NCBI GenBank assembly: GCA_964016885.1
Contig: OZ024747.1
Span: 65,844,001 to 65,908,000 of the forward strand
Source of the DNA: Eledone cirrhosa
Lineage: Eukaryota
Length of the DNA stretch: 64,000 nucleotides
Direction: 5' to 3'
In this document: positions 1 through 64,000 of the stretch, piece by piece
How positions within the stretch are numbered: position 1 is the first letter of the stretch
Layout of the letters: each line of letters begins with the position of its first letter
Position numbers and translations under genes: made by a program
Notes under the pieces: model-generated
Database searches by the model: none
Told to the model about the DNA's origin: nothing
Seen by the model: only the letters and a program-made list of their open reading frames with translations

Positions 1-17
1 TAAGAATCAAACATCCA

Positions 18-115
18 TAATTTTCAGCAAACAGGAGGAGTAGTTAGCCTTGATAAGCATCAACAAATGCGAAACATGGCTCTGTCGGCTTTATCTCCCC
101 TGTTTGCTGAAAATT
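18..115 (+). ncRNA. Degenerate type I hammerhead in a long hairpin
   Basis: Outer stem AATTTTCAGCAAACAGG/CCTGTTTGCTGAAAATT, AGCC/GGCT stem I, core TTGATAA (2 changes from CTGATGA), GCAT/ATGC stem II, GAAACA..TGTC. Confidence 0.55.
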
Positions 116-535
116 AAAGTAAGTGAGACTATCACTACTCTAAAACAATAGCATATGGTCTTCGAAATGCTTTTAATTAAGCATACAGTGTATTGCAAAA
201 TACACTATATATACATTCATATATATATAGCTATTTCAGAGCACCAATTCTAATATATATATATAATGTATAATATATAATTTTTTCCATCTTGATGTAA
301 TAGTCACATAATATATAATTTTTTCCATCTTGACGTAATAGTCACTTATATATTATGAATTACTGTTGGCTTCTTGCTCACATTAATTTCTCTATTTTCA
401 TTTATATATTATGTATATATAGTTTAAAGATTGTAACCTCATGTTACTGTAGGTTCACCAAATTGAGCACTCAATGCGTAGTCTCCGGTATGTACTTTGG
501 AGTTGTACTAAACAGAGTGTAATAATAATAATAAT

Positions 536-712
536 TGTTTCTACTTTTGGCACAAGGCCAGCAATTACCCAGTGCATTACTGGTACTTTATTTTATCGAC
601 CCCATAAGGATGAAAGGCAATGTTAACCTCGGCTGGATTTGAACTCAGAATGGCAAGGGCCGTAACTCTATGCGTCAAAGCATGGCGTCCGACCCTTACC
701 GATACTGCCAGT
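536..712 (-). mobile_element. tRNA-derived SINE (copies also at about 1153-1307, 1813-1945, 3164-3331, 46534-46718, 51806-51925, 60353-60441; plus-strand relics at about 10915-11180)
   Basis: Repeated TTTCTACTTT.GGCACAAGGCCAGCAATTACCCAGTGCATTACTGGTACTTTATTTTATCGACCCC with a box-B-like GAGTTCAAATCC on the minus strand. Confidence 0.8.
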
Positions 713-2029
713 AATAATAATAATAATATGGATGAGGTGTCAAATTTTCATTACGTTTATTGAGGTGTGACGTGCAGGTTTCATACACGGAGTTAAAACA
801 TGCTTTCTTTATGTTAACTATATTATTCAGTCATTCATTATTTCAATTTGCAAGGTTTCATCTTAAGAATCTGCTTGTTTTTGTTTGGTTTCTTAGGATT
901 CCCAATGAAAAATATTAGCAAATATGAAAACTAAGAATATTAATCGCAGATTAATAGGTTAGATCATAATGAAAGATAAAGAAACAAGTGTAATAATCAA
1001 TGATGAGACATTAATATAACCAACGTGGATTTTAATAACGAAAAATATAAACTAAAGTATAAACTAACAATAATATAACTATCACTCATCCCATGTCCAT
1101 TATTAACATCCGTTGAGATCCATGTGAATGTACAGATATCCGGGGAAAATAATTGCTTCTACTTTTAGCACAAGGCCAGCAATTACCCCAGTGCATTACT
1201 GGTACTTTATTTTATCGACCCCGTAAGATGATAGGCAAAGTTAACCTCGGCAAGATTTGAACTCAGACCATAAAGGGCCGTAACTCTTTGCTGCAAAGAT
1301 ACTGCCGGAAAATAATAATAGTAACAATGATTCTTTATTAGCCATAAGTAAAATACAGGCGTTCATATAATCAGGACGTAATGATTGTGAAACAAAGTTC
1401 TTCACCATTCGGCCATGCTGCATCCACCTTTGTAGAATACACAAGAAGGGAAATAAGTAGACGGTATATGGAAAAAAGGCGATATGGAAACTTACTGAAA
1501 TAGAGAAAGATGATACAAAAAAAATGATGGCCACCGTGTAGATAACAAAAGGCAAGATTAAAACGAAATATACACAGTTACCGATACAATAGCAGCTGAA
1601 GAATTAACATCAGAGACGAAAGCCTAATATAAACATTAAATAATTTCATCCACCCATTCATGGACTCCGATCTCGTGGTGGTATACGGCATCTAAATTTT
1701 TTAGGTATTGAACCCAGCGAGGTTCATTCCTCTGGATAGGTCTGAACGCAAACAAGTTCTTCCAGAGATGAAGAGAGAGAAAGTGAGAAAGAGAGATAGA
1801 AACACCGACATCAGTACTGTACTAGTATTATATTCATCGACCCCGAAGGATAAAATGAGGGATTTGACCTCAGAGTGCAGGGAGCTGGGATGAATATCGT
1901 TGAGCATTCTGTCAACCATTCTAGTAGTTCTGCTAAATCGCAGCCTTATTAACTAATTTATCATTATTCGCTGTTTCCGTTTGCAGCAGATTGCGCACGA
2001 ACCTGACTTAGCTCTTTCCAAGGTTTCCT

Positions 2030-3010
2030 ATTTTATTTGACTTCGTTTAGATTATATAGATTTACATCAGACCATCTATAGACACTTGGTGACCTACCCC
2101 TGTTTCTTTTACCCTGAACCATACCATTCATACATGTTTTAGAAATACTTTTTTGTGAACGTTTTACGTGACCAAAATACTTCAGGACTTTGCTTTTGAT
2201 GATGTACATTATAAGAACTAGTTTAGCAGCTTCTAGAAAATCCACAATTTTTATATGATCGAGTAGTTTGTGGTTTGTCATGAATCTAATGATATGGTTT
2301 TGAAATGGATGAGGTCCAGTTCACACACGTAAGATCATAAAGGACTACAGTTGTAGATTCTACATTTAAGGTAAAGCGAGATCTGTTTTGAGGTTTAAAC
2401 TTCCATAATTTTCTTAAAAGCTGTCCAGCCAGAGCCTATTCTGTGAAGGATTGCAACAGAACTATCATTCGTTCTTAACAGTTTTCGTCCTAGACAGCCA
2501 AATTCTGAAACTTGTATGGGTTCATCAAGATATTGAGGATGATTATTATCTGTTGACATACATTTAGTTTTGGAGACGTTTGCAAATAGCCCAACTTTTG
2601 CTTGTATGTCTAACTAGAGTATCAATGTGCTTTTGCAGATGCAGATGCAGACTATAGTTGTTTACATCAATGGGTGTAGCTAAAATTTGACAGTAGTTGG
2701 TGACCGATAACGTTCTGCTTCTGCTTTCAAGATTATGGATGCTATGACAATGTAGAAGAATAAAGCCAAAATATATCGCTACTCTGTTTTTATTGCTGCT
2801 GTAGATTTATCATGTTTCCTTTAGGAGATTTATGTATGTTTTATTAATGCACGTTTTATCATGTAGATTCGAAAGACTAGGAAGTTTCATACTATCAAAT
2901 ACTTTGGTGAAATCGATGAAGGCTATATACACTGGGTTGTTAAATTCAAATAAATTTTCAATAATTTGCTCTAAGGCAATTGTTTGTTCAACAGTACCTC
3001 TATCAGATTG
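2030..3010 (-). mobile_element. Degenerate RTE-clade LINE (RT to 3' end)
   Basis: LKYFGHVKR..VQGKRNRGRS at 2033-2281, and a FIDFTKVFDS-like RT motif near 2900-2925. Confidence 0.7.
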
Positions 3011-3331
3011 ATATGCTACTTAAGATGCAGGAAAAGATACAAAGAGATCATTCATAAAACCTGAAGCAATCTAAACTATAATAAAGTAAGGAGTGCGGGA
3101 CTTCGTCCAGAATATATTTTTTTTCCTGTTTGTAAAATAAGTTGGATTACTTTGAATAAATAATTGTTTCTACTTTAGGCACAAGGCCAGCAATTACCCA
3201 GTGCATTACTGGTACTTTATTTTATCGACCCCGTAAGGATGAAAGGCAAAGTCAACCTCGGAGGGATTTGAACTCAGATCGTAAAGGGACGTAACTATGT
3301 GGAAAGCATGGCGTCCGACCCTCCACCGAAA

Positions 3332-4226
3332 CTGAGGATGTCTGTCTGTGTGTGTGTTTGAGTTTGAATCCCTAAAACTCGTGAACCACCCAACCGATTG
3401 TTTTCAAACTTTACACATGTAATACTTATGTTACAGGAAGTGCTCTGAACAAAACTATTTCAAAGTTTCAATACTCTAGGGACCACATTAGGCGATTTAG
3501 CGATCTCTCTCTATAATTCTTAGTCTTTCTCTTTTTAGATAGATACATACATATAACGTCGCGCCCTTATACTATCTGTCTGTATGTCTGCCTGTCACTT
3601 CCCTGAGGATGTGTGTGTGTGTGTGTCTGTGAGTTTGAATCCCTAAAACTCGAGAAGTACCCAACCGACCTTTTTCAAACTTTACATGTGAATTGCTTAT
3701 ATTTCAGGGAGTGTTATGCACATAAAAAATTCAACTTTTAGGTGAAAAATTCAACATTAGGTGAAAAAGTGCGTTTTTTTCAGGTTTTACGTTTTTTTTT
3801 AGTCGTTACGTCAGACTGATTTCCTTGAAATTGTAACTATGTATTAGTCAGTCTCTTCTTCATACCGTGAGCAAAGAAAATGCAACTTTTTTATGGCCTA
3901 GGGCCCGCATTAGGTGAAAAACTTTATTTTTTCAGCTTTTTAGGGCTTTTTTGAGGCGTTACGTCTAGCCGATTTTCCCTAAATTTCAAGGCATATTATG
4001 CACATAAAAAAAATTCATTTTCTTGATCCCCTAGGGCCCGCATTAAGTGAAAACCTGCATTTTTCATGCTTCATCGAGGAAAATCTTAAAGATTATCCAG
4101 CCATCAGAGTATTCGGTTTATGTTCTTTACATATTGTCTACGCATGCAGTTTTTCCAGGATTAGGTCTGTTGGCGGCCCGCGTTCCAAAATACCTTATCC
4201 CGTGAAACGCCGGGTACCACTGCTAG
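3332..4226 (+). mobile_element. Non-autonomous Helitron-like element with internal duplication
   Basis: Ends with the hairpin CCCGTGAAACGCCGGG and CTAG|T at 4223-4226. The module at 3332 is repeated at 3603. Confidence 0.65.
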
Positions 4227-4389
4227 TATATTATAAAATAAGATCAATTATACACACACACACACGCACACACACACACACATATATATATATATTTTGA
4301 GTTTATGTTGGTTCTATACCAACACCTCAGTATGCAGGCTGGAGCACTCGACGAAGTGCGCAGGTTGGTTTGGTTACTCCGGAGTAGTG

Positions 4390-4657
4390 TAAAATAAAGT
4401 TAAATAAAAGTCAAATGATTAAAATTTAGCTTCGTTTATTACTGCTATATATATTTCAGTGACAGCCATCTTTGGCTGTGACCTCTTCAGGCAGTTTGAA
4501 TTAGTATGGTATAGACACCTAAACAACATATGTACTTGTCTATACCATACTAATTCAAACTGCCTGAAGAGGTCACAGCCAAAGATGGCTGTCACTGAAA
4601 TATATATAGCAGTAATAAACGAAGCTAAATTTTAATCATTTGACTTTTATTTAACTT

Positions 4658-4664
<7 letters not shown>
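4390..4664. repeat. Perfect inverted repeat, 128-bp arms, 19-nt spacer
   Basis: 4390-4517 is the reverse complement of 4537-4664. Confidence 0.92.
4560..4612 (+). ncRNA. Minimal type I hammerhead (mirror copy on the minus strand at about 4442-4494)
   Basis: CTGC/GCAG stem I, CTGAAGA at 4564, ACAGCC/GGCTGT stem II, GAAA at 4597, palindromic ATATATAT stem III. Confidence 0.78.
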
Positions 4665-4714
<50 letters not shown>

Positions 4715-5097
4715 GACACACACACACACACACATACATATATATATACACACACACAGACACATACACAGACACACACGCACAACACACACATATATAT
4801 ATATATTCAATAATACAGAGGAAGGGAACGATAGATACAGTAATTGGATGTAAAGATTGACTTAGCATTGTCTACAGGCTAAGATGGCCTATTATGATGA
4901 CAACACGCAACAAGTGAAAACAATTGGAGGAATTATGACAAGAAAAATAAAACTAAAAATGCAACAATGATGACACCAAAATTAGAAGAATTTATTGAAA
5001 AACATAACATTAAACTTTGAAAATGAAAGAATATAAGAAAACATACAGACCAAAGAATAGAAGCTGAGAGATTATTATAAGGAAAATTACAAAACTT

Positions 5098-5455
5098 GGC
5101 TTTAACTAAATTGTTGACCTGGTCTCTGTAAGCCTTACGTGCCGGAAACGACATGTTCAGCTTCCAGTAACCAGGTCCTAACCTAAGCGTCTTATCTACA
5201 TACAGATCACAAACTTGTGATCTGAATAGCCGACCATTTTAAAACGTGGACAGCCTACACTATTTCTATCTATTTTCCTAATGAAAATCCTGTCTATATA
5301 CGATCTAGATGACCCTATGCGGTTGGTCCAGGTCCACACTGGCGCATTAGACAAATCTAGTGGGAACCTGTCAGACATTTGGAACTGGTTGATCAGGTAT
5401 TTGAGGTTTTTGCACATCCCCGGTCCTATCGGCTACTCCCACACAATCCCAGACG
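5098..5455 (-). mobile_element. Tx1 endonuclease fragment of family A
   Basis: WTWTNRIGSSRSYIDRIFIRKIDRNSVGCP..YSDHK is nearly identical to copy A at about 26500-26860. Confidence 0.9.
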
Positions 5456-5959
5456 GTTAAAGAACATTAGACCAGCCCCCTTTTTTGGAACACTTCAAAA
5501 GGCATGCTTGCTGGGAAGAGCAAGAACCCTTCGATACGTCCTGAATATCTGAGGCTGCAGGTAGCGGCTTCATATTCATTTGAACAAACTTTCCAGTTAA
5601 ATAACATCAATGACTGAGACTCAAATAATAATAATAATTTCTATTACAGACTCTGGCTTATGCTCATATCATTTCTCAGAATGGTACCTTGGATCACTTT
5701 TCCTATCATGCTTCTGTCCTTTATAATGAGTCCGGGCTAGGTGTTTACATTCGGATACGATGTGAACCACAGTTTATTCTCTCTCTTTCTTCTCTCCACA
5801 GATCCTACAGAGTCGGCTAGCCTCCTCCTTGTTCTAACAGACATGTAAACAGAGCACCTGAAAGAACAAATACACAACGAAAACATAAATAACGAACATA
5901 AACATATTGACAATTTAAAGCATGAAGATAAAACCAACATACCCCAAACGGATAAAGAA

Positions 5960-7433
5960 CACAGTTAAACGCGACAAATCTCAATCCTAAAAGATATACA
6001 GAGTAATGACCAACAAAAACCGATTCGGGACAACACAGCCAAAACTACAAATAAAAAGAAATATAAGGAGGAAAGATGTAGAAAAAATGAAATCCTAAAG
6101 ACGAAATTCGGGACCATAATAGAATAAAGCTGGAAACAATCCAAACAAAAGATCTCACTATGAACCAAAGAATACACCTCTTAAAGATGAAATAAATAGC
6201 ATCAAATATAAAAAAAACGTTAACATAGCCATCATAGATTTAGTAAACACGAATAGAAACCTTAGCACCACAAGGCTAAATAACATACTATATATGCAGC
6301 AGCCACTGTTGTTATGAAAGAAAGTGGGTACTCCCTTAGATGTACACAAACAAGAATAGCAAAATCCACACAAACATGGAAATCAAAGATACGAAAAAAG
6401 ATATAAAATAAAATAAAAGACTTCTCAATCTTAAATTAAAAAGGAAAGAAAGCAACAAAACTAGGAATAGGATGAAGATAAAAATACTAAAGAAATATAA
6501 TACAACAGAAAAGGAAATCCCGAAGACTAAGGAATGCCTAACATAACAAATACTTAAAAAGGCACACAGAATCCGGAGAAATTCATCAAAAGGTTTTTGA
6601 ACGAAACCAGCTATTTCACTCTAACTTAAATCAATCGTACCAGGGACATAACAGGAGCAAAATAGATGTAAATGTAGCACCAAAAGTAAAAGAAGTGGAA
6701 GAATTTTGGAGAAGATTATTGGCAGAAGGAGAAGCGAAATTACAATGTACAAAACTAGCAAGAACAATGAACACAGCATCTGATATTACAACAGATGATG
6801 GATTTAGCAAAAAAACAACAACTGGAATGCACCCGAACACGACAAAATCCTAAACCTTTCGTTGAAATATTTAACAAAATTTTTAACAAAAACGTTTAAT
6901 AAAATGCTGACAGAACAAGAAAAAACACCTGACTGGCTCACCAAGGGGAAAACCTTGATCCCCAAGAATAATGACACAGCAAACCCCCCCAGACTACAGG
7001 CCCATAACGTGGCTTCCTACTACATATAAAACTTTAACTGCAATAGTATCTCAGAAACTGAAAAAAATCCTGGAAAAAACAACCTGCTCCCAGAATAACT
7101 GAAAGGAAGCTGCTAAGACTCATATGACTGTAATCAATAAAACCATAACCGAAAACTGCAGAAACAATAACGAAAGCTCAAAATGGCATAGATTGACCAC
7201 CAGAAGGCGTTTGACCCAGTAGATGGATTAGATTACCATTTAAAATAGAACTAAATGCAAGGATTAAGGTAATTGGCAGCAATCTCTAACTATCCCAGGA
7301 ATATGCAACACGTTTAATATTTGTAACTGGACACTAAAAGAACTAGAAGGAATAGACAGAAAAACAAGAAAAATATTGACCTTTTTAGAATATACCATCC
7401 AAAATAAGATGTAGAAAGAATATACCTACCAAA
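5960..7433 (+). mobile_element. Degenerate R4/Dong-like LINE
   Basis: PDWLTKGKT.IPK, DYRPITWLPTTYKTLTAI, IDHQKAFD, IDRKTRKILT..HPK.DVERIYLPK. Heavily deleted and frameshifted. Confidence 0.65.
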
Positions 7434-7915
7434 AACATTTGACAGTGACAGGGAGGGAGGTGCGTTTCATTAGAACATTTGACAGTGACAGGGAGGGAGG
7501 TGTTTCATGAGAACATTTGACAGTGACAGGGAGAGAGGTATGTTTCATTAGAACATTTGACAGTGATAGGGAGGGAGGTGTGTTTCATGAGAACATTTGA
7601 CAGTGACAGGGAGGGAGGTATGTTTCATTAGAACATTGACAGTGATGGGGAGGGAGGTATGTTTCATTAGAAAATTTGACAGTGACAGGGAGGGAGGTAT
7701 GTTTCATTAGAACATTTGACAGTGATAGGGAGGGAGGTGTGTTTCATTAGAACATTTGACAGCGACAGGGAGGGAGGTGTGTTTCATGAGAATATTTGAC
7801 AGCGATGGGGAGGGAGGTGTGTTTCATGAGAACATTTGACAGTGACAGGGAGGGAGGTATGTTTCATGAGAATATTTGACAGTGATGGGGAGGGAGGTAT
7901 GTTTCATTAGAACAC
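7434..7915. repeat. 40-bp minisatellite, about 12 copies
   Basis: Unit AACATTTGACAGTGACAGGGAGGGAGGTATGTTTCATTAG with minor variants and no spacers. Confidence 0.95.
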
Positions 7916-8245
7916 TTTGCACTGATGACTTTCGAATTTCATTTCATGTAAACTTTCCTTTCCTATAACGAATCTTTTGTAAAAGAATCGTCTGTACCAT
8001 CACTGGAAGAATTTAAAGAAAACAACAATGATTGGCAGCAGATGACAGCCACTGTTTTGGGTATTTTATTTTTGCAACATTTTCCATATACAAGACATAT
8101 ACATGAACATTCACAGATTAAATCACATTTCTCAAGACAAGAACTTCCAAGTTTGTTAATCAATGTACAGGTTGAAGTGGTCCAGTTAATAGATTGTCGT
8201 CTGTTTCCGCCTGTTTTTCATCTGCTTTACGTTTTTTACTATATA

Positions 8246-9007
8246 CTAGCAGAATGGCCCGGATTGCTCGGGATTTGCTCTAGGGTTCTTATATATTTAA
8301 TATATATTTATCCTTATAAATAAATATAACAGTACAGAGAAGTACGGAATACCTCGGCCTCGGGATGGTGTCTACAGTTTGTGCTTATAACAAAAATTCG
8401 TTGTACATTACAAGGGTTTTTTTTTCGTGCGAAGAAAATCAATACTTTATCGCGAAATAAATACTTTTGTTTATATTTTGTTATTGTGTATGCACAAATA
8501 TCTGTACACGAATATATATATATATATATATTAAAATAACAGATTAAAGTTTAAGCAAAGAATCGCTGCTTTCTTCTGAAACTAAAATAAAAAAAATCAA
8601 TGTGAACGCAGATGTAAATATTTCGAAAAACGTTGCAACCGAAAGAAAACAGGAAGACGTTACTTTTGTTCATGAAGATGTTCCCTGGCATAAGAATATA
8701 TATATGTACACACACACACTGATCATGTCATAATGACGTAATGCAGACAGTCAGGCATACAGACAGATATTATAAGGGCGCGACGTTATATCTATGTATC
8801 TATCTAAAAAGAGAAAGACTAAGAATTATAGACACATATCGCTAAATCGCCTAATGCAGTGCCTAGGGCATTGAAAATTTGAAATTTCTTTTGCTCAAAA
8901 CACGCACGGGACCATAAGTATTACATGTGTAAAGTTTGAAAAAACTCGGTTGGGTTATTCTCGAGTTTTAGTGATTGGACAGACATTCACTGATTTGGTA
9001 ATATAGA
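8246..9007 (-). mobile_element. Non-autonomous Helitron-like element
   Basis: Minus strand reads A|TCTATAT...CCCGAGCAATCCGGG hairpin..CTAG|T. 8745-8985 is an inverted homologue of about 3340-3595. Confidence 0.7.
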
Positions 9008-9019
9008 TGACCTTTTCCG

Positions 9020-9340
9020 CGTGTAATATCTTCTTGTGACGTTAAACTCCGCCAGTTGCAGACTGCGCATTAACATGTGATATCACTCTGCACAAAGTTC
9101 GATCACTAGCAGCAGAGTTCAAAGAGCGAAGATCAAGTCCAGTCCATAAGTTGACATCGTCAAACCATCGCTTTGGCTGCCGGCCTCTGCATCTCTTACC
9201 AGCCAACCTTCCTTCCAGGCATAACCTACTCACACTACAAGTTGATCTTTTTATATGGCCGTATAGTTTGAGTACTCTTGACTTGACAATTGATGTAATT
9301 GGTCTAAGTTTGGTAATGTTGAGCAGCTCACTACGATCTT
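9020..9340 (-). mobile_element. RTE LINE 3' fragment
   Basis: LKLYGHIKR..LEGRLAGKRCRGRQPKRWFDDV..ASDR. Confidence 0.75.
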
Positions 9341-9663
9341 AAATTGTGTTTGCGAACGTAACATGGCCGACAGTTTAAGAAGATCGCTTCGTAGTCACTA
9401 AGTCCGGAGTTTGATCTAACAGCATGGTATCTTGGACAATTGTCATTTACCCAAGTCGAGGGTTGACCCGTAAAATTTGTCCTTCATGGTTATTCCAGCA
9501 CTTTGAGTTCTAATTTAAAATCTAGCCCAGATCATTCTTGCCTTACAATTTTTCAGAAACGATAAATTCAAGAAGCAATCCTGTACAGTGGACTCAGGGA
9601 ATTGTCAGAGCATTGGACAAAATGCCATGTGGTGTTGGTTCCAGCTTTTGTTTTGGAGTCTAC

Positions 9664-10395
9664 AGGGTATGTATTACTAATTACTAATATTAGTAATACA
9701 TACCCTTTTCAAAGACCTCCCTGTATAGATAAGAAATGCATAATCTGTAAACTAAGCCCCCATATTGACTGTAAAACTAGAAACATAGTATATAGCATAA
9801 GATGTACTGAAGGACAATGTAAAGATAAGAATATAGTGTACATAGGTGAGGCAGCTCATAGTATAGGAGAACGGTTAAATGAACACTGGCGAGAGCTTGA
9901 AGATAGAAAAGAATCATCAGTACTCCACCAACATGCTAAAATAGAACATAAGGGCAAATTAGAGAACATAGAAATAAAAATAAAATCTACACACAGAAAA
10001 GACGCAATGTTTAGACAAATTACAGAGGCAATAAACATAAATGAACTCCAACCAAAATTAAATAGAAAACATGGAATGGAATAGCAACATTACAACTTAC
10101 AATTAAGGACAAAATGAAAACACACACACATAGAACAAACAACCAACCAGTAACATGTAAATAAACAAATAAATAAACAAATAAAAACACACACAGACAC
10201 CCGGATGTAACACATGCGCAAACTAAGCACACAACACACACAAAAACAAGATGGCGTAGGACAGAACAAAGGAGAGGTACAAAACAAAGAAAAGAATCCC
10301 CAGTCACTGAAGAGGTCACAGAATGTGTGACGAAAGAACTTTGACAATATATGAACAACCGTCCGGTTGTGGAACCAACCAACCGGAAATTTATA
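9664..10395 (+). mobile_element. 5'-truncated Penelope-like element (GIY-YIG endonuclease, Naiad-like) with hammerhead-bearing 3' end
   Basis: CIDKKCIIC..C..NIVY..VYIGE..ERLNEH..RQITEA..LNRK. Hammerhead at 10303-10345. An 18-bp fold-back marks the 5' junction (9664-9681/9689-9706). Confidence 0.85.
10303..10345 (+). ncRNA. Minimal type I hammerhead
   Basis: GTCA/TGAC stem I, CTGAAGA at 10307, GTCACA/TGTGAC stem II, GAAA at 10332. Confidence 0.75.
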
Positions 10396-11836
10396 ATTTT
10401 TTTAATTTTTAATTAAAAAAAAAATTTAAATTAAAATAAATTAAAAAAAAAAAAAAAAAAAAAATGTTAAATTAAAAAAAAAAATTTTTGAAATTTTTTT
10501 AAAATTTATAATAAATTGGAGTGAAAGCAACTGGTGCGTGTGTTTCTTATTGGCAACATGACCCTCCCAAAGTATAACAATATATATATATATATATATA
10601 CACATACATAAGTTCATTCGTCCATTCATACACGCACACATGCATACAAACATACATGCATACATACATACATTTCATATATGTGTTTGTGTAGTTTCCT
10701 TTATGTAGATAAGCAGAAAGTCAATGAACCACTGCCAGATTAATACTTCATTTCCTCCTTATCTGCAGGGTATTAACAATTCATTTGTTAACGCTTCAAT
10801 TGACTAAGTAGTTTGATCAACTTGGAAAAATAATTATTGATTTCTTTGACTGTGAGAAGGCCAATTTTCCAGTGTTAGCGTTGTCAGGAAATTGAATTAA
10901 TGCCAGAAGTTCACAGGCAAGATGGCGAATTGGTGGAATCATTAGAACGGCGGACATATTTACGGTATACGTTCCAGCTTTCTACGCTTCGAATTCAAAT
11001 TCCACTGAGACCAACTTTGCCTTTCTTCCTTTCAAGGTTAATAAATAAAGCCCCTGCTAGGACTGGAGACGATTTTTACTTTGTCTCTCGTGTTCAATTT
11101 ATTTCGTTCACGCTCGTCTCAATTCAAATCTCGCTGAGATAAACTTTGCCTTTCACCCATTTGGGTTAGATAAATAAGTACGGCCCCAGGGACAATGGTT
11201 GTCGAAATTGTAAAGGATTCGTATTAGCTTTGTGTGCTCTGATTTCAAATCCCGCCTGCTTCAGCCAGAGGCTGCACCTGACAGATTATGTTGATCTTTT
11301 CTTCTTTTCGGGTTATAGCTACTGTTGCTCAGAGAGTGGTATTGGCTCAGTGCACAGTCTTTCCTCACTTTAAAAAAAATCTTCACGCACAGGCATTGCA
11401 CGATAGAATTAATTGATAATTATTAATAATGTTATATCGTGCAATGGCCATACTCGATAACGAGGGGGAAGCCAACATCATGTATGTATGTATGTATGTA
11501 TGTATGTATGTATGTATGTATGTATGTATGTATGTATGTATGTATGTATGTATGTATGGTTAAGAGAGTGGGACTGGCTTTGTGCAGTGCCTTTGCTCAC
11601 TATAAAAGCTTCACGGCACAGGCATTGCTTTATATCCGGAGATCTCTCTGCACTTGTCGTCACATGGTACCATGGGCCCAGCACTATGTGTCAATAATTG
11701 TCAAGAGTATAGTGTTTGTACCAGAGTTTTCAAGTCGCTGGCTGGACTAAAAAGTCACACTTGTTCAGCGCATCGGTAGGGGTTCTCCTACATGGATATA
11801 AAGTAGTGGCAGTACTCGAAAACGAGTTGGCAGCCA

Positions 11837-11865
<29 letters not shown>

Positions 11866-11867
<2 letters not shown>

Positions 11868-13572
11868 CGATATTAAACAAATGGAAACTATATTTATAAA
11901 ACCATATTTATTTCGTTATATATATTTCTGGGATATCATATTAAAAATATGGTATGCCTTCCTCAGACAAAATACAATACATAAGCTGTTTTATAAATAA
12001 TTAGTGACATACCTTGTAATAATGCAACTTCCTTTTAAAAAGTTTATTTGGTAGTGAAACTGTTATGATAGTTATATAGAAAGAAAACGAAGATGAGAAG
12101 AAGAAGATGAAGAGATGTATGCAAATAAAAAAAAAATAAAAAAAAATAAAAAAGAAGAAGATGAAGAGATGTATGCAAAGAAAAACAACGGAGCGAGATA
12201 GAGAGACAAGAAGAGAGAGAAATACATTGATGGTGAAAAACCTAGTAGGCTGCTTTTTGACAGATGATCATCGTATATGTGAGAGGTTAAGGGAAGGGAT
12301 ACAGTTAAATTAGTGTATAGGAGAAAAAGAAAGAAAGATGATATATTTAAAATATATTAAAAATATATTATGTCTCATCCATTTGAATTATCAATGTTTA
12401 TGAATTAGGTATTATAATGTAAATATCAGTATTCATGAATGAGACACATATCCATAATGTGTGAAAAAAATGACCACATGCTCAGTTAAAAATTCTTAGG
12501 TCTATAAGCAAAATCTGAGATAGAACTTCAAACATAAGTATATATGCATTCTCGTGAAAAAGAGAAAAGAGAAGGTTATCTCAAATTCAAGTTGATAAAT
12601 ATAGACGCACATGTGAATCTACGTGATACGCTGCACTGATTCTTATATTTCATGAAAAACTTCAATGCGTTAGAAAAGATTCCACCCTACATACATTTAC
12701 ATACATATATACATATATATAGACACAAAACATATAAGATATACATTAACATCTAAAATAACATTCCAGCCTCACTTGCATGATCATCGATCAAGCATAG
12801 AGTAGACAACAGATATCAATATTAAAATTAAAAATTAAAAACGCCAAGAATATCTTCGTCACTCCACAGAGTATCTAGGGACGCAAGAGAACATAGTATG
12901 CCACGCATATCGGTCATAGAATCAGAGTCAAAAGCAAACAAAACCAAAATTGTTCACCAAGCCTTATTTAGCAGAAATCATTCAAAACTTATTCTACAAA
13001 TGCTCTTATATTTATTATAGAAGTTTATCCAGCTTAAAAATTTATTCAAAAGATTGGGGACAACGCCAATTATAGGGTAGTTTATTTAATCTCATTAATT
13101 ATATATTCATGCAGAAAGGTTTAAAAAAAAATTGAAGGAATCGAAAGATTTATCGCCAAGTATCATAAATAGTCAAATACCTTAAGTAAACATACTACAT
13201 TTTATATTACATTTTAAATTTATATTTATATTTAAATGTTGAGTTCAATCTATGTCTGCAACAGCTGAATAAATTGGTTCGTAAATTAAGGGAATTTTTA
13301 GATTTTAATATAAAGAATATCTCCTCCGCGCAGAGGTCACAAGTCTCAGAAGAGGAATTAAAAGGAATCCCTTTTGAGACTATATTCCAAACCAACGAAT
13401 ATCCAACTTTATCATGCTTAAGTTGCCAGAGTAACCCTGACAGCGATGTTGAGGATTTTTTATTTGGATCCGTGAATATCGTAAACCTACTCCAGAAACT
13501 GTTGAGTGCTTTTATATCAGTTATAAAATATTTACTCGTTGAAACCCAACAATCTTAAATAAAACTTTTGCA
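11866..13572 (-). mobile_element. 5'-truncated Penelope-like element with inverted tail, in (TA)n
   Basis: GIY-YIG C-terminus (LSGLLWQLK..W.IVSKG..CDLCAEE..LNLRTNLFSCCRH) at 13207-13470. Hammerhead at about 11915-11975. Tail inverted at about 13475-13572. Confidence 0.85.
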
Positions 13573-13653
13573 TATATATATATATAGATGGGATTCTACA
13601 GGACTAGAACTGTTTCATTCTTTAGAAACCATCAGGAATCTCTGAATCATCTC

Positions 13654-13700
13654 ATTCCTGATGATTTCTAAAGAATGAAACAGTTCTAGTCCTGTAGAAT
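13654..13700 (+). ncRNA. Type I hammerhead inside a 57-bp inverted repeat
   Basis: ATTC/GAAT stem I, CTGATGA at 13658, short TTC/GAA stem II, GAAA at 13677, ACAG/CTGT stem III, GUA triplet. Confidence 0.7.
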
Positions 13701-13786
13701 CTCATCTATATTAAAACTGTTATACTCTGCTATGTATTGAGTACCTTACTTACTGTGGTTACCTCCGATTCAACTCGGAATAATTA

Positions 13787-13890
<104 letters not shown>

Positions 13891-14317
13891 ATTTCTGTTT
13901 ACCTTTTACATATATATGTAATTTCTGTAAACAGAAATAACAACACAATCGGTACAGTATATGGAAGGTATATATTAGGTTAACGCTTCATATAGCAGGA
14001 AGTGGATGCTAACGTTTCGGACGCTAGTCCTTCATCAGTAGAAAGAATGAGAAATAAAATAGATAGATTGAGGGGACATCTTATGCATCATTAAAACTGA
14101 TTATTTGAGTTGGCATGCTTCTTCTAATCATTAAACCCTTTGTAGATTTCATTTATTTCTTTAACACACACACACACATGCATATACATATATGTATTTG
14201 GACATATAAGTAAGGAAATATTTATGCTTATATGTAATATATATATATATAATTTCACAACAGTTATATATATATGTATGTGTGCGTGTGTAGATATATA
14301 TGTATATGTATACCCCC

Positions 14318-14369
<52 letters not shown>

Positions 14370-14400
14370 ATATATATATATATACATATATGTATCTATA

Positions 14401-15585
14401 TATCGAGGTTTATCGCAAAAGTAAGTGTAGTGATTTTCCTATGTACGACATGGTCACGCACACCACATTGATGTATATAGGCCTGTTGGTTATGGCCTTG
14501 GCTTCATCTACACACTTGTTTCAATATAATCGATTGAATTATTTGTGAGTTATTGCTGTTTATATACAGACGTGTTCATAGCCTCTATTATGTTTGCAAT
14601 GCAAGAAAATATCGAACACGATTAAATTTTGTTATGAAAGTCAACAAATCCACCACCGAAACATTTGATTCTTTAACACCTGCTAATGGAGATGCAACTC
14701 TACCAAGAAGCATGGTTTTCAATTGGCACAAAGCTTTCAAATGGGCCGAGAAAGTGTTGTGGACAAATAATCTTCTGAAAGACCAATCTCGTCAATAAAT
14801 GAACAAAATATAGATGTGGTGCAAGCGGTGATGGCTAAAAATCACCGATTAAGTGTTAGGATGATTGCAGAATAAACGAGCTTACATTAAAATGCAGTTC
14901 ACAGAATGTGAAAAATTTGAACATTACTAGTGTTCAAACAAATGTCTGTGGAACAAAAAGCGAACCGGTTGGAAATTTGTCAGGATTTGCTAGAAAGACT
15001 CGAAATTGGGCCAAATTTCTTGGATAAAGTAATAACTGATGTATCATGGGTGTTCGAGTACTATCCAGAGAAAAGCAACAAAGTGAGAAGTGGCACAAGA
15101 AAAATTCTCCTCGTCTGAAAAAAGCATGCAATAGCAGATCTTGAGTGAACACGATGATTATCACCCTTTTCGATAGTCATAGTATTGTTCACAAAGAATT
15201 TCTACCTCCAAGACAGACAGTTAATCAAACCAGCTACAAAGATGTCTTGGAACAACTTCGAAGACTGGTCCAGCGAGTCCGAAGGAACATTGCTGGAGAT
15301 TGGTTACTGCACCACAATAACGTGCCTGCTCACACAGCACTTTCAATTACAAAAATTCTGGCAAAGAAAAATGTTCCCACCCTTCCACATCCTTCCTTCA
15401 GCCAAGATCTACCTATGTGGGATTTCTATCTCTTCCCTAAATTGAAATCGAAAATGAAGGGTCATTATTTTGGGACTGTTGAAAACATACAAAAAATTGT
15501 AGCCGACGAACTAAGAACACTTACAGAAAATGACTTCTGGTACTGCTACGACGAATGGGAAAAACTTTGGATCAACTGTGTGATA
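14401..15585 (+). mobile_element. Mariner (Tc1/mariner) transposon relic, transposase pseudogene
   Basis: HTH region (VFNWHKAFK), ITD.SWVFEYYPE, HKEFLPPRQTVN, LLHHNNVPAH, PHPSFSQDL..DFYLFPKLK. Multiple frameshifts. Confidence 0.88.
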
Positions 15586-16399
15586 TTTAAATTATATTTA
15601 AAACAGATAGAAAAAATAAAGATATAGAAATAAAGGTCTAGATCAAAGTTAATAATATCCCAAAAGCCATATGTTATGTATATCAACGTGCCAGCATGTT
15701 ATTCAACAAATGTCATTCATTCAAACGTTATTTCCTTTATAAATGATTAGAAGATAAAGGATTATTAATGTTTTATAAGCCATTATGATTTATATTTTCA
15801 ACAGTTGATGATGTACGTCTAAAAACGGGCTTGGTTGCTTACTGTTTTTTCCTGATCTTATGTGAGGTTTGGAATGTAGACAAGGCTTTAAGTTTGAGAA
15901 TAATTCACTTTTAAAAGTTTAAAAGTTTAAATATCTAACCTGTAAATTTTTACGGACCTTATTTTGAACTGTTGATCATTCATGCGTTTACATTTTTTAT
16001 ATATATGTATGTATTTTATAGTTATGCATGTATGAATCTATTATCTAAGATTATAATCGTTATCCTTTACCAAAAGTATACTGTCTCATTAATACTTAGT
16101 ATATCTCTCTATATGTAGTTTTTGCAAATATGTTTATATTATATATTAACATAATCATAATTATAGTTAGGTATATCTCTGTATATAGTTTTGTGCATTT
16201 ATGTTTATAATGTATAATAACTTAATCATAATTATTGTTCGGTATAAAGCTATATATTGTTTGTGCAAATATATGTATATTGTATAATAGCATAATCATA
16301 ATTTAGAGTTCGTTCTTCCCTTGAAGGTAGAACTAATATAATGATTTAATATAATATAATAAAAAATTAATAAGTTATAGTCCTCTTATTATGATAAAT

Positions 16400-16497
<98 letters not shown>

Positions 16498-17197
16498 GAA
16501 AACTCTGCGTTAATTATTATAATTTAGACAATATATTTAACAATAAATTCCTTGATATTTATAGCAGCAAGTACTTCATAAATTATACATACCGAAAATG
16601 TTGACACTGTTACAAGTAATTTGGTTAAAGATTACCTTTGTGTGAATATAGAACAGTGTACATTTTTCTTTCGCGGGCCTAGTAAATCCTTTAAATTTGT
16701 TTTCATAAAACTTCGAATTTAGAAATGTAACACATTTATAAAATTTATAAAATTAATACAAATAACCATCAACTTTTAAAACATAAAATTTTGATTCTTC
16801 ACCCTAAAATAACATAAATTAAATATTTTGAAATTTAACCGCCAAAGCTATCATGTTTATATGTGTCCGATGAAAATGTGTGCATAAATTACTACCCTTT
16901 ATCTCTCCCTCTCTTTAATTATCTATCAGTTGCTTTCTCAAGCCAAAAACTTAAAAAATTATAACTCAAGAGATGTCTTCCTCTATAATACTAATGTAGT
17001 ATCCCAGATTTTAAAAAACTATATAACTGTTACATTAAAGCAATGTTTTTCTTACTCACACCTTCTCTATTGATTCTATTACGTTTTCGCATGTTCTCAT
17101 TATTAGGGTATAAATATTGAGTTTTCTCAGAAGTTAATCACTACCTTGATTAAATCTTAACCATCTAACATCTCAGGGTATGTCATGTATCATTTTA

Positions 17198-17261
17198 TTT
17201 TATCTGATGAGGACGTACTGTTGATCCTGATTCAAGTACCTCTGAAATATGTATAATAAAA
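17198..17261 (+). ncRNA. Minimal type I hammerhead (PLE pseudo-LTR type)
   Basis: TTTTAT/ATAAAA stem I, CTGATGA at 17204, GAAA at 17244, ATATGTAT stem III. Confidence 0.72.
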
Positions 17262-17323
17262 TTTAATTGATCACAAGAACATCTATTTTGTTAATATTTG
17301 AATTTAATATATATATATATTAC

Positions 17324-17361
<38 letters not shown>

Positions 17362-18675
17362 ATAGATATGTTGAACTACCGTCGCTTACGACGATGAGTG
17401 ATGCAGCTGTTTGTTCGAATAACAGAATAGCCTATTAGTGTAATTAATGTGCATATGGCTGAGTATTCCCCGTACACGTGTACGCTTCTTGTAGTTCTTA
17501 TTCAGCGTGACATAATATGTGATAATTTTGATACCGAACTACAGATATAAGTAACTTTTTTCAGTTGAAGTGATTGGAGTATATCGAAATAGTGTCTTGC
17601 TCATGGACACAGGGCGAAGTCGGCGATCGAACTCAAAACCTTACAATCATGAGCCGAATGCCCTACCACTAAATTACGTGCCTTTACACACACACACTCA
17701 CACACACTCATCCACTCACACACACACTCACTCACACATACATATACACGCACACACACACTCACTCACTCTCTCTCACACACACATATATATATGTGTA
17801 ATTGTACATATACGCACACACCCATACTCACGCAATACACATGCATATACACATGCACACAGAAAAGAAATGAGATCTATTAAGAATTGCTGCCTGACGT
17901 GGGAAGAAAGGAGAAATATGTCGGCTGCCAATCATAGAGTTGTTTATAATGATACTTGTTAGTTGAAAAGATGGAATAAAAAGGGATGAAACAAGAAGAA
18001 AATGGAAGATATTTGTAAAATGGAACATTTCTTGTTAACAACAGCAGAAGAATGGAAGGAAATCCTGGCAAATAATAGAGTTTAATGAAATCTCGTGGTT
18101 CCGCATTGAAATAATGACCAGTATATCACTATATCACTATATTAGGATTCCCTTGGTATTATGTGGTAATAACAGATACTATACTGATACAATATGGTGG
18201 ACAGTCAGGAACATGTATGGTAGAGGGGAAGTTTGAAAATGACTATGTCTATTTGTATAATTGTATATAAATGAATCTGTCTATTTTACTATTGTATGTG
18301 TCTGTTTGTCAGAATGTTTGTCTGTTGTTTTGTCTATTTAGGTATGAATGTGTGTATATATATGTGTGTATGTATGTCTGTGTATCTGTATGTGTGTATA
18401 TGTATGTATTCGACTTATCTTAATTTTCAGTTTATTTTTACCGGCTACATTTCCCAGTGGAAAGTTCTGAAGAAAAGTAAATTTTCATCGTCCCACATAC
18501 AATCCTTCATCCTTTGAATCAGAAAAATATTTTGCAGTCTTTCGAGGTTCCAGATATCGTAGCCATTTGGTGCTTAGGAATTAAGGAATTGCGCTCTTTC
18601 TCCAGAAATCCAAGTTCAGCCATACTTTAGTCTAGGAGGGTTGGTATATACCATGTATGTATGTATGTATGTATG

Positions 18676-18706
<31 letters not shown>

Positions 18707-18929
18707 GTATGTATGTATGTATATATGTATGTATGTATGCACTCTTGAATGCTACTGGTAACATGTAATCCAATACAACTTGTCGCATGGTCGGGTCGTC
18801 GGCGACTAAACCGGCAACCCCAGCAAGTTTACTTGGTGAAGAGGGTGATTTTGGACACCCTGCAGGACAAAACACAAAACCTGACAAAGGGCGGAAGAAC
18901 TCATAAGAGTCAACGGCCATCCAAAAGTG

Positions 18930-20905
18930 TGTAAATATGTATATATAAACACAACAATAAAACACAAAAATAAAATATTAAATAATAAATTACATCCTTG
19001 CAACACTGAGCGTCATAATAATAGCAACAGTATACCCGACGTCATTGTTAACTCTAGGCTAGATTCTGTAAATTTAAATACGACGTCAAACGTAACTTCG
19101 TTGAATGTTCATAATACCAATCTAAATCAGGAAACTATTGTTCCTATCGTAAATAACCTCTCCAATCCAATTCCTTCTATAAATAATACTAGGTCACTTG
19201 TTAATAACTCTGTTAATTTCTCTAATCGTAATTGTAATTGCTCTATTAAAACTAAATGTCCTCTTAATAACCATTGTCTTGATAAAAACTTAGTCTATGA
19301 ATTCTTTTACCTATTTCGGTTCCACTTCCACTTCCTTCAAAGCTAGATTTTATAATCACAATTCGTCTTTTAGATACCAACTTAAAAGAACTAACACGGC
19401 ACTCTCGGAACTCATATGGTCCTTGAAAGACAAAAATATTAACTATAACATCTCTTGGAGGAAGGTTTGTTCCGCCTTTCCTTACCTGAATTCTTCCCTA
19501 TCCAGAACATATAATCTCTGCCTAGCCGAGAAATTTACCATTATATCTAATTTCAATTCTATAATAAATAGACGCACCGATCTATTTTCGCTCTGTTTGC
19601 ATAAATTCCATAGAACATTCCATAAAGTATACAGCTAATATCTCAATACCTTACAAGTCTAAAATCCTTTTTCTCAAAGGCTTATATATCTTTTACAAAT
19701 ATACCCATATTTCTACCATATTTTAGTATTATATATTATATAATACAATTTACTCATTCTATGTCATTCTTCTTTATCATTTTCCTTTCTTCCTTTTTTC
19801 TTTTTAATTTCTAATCTCTAATCTGTACTTTTTCTTCCCAACTACTTCTCAATTCATATTATTACTCACCACAACATTATCCATTCTTCCATCTTTCCTC
19901 ATATCATTGGCCATAAAAATTATTTTTTTTAATACATTATAATATTACCATTAGAAGTCCTTCGTAAACATATAAACTTTTGACGTTAAATTTTTTTCTT
20001 CCTTAAATTTTTCTTATCTCTTCTAATCCTTTCATGCTTGTTTTAAACCTACTACTTAATTTGACTTTTACATATTACAATACACAAAAACAAACTTAAA
20101 CCCTAACTAATTTCTTTTAATATATTATATTATTACCATTAGAAAGTATTTCGTAAACATATATACTTTTTGATGTTAGATATTTTCTTCCTTAAACATT
20201 ATTTTTTCTTCTCTCCTTCCGTGCTCATTTTAAACATACTATTTACGTATACATATTACAATACATAAAAACAAACTTAAACCCTAACTAATTCCTCTAA
20301 ATTCATAACTCATTTATTCTTCTCCTTCTTTTCACATTATATCCTTAATATCATTAATATTTTTATTTTAATAATACATATTAATATATTCTTTTCTTCG
20401 CACATATTATTAAACCCTTCAATATACAAACCTTAATTTAATACTATTCTTAATTCCTTTTTCTTCATGCATAAACCTCATTAACTTTTAATTTCAAAAT
20501 CTTTAAAATTATCTATTATCTTCCAACGGGTTTTTAATTTCTCTCTGTGAGACAATATTTTTTCTCAGTTGTAAAGGCTATCTCTCTCTCTATCACCCAT
20601 ATCTCCTCCCCTCTCATCCTTCCTTCTTATACTCCTCCCCCACCATCTTTTACTCTTATTTCTTCCTTTTCCTTACCTTTTCCAACTCCCCCTCATTTTT
20701 TCCCAATCACATACATTCATCTTAATTTATTTTTCATATGTTGATTTAAAACTTCACTACTCACAAGTGTTTTTTAAGCTTCATATCATGTCTCCCTATT
20801 TTATCTGATGAGAACGCAGATATCATCCCATGATGATATTTGTTTTTGAAATGCGCATAATAAAATACTTGGAACTCTTTTAACCATCTTTTGATCTTAT
20901 ATTAT
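18930..20905 (+). mobile_element. 5'-truncated Penelope-like element (RT thumb end, Asn-rich linker, GIY-YIG endonuclease, long 3' region with hammerhead)
   Basis: HKNKIL..CNCSIKTKCPL..CLDKNLVY..YFGST..FKARFYNH..LSELIWSLK..NLCLAEK..LCLH. Hammerhead at 20797-20867, then (TA)n. Confidence 0.85.
20797..20867 (+). ncRNA. Minimal type I hammerhead
   Basis: TATTTTAT/ATAAAATA stem I, CTGATGA at 20805, long stem II (GCAGATATCATC..GATGATATTTGT), GAAA at 20848, palindrome ATGCGCAT. Confidence 0.82.
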
Positions 20906-20985
20906 TTATATATATATATATATATATGTGTGTGTATGTGTGTAGGTGTGTATGTGTGTATATATATATATGTATATGTATTTAC

Positions 20986-21021
<36 letters not shown>

Positions 21022-21305
21022 ATGTGCATGCGTATGTGTGTATGTAAGTTTATAGTTTTTATATTTATGTTTTTATCTTTAAGAAATTTTTATACTATAT
21101 GTGTGTATGTGGTTGTATGCATTTATGTGTGCGTGTATATGTATTTGTATGTATATATTCTTTTGTGTCTGTACTGTGTTTATATGTATGGGGTGTGCTT
21201 GTATATTTATATGTATGCGTATGTGTGTGTGTATATGTGTGTGTATATATATATATATATGTGTGTGTGTGTATGTACACACACACACACATATATATAT
21301 ATTTA

Positions 21306-23694
21306 TATACGATATTAAACAAATGGAAACTATATTTATAAAACCATATTTATTTCATTATACATATTTCAGGGATACCATATTAAAAATATGGCATGCC
21401 TTCGTCAGATAAAATACAATATATAAACAGTTTTATAAATAATTTTGATGTACCATAAATATAAGCGACCATTAAGGTAGGAAGCTGGCTTGGTAGTGAA
21501 GTGTTTATAAATATTTAGTGTTAAGCACAGTTATAAAGAAAGACGGAGAAAAAGAAGAAATAGGGAGGAGGTGAAAAAAGAGAGGTAACCGAAGGCAACA
21601 GATGAATAATAATAATTCATCATACAAATTGAGAGATTTAAGAGGGAGGGAGTACGGTAATTATTTAGTTATAGTGTTAAGCACAGTTAGAGAAGAGACG
21701 AATAGAAAGAAAGAATGGAGATGAAGAGAAAACAGAGAGAGAGAGAGAGAGAGAGAGGTGGGAGGAAAAGAAAGAGGGAGAAAAAATAATAATAATTATA
21801 TAGGGGGAGGTGAAAACCAAGAGAGAAATAAGAGAGAAACATGAGAGGCAAAATCAAAACGACAGATACATAAACTTCATATATAAAGAGAGAGGAGAAG
21901 AAAGAGCTATATCTAGAGAGAGGGATGATAGAGTTACATCTTTACGTCATGTCCTATCAATTTGAATTATCAATTCATATGAACTGGGTAATATAATGTA
22001 AATATCAATATTCATGAATGAGACATAGATATATAATGTGTAAAAATAATTTTGCTCAATAATGACCATATGTTTAGTTTAAAACTCTGAGGTCAATGTA
22101 CCAAAATCTGAGATAAATCTTTAAAAAATTACCCTATTTATAAAAATACGGAGATATATAAGTATATACATACACATGCATATGCACTTTCTGAAAAAAG
22201 AAAAAGAGAAAGAGAAAGTCATGTCAAGCTCTAGTTGATAATATAGACATACACATGACTTTACGTGATCAACTCTATAATTTCTTGTTTCATAAACAAA
22301 AAAAAAAAAAATTTCCTTGTGTTATAAAAGATTTCACTATATATATATACATAAAAAATAAACGATTAATATTCATGCCCTCACACATATGATTATCGTT
22401 CATGTATATAATATTATGCATATCTGTAACATATACAGAACTATACCTACACATACATATACATATATATGTATACATAAGATATCTGCGTGGGTGTTCT
22501 AGCATCTCTATGCACACATACAGGCACATGAACAGATAAAATATACTCTGTAATCATTCCATATGCATATTAATACATATGGCCTTTGTATAGAGACAAC
22601 CAGATATCAATATATCAGCACAGAAATATCAAAACGTTAAAATATTTTCAACACACCCTAGGGTATCTCAGGCCACAAAAAAAACCCAGTATGCTTCATA
22701 TATTTACCACAGAAATCTATCCTTCCAATTTTCCAGACAATTTATTGCCAAGTCCTTTAGAAGCAATCAGAATCAAAAAGCAAATAAAAAACCAAAAATT
22801 ATTTAACAAAAATCATTTAAAGGATTTAGAAGACCATGTGGTTCTACGGATGCTCTTATATTTAGTATAGAAATTTATCTTGCGTAAAATTTATTTAATA
22901 CATTGAGAGCATCTACATTTTAGAGTAGTTTAATTACATCATTTGTTTATATTTATGAAGAAGGTTTAAAAGAAAAAGTTGAAGGAATCGAAAGATTTAT
23001 CGTCAGGTTTCATACATTAATTAAATTTCTTAATTAATTATACTACATTTAAAATTTATATTTATATTTAAACGTTGAGTTCAATCTATGTCTGCAGCAA
23101 CTGAATAAATTGCACCTTAGATTAAGGGAATTTTTGGATTTTAATATAAAGAATATCTCCTCCACACAGAGATCACATGTCTCAGATGAGGAATTAAAAG
23201 GAATCCCTCTTGAGACAATATTCCAAAACATCGAATACCCAACGTTATCACGTTTAAGTTGCCAGAGTAAGCTTGATAGTGAAGTTGAAGATTTTTTGTT
23301 TGGATCTGTGAAAGAATTATCTCTCCCCTATTTCTCTGTTTTTCTTTACATACATTTCTTCTTTTTCTCCGTCTTTCTTTATAACTGTGCTTAACACTAA
23401 ATATTTATAAACACTTCACTACCAAGCCAGCTTCCTACCTTAATGGTCGCTTATATTTATGGTACGTCAAAATTATTTATAAAACTGTTTATATATATTG
23501 TATTTTATCTGACGAAGGCATGCCATATTTTTAATATGGTATCCCTGAAATATGTATAATGAAATAAATATGGTTTTATAAATATAGTTTCCATTTGTTT
23601 AATATCGTATATCTACTCCAAAACCTTGTCGAGTGCTTTATATCAGTTATAAAATATTTACTTGTTGTAACCCAACAATTTTAAATAAAACTTT

Positions 23695-23698
<4 letters not shown>
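21306..23698 (-). mobile_element. 5'-truncated Penelope-like element with inverted pseudo-LTR (same family as 11866-13572)
   Basis: Endonuclease C-terminus at 23049-23310. About 255-bp near-perfect inverted repeat (21306-21560 vs 23355-23612), each arm with a hammerhead. (TA)n flanks. Confidence 0.88.
23501..23566 (+). ncRNA. Minimal type I hammerhead (homologues on the minus strand at about 21351-21416 and 11909-11974, on the plus strand at about 36194-36259)
   Basis: CTGACGA at 23509, CCATATT/AATATGG stem II, GAAA at 23547, TATTTTAT/ATGAAATA stem I. Confidence 0.78.
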
Positions 23699-23779
<81 letters not shown>

Positions 23780-23847
23780 ATATATATATATTTATAAATA
23801 TATATATTTAGGTTTTTTGTGCATTTGCTTACCACGTGCGTTTGGTC

Positions 23848-23887
<40 letters not shown>

Positions 23888-24093
23888 GGTCTAAGCGGAC
23901 GTATTTTGCTCGCTCACAGCAAGTCGCTTTATTTGCCTGTTAAAATTATTTATTGTTAAATATTTCTTGTTGTGTAAGGGATATAAGCCCTTAGACTTTG
24001 CCCCGTGAAGGGGAAAGTATAATATTTGGGCCTTTTGGCCCAAATATTTGAACTTTTTTTTACATGTTAAAAAATTTACGAAGAAAAAAAAAC

Positions 24094-26017
24094 ATGGCTG
24101 AGCCACGCCCCCCAGCGATATGTCGGCTGTCGTGCGACAACGACGTAGATGTTGAGAGGAGCGCTACAGCGAAATTAACACACATTGATAACACAAACAC
24201 CACCACAAACAAGGTAAACAAAGACACCAATGATACCAATAAGAACTCTAATTTTGAAAAAAATGACAGTAACAGCGACAACGAAAATACAGATAACAAA
24301 AAAAAAATAACAAATACAACAACAATATCAACACCTCTAACATGAAAACAAATAGCGACAACACCAACAGCAACAATACCAACTGCACCGAGAACAACGG
24401 TGGCAACAAAGACAACAATGATAACAGCGACAACAAAACCCCCAACGAAAACAAGAACACTTTCGCTGCGGCAGCAGCAAAAAAGAGGCCATGCTTCAAC
24501 ATGGACCTCTCAAACAAAGATGAAAAGTTGGCCCAGGCATGGAAGCTCATCAGGCAAGAGCAAACTTGGGCCAACTTAACTGTCCCGGTAGAAGCTATTG
24601 AGGCAGTGGAGCGCAAAACGGTACATTATAGATGCATCTCAGCACAAACCAAAAGGGCACCTTTTATCCCACAAGAAGATGTCGAAGTCGCGCTGAGGTG
24701 CATCAGAGAAGACACCCAGTACATAGAGAGGGGCAGACAGTACGGCACCATTTCGGTGTTGTTCAAGTCAGAAGCCCTCGCTATGAAACACGCTATGATT
24801 CCTTGCAAAACCAGCAAGGTCATAATGTACCCCTCCCACATGGGAATCCCACCAGGACTTGACATGTGGTGGCTTCTGGCATGTGTGATTGTGGAGGGGA
24901 CGGATACAGTCCCTATAGAAGTGACCAGAACGGCCAGAGAGGACTGGTCCGGGGTTGACCTGGAGATCCTTCTCCAGATCAGGCCCGAGAATGTGAAGAC
25001 AATCCCAGACCACATCCACCTTCAGAATGGGACGGTCATTCACATTATGACCGAAGGCAAAAGGCTGCAGTGTTTTATTTGTGGGAAAAAAACCCATTTG
25101 CGAGTCTTCTGCCCTCAACTGCTGAAAGAGGCAAGGGGTCGAAAGGCTCCACTGCTGCCGACGCCGGGACGAAGACCACAACCAACACCAGCACCGGCAA
25201 AACCACCAACAACAACACCAATACAAAGACCACCACCAACATTGACCACCCAGGGGGGAAACGAGGAAAGCTGTCAAATTCTCCCTCCTCCCAAAAATAC
25301 ACACACCAATAAAACCATAAACATACATACAGACACACTTACAGACACACTTACAGACACAGACTCCTCATCTACCAGTAGTGAAAATGAAGGAAATCCA
25401 AAATCCCCCAAAATACAAAAAAGGAAACACAAAAAGAAAATAAAACTCAACAAAGCACAAAAGCACCCACAATAAAAAACGCGGACACCACCCACGCAAA
25501 CATCTCTCCAATAACACCAACATCAACACCACCATCACCATCACCAGAATCCCCCAAACGCAAACAACCGAAACAGACGCAAGAACAAATATACACACAA
25601 ACATCTGAAACCACAGACACCGCACTCACAACAAACACAGATACAACCGAAACAACACCACCAAAACCATCACCACCACAGCCACGCAAACAAATAAAAT
25701 CACACCAACAAAACATACAAAACTTCGTGCTCGTCAGGAGGGCCAACAAGGAACTGATGGCTCTCGTAGCACGAAGTGAAAATATACAAAAAGAGGGGGA
25801 CATTTTTAAATCGAGCACATTTCGCGTGCCGGAAGATTTGGTTCTGGTGCGAATGTCGCTCGACATATTCAAAGAAATACGAGACAGCTTTCCTCGGGAC
25901 GTGGGAACCCCGAACGTAAAACCCACTTCAAGACTTTTAAAGGGGTTCCCAAAAGAAACCCCACTAACTATGGCGGTCGAACAATCCGACCTTCACAAGA
26001 GCCCGGAAGGTAAGTAA
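24094..26017 (+). pseudogene. Tx1 copy A ORF1 (gag-like, zinc knuckle), frameshifted
   Basis: ORF pieces 24064-24345, 24342-25475 and 25727-26017. Asn/Thr-rich N-terminus, CFICGKKTHLRVFC (CX2CX4HX4C), Pro/Thr-rich tail and basic patch. Confidence 0.85.
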
Positions 26018-26048
26018 ACCTTTCTCGCTCTCTGTTTAACCTGCCAAC

Positions 26049-29000
26049 ATGGCCGTATTAAGAGTAGGATGTTTAAATGTTCGAGGCCTGGGATCGTCCT
26101 GGAAGCAGGGTCACCTTCTCAACGACCTCAGGTCTATAATAATGGATGTTATTTGCAGTCAGCGAGACCAGGATTTCCGAGACGCGCGCACTAGCCCACA
26201 TTTTCGACGACTATCAGATCTTTGCATCTGTTAGCCGGCCGGGAATGGGAGGCGGGGTGGAAGTGCTGTTTAGGAAAGGCCTGGGTCTCGAGGTAAGGTC
26301 GATCTTCCGGGACCCGGACGGGAAGTTGGTGGTCCTGGACGTGAACAATAATGAAGGTGGTGCCTTTAGACTGGTGGCCGTCTATGCTCCTACTGGGGCA
26401 GGACGGCCGGACTTCTTTAGACGCTTGGAAGCCTTTCTGGGTACGTCTCGTCCTTTACTGTTAGCGGGGGACTGGAACGGCATCTTAGACGCACGCTGGG
26501 ACTGTGTGGGAGTATCCGATAGGAGCGGGGGGGGGGGGGGTGTAAAAGCCTCAAGAACCTGATCAGCCAGTTCCAACTGTCTGACAGGTACCGACTAGAT
26601 TTCCCTAGTGCGCCAGTATGGACCTGGGCTAACCGCATAGGGTCATCTAGATCGTATATAGACAGGATATTCATTAGGAAAATAGACAGAAATAGTGTAG
26701 GCTGTCCACGTTTTGAAACGGTCGCCTATTCAGATCACAAGTTTGTGATCTGTATGGTCGACCTAGATAAGACGCGTAGGTTAGGACCTGGTTACTGGAA
26801 GCTAAACATGTCATTTCCGGCACGTAAGGCTTACAGGGACCAGGTCAACAATTTAGTTAAGAAAAAGTTGACAGGGGAAGTCGTCAACAATAGATGGTGG
26901 GGGGCTCTCAAAAGAGAGATTAGAGTAATGTCGATAGAGTTTAGCAAAGAAGTAGCATCAGAGAAAAATAGAAAGGAGGGGGAGTTGGTAGATAAGTTAG
27001 ACGAGGCTATTGGTAGTGGCATTGCAACTGATGTGCTAGCGGCGAGAATGGCATTAGACCATTTCTTCAATGCGAAACACGAAGATTGCATTGTCAGAGC
27101 TAAGGTGCGTGCTCTGAGAAACGAGGGAACCAAAGCTGTTCGATGGGCCCGCGTGGCAGAGGCGCAGCGTGGAAATAAAACCACGATTCGATCTTCGACG
27201 GTCCGAGACGGGTACGAGCTGAGCGATTCGGTTGTTCGGGGGAAGTGGCGGGTCAGAGATGGTGGCGGACTTCAGTCCCTACCTCGATGGCTTGCCGCAA
27301 CTCTCGACGGCTTACGCTGGGCGCTGCGAAAGGCCAATTACTTCAGCCGAGATTCAGGATGCCCTTGTCGGCTGCATGAGGCGCAAGTCACCCGGTTTGG
27401 ATGGTCTGCCCTACGAGCTTTACGTAAATATGCCAGACTTGTTCTCCAATCTCCTCGAAGCCCTCTACTGCAACTGGCAGCAAAACGGGAGTATTCCCAG
27501 TTCTGTGAGCCGGGGCGTAGCGACGCTGATAAGGAAAGACGAGAACAAGAGGGACACATTAGACAATTTCAGGCCCATAACTCTGCTCAACACAGAGTTT
27601 AAGATTTTGGCCAGGGTGTTAGCGAAGAGGTTGGCGCTTGTCGTCGGGGATTTGGTTGGGGAGGCGCAAACTTGTGCAATCTCAACCAGGTCCATACACG
27701 ACAACCTCCACCTAATGCGATACATCATAGAGAGGGTAGGGTGTAAACCTGGCTTCGGTGGGGCTCTGATCAATTTAGATAAATCGAAAGCATTCGATAG
27801 GGTCAACCATCGGTACCTGGAGGCTGTCTTCAAGGCGGCTGGCTTCGGCCCCGTCTTCAGAAGCTGGATCGCTGCAATGCACAGCGGCACCTGCTCGATG
27901 GTCAAAATTAATGGCCACCTCTCGGAACCGTTTCAGGTCTCCCGATCGGTCCGTCAAGGGTGCCCTCTCTCCTCCCTTCTGTACGTATTGATTCTCGAGC
28001 CTTTACTGCGGAAGCTGGAGCTGTTGCAGGGCATCCCGCTCGAACCGTGACGCGGAAAGGCTGTGTCGGCTTATGCGGACGACATCACCGTGATGGTGTC
28101 GGACACCTCAGAAATTGAGGTGGTCGGCAATTTATTGGAGGAATATGAAAGGTTGACGGGAGCAAAACTTAACCCGGAAAAGTCAGTAGGCTTGCAACTC
28201 GGCACCTAGAGAGGCAAGTCCATGCCGTCCAACAGCGTCGTTAGGCGCTGGACGGACGAACCGGTAAAGTTGCTAGAGGTTTGGTTCGGGCCAGACCTCC
28301 AGGTGGATAAGAATTGGGACGAGGTGACGGGCAGAGTAGTCAGTCTCACCCAGAAATGGGCTGGGATGAAGCTATCACTGAAAGGTCGGGCGGAGGTGGC
28401 GAACGCGTACATCGCGTCCGTCATCTACTACCGTCTGACTGTCGTCCCTTGCCCCCGTTCGCGCCTCTCCATCTTGGAGCGGCTCCTCTTCAAATTCTTG
28501 TGGAGGGGTCAGGTTCCGCTGGTGAGGCGGTCCATCTGCTGCCAGCACCCTCTACGTGGAGGGCTGGGCATGCCGTGGCTAATGATGCGCAAGCACGCGC
28601 TGAGGCTGCGGCATCTCCAGGTATTCTGCCTAAACGGTGAACAGGTGTGGTCGCCGTTTGTCAGACGGGCCTTTCCGCAGCTCGTTTCTTTGACTGAGTT
28701 GCAGTCCTGGGCCAAGAAGAGACCGAGACTGGGTGACTGGCATCTGGAATGTTGCCAGGCACTCACTGCCCTCTACCAGACGGGCAATGCGGTCAGTAGA
28801 ACTTCCACTCTCGAGTTCTATAGAGGATTAGTGGTGGGCAAGTGCGACGACACACTCGGAGAGGCTCTGGGAGTCAACGAAGTCGAACTAACCAGTCTGT
28901 ACCGGAGGACTTTCGAGCCGGGGACGATGGATAACTTCCAAAAATCCCTCGCTTGGCAGTGCTACTGGGGGGCACTGCCGGTTCGAGATAAACTCTACAG

Positions 29001-29442
29001 GCACGGAAGTGTTGTCAGACGGACCTGTCCGAGATGCGCGCAGAGCGACGAAACCGTTCTGCACGCACTCGTCCAGTATCCGTGCATTACTGACTTGTGG
29101 AGTTATGTTGAACAGCTGTTGTCGCGTGTAGAATGGATCCGGCTATCGGCCGAGTCCATAGTGAAGATCGACCCGCCGCATTCTTTTGGCCAGGAAGGGC
29201 AGGCAATTTTCCTCTGTCTGGTGGCAGTAGCGAAATAGGTTGTATGGTGGACGAGGTTGAAAGGACTGAAGACAGACACTTTTCTCTTCGGCTAATCCCT
29301 CATCAACTTTTTTAAGTTTCACTTGGAAAGGAAGGTGAGGGTGGAGAGAGAAGTGCTGCCCCCCAGTACATTTGCTGAAAGGTGGGTGAATGTGGCGAGA
29401 ATGGCCCGTGTGAGTGGGCCTACTCTGGTCATGCGGCTGTAG
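26049..29442 (+). pseudogene. Tx1 copy A ORF2 (AP endonuclease + reverse transcriptase), frameshifts and stops
   Basis: Endonuclease motifs LNVRGL, VYAP, GDWN, SDH. RT motifs PGYWKLN, KSPGLDG, FRPITLLN, KAFD, VRQGCPLS, YADD. C-terminal CPRC...ETVLHAL. Confidence 0.93.
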
Positions 29443-29714
29443 GTAGGTAAATTTGAAGAGGAGAGGGGTGCCCTTCCAGGGTGCTCTCGAAGCGTCGGGT
29501 CGTTCAGGACTGGTGGGGTACCTGAGCGAACACTAGGTGGTCATCCCCCTATTGGGGAATTTTTTCTTGTAATTTTCTTGTTACTTTATTTTTACTTTGT
29601 TATTGTTACTTTGTTTATTCATATTGTTTACTCGATTTTTCTGTAAAACCCCACTGTCCCAGTCTTTTGTTTTGTCCCCTATATGTCGGCCCCTGTGGCC
29701 AATAAATGAAATCC

Positions 29715-29746
<32 letters not shown>

Positions 29747-29923
29747 GGCAAAGGTTTGTTATTTTCAGTTGTTCAAAATTGCCATTCATGGAAAATTTTA
29801 TTGTTAACTGTATATAAGTGCACATACATTGTTATCTGAAAAGGACACCCAAAAAGATTGGGGCCTTGAGCCCAAAATTTAAACTTTTATAATTATCAAA
29901 CAAAAATTTTTCTTTGAAACATC

Positions 29924-31859
29924 ATGGCTGACTCAGAGTCACTCCTTTCTCACAAACTAACACCTCACACCGACACCACCATTATAAATATTACTACGTT
30001 TGCCAACACAAAAAAAATATAAGCAGTAGCAATATTTTAAATTTGTCTCAGGCAGACATTCATTTCCCGCCATTACCAATGACTGCAGGTGTTAAAGCCC
30101 CCCCCCCCACCACCACCACCGCGACAACAGAAACAAAATAAAAAAATAAAAAAATAAATTAACTCGTGATATCGAAATGAATTCAAACAAAATGAACTCT
30201 TCCACACCGAACACCACTGACGCCACCACCACCACAACTGAAACTAAAATTAATAATAAAAAAAATAACGATAACAACAACAGCAACAATGACATTAAGA
30301 AAATCACCCTGAGTTTTGCCAGAGTAGCAAAACAGTGCGAAGCATTTAGGTAACTCAGGAGGAATTAGAAGAAGCCAAAACATTGGTAAAGAAAGATGGG
30401 TACAGGGTCAGCCTCACCCCCCACCTAATAAAATGGAGCATCGGCACCTATGCACCGTGTCTTATCGAACAATTAATATAAAATCGCGCCGAGTGGAACG
30501 GGCATCCGAGTCCCAAATCCAAAAAGCTTTGGGACATGTGTGGGCAAAAAACCCCCACATCAGACGTGGGCAGAAGTATGGAACCGTGGACGTGTTCTTT
30601 GAAACACCACAGGAGGATAGAGAACACTCCATGGCCCCATTAAGAAGTGACGACTTCACACTCGTCCCAAGCTATTGTGGCCAGAGACTGGTAAAGATCA
30701 GAGTCACCCACGTTCCACCGGCCATCGAAATTCCCTGGCTAATAGCTGCCGTCCTCGCCGGCATCGAAGCCAACACCAAGATAATCGAAATAGCGAAAGA
30801 AAAGCAGGAGAACTGGTCCGGATCTGGGATGGAGCTCCTGATCCAAGCGGACCAAAAAAGCATTGAGGAGATCCCAGAGGTAATAGACCTCACTGACGGC
30901 AGCCACCTCACCGTAATTGTCGAGGACAGAAGGCCTAGGTGTGTCGTCTGTGGTGAAGGAACCCACCTAAGGGCCATCTGCCCTCAGGCTAAAAGGTTGA
31001 GGCCACCTCTCCTACCCACCCCAGTGACTCAACCATCAACACCACCAGCAGCAGAGATGGCAGCAACAACTGTAGCAGCAACAACAGAAGCAACTGTAAC
31101 AGCAACAACCCCAGCAACAGTAGCAAAACCACCACCACCACCACCCAACGCGCCAGAACTAGCACCAGCGCCTACACCATCCACCACGCCACAAACAAAA
31201 CTAACGCCAGTGGAGGATTTTCCACTCCCCGGCCTATCACAACCACAACTGGAGACAGATTGTGACGACGAGGAGTGGGAAACGGTATCAGGAAAAAAGA
31301 AAAAAAGAAACCAAAAGAGAAAAAATTCTCTTCCTTCCTCTCCGAAAACAAAATACAGAGGGAAACAAATAAACTATCAAACAAAAAAGTTAGGACAGAT
31401 ATGCCACCATCCACACCAGCATCACCAACCCCATCACCCCAAACACCAACACCATCACCATCATTAACCCCAATACCACCATCACCTACACCACAAAAGT
31501 CACCAAAAAGCGAAACAGATAGAAACCCACAACAAACACAAACAAAACAAAGCAACCAAAACAATACACACTACACAGCATTAAATTTGAACAACCAATT
31601 ATTACACTACATCCAACACAACACCAGCATCACAGAAAAAAACTACACAACAACCCAAAAGTTCACACGACCTCCACACATACAAATCACTCGCATCACA
31701 CAGAAAACGTACATGACACTAAAACAAAAAATCGCCAAAGACATCGGAGACTTCCGACAAGCACTCTCTAGGAGAATTTATAAGGACATCCTTCCTGAGG
31801 AGGCCACAAGCAGTGAAAAGGATGGAGAAACCGTCCTTCCTCTACGAGAAGTAAGGTAA
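29924..31859 (+). pseudogene. Tx1 copy B ORF1, frameshifted
   Basis: ORF pieces 30433-31467 and 31275-31859. CVVCGEGTHLRAIC knuckle, RGQKYGTV motif matching RGRQYGTI in A, and WETVSGKKKKR. Confidence 0.85.
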
Positions 31860-31893
31860 GTGGTCTTTCCCATCTTTTCCACTCCATTTCAAC

Positions 31894-34800
31894 ATGATCT
31901 CACTCAGAATAGGCAGCATAAATGCGCGTGGCTTGGGGTCGTCATGGAAGCAGGGCCACCTGCTCAACGACCTCAGGTCACTAAACATAGATGTAGTGTC
32001 CATCAGCGAGACCAGAATCTCCGAAGCACGCGCCTTCGCACCGATCTTCGGCGGCTACGATGTGTACGCATCTCCCAGCCGTCCGGGATCGGGGGGGGGG
32101 GGGGGAGGAGTTGCTGTGCTTTTTCGGAGAGGTTTGGATCTCGCCATCTTCTGGAACCAGAAGGTAAGTTGGTGGTGCTGGACGTGACCAGCGGACACGG
32201 GCAAGCTTTCAGGCTAGTGGCCGTCTATGCCCCGACAGGAGCAGGGCGGCCTGATTTCTTCCGGCGTCTGGAGACCTTTCTTGGAACGTCCCGCTCTTTA
32301 GTGTTAGTGGGCGACTGGAACGGGATCTTAGATGCACGCTGGGACTGTGTGGGATAAGCGGATAGGGGAGGAGGGTGCAAGAGTCTCACCAACTTGCTCA
32401 GGCGTTTTGAACTGTCTGACAGGTACCGATTGGATTTCCCGAATGTGCCAATGTGGACTTGGACAAATCGCATAGGGTCATCCAGATCATATCTAGATAG
32501 AGTATTTTGTAGGGAAATAGATAGGTATAGCATAGGCTGTCCACAATTCAAGATAGTCAGCTACACGGACCATAAATTCGTGATCTGTGTGCTTGACTTA
32601 GATAGGCTTCAAAGACGAGAACCCGGCTACTGGAAGCTAAACGCGTCCTTACCAGCGCGCAAGGCCTACAGAGACCGGATTAGCGAACTAGTTAAGCGGG
32701 CGTTGACGGGGGCCATCGTCAACAACAAGTGGTGGTTTGCTCTGAAAAGAGCAATTAGAATAGAGTCCATTAGGTTTAGTAAGGCTTTAGCAATAGAGTA
32801 AAATAGAGCAGAGGGAGAATTAGTTAGAAAATTAGACGAGGCGCTTAGCAAAGGCATCGCGACCGACGTACTTGCGGTGAAATTGATCCTTGACCAATTC
32901 TTCAATGCAAAGTACGAAGGCTGCGTTGTCAGAGTTAGGGTGCGTGCTCTCAGACACGAGGGGACGAAAGCCGTTCAATGGGCCCGAGTGGCGGATGCGC
33001 GTCGTGGCAACAAAGCCACGATCCGGTCTTTGGTGGACCACGAGGGGCGCATGCTACTCGATCCCGGGAAAATGTGTGAAGCTTTTCAGCGACACTTCGC
33101 TCAACTGTTCGGGGGCAGTGGCGGGCCGGATCGAGGGATGGACTTTAGTGTCTACCTCGACGGACTGCCGCGGCTCTCGGCCACTGAGGCGGAGTGTTGC
33201 GAAAAGCCGATAACAGCCGCTGAAGTACGGGAGGCAATGACTGGCTGCACAAGGGGTAAATCGCCTGGTTTGGATGGTCTGCCCTATGAACTTTACGTAC
33301 ACATGCCAGACTTGTTCGGAGGCCTCTTGGCAAACGTCTACTGCAACTGGCAACAGAACGGGAGAATTCCCAGCTCTGTGAGCCGAGGAGCGGTGGCGCT
33401 GCTGAGAAAGGCTCCGAACAAGGGGGATAACATAGATAATTTTAGGCCCATAACTCTGCTAAACACAGAGTTCAAGATTTTGGCCAAGGTGCTAGCAAAG
33501 AGGTTGGTGCTTGTCGTTGGTGGTCTGGTGGGAGAGGCGTAGACATGCGCCATTCCCGACAGATCCATCCACGACAACCTCCACCTCATGCGATACATCG
33601 TAGAGAGGGTAGCTATAGAACCTGGCACGGGTGGGTCCTTGATCAATTTAGATCAGTCGAAAGCTTTCGATAGGGTCGACCATCGTTACCTAGCGGCCGT
33701 CCTGATGGCGGTTGGCTTTGGGCCCATCTTCAGACGCTGGATCGCTGCCATGCACAGCGACATCTGCTCTGTGGTGAGAGTGAACGGTCACCTTTCGGAA
33801 CCGTTCAACATCATGCGCTCGGTCCGCCAAGGATGTCCCCTCTCGTCCCTCTTGTACGTATTGACTCTCGAGCCATTACTGCACAAAAAGTGGAGACGTT
33901 GAGGGGGGTCCCGCGCGAACTAGGATGCGGAAGATCCGTGTCAGCATATGCGGACTATGTCACCGTAGTGGTGTCGAACGCCAAACACATCGAAGCGATC
34001 GGCACTACACTAAGAGAATACGAAGCGGTGACAGGAGCAATGATCAACCAGGAAAAGTCAGTGGGCCTGCAGCTCGGCACCTGGAGAGGCAGGTCCATGC
34101 CGTCCAACAGCGTCGTCGGGCGCTGGACGGACGGACCAGTTATATTGCTAGGGGTCTGCTTCGGTCCGTACCTCCAGACGGACAAAAACTGGGACGAAGT
34201 GACGAGCAGGGTGGCTTCTCTCACCCAGAAATGGGCCGAGAGGAAGCTATCCCTGAAAGGTCGAGCGGAGGTGGCTAACGCGTACATCGCGTCCGTCATC
34301 TACTACCGCCTGACCGTCGTACCTTGTCCTAAGCTCCGCCTGACTGCGCTGGAGCGTTTGCTCTCTCGCTTTTTGTGGAAGGGACGCTCTCCGATGGTCA
34401 GGCGGTCCATCTGCTGTCAACACCCGCAACGTGGAGGGCTGGGCATGCCGTGGCTGATGATGCGCAGACACGCGCTCAGGCTACATCTCCACCTGTTCCT
34501 CGACGGTGATCAGGTGTGGTCGCCGTTTGCTAGACACGTCTTTCCCAGCTCGTCTCCTTGACGGAGCTGCAGTCCTGGGTCAAGCGAAGACCGAGAGGGA
34601 GCGCTTGGAGACTGGAATGTCTTCAGGCGCTCACAGCCCCCGACCAATCGGGCAATGTGATCGGTGGAAACTCCAACTTGGCGTTCTATAGGGGATTAGT
34701 GGAGGGGAAGAGCGACAACGTACTTGGAGAAACTCTAGGCGTCGACGAAAATCAACTAGCCAATCTCTTCGGAAGGACTTTCGGGCCGGGGCCTATGGAC

Positions 34801-35290
34801 AACTTCCAGAAATCCCTGGCCTGGCAGTGCTACCGAGGAGCTTTGCCAGTTCGGGATAAACTCTATAGGCATGGAGGTGCCGTCAGCCGGGCATGTCCGA
34901 GATGCGCGCAGAGCGACGAAACCGTCCTGCACGCACTCGTCCAGTGTCCGAGCATTGCTGACTTGTGGGTTTATGTCGAACACCTGCTGTCACGTGTAGG
35001 ACGGATCCAGCTATCAGCTGAGTCCATCGTGAGTAATGCCCCGCCCTCTTCCTTTAGCCGGGAAGGGCAGGCAGTTTTATCAGTCTGGTGGCCATGGCGA
35101 AAGAGATAGTATGGTGGACACGTTTGAAAGGACTGAAGACGAGCACTTACCTCTTCGGTGATGCCCTGATTAACCTTTTCAAATTTCATTTCATAAGGAA
35201 AATCAGGGTTTCCAGCATTTTGTTGAAAGATGGGTGAGAGAAGCAAGTATGGCCCGAGTGAATGGGCCTACTCTGAGTATGTGTCTGTAA
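31894..35290 (+). pseudogene. Tx1 copy B ORF2 (APE + RT), disrupted
   Basis: INARGL, VYAP, GDWN, TDH, KSPGLDG, FRPITLLN, DQSKAFD, VRQGCPLS, YADY (mutated YADD), CPRC. Several stops and frameshifts. Confidence 0.93.
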
Positions 35291-35859
35291 ATTAAAGGTG
35301 GAAAACTGGGAGAGGGCACTTGCCCTGGTGGTCAGGGTCACTGTGGCTTTTTAATGGGCTTTCTCCACAAATGTCCCTCGGAAGTCTCCCCCCTATTGGG
35401 GAATTTTTCATTGTTATTTTTTATTACACCCTCTGTTTTATTTTACACGCAGAAATGCCCATTTGAACCGTCCTGTATTGTCCTGTACTGTCCTTAATGT
35501 CTACTTTATGTAAACCCTTGTGGTTAATAAAGAAAACATTATTATTATTATTATTATTATTTTTATTATTTTTATTTTTATTTTAAATTTTGCCGTCTTG
35601 TATCGCTGTCAACTTAATAATATTTTTTATATTTTTTTTATTTTCTTAATCCTTATTTTTTATTTGCTTATTTGTATATGACGGCCTACTATGATTATTT
35701 ATCCTTATTTGTGTGTGTGTGCATATGTATCCTTTTATATGTGAGTACGTATGCATGTGTGTATATATGTGTGTATGTATGTGTGTGTGTATGTATGTGT
35801 ATGCGTATATATATATGTATATTTATATATATATGTATGTGTGTGCATGTATATATATG

Positions 35860-36406
<547 letters not shown>

Positions 36407-36792
36407 GTAATAATAAAATTGAAGACTAAAATCCAAAGAGGGCTCGATAAGGAAAATATATATCAAATATATAAGAACCGAAGAGCAAATATTTATTAAA
36501 ATAACAGATTAAAGTTTAAGCAAAGAATCGCTGCTTTCACCCTTAACGGGATCTTCTGAAACTAACAAAGTCAATCTGTAAACGCAGTACTGGATATTTC
36601 AAAAAACGTTGCAACCGTAGGAAGACAGGAAGACGTTCGCTGGCAAAGAACGGGGAAAAACGAATAATACGTCATTAATAGGAGCGGTGAAAAACAATTA
36701 CGCGCAAAGACAGAACCACGTTTATGGTATAAAAGAGGTCGTAGACTAATGTTCTCTAAGTGGTGCATAGAGACGTTCTCTGGCAATGAACG

Positions 36793-36934
<142 letters not shown>

Positions 36935-37282
36935 AAAATGGAGCGGGAACAAAACAGAGAGGCAGTATTATTATATATATATATATATATATGTGTGTGG
37001 GTGTGTTTATGTATGGATATATATATATATATATATATGTATATGTGTGTGTATATGTGTCTCTGTGTATATATATGTGTATATATGCGTGTATATATGC
37101 ATGTATATATGTATATATGTGTGTATATGTGAGTGTGTGCGTGTGTGTGTGTGTACGTGTGTGTTGTTATATATTCTTATTTATTATCCCCCCCCCCCCC
37201 TTTTTTTCCCCCTCCAGCCTCACTTTCATATCTGTTATATTTTTGTTTTTCATATCCACTGTCAATAAAGACACCAGGATTT

Positions 37283-37342
37283 TTTCATTCTGATGAATGT
37301 AAGCAATTTTGGTTGCTTTCAAGAAACCACTGGTAAATGAAA
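37283..37342 (+). ncRNA. Type I hammerhead
   Basis: TTTCATT/AATGAAA stem I, CTGATGA at 37290, AAGCAA/TTGCTT stem II, GAAA at 37323, ACCA-C-TGGT stem III, GUA triplet. Confidence 0.72.
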
Positions 37343-37793
37343 TAATTATCTTATGTTGTTTATTACATAACTAATAAGCTCTGTAGCTTACATAGAGTAT
37401 TCTTTTTTCCTGTACCTTTCCGACGGAATTAATTCATTCACACATATATATTTATATATATATTTATATATATATATATATACACACATACTGCTCTGTA
37501 TTTTCACTCAATTATTATGAAAAAAAGAATATTTCTTTGCAAAATTACATGTGTGACACTTGAACTAGGAATGGTGGGTGTGTATGGTATGTGAACTGAG
37601 GTTTGAGGATGCCGTGAGTGTAGCAAAAGTTTTGATAGTGAAGTTGGTTAAATTTTTATCGAAAATAATTGGTCTCTGGATTATTACTATGCAGTGTAGT
37701 AACCAGAGTGATTTGATCATTTGTATTTGGTTGGATGTCTGTCTGTCTATCAGTGCACACATGCATCATGTGTCTACAGACACACATTCACGT

Positions 37794-37841
<48 letters not shown>

Positions 37842-37878
37842 TATATATATATATACATATAAACATATATGCACGTAT

Positions 37879-38530
37879 GTACGAGAGGTGTCAGAAAAGA
37901 AACAGGACTAGAGTGCCCCTCCCCTCCCGCGAAAAAAAGAAAATTCAAATCCAAACTACAAATTATAAGTTTTTCCCCTTCAAATTAACCCCGCTCGAGT
38001 CTCATGCACATTCCCATCCTTCTCCACCATACCTACATGCACTCCTAGAAAATTTCTCCCGGGATCTCCGCAGCTCTGTTGTCCCGGCTCTCTTGGTGGC
38101 TTTCACGCCTGGAAAACGGGTAGTACTCGAAGATCTATGATTCATCTCCGGTGATGACTCTTCCCAGCAAGTCTGGTTCGGTTTCAAGATACCCGAGGAA
38201 TTTGCTGACACATCTACATGCGTCACCCCTTTTAATAATCGTTCAGCATCTTCAGCACCATCTTCTTGCAGATCTTCTGCATGTCCAAAATTTCGGTGAT
38301 ACGGTTGATGTCGGTGATATTCTTCCAAACGCTAATGCGATCCCAGCCGACGATTGCCAGGCACCACCTGCCTCACGCGCTCAACGTTGGCGTCAGTCAT
38401 ACTCGTTGAAGCCCTTCCCCTCCTGGGTTTGTCTTCCACTCTTTTCGCCACTCGGAAACCCATGAGCGCGAAATTGTCTTATCGTTCACTTGCTGCAGTA
38501 TTTCTCATTTTTTCAATAATGTCATCTTTA
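37879..38530 (-). mobile_element. Internally deleted mariner relic
   Basis: Minus-strand fragments read GRASTS.TDANVERV, MQKICKKMVLK, LETEPDLLGRVITGDES..FEYYP. TACGAGAGGTGTC terminus at 37879. Confidence 0.7.
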
Positions 38531-38575
38531 TATATTTTCCATGCTATTTCCAACTTCACCCCCTCTCTCTCTCTC

Positions 38576-38642
<67 letters not shown>

Positions 38643-40071
38643 GATATGTATGTATGTGTGTGTGTGTGTGTGTATAAGATTGCTTTATATTCAAACTATT
38701 CAGAATAACTTCCTAATTCTGACAGAAACTGCGGCTAGAAGCGTAGTTTACTGGTTAGAATTCTTTGCCTGGAAGAGAAACATTCACAGTTCGTCTCTCC
38801 GTAGCGGCTGTTGGCCATTTTTGTGTTGGATTATTATTTATTATTAATACAATGTATTGGATTAATTTACCCTTTTGATTACACCTTGGATGAAAGCCGG
38901 AACGAATACCGATGTTCTATAGACTCTGTCAAATCAATGCTTAAACTCTTTAATATTTTCAAAGAACTGTTTGTATGTTTCAAGATTAGTGGTGTTATCG
39001 GTGAGATTTATGGCAGATTAGGAGTATTATAGGGTCGTCAAGTATGAAATTTGTAGAAATTCGTTCTTTTTCTACAAATTTCTACAAATTTCATACTTGA
39101 CAACCCAATAAATACAATGAAGTAATTTTATTTAACAGACAAATGATATATTGAATAATGAGATGAGCTAGGAAAAATATAAACAAACGTCTTCAAGATA
39201 GAAAGACGACCACTCTGTAGTTATGTTTATGCATTAAAGAGCCAAATCAACGAAGAGATAAGCGCAATTGAATATTTATACGGACATGAAAGATCGTTTA
39301 ATTAGAATGCTAATAAATGTAAATCGTAATACTAATTTATGGAATTACAGAGTAAAGTTGTACAGGTTCGATAATTCAATAATTATAAGTCTATTTAATT
39401 ATATATATAAGATAGAACAGTGTGCGCATTTCATGAATCTAACTTTTAATGTTGATGTTACCACGCTGTGAAAATAATGGAGTGTGGGGTTAAATACTTA
39501 ACAATTCCTGAGTTGATAGAAAAACAAGAAACTATGAATATGTAATTCCGATATTTTTATATCTTTAACAAGCGATGATTATTCCTATAAATCTTTATAC
39601 AGACAACTATTACTATAGTAACACTATACATATATATCATACATAATATAGAAAATACCTGAGTATTCAACAGACACGTATACTATTAAAATAATTCCAA
39701 TTTTCTCCCCAAACTACCAAAACACATCTATTTGTATATGTGCTACAATTTATGTACATGTTACGTAGATCCAGATAGGAGAGATAGATATAGATATAAA
39801 GAGGGGTAGAGTTTGGTGGTAATTGATATAAATTTCTATTTATTTGCCAACAGGGCATCAAAGATTGGGACAAATACAAAGGGGGGAGTTTACATACATT
39901 TAAAAAGACGTGTAAAAAACATATAACAAATTAAATTTAACAATCGATGTCCTCAATAGGGAGGGGCGTTGACATGGGTCGCACACACCCCCGAGAAAAT
40001 GTGCAACCCTCCTCTTCAGGAGCACAAAGAGCGGGTGCTTCCTTCCTCTTCTCATTCTTCTCCTCTCTCAC

Positions 40072-43000
40072 CTACAGGCTGATATAGAGAGAAGGCCCAT
40101 TTACTCGGGCCATTCTTGCTACTTTCACCCACCTTTCATAAAACTTGCTGGGGTAGAGCACCTCTCTCTCCATTCTGATCCTTCTTCTAAAGTGGTACTT
40201 GAAAAAAAAGACCAGTTGTTTGCCGGAGAGAAAGGTGTCTGACCTCAGCCCTTTCAACCTTGTCCACCATACAACTTCTTTCGCCATAGCTATCACACAG
40301 AGGAAAACCGCCTCTCCTTCGTTTTTGAAAGGGGAGGCGGTTTGATCGTGACAATGTACTCGGTGGTCAACCGGATTGGTCCCACCCGCGACAGTAGTCG
40401 TTCCACATAGCCCCACAGGTCAGCAACGCCCGGGCAGTGTACGAATGCGTGTGCGACGGTTTCCTCGTCACGCACGCATCTCGGACAGATCTTCTTCGAG
40501 GGGTCCCTACCCGGGCGCCCGTGTCTGTAGAGCTTGTCCCGAACGGGTAGAGCTCCTCGGTAACATTGCCAAGCCAGGGACTTTTGGAAGTTGTCCATCG
40601 TTCCCGGGCCAAACGTCCTACCGAACAGACTGGCCAGCTCATCTTCCTCCATTCCCAGAGCTTCTCCGAGAGCGTCGTCGCACTTACTGCGCACCAACCC
40701 TCTATAGAATGTTGAGGTTGAGTCTCCACTGATTGCCGGATCCGCTTGCCAGAGAGCCGTGAGCGCCTGGGCACATTCAATGTGCCAGTCGCCCACTTTT
40801 CTCGGTCTTTGCTTGACCCAGGATTGCAGCTCGGTGAGTGAGACGAGTCTCGGAAAGGCTCGCCTCACAAACAGGGCCCACACCGGCTGACCGGTGAGGA
40901 ATACCTGGAGGTGCCGTAGCCTTAATGCGTGTCTACGCATCGTCAGCCACGGCAACCCCAGCCCTCCGTTCGAAGGGTGTTGACAGCAGATGGATCTTCT
41001 CATCAAAGGAGCCCGCTTCTTCCAAAGAAATCGGAAGAGCGCGCGCTCCATTTTGGCGAGTGTTTTCTCTGAGCAAGGCACGACGTTCAAGCGGTAGTAG
41101 ATGACGGACGCTATATAAGCGTTCGCCACCTCCGCTCGACCTTTCAGGGATAGTTTGCACTCGGCCCACTTCTGGGCGAGTGCAAACACCTTGCCCGTTA
41201 CCTCGTCCCAGTTTTTCTCCACCTGGAGGTCCGGTTCGAACCAGACCCCGAGCAGCTTCACCGGTACCCCCGTCCAGAGTCCGACGACACCGTCGGAGGG
41301 CATCGTTTTGCCCATCCACGTCCCGAGTTGCAAACCGACGGACTTGTCCCGGTTCAGCTTGGCTCCTGTGAACCTTTCATATTCCTCCAGTAAGGTGCCG
41401 ATCTGCCCGATTTCCGAGGCGCACGACACCATTACTATCACGTCATCGGCGTAGGCCGACACCGCTTTCCGCAATCCCGGTTCCAAGGGGATGCCTTGCA
41501 ATAGCTCCAGCTTCCGCAGTAGTGGCTCGAGAGCCAGCACATACAGGAGGGTGGAGAGAGGGCATCCCTGTCGGATGGATCGCGTGATTTGGAACGGCTC
41601 CGAGAGGTAGCCGTTCATCTTGACCCTCGAGCAGGTGTTGCTGCTGTGCATTGCAGCAATCCAGCCCCTGAAAACGGGTCCGAAGCCTGCCGGCGCGAGC
41701 ACCGCATCCAGGTACCGATGGTCAACACTATCGAACGCCTTAGATTGATCCAAGTTGATCAGGGCCCCACCAAAGCCGGGTTCGTTCCCTACCCTCTCTA
41801 CGATGTATCGCATGAGGTGGAGGTTGTCGTGTATGGATTGCGCATGTCTGCGCTTCTCCCACCAGGTTCCTGACGACAAGCGCCAACCTCTTTGCTAACA
41901 TCATGGCCAAAATCTTTAACTCTGTGTTTAGCAGAGTTATGGGCCTGAAGTTATCTATGTCATTCTCCTTGTTCTCGTCCTTCCTCACCAGTGTGACTAC
42001 GCCCTTGGTCACAGAACTGGGAATTCTCCCGTTCTGTTGCCAGTTGCAGTAGACCGCCTCGAGGAGACCGGAGAACAAGCCCGGCATCGCTACATAAAGT
42101 TCGTATGGTAGACCATCGAGACCCGGAGATTTGCGTTTGCCGCATTGGCTCAGCGCTTCCCCTATTTCAGACCGTCGAGGTATGTACCGAAATCCATGGC
42201 TCCACCCAGCCCGCCGCCCCTCCCGAACAGTCGTGCAAAGCGCCGTTGAAAGGCCGCGCTCATCCGCTCAGGTTCAAGGATCATGCGTCCATCCTGGTCC
42301 TTCAAAGACCGAATCATGGACTTGTTTCCACTTTTTGCCTCTATCACTCGGGCCCAGCTAACAGCTTTGGCTCCCTCGTTACCCAGAGCACGTATCTTAC
42401 TCCTGACAACGCAGCCCTCGTGCTTCGCATCAAAGAACTGGTCTAGGGCCATTCTTGACGCCAGCACGCCGGCCACGTTGCCACTCCTAATCGCCTCTTC
42501 TACTCTATTTGTTAATTCCCTTTCAGTTCTATTCCTATCTGATGCTAATTCCCGACTAAAACCTATCGATTCTATTCTAATTTCTCTCTTGAGAGAGCCC
42601 CACCACCCGCTGTTGACAATTTCCCCCGTCAAACGCTGCTTAACTAGTGTGCTAATCCGCTTACTGTAAGCTTTGTTTGTTGGTAAAGACAAGTTTAGCT
42701 TCCAGTAACCGGGTCCCTGTCTATGAGTTCTATCAAGGTTGACCACTCCGGTCACCAACTTGTGATCCGAATAGTCAACCATGAACATTCGTGGACAGCT
42801 TAATATGTCCCTATCCTTATTTCTAACTAGGAACCTATCTAGGTACGACCTAGATGTTCCGCTGATATTAGTCCACGACCACAGTGGCACAGTCGGAAAA
42901 TCTAGTCGATATCTATCGGCCAGATCAAATCGGCCGATTAATCGTTTGAGGCTGTTACACCCCCCTCTATCGGGACATGCCCCTATATAGTCCCAACGTG

Positions 43001-43442
43001 CATCCAGGATACCATTCCAGTCCCCCACTAAAAGCAAGGAGCGAGACGTTCTCAGGAAATTCTCCAGGCGTCGGAAAAAGTCCGGTCGCGGTGTCCCAGA
43101 TGAGGCATACACTGCCACCAGCCTGAAAGCTCCACCTTCACCACTGCCGACGTCTAAAACCACCAGTCGACCCTCCGGGTCCAGGTGTACCTTCTGTGTG
43201 GCAAGACCCAGGTATTTTCGCAGCAGAACGACAACCCCACCCCCACCCCTCGGCTGACAGAGAGATGCGTAGATCTCAAAGTCGTCGAAGATGGGGGCCA
43301 GTTGGCGCTCGCTGCTGATCCTGGACTCGCAAATAACCATTACATCCACTCTGTGCGACCTGAGGTCATTTAAGAGTTTGCCCTGTTTCCAGGACATCTC
43401 CAGGCCGCGTGCATTCACGCATCCAACTCTTATATTGGCCAT
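40072..43442 (-). pseudogene. Tx1 copy C ORF2 (APE + RT), few frameshifts
   Basis: ORF pieces 42162-43442 (VNARGL, GDWN, SDH, PGYWKLN), 41740-42087, 40293-41879 (DQSKAFD, IRQGCPLS, YADD, CPRC..HAFVHC) and 40072-40416. Confidence 0.93.
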
Positions 43443-43484
43443 GTTGGTGCTGAAGAGTTAAAAAGGAAGAGGAAAGGGAATTAC

Positions 43485-45307
43485 TTACCTCTTCGTCTCC
43501 TGGGGACCAGGCTGCACAATTTCCATGGGGGTGTTGTAAGGGTTGTTTGGTGGGGTGGTGGTTTGTGGTGGGGTGAGGAAATCAGTGTGTGGTGGGATTA
43601 GGGTGTTTGGTGGGGTGTGGGTGTCTGGTGTGGGGGTGGGGAAACATCTCAATAGGACGTGGTTAAGTGGTTTGGTGCAGTTGGTCCCCACATGCATTGG
43701 ATGGTTCTTTTTCAAAGTTACATAGGTTTCCGTTGGGACCCTAATCATCATTAGGTGCGGTTTGTTCTCTGCGTAGGTGAAAGTGATCTCTTCGGTTTCC
43801 ACCGAAGGGTTATTTTCTATTGCTTTCATCAACGTTTTATTGTTCTTGTTAATGTATGTATAGAGTTTTTGTTGTGTTGTGTTTGTTTTTGTTTGTTGTT
43901 CTTGTGCGTGTTTGCGTTTTGTAGTATGTGTTATGTTTTGGGGAGGGGTGGGTTTTTTTGTTTGTGATGTTTGTTCTGTTTGTGCTGGTGATTGTGTGTT
44001 TGTAGCATTTTTGTTAATGTGGTGCCTTTTTTTTTCCTTTTCCCCTGTTGAAAGGGTTCTCCCTCGTCGTCACTGGGTGACGTTGATACGGAGTCCTCTT
44101 CCGTGTTGTTGGGGAGGGGTATATTTTGGGGTTTTGTGTGTGGTTGCTTTTGTATTTGTTTTAGGTGGGGAGGGGTTGGGGGAACAGTGTTTTGTGTTGT
44201 TATTTTTCCGTGTTGTTGTGGTTGTTGTTGTTGTTGTTGTGGTGGTTGTGGTGGTTGTGGTGGTGGTGGTGGTGGTGGTTGTGTTGTTGTGTTCGGGGTT
44301 GGCAGAAGAGCCTTTTTTTTTGACTCGTTAATTGAGGACAGGCAGCCCTCAGGTGACCCCTGCTTAAGAAGTGGTAACATGACGGCCGCCTTCCCTCCAC
44401 TGAAATGTTTATATAAGTTAGCCCTCCAGAGGCACGCGTTGTGGGATATTCGCTATTCGTTCTGGGCTAATTTGCACCAGAACTTCTACGCTGGTCCCAC
44501 CAAATACACCTTCGGAGGACTTTCCTATTGAAATTATCTTGTTTTCATCAAAGTCAATGATTCCACATAGTATCCACCAAATATTTACATTGATACTCAT
44601 TATTTTTATTCTTTGTGTCCTTTTCCCCCTGTATGTGGGGAAAAAGGTGAAGCGGGGGGACACAATGGGTGATACCGAGTACTTTTGTGTTGTTGACTGT
44701 ACATTAGCACCGAAATGCTACCAAACAGTTTACCTTTTTGTATGAAGGTTAAGTCCTTCATTGCATCTTTTAGAACCAGCTCAATTTCATTTTGTGATAA
44801 TTGAGCTGGTTTTCTTGTTTCGTTCGATATTGTCCTGAAAACCACAATTTTCAGGACAGCCTCTCTACGTAATTCCTGTGGAGAATTGATGCTAAAAGCA
44901 CCGTTTTCGCCAAACGTAGCGAATTGTTTTGCGTCTTGTAATAGTTGTTTAGCATTTGTTATGTCTATTGGCGTGTATAGTTCGTTTTTCTTTACAGTCT
45001 GTGGGAATGTTGGTCTGGTGTTGTTGTCTTTTTTGTTGCTGCTGTTGTTGTCACTGTTGGTAATATTGTTCATGTTTTCCTTGGTGTTGCTATTGTTGCA
45101 GTTGTTGGTTGTGGTGTTATTGTCATTGTTCTTGTTGTTGGTGCTGGTATTATTTACCGAGTTTGGTTTCGTGGTTTCAATATTTTCAACGTTTTTCGAT
45201 AATGCGAGGGGGGAAGGCTGCAAGCTTTGTACTCCTACATTCCCTCCACCACTTTTCTTAGTGGGCGTGGCACTCACGACAGTGTGCGAGGTGGAAATGG
45301 CATCCAT
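43485..45307 (-). pseudogene. Tx1 copy C ORF1, frameshifted
   Basis: Asn-rich N-terminus, KGKLFGSISV homologous to A and B, degenerate knuckle EGRRPSCYH..RGHLRAAC, Pro/Gln-rich tail. Confidence 0.8.
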
Positions 45308-45507
45308 TGCTGATACCAAGTCTACACAGTTTTGAGATGAAAATGAAAATTTCGCCCCAGAAACGGGCGAAAATTAGTTGACTCAACGTCTGACGGCCCA
45401 GGCAAGGGGTTAAACTAAACAATGCTATTAAGTTGAGCAATGAACTTACAGTTTTTTTGACAATAATCCGTAAAAATCCGGAGCGAAGTAATTCACGTCT
45501 ATATAAA

Positions 45508-46385
45508 GTGGTAATTGATATAGAGAGAGGGATTGGAAGAGAGTTCGTGTAGTAGATATAGAGAGGGGAGAGTTTGTTGTTAATTGATATAGAGGGGAAA
45601 TTGGGAGAGAGTGTTGCATGGTTGATGTAGAGAGGCGGAGAGTTTGGCGGTAATGAATAGAGTGAGAGGACTGATAGAGATAGGTATTGATAGATATAGA
45701 GGGGGAGAGTTTGGTAGTGATGAATAGAGTGAGAGGAACTGAGAGAGAGTGCTGTATAGTAGATATAGAGATGGGGATAGTTTGGTGGTAATTGATATAC
45801 GGAGGGGGGTTGGGAGAGTGTGCTGTATATCAGATATAGAGAAGGGGGAGAGATTGATGTTTATTGATATAGAGAGGGTATTGGAAGAGAGATCTGTGCA
45901 GTAGACATAGAGGGAAAGATTTTGGTGCTAATTGGTATATAGAGGGGGATGGAACAGAGTACCGTGTAGTATATATAGAAAGGTGGAGAGTTTGGTCAAA
46001 ATTGATATATAGAGAGAGATTGAAAGAAAGTTCCGTGTAGCAGATATATAGAGGGGGATTGGGAAGAAGTTCCGTATAGTAGATATAAAGAGGGGTGAGA
46101 ATTTGGTGGTTGTAGATATGCAGAGAGGGATAATGGGAGAGTGTCGTGTAGTAGATATAGAGAGGGTGAGAGTTTAGGTGTAATTGATATACAGAGGAGA
46201 TTGGGAGAGATAAGTGTAGATATATAGAGAGAGTGAGAGAGTGTATTAGTCTTAGATGTAGAGAGTGAGATAAGAGAGGCGGTGTCGAGGTAGATATAGA
46301 GAAGGGTAGAGTTTCATTTTAGTAGATACAGAGAGGGGGGTAAAAGAGAGTTTTGTGTGATAGACATAGAGAGAAAAGTTTGGTG
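45508..46385. repeat. Degenerate purine-rich minisatellite (about 60-65 bp unit), one more unit at 39781-39830
   Basis: Recurrent TAGATATAGAGAGGGGAGAGTTTGGTGGTAATTGATATA. Confidence 0.85.
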
Positions 46386-47606
46386 GCACGCTTAGGTCCC
46401 AAATAATAGGGGGGTGTGTGTGTGTGACAATAATGGAGGGAAGGGGCTGGGGGTCTTGGGGAATTAGTAATTGTGTAGTGTACGTTCATAAATATGGGAT
46501 TTCTTGTAATGTTCTACTTTTGTCATATATAATTGTTTCTACTTTAGGCACAAGGCCAGCAATTACCCAGTGCATTACTGGTACTTTATTTTATCGACCC
46601 CGTAAGGATGAAAGGCAAAGTCAACCTCGGCCGGATTTGAACTCAGATCGTAAAGGGACGTAACTATGCTGGAAAGCATGGTGTCTGACCCTCTACCGAT
46701 ACTGCCAATCCACCGCCCTTTTGTCATATATAATGTTTTTTTTTATGTAAAATAAAATTACTATTAGATTCTCCAGCTGCTGTACCTAAACTATAATAAA
46801 GTAAGGAGTGCGTGACTGCGTCCAGAATATATTTTTATGTAAAATAAGTTGGATTACTTTGAATAAATAATGAACGAATATTACATAATTTATCTACTAA
46901 ATTTCCTTATTCTTGATTAAATATAAATAATTTTGTTGCTTATTTTAAGATTTATTACTTTAAAATTTTCAAATGTCAACACTTCCGGTTAGCGATCGCT
47001 TATATAAACATTCATATATTTCCGTCACTAATTTTCTCCTAATGTAGTTTATATATAATATCGTCTTTTTTAATATAACTTGGATTACGTTACTGATTAC
47101 ATAAGACAGTGTAACGCAGTCTTCGTTCAATTTCTGTTTATATTGTCAATTACGATTTTATTTGATGTATCATATCTATATGCATATATACTTGCGTATA
47201 ATATCAATATGCACATTACACATGCTAGCAGAAAACCACCCGAAGGCTGGTTTTTCTGCTAGTGAATATAAATGACTTTCAATGAAATTTCGCCGGGGAT
47301 AGATTAGCAAAATTTAATAAGTGGGTGGGAGTGGGGGTGGAATAAAAGCCGGGGTGGGGGTGGTGGAAAAAATCTGAAAAATTAATAAGCGGGGGGGGGG
47401 GGGGGGGGCGGACGATTATTCAAGACCTGAGAGTACGTGAATTATTTACGGATGTAAGAATGACAATCCAATACCGAAGTATAGTTTAAATATGCATTTA
47501 TTATGGAGTCTCACCTGCGTATTCACCAGACAAGACTAGTGATCCTGTCAGTGCGCAGGTGAAACTTTAGAGTAACAAACATCACCAATAACCATAATAA
47601 ATGAAA

Positions 47607-47650
<44 letters not shown>

Positions 47651-47766
47651 ATAATAACAAACGAACCTCCTTTGTTGGCATCTATCATTACGATTTTTCT
47701 AGTATATACTTGTGCGCGCACAAACATACACGGGTATACGTATATATATATAAATATATATAAAAG

Positions 47767-47799
<33 letters not shown>

Positions 47800-48217
47800 G
47801 TATGTATATGTGTGTGTGCTTTTATATATATATATGTCATATGTATTTCCGTAGAAAATATGAACACATACATTTAATTATACCCATAACACACAGAAAA
47901 CACTCATATTTACTATGATTACATTCTTTTTGTTATACCTGTTATATATGTAATTACACTTAATTATAGCTTTTACATATGACTCTTACCCAATCTAAAT
48001 TATAGAACCGAGAACTCCTCTCTGTGAATATACTTAACATACTCATAGATATGTTTGAATATTTTTGAGTGCTAATATACTTATATTTTTTCTATGTATG
48101 AACTTACGTGTGTATGTATATAGATTCACTTTATATGTATGTGATTATTTATATACTTATATCTTAATTACTTGTGTAAATATATATATATATACACACT
48201 TTCACAAGTAATTAAGA

Positions 48218-48438
<221 letters not shown>

Positions 48439-48974
48439 CAATGTTTGTAAATCTAAGCGAGAACAAATCAATTCAAAGTGAGATTAAGGCTTTCTAAATG
48501 AGATTACAACTTGAATATGAAAAAAATGATTTCAAAATGAGATATTAACATAGAAAAAAACTGATATTTTGTGAGACGACAGAGCATGAAATAACATCGT
48601 AACATGATTTGTAATGTCAACAATATGATTTTGCATTAGCTCAATATAATGAGGCAAAAAACATCATCTTGTGGCTGTTTTCCATCCTGGTCTAAGTACT
48701 GATTCATAACAACGACGAGCTGAATGCGAGCAACGTTAAACACTTGTGTCTACTTTGTTCAATGTCTATTTGATGTTGTTTGCCTAGCTAATACAATAAC
48801 ACCGTTCGAATGTTATGCATTTTAACTTTTGAATGCATTTAACAGTTGAAGGAGAAACCTCTGAGCTGAATAATTTCCACTCTGTCTCATCGTCCCCAAT
48901 TTTCTCAGGGTGTTCTCTGAATTTGAATGCAATAGTATCTACATACATGGTCCTGATTTCTTTATCCACCAATG

Positions 48975-50011
48975 CTTCCCACTTTATCCTGTAGGTCGTA
49001 CTGGACCTGCCAGTTTGTGGGCTTCTTTGGCTTTAGGTAGCCTCAAGTTGCAGATAATTAGATGGTGATCAGTTGACAGCTCAGCCCCTTTCTTAACACG
49101 AACATCCAGCACAGAACCAAAGAGATCAGAGACAATAGCATAATCAATTATTGATCTATGTCCCTGATTCCCTTTATACCATGTATATGCTGGAAGAAGG
49201 TGTTCATAATAGAGAGTCCTTTGCTAGAACAGAAGTCTAATAAGGCACCTTCATTCGTATTTAGATCGGGGTCGCCATTCCTTCCAATCACTCCTTTTTA
49301 TTTCAGGTCGTCCGTGCCAGCATGTGCATTGAAGTCTTCCATCAGGATATATGACTCAGTCTTAACTACATCTAACGCTGCAGTGACTTGATCAAAGAAG
49401 GACCTGTATTCGGTCTCCTTGTTTAATGCATAAACTTGCACAGCCCAAAGAGATCTATCTTTCAGCCCAAGCTTCAAGAGACAAATCCTCCCTCCTAATG
49501 GGATCCAATCTACGACACATTTTGACAGCCGGGGGCTTGTGAGTCTCCTCACTCCCGCCTGTGCAGTCATTTCTGGTGCCACATCTGAATAGTGGAGTTT
49601 TCTTCCTCCATTCAAATCTACACACCAGAGCCACGGAACTACGTTGAGGAAACCCCGACTATATCTAGCCGGTAGCATCTAGCCTCCTCCACTAGTTCCT
49701 GCTCCTTACCTGTAAGGGTTGTGATGGTTCAGGTTCCAATTGTCAAGGTTTGCTCTCCGGACCGGACCCTCTTTGGGCATGTGGTTAGAATATCTCAGGA
49801 AAGAATCGCTGGACAAAACCAACCGACAGGATACCCATGTGTAGACCCCGAGCAAGATGGTTGGATAATATCCACGAGCGTGGCTGGTTGCTTGGGGATC
49901 CAGTCGAATCAGTTGGTTATTGTTGCTTCTGACAGGACCCGCTGGAAGGCGTGTTTGAGGACTCTGCCCCACGACCTCGTCAGGAATAAGTGGGTGAAGA
50001 AGAAGAAGAAC
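48975..50011. mobile_element. RTE LINE pieces: endonuclease N-terminus on minus (about 48975-49715) joined to a 3' end on plus (about 49760-50011) with a (GAA)n tail
   Basis: Minus: GKEQELVEEA..RLDIVG, VQVYA, EDFNAHAG, SIIDY, LSTDH. Plus: LFGHVVRI..ASDRTRWK followed by GAAGAAGAAGAA. Confidence 0.72.
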
Positions 50012-50569
50012 TCTTAAATGCTGTACTGAGCCTAAAAAATCCGTTCGTACAATGATTTTAGAATTCACATATTCTGTCAGATTTTATCAATGCTATAATA
50101 TTAATCATTACAATTGCGAACGAACTTTCCGTTTTATTTAGTTTATAATATCGTATTATCACTATGAAATCTCTATTCTCACTTTGAAGCGATATGTACT
50201 CAATTTGATCTGGCAAAAATACTCACCTTCAAACGGTTATTCTCATTTTGAAGTCATATATCTTCACTTAGTAGTAGCAACACAGCCTGAACACAAGTAA
50301 TGTATTAAAGCCAATTTGTGAGAGAGATTTCTTTTCGGAGTTTAGAAGATAACACTAGTAAAAGTAATCTATATATACACACATATATACACATACTCTC
50401 TTTCTCTCTCACACAAACACAGACACACATATATATCAGTTTACATGTACATACATGAGAGTGATCTTTATATGCAGAACATGAATAATACAGGCATATA
50501 TTTAGACACACACACAGACACACACACACGACTTACACACACACTCACACACACATACACACACGACGT

Positions 50570-50603
<34 letters not shown>

Positions 50604-50646
50604 TTACTCACGCACCATACACTCATTTACACACATATGTGCATGT

Positions 50647-50689
<43 letters not shown>

Positions 50690-50702
50690 TGCGTGTGTGC
50701 GC

Positions 50703-50757
<55 letters not shown>

Positions 50758-52569
50758 AATATTTGTAGCGTCTGTAAATACTTTTTGTGTATGTCAAATG
50801 ATGCATGATAAGCTGTCTATTCCCACAGCAGGAATACAATAATATATTAATATATTAATATATTGTGCTGTGGAAATCTTCTCCATTTAGCAACACAAGC
50901 AATTCTACAAGAGCACTGAAGCGGAGTGATAAGTCAAAATTTGTTCGCTAGGTTAGATGTATTAAAGTCTATTTGACGAATCTTTCAAATGCAACCAAGA
51001 GTATATCTTGCGATGGCAGTGGAGATGCTTCAGAATTAATAAGATGTTGTCCCCAATCAACGTATTTGGCCACATTTTATGATATTATATCGCAAATTGT
51101 GATATATGGCTGTAATATTAACTCATAACACCATGTAAAGATTTAGTAGAAAATAAAACATCAAACAACTTTAGTAATTCCAATTTTTATAGTATATTTA
51201 CGCGTGGACAGATTGTTGCAAAAATTGCGCTATTAGAGTAAAGACTTACATTTTTAATATGATGCAATTACAGTGCTGTTTTGTATTTTTCGAGAATGTC
51301 TTGTTAATGTGGTTACATGCGATTTGTTAATTCCAATATTTATAAAGAAATTGGTAGTTTGAAAGCCACGACAATGCGGGTTTAGACGGAGAACAAATAA
51401 ATCGTAAGAAACAGGACTTGTTTTTTTACCTGAATTTATTCATGTCCTGATATTTCAAGATTAATATCTCTTCTTCCGAGGAAAATAAAGGAACTATTCC
51501 AGTGTCCGATGTGGCTTGCTATACCATGCTGGCCGGAAGTCGTTTTATTATTTATTTTTTTAAAGATTGTTGTGAACATTTTCAGTACTAGAGTAAAATC
51601 TTTACTTCGTAATGCAATTACAATGCTGTTTTGTACATTTTAAGAATATCTTGCTAAGGTGGTTTCATGCAGTACAGGGCGTAAAGAGCCAAAACACTTT
51701 TATCGTCTGTTTGTCCATCAGCAATCGATTATCGAGGAAGATCATTAGTTTTGTTATGTGATTGATTATATTTTATGTGTCTGCAGATGGTTCATGTGTA
51801 AATAATTGTTTCTACTTTTGGCACAAGGCCAGCAATTACTCCAGTGCATTACTGGCGCTATATTTTATTGAACCCGTAAGGATGCAAGGCAAAGTTAACC
51901 TCGGTGGGATTTGAACTCAGAACGTATATATAGAGTGACAATAAAAATTTCAATTCTTATTATCTTATTGTCTTATTATCTCTCTCTCTCTCTTCCCCCC
52001 CCTCTCCCCTCTCTCTCTCTCTATATATATATATCTGTGTGTGTATGTCTGTATTAGGTAGAGTCCTAGCATGAGCTTATCTTTCATTGTTAAAATCAAT
52101 TTTAGTACTCCGGAAATAAATGCTTCAAGAATTACAAGAAATAAATTCCCCATCAAAACGAACAAATAAAGTTAAAGGAATCTTCTTCTTCTTCTTCTTC
52201 TTCTTCTTCTTCTTCTTCTTCTTCTTCCTTCACTCCCCCACTCCCTTCACCCCTCCCCTCCCTACCATCTCTTCACCCCTCCCTCCCCTCCTCCCCTCCC
52301 TCCACATGTTTTCTTCTTTTAAGATGATTCATCCGACCTTTTGTTGATTTGTTCTGCATTTCTCTTTAAAAGTTTTTGCCTCCCCTACTCCGTTTTATTA
52401 AGAACGTGGAAACATCTTATTTAAACAAATTATCTTGCAGATATTTTAAAATGATACTTAAATGTCCACACAGCAGGGAAGGACTTATTTACATGTTGAC
52501 ACTTAGAATATAGAATGAAGTTTCTTCTCATCTCTACCCTGTATACCTAAATACATGTCTACAAACACC

Positions 52570-52638
<69 letters not shown>

Positions 52639-52827
52639 TGTATATATATATATATATATGCGTATATACATGCGCATATTTAGTCGCTACTTTTAATCCA
52701 TTAAGTATATCCAATATATAATGCACATATATCTAGATTATACCTAGAGATATATGTAAATGTGTAGTCATATACGCAGAGAAACTGATAAAAAATAAAG
52801 TAATATCTACATAAATAATCGTTTTTA

Positions 52828-52944
<117 letters not shown>

Positions 52945-53286
52945 ATATATATATGTATGTATTCATGTATGTATTTATTACACACACACACACACACATA
53001 TATACATACATACATACAGATTTATACTTTATTGCGTGTTGTGTATAAGAATGACAGAGAGTGACTGAAACATAAGTGTAGCTGCTGGTAAATCCGATTT
53101 AAATTGGATCTTCACCAGTACTAAATATATATGTTTGCAAAATTCAGTGCTACATATGTATGTTTTTAAAACGATTATATAAATCCATGTAGGATTCAAT
53201 CAGTTGAATGAATAATTATTAGGTTGAAATGAATTATATTGATAAAAATAATAGTTTCTCGCTAAACAATTGATACTGCCCTCGCG

Positions 53287-53317
<31 letters not shown>

Positions 53318-53799
53318 GTACATATGTATTTATAAAAAAAATGAACGGAAATATCAAAGCAAAGAACACAGTAGAAGGAGGAAATATATTTATTTAACGC
53401 TTGATATAGTAGGAAAAGAATCTTTACGTTTCGGTCACTAGTCCTTCATCAGAAAATAGAATGAGATATAAAAGATGAACTAGAAAGACATAGTGCAGTA
53501 GTTGATTAACCCATTGTTTTACTATCATTTCAGAGATCGAAATTATCAATGTACAGACAAATCGATGGCAGTCTAAAATGGTTATAAATCGTACTAGGCA
53601 GAATATTAATGAGTATATATAGATATGTAAATATAGCCTTATCTTTATTATTCATGAAAATAAAAGTGGTGGAAATCCAGAAAAGGTGGAATTCTAAGAG
53701 TATTTGACACTGTCGCTGAGAGTTGAGACGTTGATAAGGATGATGATGACAATAGTTATGGTGGTTCCTATGTCTAATTCATAAATTGGCCATTTTAAT

Positions 53800-54004
53800 C
53801 AGGCATGTCAAACAAGCACACCTGCGGCCCGCACAAAGGTTTTTACAGCGCAAGTGTAATATAAAATAAAAAATATTAGTTGTAATGTGTGCAATTAGTT
53901 GTCATGTGTGGCCCTCAGACAACACATATGTAACCCATGTGGCCCTCAGACAACACATATGTGACCCATGTGGCCCTCGGAGGACCCTCAATTTGACATG
54001 CCTG
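53800..54004. mobile_element. hAT/Charlie-like MITE
   Basis: TIRs CAGGCATGTCAAA/TTTGACATGCCTG, imperfect 8-bp TSD (ATTTTAAT/ATTTAACT), subterminal GCGGCCCG and TGGCCCTC motifs. Confidence 0.75.
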
Positions 54005-55127
54005 ATTTAACTGATCGACTATCTGAAGGCACATGGTAGAAAATGATGGCGGATCCATCTACGTTATCAACTTGTCAAATGCATGCTTCGCGAAGCTCCA
54101 AATGCGATAAGACTCTGTAAGCCCAAATGTCTGTGATTAATGAAACAAACATATACATAAAAATATATGTCTTACTACCATAATGGCCAATTTTCCTATA
54201 TTCTAAATATTACAATGAACATTTTATTTTGCTAGCAACCTAAGTCAGGGTCTCTTTTAAGGAAATTTTAGAACTGCACCGATTTAAGGTTTCATATTCT
54301 CTGAGTCAAAGAAAAATTTGTATGGTATTTTTAGGATTTTATGAATCCTGTAGGACTTATAACCATCATTTATCACGTAAGTGCATGAAGTATTTGACAA
54401 AAAATGTAAATTTACTGCACAAAATTAGATTTAGAACTAGACATGTAAGAGTTAGAATAATCACTGACGTATATGAAGTGGAAACAACTTCAGCTGGAGA
54501 TTGAAACCCATCGTCGGCTGCGATTTTTGTTTCATTAGAAGTTTACTATCGAACATTATTACTTTGTCCTACGGCGCCTTGTCGAAGAAAATATTGCATA
54601 TTGCGCATATTGAAAGAAATTAATAAGTAATCGGCAGAAGTATTGATTTCGCTGAATGAACTATTGATTTTCATTGATATAGTAGAATATTTAGTGGCTG
54701 AGTTAATTATGGTTTCATCTATTCTCAGAACAGGCGAAACAAGGTTTTTGATAAAATACGACAATCGAAGCGGAAATAAGAGAGGCACACATAATTCTTT
54801 TGACAACTTAGCATCTTTAGCGATAAAAAATGTCAGCTAATACAGACTGAAAATATAATGACTGAATACCAATATAATCTGAATGCCAAAACTTGTATGA
54901 TAACGATTGTACTGAATAATAATGTTCGTCAGTAAATTTGTAATAACGATTGTACTGGATTTATTTTGTCCGTCTGTCACACGAACGTTACGCTATCACA
55001 AAACCATTCTAAAATTATCATTTAGAATTCATGGAACATTTGTTCTGAAAGGCGTTTTCTGTCAACGGTGTTGTCTATCTTTTCCACCCTCCCTTATTCA
55101 CTCACTTTATCTCTCTCTGTCTCTCTC

Positions 55128-55234
<107 letters not shown>

Positions 55235-55332
55235 TACATATTTTTATATATGCATATACATACCAAGATACATACATGTATGTGTTTATGTGTATGTGGG
55301 TACACGCGCTTATATATAAGCGTGTATGAGTA

Positions 55333-55379
<47 letters not shown>

Positions 55380-56051
55380 GCATATTCATATGTGCTTACA
55401 TACAAGTGCGTGTACTCACACACACAAACACAAACACATATATCTAGGTATGTATATGCATATGTATGTGCATATATATATGTATATATATATGTGTGTG
55501 TGTGTGTGTATGTATGTGCATTGAATTATTTGTTTTTCACCTTCCATTTTCCAACGACATCTGCAATCATTTGATTTTGATTCTTGAATTTTCTGTAAGT
55601 CGAAAAGTCTGTGAGTATTAAGTCAAATCTTTTAAGAATTATATTTATTTAAGAAACAAAAATATTTAGTTCTTCATGATATTTCTCCATTCATTTATTG
55701 TCGTAACTACAGAATTCAAAATTCCTAAATATTAGTGACGAAAGCTTAACATTCTTGACATGTTGCATAATTTCATTCCAAAACTCTTGGAAAATATTTC
55801 CATTAACCTACAGCAACGATATCCCCCAAAGACTGAAAGTTGAATTCAATAAACTTCGTTTTATTGAATTAAAACACAAATTCAATCCTTCATTCCCAGA
55901 AGAGTTTCTGACATTGTAGTCTTTAGAATAATCGAAATTCATTAAAAATAAATATGGCGAATGATGCAGAATTATTGGTAAAATTCTCGACTAATGATTC
56001 GATGATGCAGGTTCAATTCTAATTTTAAACAATTGCTTTATTCTATTCTAG

Positions 56052-56370
56052 ACGCGGTATGGTCGAATGTTTAAGAAGTTCATTTTGTAATCGTAGGTTT
56101 CTGCGTTTGAGCTCACTGTATGGCATCTTAATTAAATGTCCGCTACTATAGCCTCGGGCAGTCCTAAATATTGTGAGAGAAATTGAATGGATGGAATCTA
56201 CTTAGAAGCTCGTCAGATGGATTGTACATGTTATTATTTACGACAACCCTATCGTTCACTTTGTCATGCTAAATCTTCATGAGAATTGCGCGAGGAATGA
56301 TCAGTGAATTACACGTTAATTTCACACACAAGCTGTTCTGTTAATCACGTGGACCACACATCGTAGAGAC
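56052..56370. mobile_element. Degenerate second SINE family (related pieces at about 9360-9470, 17385-17680, 57325-57470)
   Basis: tRNA-like head followed by CTACTATAGCCTCGGGC..AGAAGCTCGTC. 56240-56355 resembles the reverse complement of 17390-17530. Confidence 0.5.
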
Positions 56371-56400
56371 CACCTCCACATTTAAAGGGAAACTGCCCCC

Positions 56401-56432
<32 letters not shown>

Positions 56433-56456
56433 CTACAGTTACACAGTTACACTTAC

Positions 56457-56677
56457 ATATGTAGGTGTGTATTTAAGTATGTACATCCTTCATTGAGAAA
56501 ATCGATAAATCTGTACTGCGGAACAAAAGTACCGTGTAGTGTTTGTTCAGCCCAAGCTACTTTCATAACTGTTCCTCGTTCATCTCGCCATTGTCAATGT
56601 GCCAGTGATTGGCCCATTGAAAACCGGTAATCAACGGCGTCATTGTTCACATAATACCATAGGAAGTAAACCACTAC
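56457..56677 (-). pseudogene. Possible host (pseudo)exon, product unknown
   Basis: Bounded by TTAG| and |GTAAGT. 73 codons (VVVYFLWYYVNNDAVDYRFSMGQSLAH*QWRDERGT...) with one in-frame TGA, in non-repetitive sequence. Confidence 0.25.
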
Positions 56678-57618
56678 CTAACTAAATATATAAGTAAATA
56701 TATAGATATACTTTATCTAACTCAGAGAGGAATAGAGGAAAAGAGGGAGAGAGAGTTGATAGAGAGAGTTGAGAGAGAGTTGAGAGAGAGAGAGAGAGAG
56801 GAAGAGACGGAGAGTTGAGAGAGAGAGATAGAGAGACAGAGAGAGAGAGAGAGAGAGTCAAAGAAGCAATAGAAAGAAGAGATGTGTGTGTTCTTTCTAT
56901 CACAAGAATATGACAAATGGCTGTACTAGACAGAAACCACCAGCATAAGATATATGACTGAGATCAATACAGCGCTGAGAAAATAGCTCTGCTGCTTTCA
57001 AATGACGTTTTTGTATCACAATTTCATTGATTACTGGAATATATAGACAGAAGACAACACAGAGATTTTGTTGTTTTGTTAATAAGAGGCCAAAGGTGAT
57101 GTAAATGAATTTAGACACAAAGGCCAGGGGCAGTAAGCAGTCGCTAGGTGTCTGAATAATGGGTGGAGCTGTATATAAACATGTCTCTGTTACATGGTAT
57201 ATTTACAACATCCTACGTAATGGCATGGTTAAATATGATGCCAATAAAATGGGTCAATGAAGACGGTGGCGGTAGGTGATCGAATGGGTGGTGTGTTGGA
57301 TGCATATTATATTTATTTTCATTCCATGTAGTAGCAGGAATTTGGCTTTGTAATGGCGAAGATTGGTTACAAGTTGGAACTTATTGTGTGATACCTGGAG
57401 CAAAGGTTTTTTACATTAATCTCAATCCATCCAAGCCTTCATAGTCGGAAACTGTGTGGAAGCCCGTCGGATAGATTATATTTTCCTCTGTCATGTTATT
57501 TCCTTTTCTCTTTCACTTTCTTCTACGACACACACACACGCGCACATATACATATACGTACACACACACACACGTGCACATATACATATACGTACACAAA
57601 CACACATATATAATATAT

Positions 57619-57658
<40 letters not shown>

Positions 57659-57820
57659 ATATATATATATATATATAAGGGAGGAAATGTGGTAAGGAAC
57701 CAGGTGGACCATAACGCAAAAAAGTACTCAATACTTAGGGTAGTAGAGTGGGTGATAGGAACGAGTAGGACCCCAAGGGGTCCTACTCGTTCCTATATAT
57801 ATATATATATATATATATAT

Positions 57821-58330
57821 TAGTAAGTAGAGTGAATTTTTTGAAATTTTTTCTTATTTGCTAAACCTTAATTATATATGTTCTGGCTCGTTAATTTATT
57901 AACCTGTCATTGAACCACATTCGCATATGGTTGGGTAATACATGTGTTCCTATTCGTATTATTATTAATCTCTCCTTGGTCGAGATGAAATCTGGTCGTT
58001 TTGACTGCTGCTATTTATAGTGGTAGTAGATTGACCTCCCTGCCTCTGCCTTCTATCTTTACACACGGCACTGGACAGAATTGCTTCCACATCCTTTATT
58101 TTCATCTCGGGAACAATTTTGAATAGTGCCAGTTCGTAATTTGAACTCGGGAATTTTATATTCTCCGAGTGAAAAGAACCTTCTGACGAGAGTTTATCTT
58201 TTCAATGGAAGCCCGCAAGGACTTTCCATTTATTTTTGAGGCTCGAAACCGATTCGGTAAAGGTAACCATAGTAAGTACAGTGAATATTTTGAAATTTAT
58301 TTTGAAACTTTTCTTATTTGCTAAACCTTC

Positions 58331-58336
<6 letters not shown>
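57821..58336 (+). mobile_element. Retrozyme-like monomer (449-bp unit with terminal direct repeat) carrying a canonical hammerhead
   Basis: Direct repeat TAGTAAGTA..GTGAAT..TTTTCTTATTTGCTAAACCTT at 57821 and 58270. Hammerhead at 58178-58264. (TA)n flanks. Confidence 0.75.
58178..58264 (+). ncRNA. Type I hammerhead ribozyme
   Basis: Stem I ACCTT/AAGGT, CTGACGA at 58183, stem II closed by GAG/CTC, GAAA at 58245, stem III ACCG-ATT-CGGT, GUA cleavage triplet 58257-58259. Confidence 0.88.
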
Positions 58337-60014
<1,678 letters not shown>

Positions 60015-60152
60015 CATATATATATGTATATATATATATATATATATACATATATGTATGTATATATATATATACGCAAACACATACACACATATATATT
60101 TTCCCCGTCCTACCACTTCTCTATTTTTCTATTTCATCTTTTATTTCTCCTA

Positions 60153-60188
60153 TCTTCTGATGAAGGACTAGAGTCTGAAACTTTAAGA
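60153..60188 (+). ncRNA. Minimal hammerhead of a CTGATGAAGGACTAG family (other copies on the minus strand at about 14008-14042 and 53421-53456)
   Basis: CTGATGA-AGGAC-TAGN-GTCC-GAAACGT consensus seen in three dispersed copies that share flanking sequence. Confidence 0.7.
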
Positions 60189-60237
60189 CTCCTTTTCTAT
60201 TATGTCGAGCATTCATCTAATATATTTCTTCATTGTA

Positions 60238-60545
60238 CAGGGTGGTTCGAAGTCTTGTCACCCCCTACCACGTCTTTTGTCCATGTCGTTATCGCTTAGT
60301 TCGTTGACGAATGTTGGTTTAAACGATTAAAATTACTATATATCATAATTAATTGTTTCTACTTTTGGCACAAGGTCAGTAATTACCAAATAAATTACTG
60401 GTACTTTATTTTATCGACCCCGTAAGGAGAAAGGCAAAGTTTATTATATATTATAATTTATGATATTATATATTATATTATTAAAACCAAAAATAATGCA
60501 GGTTAAAACAATATGTAAGGGTGACAAGACTTTCTGACCACCCTG
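60238..60545. mobile_element. Tc1/mariner-type MITE with a nested SINE fragment
   Basis: About 27-bp imperfect TIRs CAGGGTGGT..AAGTCTTGTCACCC, TA on both sides. It interrupts a hammerhead-family tail. Confidence 0.78.
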
Positions 60546-60598
60546 TAACCTGTCGTTTGCATTGTTATTTCTGTTTACGTTTTACATACATACACAAT

Positions 60599-60741
<143 letters not shown>

Positions 60742-60780
60742 TACATATATATATAAATAAATAGTTAAATAAATAAATAA

Positions 60781-60879
<99 letters not shown>

Positions 60880-60930
60880 TGTATGTATGTATGTATGTAT
60901 GTATGTATGTATGTATGTATATGTATATAT

Positions 60931-61480
60931 GGTGGCAGCCAACTCGTTTTCGAGTACGGCCACTACTTCATATCCATGTAGGAGAACCCCTACCGATGCG
61001 CTGAACGAATGTGACTTTTTAGTCCAGCCAGCGACTTGAAAACCATGGTACAAACACTACACTTGTGACAATTATTGACACATAGTGCTGGTCCCATGGT
61101 ACCATGTGACGACAAGTGCAGAGAGATCTCCAGATATAAAGTAATGCCTGTGCCGTGAAGCTTTTATAGTCCCACTCTCTTAACCAAGATGATATTTACC
61201 AAAAAGAAGAACAAGTCAACATCATTGGATACCATCAGAGTTGCAGGTGTTATATCAGAGTTTTCCTTCTCCTAGAATTCTGCCTTGACAAAGGCTAAGT
61301 GGTCATCTCTCCCGGTGATTTTGGATGGCCATTGACTCTTAAGAGCTCCTTTGCCCTTTGACAGGTTTTGTTTTTAGTCCTGCAGGATGTCCAAAGTCAC
61401 CCTCCTCACCAAGAAACCTTGGTGGGGTTGCCGGTTTAGTCGCCAACGACCCGACCATGAGACAGGTTGTACTGGGATAC
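60931..61480 (-). mobile_element. About 550-bp non-coding retroposon (SINE or non-autonomous LINE derivative) associated with (ATAC)n
   Basis: 61320-61480 matches 18770-18926 and 60931-61185 matches 11558-11838, both in opposite orientation. All three copies abut (ATGT)n or (TA)n. Confidence 0.7.
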
Positions 61481-61484
61481 ATAT

Positions 61485-61645
<161 letters not shown>

Positions 61646-62151
61646 TGTGTGTATAAAATCCACAAGCATAACTTTGTTATGGTCTAGAATCCCGATGAAA
61701 CCAAATATCACTTATTCTGTCAGTCGACCGTAAAACTATAGTGTTAATTTTATTTGTAAGTTTTGATATTTCCTCACCTCAACTAACCACTGACTATGTT
61801 GTTATCGACGGATTGTGTCGATGTAACGCCGTTAACGACATGTTAGTTGAGAAGATGGAAATAAATCTGATGCCATTTTTACTAAATTCGATAAATGCCT
61901 CACGGAGACGACATGAAAGTTTTGAAAGAAAGATGGCAAAAAAGAATTAAGATGGCGGAGAAAGCAGAGAAGAAAAGAGGTTCTGTCTCAATAAATTGCT
62001 TCTTCTCATAATATTTCCCATCTCAACATGTCTGTATTGATTCGAAATTCACTAATAGATTAGTCAAATTTACGAATTCACTCCGAAACATTTTACAATA
62101 ACCTATATGTTTTGTTTGTCTTAGTTCAATAATTCTTAAAGGAATCCATTC

Positions 62152-62246
<95 letters not shown>
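62152..62246. repeat. (CTAT)n microsatellite
   Basis: Direct reading. Confidence 0.97.
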
Positions 62247-62247
<1 letters not shown>

Positions 62248-64000
62248 GGGCCCGCGTGACAGAGGCCAACAGTGGAACTAAATCCACCATCCGGTCTTTG
62301 CGAGACCTGGATGGACGGGCGATTCTTGAGCCTAAGCAGATGTGTGAGGCCTTTCAAAGGCACTTTGCCCGACTGTTCGGGAGGGGCGGGGAGCCGGTTG
62401 GGAACGTGGACTTCGGTCCATACCTCGACGGCCTGCCGCGCCTCTCGGACAGGGAGGCGAAGTCCTGCGAGGAGCCGATTTCGGCGGCTGAGATAGAGGA
62501 CGTGCTGAGCCAATGCGGCAAACGCAAATCCCCGGGTCTCGATGGTCTTCCTTACGAATTATATCTAGCTATGCCGAACTTGTTCCCCGATCTCCTCGAG
62601 GCGGTCTACTGCAATTGGCAACAGAACGGGAGAATTCCCTGTACTGTGACCAAGGGCGTAGTCACGCTAGTGAGGAAGGACGAGAACTAGGGGGACGATA
62701 TAAATAATTTCAGGCCCATAACTCTGCTAAATACAGAGTTACAGATTTTGGCCAAGGTGCTAGCAAAGAGGTTGGCGCTTGTCGTGGGCAACCTGGTGGG
62801 AGATGCGCAGACATGCGCTATCCCGTCCAGGTCCATCCATGACAACCTCCACCTCATGCGATGCATCATAGAGAGGGTTGGGAACGAACCCGGCTTTGGT
62901 GGGGCTCTGATCAACTTGGATCAATCTAAGGCGTTCGATAGGGTCGACCATGGTTACCTGGATGCGGTGCTAGCGGCGGCAGGCTTCGGACCCGTTTTCA
63001 GGGGCTGGATCACTGCTATGCACAGCAGCCGCATCTGCTCTAGGGTCAAGGTGAACGGCTACCTCTCGGAGCCGTTCAAAATCGCGCGGTCCATCCGACA
63101 AGGGTGCCCTCTCTCCTCCCTTCTGTATGTGTTGACTCTCGAGCCACTACTGCGGAAGTTGGAGTTGTTGCAGGGCATCCTTTTGGAACCGGGATTGCGG
63201 AAAGCGGTGTCGGCCTACGCCGATGACGTGACAGTAATGGTGTCGACGGCCTCCGAAATCGAGGCGGTCGGCACCTTACTGGAGGAGTACGAAAAGCTCA
63301 CAGGGGCTAAGCTGAACCGGGACAAGTCGATCGGTTTGCAACTCGGCACGTGGAGGGGCAGACCGATGCCCTCCGATGGCGTCGTCGGACGCTAGACGGA
63401 GGGCCCGGTGAAGTTGCTCGGGGTCTGGTTCGGACCGGACCTCCAGGTGGAGAAAAACTGGGCGGAGGTTACGAACAGGGTGTTTGCACTGACCCAGAAG
63501 TGGGCCAGTTGCAAACTATCCCTGAAAGGTCGGGCGGAGGTGGCGAACACCTACATAGCGTCCGTCATCTACTACCGCCTGACCGTAGTGCCCTGCCCAA
63601 GGGAAACCCTCACCAAGATGGAGCGCGCGCTCTTCCAATTCCTTTGGAAGAGGCGGGCTCCTATGGTGAGGAGATCCATCTGCTGTCAACACCCTTCGAA
63701 TGGAGGGCTGGGGATGCCGTGGCTAATGATGCGTAAACACGCATTAAGGCTACGGCACCTCTACGTATTCCTCACCGGACAACCGGTGTGGGCCTCGTTT
63801 GTGAGACGAACCTTTCCCAGACTCGTCTCACTCACCGAGCTGCAATCCTGGGTCAAGCAAAGACCGAGAAAACTGAGCGCCTGGCACACTGAGTGTGCCC
63901 AGGCGCTCACCGCCCTCTGGCAGGCGGATCCGGTTATCAGTGGAGACTCCACCGCAACATTCTATAGAGGGCTGGTACGCAGCAGGTGCGACGACGCCCT
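62247..64000 (+). mobile_element. Tx1 copy D, 5'-truncated ORF2 (RT region), runs off the window, closest to copy C
   Basis: KSPGLDG, DQSKAFD, IRQGCPLS, YADD. Shares the MHSSxxCSRVK segment with C. Begins immediately after (CTAT)n. Confidence 0.92.

What the first reader, a model, noticed from the sequence alone, without database searches (positions are those of the whole stretch)
26005..43490. Splice donor AG|GTAAGT conserved at the ORF1 stop of three divergent Tx1 families, with acceptors giving in-frame ORF1-ORF2 fusion
Seen: ORF1 3' ends are unalignable, yet all read AG|GTAAGT, then an AG-free pyrimidine tract, then CAAC-ATG of ORF2 (A donor 26010, B 31856, C 43488 on minus). In B, splicing to the first AG (CAG 31905-31907, 52-nt intron) gives AG|A ATA GGC, in frame with ORF2. 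In C, the first CAG (43452-43450, 39 nt, after TTTAAC) gives AG|C ACC AAC ATG, also in frame. In A the first AG (26061-26062) lies at the same ORF2 codon as in B, but the annotated ORF1 frame would need the next TAG (26065-26067) or a frameshift. Known: L1-clade ORF2 is generally made by termination-reinitiation from unspliced RNA. Inference: a retained mini-intron controlling ORF2 or fusion expression, a donor for an ORF1-only mRNA, or a U1 site that suppresses premature polyadenylation. The introns would be very short, so splicing is unproven.
Basis: partly seen in the sequence, partly recalled or inferred. Interest (0 to 1): 0.78.

Follow-up and report, generated by a model that had tools for sequence, protein, structure and literature searches.

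The report
Conserved splice donor in octopod LINEs
A large family of jumping genes in a likely octopod genome keeps a splice-donor-like signal exactly where its first gene ends; it likely serves to cut out the whole second gene and make a message for the first protein alone, which would be unusual for this class, but splicing is untested because no RNA data were available.

Summary
The motif is real and wider than reported. In 100 position-ordered genomic copies of this L1-group LINE clade (9,240 pattern matches), 92 carry GTRRGT at the ORF1 end, against 1, 7 and 0 in control windows. Across 16 subfamilies it varies only as a 5' splice site does (GTAAGT, GTGAGT, GTAGGT, GTAATT), in all three codon phases, once with no stop codon there.

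The mini-intron fusion is not supported. The first YAG is in frame in 8 of 16 subfamilies, out of frame in 5 and absent in 3. Introns would be 28-58 nt, ORF2 keeps its own ATG, and no intron-less copy was found among about 6,000 searchable copies.

A better partner is the ORF2 stop codon itself: TAG in 14 of 16 subfamilies, TAG|G in 13, followed by a purine-rich run. The two subfamilies that lost it carry a strong CAG acceptor in the 3' UTR. Splicing would remove all of ORF2 and give an ORF1-only mRNA, like the short gag mRNA of Ty1/copia (0.4). The main rival is U1 binding without splicing (0.27). No RNA evidence exists for any splice.

The parts
24094..26017 (+). Element A ORF1 (frameshifted in this copy; ends GAA GGT AAG TAA, donor in phase 1)
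   Evidence: start matches the intact relative L258
26007..26015 (+). Element A 5' splice-site motif AAG|GTAAGT
26016..26048 (+). A pyrimidine-rich spacer (70% C+T) ending CAAC
26049..29442 (+). A ORF2 (APE endonuclease, RT, zf-RVT; broken by frameshifts); the proposed intron is 26010-29442
29440..29443 (+). A ORF2 stop TAG|G, candidate 3' splice site; a splice would end ORF1 two codons later
   Evidence: use as an acceptor is inferred
29701..29706 (+). A polyadenylation signal AATAAA
29924..31859 (+). Element B ORF1 (likely start; frameshifted; ends AGG TAA, donor in phase 2)
31853..31861 (+). Element B 5' splice-site motif AAG|GTAAGT
31894..35290 (+). B ORF2 (broken); stop is TAA, so no acceptor here
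35400..35453 (+). B 3' UTR U-rich tract ending in CAG|A (35450-35453), candidate replacement acceptor
   Evidence: use is inferred
35526..35531 (+). B polyadenylation signal AATAAA
43485..45307 (-). Element C ORF1 (likely start 45307; frameshifted; ends AGG TAA, donor in phase 2)
43483..43491 (-). Element C 5' splice-site motif GAG|GTAAGT
40072..43442 (-). C ORF2 (broken); the proposed intron is 43488-40072
40071..40074 (-). C ORF2 stop TAG|G followed by a purine-rich run, candidate 3' splice site; a splice would restore the same Arg-stop end of ORF1
   Evidence: use is inferred
39839..39844 (-). C polyadenylation signal AATAAA

Best explanation
These LINEs keep a 5' splice-site sequence at the end of ORF1, which likely pairs with an acceptor at or just after the ORF2 stop codon, so that a fraction of transcripts would lose all of ORF2 (about 3.4-3.6 kb) and become a roughly 2.4-kb ORF1-only mRNA. 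Shown: the donor motif, its phases, the TAG|G at the ORF2 stop, the single terminal AATAAA and the conserved ORF2 ATG. Inferred: U1 recognition, with the pyrimidine tract acting as a donor-side enhancer rather than an acceptor tract; the splice itself; and that the unspliced RNA makes ORF2p by reinitiation at its own ATG and is the template that is copied.
For: Donor in 92 of 100 copies. G-1, G+1, T+2 and T+6 are kept in 16 of 16 subfamilies and G+5 in 15 of 16, while only 44 of 177 four-fold ORF2 columns are invariant across 10 representatives. Phases 0, 1 and 2 all occur, and J has no stop at the motif. Phase freedom suits a product in which ORF1 merely has to end. The ORF2 stop is TAG in 14 of 16 subfamilies and TAG|G in 13; it has the most pyrimidine-rich upstream of 48 conserved YAG columns and a purine-rich run after it. 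B and B3, which changed it to TAA, carry U-tract-CAG|A in the 3' UTR in all 11 B/B3 copies whose tract could be read, whereas 3 of 3 readable copies of sister B2 (TAG kept) have an AG-free tract. After the splice ORF1 stops within 2 codons in 9 of 14 TAG subfamilies. Precedent in LTR elements: PMC8892269, passages.
Against: No RNA evidence. No retrocopy of the long-spliced RNA in about 650 A-type, 3,100 B-type and 2,500 C/E copies (denominators estimated), although such RNA keeps the 3' end; C2, C3, F, G, J, B2 and H were not tested for it. The pyrimidine rank is a near tie (0.672 against 0.667) and the site was picked by eye before scoring. Stop-phase matching fails in C2, C3, F, J and H (28-44 extra codons; none within 100 in the one H copy), about 5 of 14 would match by chance, and subfamilies are not independent. 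Synonymous conservation at the ORF2 end is unremarkable (rank 15-19 of 114 windows). A and A3 also have AGs in the 3' UTR tract, and the B shift is a single event. In C the first AG after the tract lies 7 nt upstream of the TAG.
Confidence: 0.4

Rival explanations
1. U1 snRNP binds the lone donor without splicing, and likely protects the A-rich ORF1 region from premature polyadenylation or helps transcription of the full-length RNA.
For: The motif behaves like a U1 site. No spliced copy of any kind was found. ORF1 regions are 30-40% A and 11 of 13 elements have AATAAA or ATTAAA within 600 nt upstream of the donor. U1 suppresses a poly(A) site without splicing in foamy viruses (PMC3694450, abstract and outline). 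Unspliced intron mutants still protect from HUSH (PMC8770142, passages).
Against: No poly(A) signal is conserved in position upstream, and ORF2 holds only 0-2 unconserved AATAAA. It does not explain why the donor always lies just before the ORF1 stop. In the HUSH paper a 5' splice-site deletion protected equally well, so that effect does not need a donor.
Confidence: 0.27
2. One reading: a 28-66 nt mini-intron is removed and fuses ORF1 to ORF2.
For: The first YAG is in frame in all three window elements and in 8 of 16 subfamilies; some in-frame AG at 45 nt or more exists in 13 of 16. C-type spacers end in TTAAC-TTTTCAG, which looks like a branch point and acceptor. J, in the C lineage, has both a phase-1 donor and a phase-1 TAG.
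Against: First YAG out of frame in 5 and absent in 3 of 16; F has no in-frame AG within 80 nt. The conserved Arg-Val/Ile codons supply AGs in phases 2 and 1 automatically. [quoted passage not shown] The phase-1 splice would delete the first six or so ORF2 residues, whose hydrophobic pattern is conserved. No fused-length close homologue appeared.
Confidence: 0.1
3. The motif is kept for a reason unrelated to splicing, such as a termination-reinitiation context or a protein-binding site, or is partly passive inheritance.
For: In phase-2 subfamilies the variants are exactly Arg followed by TAA, TGA or TAG, and B3 changed AGG to the synonymous CGG. Lineages still share 55-57% of four-fold sites. 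In human L1 a donor is conserved because it overlaps a RUNX3 site (PMC5860796, section 10). A pyrimidine spacer with a purine at -3 of the ATG suits reinitiation (PMC5972666, passages).
Against: The motif survives three phases and the loss of the stop in J; +5G and +6T lie outside the reading frame in phase-2 subfamilies; variation is confined to the positions that U1 tolerates (pairing register recalled). Five invariant positions at the observed neutral rate would have a probability near 0.001 (rough, positions chosen after the fact).
Confidence: 0.2

Closest known systems
Ty1/copia short gag mRNA (Arabidopsis EVD shGAG; Drosophila copia spliced gag RNA, recalled)
   Same: One transcription unit gives an unspliced genomic RNA and a spliced RNA devoted to the structural protein (PMC8892269, passages).
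   Different: Those are LTR elements with one gag-pol frame, and EVD uses splicing-coupled premature polyadenylation. Here the element is a bicistronic LINE, the intron would be all of ORF2 and the normal 3' end would be used. The splice is shown there and only inferred here.
Mammalian L1 (bicistronic, ORF2 by termination-reinitiation; SpIREs)
   Same: APE-RT ORF2 most like human L1 ORF2p; short inter-ORF spacer; own ORF2 ATG.
   Different: The L1 donors described in PMC5860796 (abstract, section 10) lie in the 5' UTR and splicing there is deleterious. No donor at the ORF1 stop turned up in my searches.
Retroviral major splice donor (foamy virus; HIV-1 recalled)
   Same: A strong donor kept in an RNA that must stay unspliced to be copied, with a U1-dependent role apart from splicing (PMC3694450, abstract).
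   Different: There it is near the 5' end beside a defined LTR poly(A) site; here it is 2 kb in, with no conserved poly(A) site next to it.
Other non-LTR or PLE elements with introns (TART antisense, Tad, Penelope, Athena)
   Same: Introns in transcripts of retroelements that lack LTRs (PMC1636488, passages).
   Different: TART introns are antisense and non-coding. The Tad paper itself was not read, so a closer parallel there is not excluded.

Membership tests
L1 group of non-LTR retrotransposons | ORF2 with N-terminal APE endonuclease, RT and C-terminal zinc-binding domain | tested here: met
   PF03372, PF00078 and PF13966 in intact 1139- and 1146-aa ORF2s
L1 group of non-LTR retrotransposons | ORF2 closer to L1 than to R2 | tested here: met
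   Human L1 ORF2p E 2e-56, R2 E 3e-22; only solved structures were compared
L1 group of non-LTR retrotransposons | Separate ORF1, 3' polyadenylation signal and simple-repeat tail, no LTRs | tested here: met
Tx1 clade | RT phylogeny with named Tx1 references | not testable with these tools
No named Tx1 sequence was returned.
Tx1 clade | CCHC zinc knuckle in ORF1 (feature recalled) | tested here: inconclusive
   zf-CCHC E 0.005, below the curated cut-off, in L252 ORF1; none in the truncated L258 frame
Spliceosomal intron (long, ORF2-spanning) | Consensus 5' splice site | tested here: met
Spliceosomal intron (long, ORF2-spanning) | Conserved YAG acceptor with pyrimidine tract and branch point | tested here: inconclusive
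   TAG|G in 13 of 16, tract modest, no clear branch point seen, absent in B and B3
Spliceosomal intron (long, ORF2-spanning) | Excision from RNA | not testable with these tools
   No RNA run was available to lay on the sequence
Mini-intron giving ORF1-ORF2 fusion | Frame-preserving acceptor across subfamilies | tested here: not met
   First YAG in frame in 8 of 16

The most novel reading that the evidence does not exclude
This LINE clade is built as a two-exon gene whose intron is the whole of ORF2: donor at the ORF1 stop, acceptor at the ORF2 stop. Regulated intron retention, not only inefficient reinitiation, would set the ORF1p to ORF2p ratio, a copia-like subgenomic strategy in a non-LTR element.
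Probability: 0.4. Interest if true: 0.75.

Novelty: new variant of a known kind. Interest (0 to 1): 0.55.

Why it matters
LINEs are described as intronless, with ORF2 made by reinitiation from one unspliced RNA. A 5' splice site kept through three lineages and every codon phase suggests that this clade uses the splicing machinery in its life cycle, either to make an ORF1-only message or to recruit U1. The clade has over 9,000 junction-bearing copies and young intact members, so one RNA-seq data set from gonad or embryo would decide it. It also matters for annotation, since each full-length insertion brings a strong donor into host introns.

Tried and rejected
RNA: no RNA holder listed. Runs X1-X3 have no recorded kind and look like genomic sequencing; laid on C, 15 of 128 joints were shown and none was at the donor; laid on the young A2 element, none of 9 joints was at the donor. 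Contigs show presence, not absence, so neither counts as evidence.

The junction could therefore not be read outside this genome. Two searches with outgroup proteins returned only lineages A and B.

Spliced-looking copies: 14 C-type copies continuing with CC proved to be subfamily J. Four deletions starting near the donor (L352, L359, L365, L375) do not end in AG, and L359 and L375 have clear microhomology.

Ideas dropped: readthrough or frameshift fusion (ORF2 frame offset is 0, +1 and +2 in different subfamilies); compensation between donor phase and the stop after the ORF2 TAG (looked striking, not borne out); a second donor at the ORF2 stop (not conserved). The C3 5' row is wrong and was redone. 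A genome-wide count of donor plus ORF2 start was not obtained; 100 copies were read instead. The supplement of PMC13282606 was listed but not read; bioRxiv supplements were closed. Three look-ups of earlier findings returned nothing.

Full report
Setting. The window lies in a 3.0-Gb genome. The closest named proteins are from Argonauta hians, at 56-67% identity, so the host is likely an octopod. It holds three full-length but broken LINEs, A and B on the plus strand and C on the minus strand. Intact relatives encode an ORF2 of 1139-1146 aa with APE endonuclease, RT and zf-RVT domains, closest among solved structures to human L1 ORF2p. Tx1 membership could not be tested.

The observation. Every coordinate checks. 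Thirty near copies per element keep the exact motif in 26, 28 and 30 cases and fix the ORF1 frame as phase 1 in A and phase 2 in B and C. A degenerate pattern for the ORF2 start matched 9,240 places. I read the first 100 in chromosome order: 92 have GTRRGT 45-85 nt upstream of the anchor, against 1, 7 and 0 in three control windows; the 8 misses are five point changes, two small deletions and one GTAATT variant. These 100 come from one chromosome arm and include tandem neighbours.

How far it is conserved. I sorted copies by eye into 16 subfamilies in three well-supported lineages (H rests on one copy). ORF2 DNA is 70-77% identical between lineages and four-fold sites 55-57%. The donor reads GTAAGT in 10 subfamilies, GTGAGT in 3, GTAGGT in 2 and GTAATT in 1. 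It is in phase 2 in 9, phase 1 in 6 and phase 0 in 1. In J, ORF1 reads through it and overlaps ORF2, so no stop codon explains it there. Only 44 of 177 four-fold columns are invariant across 10 representatives. This pattern is what selection for U1 pairing would leave (pairing register recalled). The ORF1 ends are remotely homologous, so this is one inherited site, not three inventions.

The mini-intron model. It works on paper for A (TAG, 58 nt), B (CAG, 52 nt) and C (CAG, 39 nt). Across 16 subfamilies the first YAG is in frame in 8, out of frame in 5, including the youngest intact family A2, and absent within 80 nt in 3. Some in-frame AG at 45 nt or more exists in 13 of 16, but the conserved Arg-Val/Ile codons supply both phases anyway. 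Several spacers would give introns of 28-39 nt, below the usual animal minimum of 50-90 nt (PMC13644364, passages). ORF2 keeps its ATG in all subfamilies, with frame offsets of 0, +1 and +2. A fused mRNA would encode the RT and should leave copies. Six patterns asked for ORF1 ends not followed by the spacer. They returned 23, 2, 6, 0, 18 and 10 places, all read, and none is a GT-AG deletion.

A different partner. The ORF2 stop is TAG in 14 of 16 subfamilies and TAG|G in 13, followed by a purine-rich run of the GAAGAA enhancer type (PMC10901741, passages). Of 48 YAG columns conserved in at least 8 of 10 representatives between donor and 3' end, it has the most pyrimidine-rich upstream, narrowly (0.672 against 0.667). 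A splice here would end ORF1 within two codons in 9 of 14 subfamilies and regenerate the Arg-stop end in C, E and G. B and B3 have TAA instead and carry a U-rich tract ending CAG|A in the 3' UTR (11 of 11 readable copies, one more unreadable), while sister B2 keeps TAG and has an AG-free tract (3 of 3 readable). Against this: the site was picked by eye; C2, C3, F, J and H would gain 28 or more codons; about 5 of 14 matches are expected by chance and subfamilies are related; synonymous conservation at the ORF2 end is ordinary; A and A3 also have 3' UTR AGs; and no long-spliced retrocopy exists in A, A2, B, C or E. The last point weighs less here than for the fusion, because this RNA would lack RT and need it in trans (cis preference recalled).

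Mechanism. Most likely (0.4): unspliced RNA is the template and makes ORF2p by reinitiation, as proposed for L1 (PMC5972666, passages), while a spliced fraction gives ORF1p alone, as EVD does for Gag (PMC8892269, passages). The pyrimidine tract would then be a donor-side enhancer of the TIA-1 kind (recalled). Rivals: U1 binding without splicing (0.27; PMC3694450, abstract; upstream poly(A) hexamers in 11 of 13 elements), a non-splicing constraint (0.2; PMC5860796, section 10) and the mini-intron (0.1). Shown: motif, phases, stop contexts and the lack of spliced copies. Inferred: everything about RNA.

Novelty. Ten literature searches listed no paper describing a donor at the ORF1 stop of a LINE or an ORF2-spanning intron; I saw listings and abstract starts for most, and the library lacks most subscription papers and Repbase notes. 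Introns in other non-LTR transcripts are known (PMC1636488, passages), and the Tad paper was not read. PMC13282606 gave one table row on octopus L1-Tx1; PMC8770142 was read in passages; PMC2911113 gave only a reference-list hit. I rate it a new variant of a known kind, interest 0.55: the signal is solid and cheaply testable, but it is seen in one genome and no splice is demonstrated.

Noticed in passing
L258 (A2) and G000 C1 423.36-423.42 Mb, C4 157.08-157.10 Mb; L126-L131 (E): Very young subfamilies with many intact 1,150-codon ORF2 frames, often in head-to-tail arrays with a period of about 5.84 kb.
   Followed up: partly
L206 junction with L298 3' end: A copy with an A-type ORF1/ORF2 junction and a B-type 3' end, suggesting recombination or template switching between lineages, or a neighbouring B element.
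   Followed up: no
window 29381-29387 region and equivalents: A second donor-like AAG|GTGGGT about 60 nt before the ORF2 stop in 7 of 10 representatives; it coincides with conserved E-R-W-V codons.
   Followed up: no
3' UTRs, window 29443-29710, 35291-35535, 40071-39835: Short motifs shared by all lineages (CCCTATTG-G/A-G, TGTAAAC-CCCC, and a GC-rich block just before AATAAA) that may be RT recognition or 3' processing signals.
   Followed up: no
window 23850-23888, 29715-29745, 35538-35560; flanks: A- and B-lineage copies abut (TTA)n or (TTG)n repeats, C-lineage copies abut TATC/TC-rich repeats, hinting at lineage-specific microsatellite targets.
   Followed up: no
window 62133-64000: A fourth, 5'-truncated C-lineage element with RT but no ORF1 junction.
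   Followed up: partly
window 9566-10084 and 15145-15627: Fragments with weak GIY-YIG (Penelope-like) and mariner transposase matches.
   Followed up: partly
window about 13485-13575 and 23620-23700: Two similar 90-nt stretches ending before (AT)n runs, probably the end of another dispersed repeat.
   Followed up: no
L092-L094, L097, L103, L105, L117 (A3b): A one-base deletion puts ORF1 and ORF2 in one frame separated by a single TAG followed by C, a possible readthrough context in this subfamily only.
   Followed up: partly

What the first reader, a model, noticed from the sequence alone, without database searches (positions are those of the whole stretch)
57821..58336. Second, different retrozyme-like monomer (449 bp) with a textbook hammerhead directly upstream
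Seen: a complete core (CTGACGA at 58183, G-C-closed stem II with an internal AATGGAAG/CTTTCCATT hairpin, GAAA at 58245, ACCG/CGGT stem III, GUA, ACCTT/AAGGT stem I). It sits in a unit bounded by a direct repeat of about 55-65 bp (57821, 58270) and has no ORF. Inference: about 1.1 turns of a circular template. This is the best candidate for an active ribozyme in the window.
Basis: partly seen in the sequence, partly recalled or inferred. Interest (0 to 1): 0.75.

Follow-up and report, generated by a model that had tools for sequence, protein, structure and literature searches.

The report
Hammerhead retrozyme copy in TA microsatellite
This 519-base stretch is one truncated copy of a non-coding jumping element, present in hundreds of copies in this genome, that carries a complete hammerhead ribozyme motif and was likely pasted into a TA repeat by the enzymes of Penelope-like retrotransposons, which makes it a new member of a known kind (animal retrozymes).

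Summary
Window 58178-58264 is a complete type I hammerhead motif. It is the only site in the 64 kb that passes a strict descriptor, and 0 of 20 shuffled windows gave a hit. The flanking direct repeat is real.

The locus is one copy of a dispersed family:
- A 27-mer from the ribozyme has 576 exact matches in the genome and 0 in the control.
- The family unit is 486 nt. The 449-nt spacing here comes from deletions in this copy.
- In 79 sampled loci there are 113 arms. 105 of them end at one of two internal AU-rich sites and run into (TA)n.
- 5' ends vary and arm lengths are 57-1148 nt. Paired arms are always head to head.

This is the anatomy that Penelope-like elements (PLEs) leave. The genome also holds a very abundant endonuclease-bearing PLE whose minimal hammerhead shares the retrozyme's 3' half.

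The best reading is a 1.14-unit, 5'-truncated insertion of a non-LTR retrozyme, likely mobilised by PLE enzymes. Self-cleavage, RNA circles and the identity of the mobilising enzyme are inferred, because no RNA data were available. No Rfam hammerhead model matches, probably because helix II is 55 nt long.

It is a new member of a known kind. The scan found similar PLE-type repeats before on other DNA.

The parts
57794..57820 (.). (TA)13 microsatellite on the left flank, taken to be the target DNA
   Evidence: TRF, period 2, 13.5 copies. In most of the sampled copies that lack an inverted arm, the 5' flank is also (TA)n.
57821..58339 (+). One insertion of the 486-nt family: unit positions 11-486 followed by 1-81, which is 1.14 units. 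It is 5'-truncated and ends at the family's main 3' end.
   Evidence: blastn of the family unit against the window gives 57821-58259 = unit 11-486 (88%) and 58260-58339 = unit 1-81 (96%), and no other copy in the window. The alignment with L003, L007 and L010 shows two deletions specific to this copy.
57821..57879 (+). First copy of the terminal direct repeat (unit about 11-81, lacking 12-13 nt)
   Evidence: (repeat families D8 and D9).
58270..58339 (+). Second copy of the terminal direct repeat (unit 11-81), which is the overlap of the 1.14 turns
   Evidence: (repeat families D8 and D9).
58178..58264 (+). Type I hammerhead motif: helix I 5 bp (open), core CUGACGA, 55-nt helix II, GAAA, helix III 4 bp with a triloop, and GUA
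   Evidence: by reading; the only strict-descriptor hit, with 0 in 20 shuffles; it is among the 67 of 94 family instances whose core and all three helix bases are intact.
58259..58260 (+). Predicted self-cleavage site, between A58259 (H17) and A58260 (N1.1)
   Evidence: Follows from the standard hammerhead numbering applied. It was not tested.
58330..58339 (+). Internal ATTATATAT motif at which the insertion ends (unit about 73-81)
   Evidence: 71 of 113 sampled arms end at unit 75-83 and run into (TA)n. 27 of the 30 best-matching loci show the same end; in the other 3 the unit reads straight on into a further copy.
58333..58366 (.). (TA)17 microsatellite on the right flank. It overlaps the element's own TATATAT end.

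Best explanation
Window 57821-58339 is a 5'-truncated, 1.14-unit copy of a dispersed, non-coding family with a unit of about 486 nt that carries a complete type I hammerhead motif, and it was likely inserted into a (TA)n microsatellite by target-primed reverse transcription carried out by the enzymes of a Penelope-like element (PLE).

Shown by the calls:
- the motif;
- the family (hundreds to thousands of copies);
- the fixed 3' ends at two internal AU-rich sites that abut (TA)n;
- the variable 5' ends;
- arms longer than one unit;
- paired arms that are only ever head to head;
- a very abundant endonuclease-bearing PLE in the same genome, with the same head-to-head habit and a minimal hammerhead that shares the retrozyme's 3' half.

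Inferred mechanism:
1. Copies with two or more units are transcribed.
2. The hammerhead would cut after GUA and release 486-nt monomers. The monomer is predicted to fold into a highly paired RNA.
3. A host ligase would circularise the monomers.
4. The PLE endonuclease nicks a TA repeat. Its TA 3' end anneals to the RNA's UAUAUAU (unit 75-81) or to the AU-rich stretch at unit 181-195.
5. The PLE reverse transcriptase copies round the circle, or along a multimer, and stops at a variable point.
6. Because (TA)n reads the same on both strands, the second nick can prime a second, inverted arm.

The copy in the window has one intact ribozyme only. It is a dead-end insertion, not a source of circles.
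For: Motif:
- It is the only strict-descriptor hit in the window, with 0 hits in 20 shuffles.
- The core is intact in 83 of 94 aligned family instances. The core plus the bases of all three helices are intact in 67 of 94, and the window copy is one of them.
- 92% of cells are paired over 25 pairs, against 18-59% when the 3' partners are slid.

Family size and period:
- 61 matches from 2543 first-look candidates.
- 576 exact matches to a 27-mer, with 0 in the reversed control.
- Tandem period 485-487 nt.

Insertion anatomy in 79 loci, taken in coordinate order from the first 100 exact-27-mer matches, which hold 113 arms:
- 71 arms end at unit 75-83, 34 end at unit 180-199, and 8 end elsewhere.
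- Arm lengths are 57-1148 nt, and 28 of 113 exceed 567 nt.
- The 24-nt 3' flank consists of at least 70% TA steps in 72 of 113 arms.
- Opposite-strand ribozyme pairs are '-+' in 9 of 9 cases and never '+-'.
- Among the 40 best of 2921 candidates, the longest array is about 1529 nt, or 3.1 units, and no long array appears.

No coding capacity, low GC, and a well-paired monomer:
- The longest ORF is 46 aa and GC is 0.33-0.35.
- The monomer RNA folds at -123.6 kcal/mol, against -99.15 +/- 5.2 for shuffles. The z-score is -4.70, and 0 of 100 shuffles fold as well.

PLE partner:
- All 150 scored GIY-YIG matches are over the cut-off, out of 10,597 candidates.
- L123 has a 938-aa ORF with RVT_1 followed by a C-terminal GIY-YIG domain. 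It is flanked by the same motif 4979 nt apart.
- A 36-mer of that motif has 10,373 exact matches and 0 in the control. In the first 100 matches there are 17 '-+' pairs within 2.5 kb and 0 '+-' pairs.
- The retrozyme's CGAAACCG[ATTC]GGTAAAGG[T]AACCA equals the PLE motif's CGAAACCGGTAAAGGAACCA apart from the two bracketed insertions (read).

Literature, as passages read:
- PLEs show (TA)n bias, partial tandems, inverted 5'-truncated copies and a one-sided tail (PMC8557442).
- Animal non-LTR retrozymes are described in PMC7229834.
- A PLE origin of retrozymes is argued in preprint 10.64898/2026.07.22.740005 (abstract, section 14 and passages).
Against: - No Rfam hammerhead model matches at any threshold tried: 0 matches at gathering over the whole window, none among 54 matches at E up to 10 in 56500-64000, and none in a 141-nt search.
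- The hammerhead-constrained fold of the isolated 106 nt (-20.0 kcal/mol) lies 2.8 kcal/mol above the unconstrained minimum (-22.8). The 121-nt stretch does not fold better than shuffles (z -0.22).
- Covariation is thin. One pair shows UA 63 / CG 18 / UG 4, and both of its sides are CpG sites, so CpG decay fixed in a subfamily could mimic compensation. The outermost helix I pair is unpaired in 43 of 87 distinct rows.
- 5' ends are not specially enriched at the cleavage site. About 4-5 arms start at unit 1-4, but other positions recur as often (157-159, 216, 281, 413-416). Two of the unit-1 junctions are explained by microhomology between the two helix I strands. The DNA therefore gives no record of cutting.
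- blastn finds no similarity between the unit and 22 PLE loci. The link to the PLE rests on about 20 nt of the ribozyme and on shared insertion anatomy.
- The window locus has only one ribozyme.
Confidence: 0.8

Rival explanations
1. The family is retrotransposed as described, but the hammerhead and RNA circles play no part. The templates would be plain read-through transcripts of earlier multi-unit insertions, or cleaved monomers joined by template jumping of the reverse transcriptase. The ribozyme would be a passenger inherited from the PLE end.
For: - Every arm longer than one unit contains an uncut ribozyme site.
- 5' ends show no special peak at the cleavage site.
- The arm-length tail is short. 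2 of 113 arms exceed two units plus the tail, and the longest array seen is about 3.1 units.
- Craig et al. note that PLE clades without canonical hammerheads proliferate well (PMC8557442 passages).
Against: - 5' truncation at every round would shrink a family that starts from copies of at most 3 units, yet 28 of 113 arms still exceed 567 nt and no long source array was seen.
- The ribozyme core is intact in 83 of 94 instances.
- The monomer folds far better than shuffles, as reported for retrozyme circles (PMC7229834 passages).
Confidence: 0.25
2. The stretch is only the terminal repeat (pLTR, 3' end) of an autonomous PLE in its usual truncated form, and not a separate non-autonomous family.
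For: In other genomes, earlier follow-ups of this scan reduced similar 'retrozyme-like' calls to PLE tails (notes e1-7908855 and e1-7812955). The 3' half of the ribozyme matches a PLE minimal hammerhead.
Against: - In 113 arms, longer copies always continue into another 486-nt unit, up to 2.36 units, and never into coding sequence. The longest array is 3.1 units.
- blastn finds no similarity between the unit and 22 PLE loci, including full-length ones.
- The unit has no ORF.
Confidence: 0.05
3. It is a SINE-like element mobilised by a LINE. The window holds several LINE reverse transcriptases with an AP endonuclease. The TA tail would play the part of a poly(A) or microsatellite tail.
For: LINE-type ORFs (RVT_1, Exo_endo_phos, zf-RVT) lie in the window. 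5' truncation and microsatellite 3' tails are also LINE traits (recalled, not taken from a call).
Against: - Both arms of the inverted pairs carry their own 3' end, head to head, in 9 of 9 cases. That is the PLE pattern (PMC8557442 passages) and not L1-type twin priming.
- (TA)n lies on both flanks.
- Partial tandems are the rule.
- The ribozyme's 3' half is shared with a PLE.
Confidence: 0.05
4. It is a satellite or segmental duplication with a chance hammerhead-like motif.
For: No Rfam hit. The genome is very rich in simple repeats.
Against: - The strict descriptor gives 0 hits in 20 shuffles.
- Copies are dispersed over many contigs, with 5' truncation and defined 3' ends.
- No long arrays were found.
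Confidence: 0.02

Closest known systems
Non-LTR retrozymes of animals (Cervera & de la Pena 2020, PMC7229834; Li, Clavereau & Pollet 2026 preprint, 10.64898/2026.07.22.740005)
   Same: - Non-coding, low-GC repeat with a type I hammerhead in each unit, found as monomers, dimers and short multimers.
- Highly self-paired monomer RNA.
- Co-occurs with PLEs.
- Shares ribozyme sequence with a PLE terminal motif.
   Different: - The unit is 486 nt. The papers give about 150-450 nt for repeats and about 170-400 nt for circles (passages).
- Helix II is 55 nt long, where metazoan canonical hammerheads are described with about 4 bp (PMC4209133 passage).
- Helix III is a stable 4-bp stem with a triloop.
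- No long arrays were seen (maximum about 3.1 units).
- The strict tie to (TA)n, the two alternative 3' ends and the head-to-head arms are not mentioned in the passages I read.
- RNA circles are not shown here.
Minimal hammerheads in the pseudo-LTRs of metazoan Penelope-like elements (Cervera & De la Pena 2014, PMC4209133)
   Same: The 3' half (GAAAC, helix III, GUA, AAGG(U)AACC) is shared with the abundant PLE of this genome. That PLE motif has the U3-A8 core covariation and a palindromic helix III (ACCGGU), both described in that paper (passages).
   Different: - The retrozyme has the canonical C3-G8 core.
- A 4-nt insertion makes helix III a stable monomeric hairpin.
- Helix II is far longer.
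- It sits in a 486-nt non-coding unit, not beside a reverse transcriptase / endonuclease ORF.
Insertion anatomy of endonuclease-bearing PLEs (Craig, Yushenova, Rodriguez & Arkhipova 2021, PMC8557442)
   Same: (TA)n target bias, partial tandems, an inverted 5'-truncated copy head to head with the direct copy, and an extension present at only one end (passages).
   Different: - The one-sided extension is about 110 nt here (3' ends at unit 81 against about 190), against the 30-40 bp reported.
- The element encodes nothing.
Plant LTR retrozymes (Cervera et al. 2016, PMC4918200; seen as a search listing and abstract only)
   Same: Non-autonomous, ribozyme-bounded unit thought to circularise.
   Different: The plant elements have type III hammerheads in real LTRs, a primer binding site and polypurine tract, 4-bp target-site duplications and GC above 55% (as summarised in the passages). 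None of that applies here.
   Same: A short non-coding unit dispersed into TA microsatellites with PLE-type anatomy.
   Different: That unit carries a tRNA gene instead of a ribozyme. It lies in another genome and I did not check it.

Membership tests
Hammerhead ribozyme, type I | Conserved core C3 U4 G5 A6 N7 G8 A9 ... G12 A13 A14 ... A15.1-U16.1, and H17 not G | tested here: met
   CTGACGA 58183-58189, GAA 58245-58247, A58248-T58258, and A58259. The strict descriptor hits it.
Hammerhead ribozyme, type I | Three helices round the core, with helices II and III closed and helix I open | tested here: met
   Helix I has 5 bp (4 bp in about half of the family), the base of helix II has 4-6 bp plus a distal hairpin, and helix III has 4 bp with a triloop. 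92% of cells are paired across 94 instances.
Hammerhead ribozyme, type I | Match to a curated covariance model (the Rfam hammerhead families) | tested here: not met
   No hammerhead family appears at gathering, at E up to 10 in 7.5 kb, or in 141 nt. The 55-nt helix II is the likely cause, which is an inference.
Hammerhead ribozyme, type I | Compensatory changes that keep the helices | tested here: inconclusive
   One helix II pair shows UA 63 / CG 18 / UG 4, but both of its sides are CpG sites. The family is young, about 95% identical between copies.
Hammerhead ribozyme, type I | Self-cleavage at the predicted site | not testable with these tools
   This needs in vitro transcription. No RNA run was listed.
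Non-LTR retrozyme (animals) | Type I hammerhead inside a short, non-coding, low-GC unit repeated head to tail | tested here: met
   The unit is 486 nt with a period of 485-487 nt. Copies have up to 2.36 units in the sample and 3.1 units in the best 40 candidates. No ORF exceeds 46 aa. GC is 0.33-0.35. The window copy itself has only 1.14 units and one ribozyme.
Non-LTR retrozyme (animals) | Monomer RNA is highly self-paired | tested here: met
   -123.6 kcal/mol against -99.15 +/- 5.2 for shuffles, z -4.70, and 0 of 100 shuffles fold as well (folded as a linear molecule).
Non-LTR retrozyme (animals) | Expressed as linear and circular unit-length RNA | not testable with these tools
   No RNA holder was listed. 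The runs that were laid are contigs of unknown kind and give no ends.
Non-LTR retrozyme (animals) | Co-occurrence with PLEs and sequence kinship to a PLE terminal region | tested here: met
   PLEs are abundant. About 20 nt of the ribozyme's 3' half are identical to the PLE motif apart from two insertions. No wider similarity is found by blastn.
PLE-type insertion (target-primed, GIY-YIG endonuclease) | Microsatellite target, fixed 3' end, 5' truncation, partial tandem, and a head-to-head inverted copy | tested here: met
   105 of 113 arms end at two AU-rich sites that abut (TA)n; 9 of 9 opposite-strand pairs are '-+'. Searches show the same in the first 30 loci.
PLE-type insertion (target-primed, GIY-YIG endonuclease) | Dependence on a PLE reverse transcriptase / endonuclease | not testable with these tools
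   This needs a mobilisation assay.
Autonomous Penelope-like element (as a fragment of one) | Contiguity with a reverse transcriptase plus GIY-YIG ORF in longer copies | tested here: not met
   Longer copies continue into further 486-nt units. blastn finds no similarity to 22 PLE loci.

The most novel reading that the evidence does not exclude
The family is a genomic record of rolling-circle reverse transcription of a hammerhead-made RNA circle. TA-microsatellite DNA ends, cut by a PLE endonuclease, prime on two UA-rich sites of a 486-nt circle and copy more than one turn. This regenerates multi-unit copies without any long source array. Because (TA)n reads the same on both strands, each nick primes its own arm, which gives the obligatory head-to-head pairs with 3' ends about 110 nt apart.
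Probability: 0.35. Interest if true: 0.6.

Novelty: new member of a known kind. Interest (0 to 1): 0.4.

Why it matters
Animal retrozymes and their PLE origin are already in print, so the class is not new. This family adds an unusually clean insertion anatomy. The anatomy has two defined priming sites inside the unit, TA repeats on both flanks, arms of up to three units without long arrays, and strictly head-to-head pairs. The likely autonomous partner sits in the same genome in more than 10,000 young copies. That makes two open questions testable in one species. The first is how retrozymes are copied, from a circle or from a multimer. The second is why PLE insertions come as inverted pairs. 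The family also shows that a complete hammerhead with a long helix II escapes all Rfam hammerhead models, so surveys based on Rfam will undercount such elements.

Tried and rejected
- **RNA evidence.** The look-up of sequencing runs listed no RNA holder. The four runs laid (X1-X4, Logan contigs of unknown kind) gave only short fragments at very high word depth and no usable ends or joints. That says nothing about expression. X4 (organism B) holds part of the unit (share 0.21), and I did not follow this up.\n- **Rfam.** Three searches found no hammerhead.\n- **Search for arrays of three or more ribozymes by a gapped pattern.** One search was over the size limit. I stopped and asked the same question with a natural 1148-nt DNA query instead.\n- **5' ends as a record of cutting.** Rejected. 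Unit position 1 is only one of several recurrent 5' ends, and two of those junctions are helix I microhomology.\n- **Per-column variation in ribozyme columns against other columns.** Not informative. The values are 0.054 against 0.080, or 0.041 once subfamily-polymorphic columns are dropped. The sample was also chosen by an exact 27-mer.\n- **Multiple alignment of this family's ribozyme region with the PLE motif and three other retrozyme-like families**. It is too divergent for a trustworthy alignment, so I made no cross-family covariation count.\n- **LINE ORFs in the window**, including the one at 62133-63998, were checked as possible partners. They are AP-endonuclease / zf-RVT LINEs, not PLEs.\n- **Earlier notes of this scan.** There are none for this genome or this sequence.\n- **Rows dropped.** 5 of the 98 ribozyme instances, the shorter and truncated ones, were left out of alignment A3.\n- **Not done.** I did not place the PLE in a clade and did not name the organism.

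Full report
**1. The observation**

The sequence at 58178-58264 reads as a complete type I hammerhead:
- Helix I is ACCUU (58178-58182) with AAGGU (58260-58264) and is open-ended.
- The core is CUGACGA (58183-58189).
- Helix II spans 55 nt (58190-58244). It is closed at its base by G-C, A-U, G-C and U-G, and it carries the AAUGGAAG/CUUUCCAUU hairpin. The unconstrained and constrained folds also predict that hairpin.
- GAAA is at 58245-58248.
- Helix III is ACCG/CGGU with an AUU loop.
- H17 is A58259, so cleavage is predicted after 58259.

I wrote a strict descriptor: both core boxes, helix II at least 3 bp, helix III at least 3 bp, helix I at least 4 bp, U16.1, and H17 not G. It finds this site and no other on either strand of the 64 kb, and nothing in 20 block-shuffled windows. 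The flanking direct repeat is real. No ATG ORF exceeds 46 aa.

Against this, no Rfam hammerhead model matches at any threshold. The hammerhead fold of the isolated 106 nt lies 2.8 kcal/mol above the minimum free energy. The long helix II is the likely reason for the Rfam miss, which is an inference.

**2. It is one copy of a family**

- The 516-nt stretch has 61 scored matches from 2543 first-look candidates in its own 3.0-Gb genome.
- A 27-mer covering GAAA, helix III, the cleavage site and the 3' strand of helix I has 576 exact matches and none in the reversed control.
- Copies are on average about 95% identical to one another. The window copy scores 94.3%.
- Where two units lie in one insertion the period is 485-487 nt, and the two units are 94-98% identical.
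- The 449-nt spacing in the window arises because this copy lacks a 26-nt and a 13-nt segment.
- With position 1 as the first base after the predicted cut, the window copy is unit 11-486 followed by 1-81, which is 1.14 units. It is the only copy in the window.

**3. Insertion anatomy**

I took the first 100 exact-27-mer matches, all on contig C1 in coordinate order. They fall into 79 loci, which I fetched and mapped against one natural unit. The 79 loci hold 113 arms.
- 3' ends: 71 arms end at unit 75-83, inside GAUUAUAUAU. 34 end in the AU-rich stretch at unit 180-199. 8 end elsewhere.
- Nearly all arms run straight into ATATAT. In 72 of 113 arms the next 24 nt consist of at least 70% TA steps.
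- 5' ends are scattered. Arm lengths run from 57 to 1148 nt, and 28 of 113 exceed 567 nt.
- Where no inverted arm lies upstream, the 5' flank is mostly (TA)n too.
- Ribozyme pairs on opposite strands are always '-+', that is head to head, in 9 of 9 cases. In most such pairs one arm ends near unit 81 and the other near unit 190.
- A 1148-nt natural query found five full-span matches among the 40 best of 2921 candidates. The longest array is about 1529 nt, or 3.1 units, and there is no long array.

This is retrotransposition with a fixed 3' end, 5' truncation, a template longer than one unit, and a TA-repeat target. It is not satellite amplification.

**4. The enzyme side**

- A Pfam GIY-YIG search of the genome gave 150 scored matches, all over the cut-off, from 10,597 candidates.
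[quoted passage not shown] This is the canonical order of endonuclease-bearing PLEs.
- That frame is flanked 4979 nt apart by the motif CCUU-UUGAAAA-GCAG..CUGC-GAA-ACCGGU-A/AAGGAACC.
- By the standard numbering this is a minimal hammerhead with a U3-A8 core pair and a palindromic helix III. Cervera and De la Pena describe both features for PLEs (PMC4209133 passages).
- A 36-mer of the motif has 10,373 exact matches and 0 in the control. In the first 100 matches, 17 neighbouring pairs within 2.5 kb are '-+' and none is '+-'.
- The retrozyme's CGAAACCG[AUUC]GGUAAAGG[U]AACCA equals this motif apart from two insertions. The first insertion turns the palindromic helix III into a stable hairpin.
- blastn finds no wider similarity between the unit and 22 PLE loci.
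- Craig et al. report (TA)n bias, partial tandems, inverted 5'-truncated copies and a one-sided tail for PLEs (PMC8557442 passages).

**5. The ribozyme across copies**

- In 94 aligned instances (93 from the sample plus the window; 5 shorter ones were dropped), the core is intact in 83. The core plus the bases of all three helices are intact in 67, and the window copy is among them.
- Over 25 proposed pairs, 92% of cells are paired, against 18-59% when the 3' partners are slid.
- Only one pair shows a clean double change (UA 63, CG 18, UG 4). Both of its sides are CpG sites, so I treat it as weak support.
- The outermost helix I pair is kept in only half of the rows, so helix I is effectively 4-5 bp.
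- The 486-nt monomer folds at -123.6 kcal/mol, against -99.15 +/- 5.2 for shuffles (z -4.70, 0 of 100). This matches the 'highly self-paired' trait reported for retrozyme RNAs (PMC7229834 passages).

**6. Mechanism**

Shown: the motif, the family, the insertion anatomy, and a co-resident PLE with a related ribozyme end and the same insertion habit.

Inferred:
1. Multi-unit copies are transcribed.
2. The RNA self-cleaves into 486-nt monomers.
3. A host ligase closes them into circles.
4. The PLE endonuclease nicks a TA repeat.
5. The TA 3' end primes on the UA-rich sites at unit 75-81 or 181-195.
6. Reverse transcription runs round the circle or along a multimer and stops at a variable point.
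7. A second arm is primed from the other nick. This would be easy here because (TA)n reads the same on both strands.

The DNA cannot tell a circular template from a linear multimer or from template jumping between cleaved monomers. Every arm longer than one unit crosses an uncut or religated site. 5' ends at unit 1 are no more frequent than several other recurrent ends, and two of them are helix I microhomology junctions. The lack of long arrays, together with steady 5' truncation, favours a template that regenerates multimers. That argument is indirect.

The window copy itself has one intact ribozyme and no second one, so it could be cut once but could not yield a unit-length RNA.

**7. What is known, and novelty**

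Animal non-LTR retrozymes (PMC7229834) and their derivation from PLE terminal repeats (preprint 10.64898/2026.07.22.740005; abstract, section 14 and passages read) cover this class.

The family differs in four degrees:
- a 486-nt unit;
- a 55-nt helix II that escapes Rfam;
- a stable helix III;
- a strict TA-repeat anatomy with two 3' ends about 110 nt apart and obligatory head-to-head pairs.

I file it as a new member of a known kind. Earlier notes of this scan describe PLE-type repeats in TA microsatellites, and PLE tails mistaken for retrozymes, in other genomes. I tested the 'PLE tail' reading here and it does not fit.

No RNA data could be had. I opened no supplementary files, and they may already list this family.

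Noticed in passing
window 58367-59899: The neighbour in the same TA microsatellite is a different retrozyme-like family with a 523-nt unit at 100% identity between units. It is built head to head: an inverted arm at 58364-58510 is 99% complementary to 58830-58976, and it is followed by about 2.7 direct units that end in ...CTCTTATAT plus (TA)n. The two arms again end about 116 nt apart in unit coordinates. Its CUGACGA...GAAA motif has a long helix III and one U-U mismatch in helix I by eye, and it fails my strict descriptor.
   Followed up: partly
window 57678-57793 (minus strand): A third insertion in the same TA repeat is a discrete element of about 112 nt with a 38-nt palindrome at one end. 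It has 1503 first-look candidates in the genome, and nearly all 40 scored copies are full length at 91-97% identity. It also lies beside a 486-family arm in L014. Its kind is unknown.
   Followed up: partly
L123, L124, L127, L130, L131 and others (own genome): A very young, very abundant endonuclease-bearing PLE. A 36-mer of its minimal hammerhead (U3-A8 core, palindromic helix III ACCGGU) has 10,373 exact matches. Two other PLE families carry related motifs. One reads GCAA where GAAA is expected, in about 10 copies seen.
   Followed up: partly
L124:6501-7420 and L132:about 6250-7700: Further retrozyme-like families sit in TA microsatellites downstream of PLE copies, with units of 459 nt and about 700 nt. 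The 459-nt family has a long helix II, a 3-bp helix III and a fully different but complementary helix I (GCUGU/ACAGC). It shares the blocks TATAT(T)GTTCTGG and (C)ATTGAACCACA with the 486-nt and 523-nt families.
   Followed up: partly
window 4490(-), 4564(+), 17204, 20805, 21408(-), 23509, 36202, 60157: Nine further hammerhead-like sites have a 2-bp helix III and a helix I of up to 8 bp, the minimal type described for PLEs. Some lie in inverted pairs. CTGANGA-N6-36-GAAA occurs 20 times in the window, against 3.6 expected. Rfam reports none of them.
   Followed up: partly
window 24297-35109 (+), 40293-43457 (-), 62133-63998 (+): Several LINE-type ORFs are present (RVT_1, zf-RVT, Exo_endo_phos). 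The frame at 62133-63998 is broken by two in-frame stops.
   Followed up: partly
runs X1-X4: A second organism (organism B, run X4) holds parts of the unit (share 0.21), so related species may carry the family.
   Followed up: no
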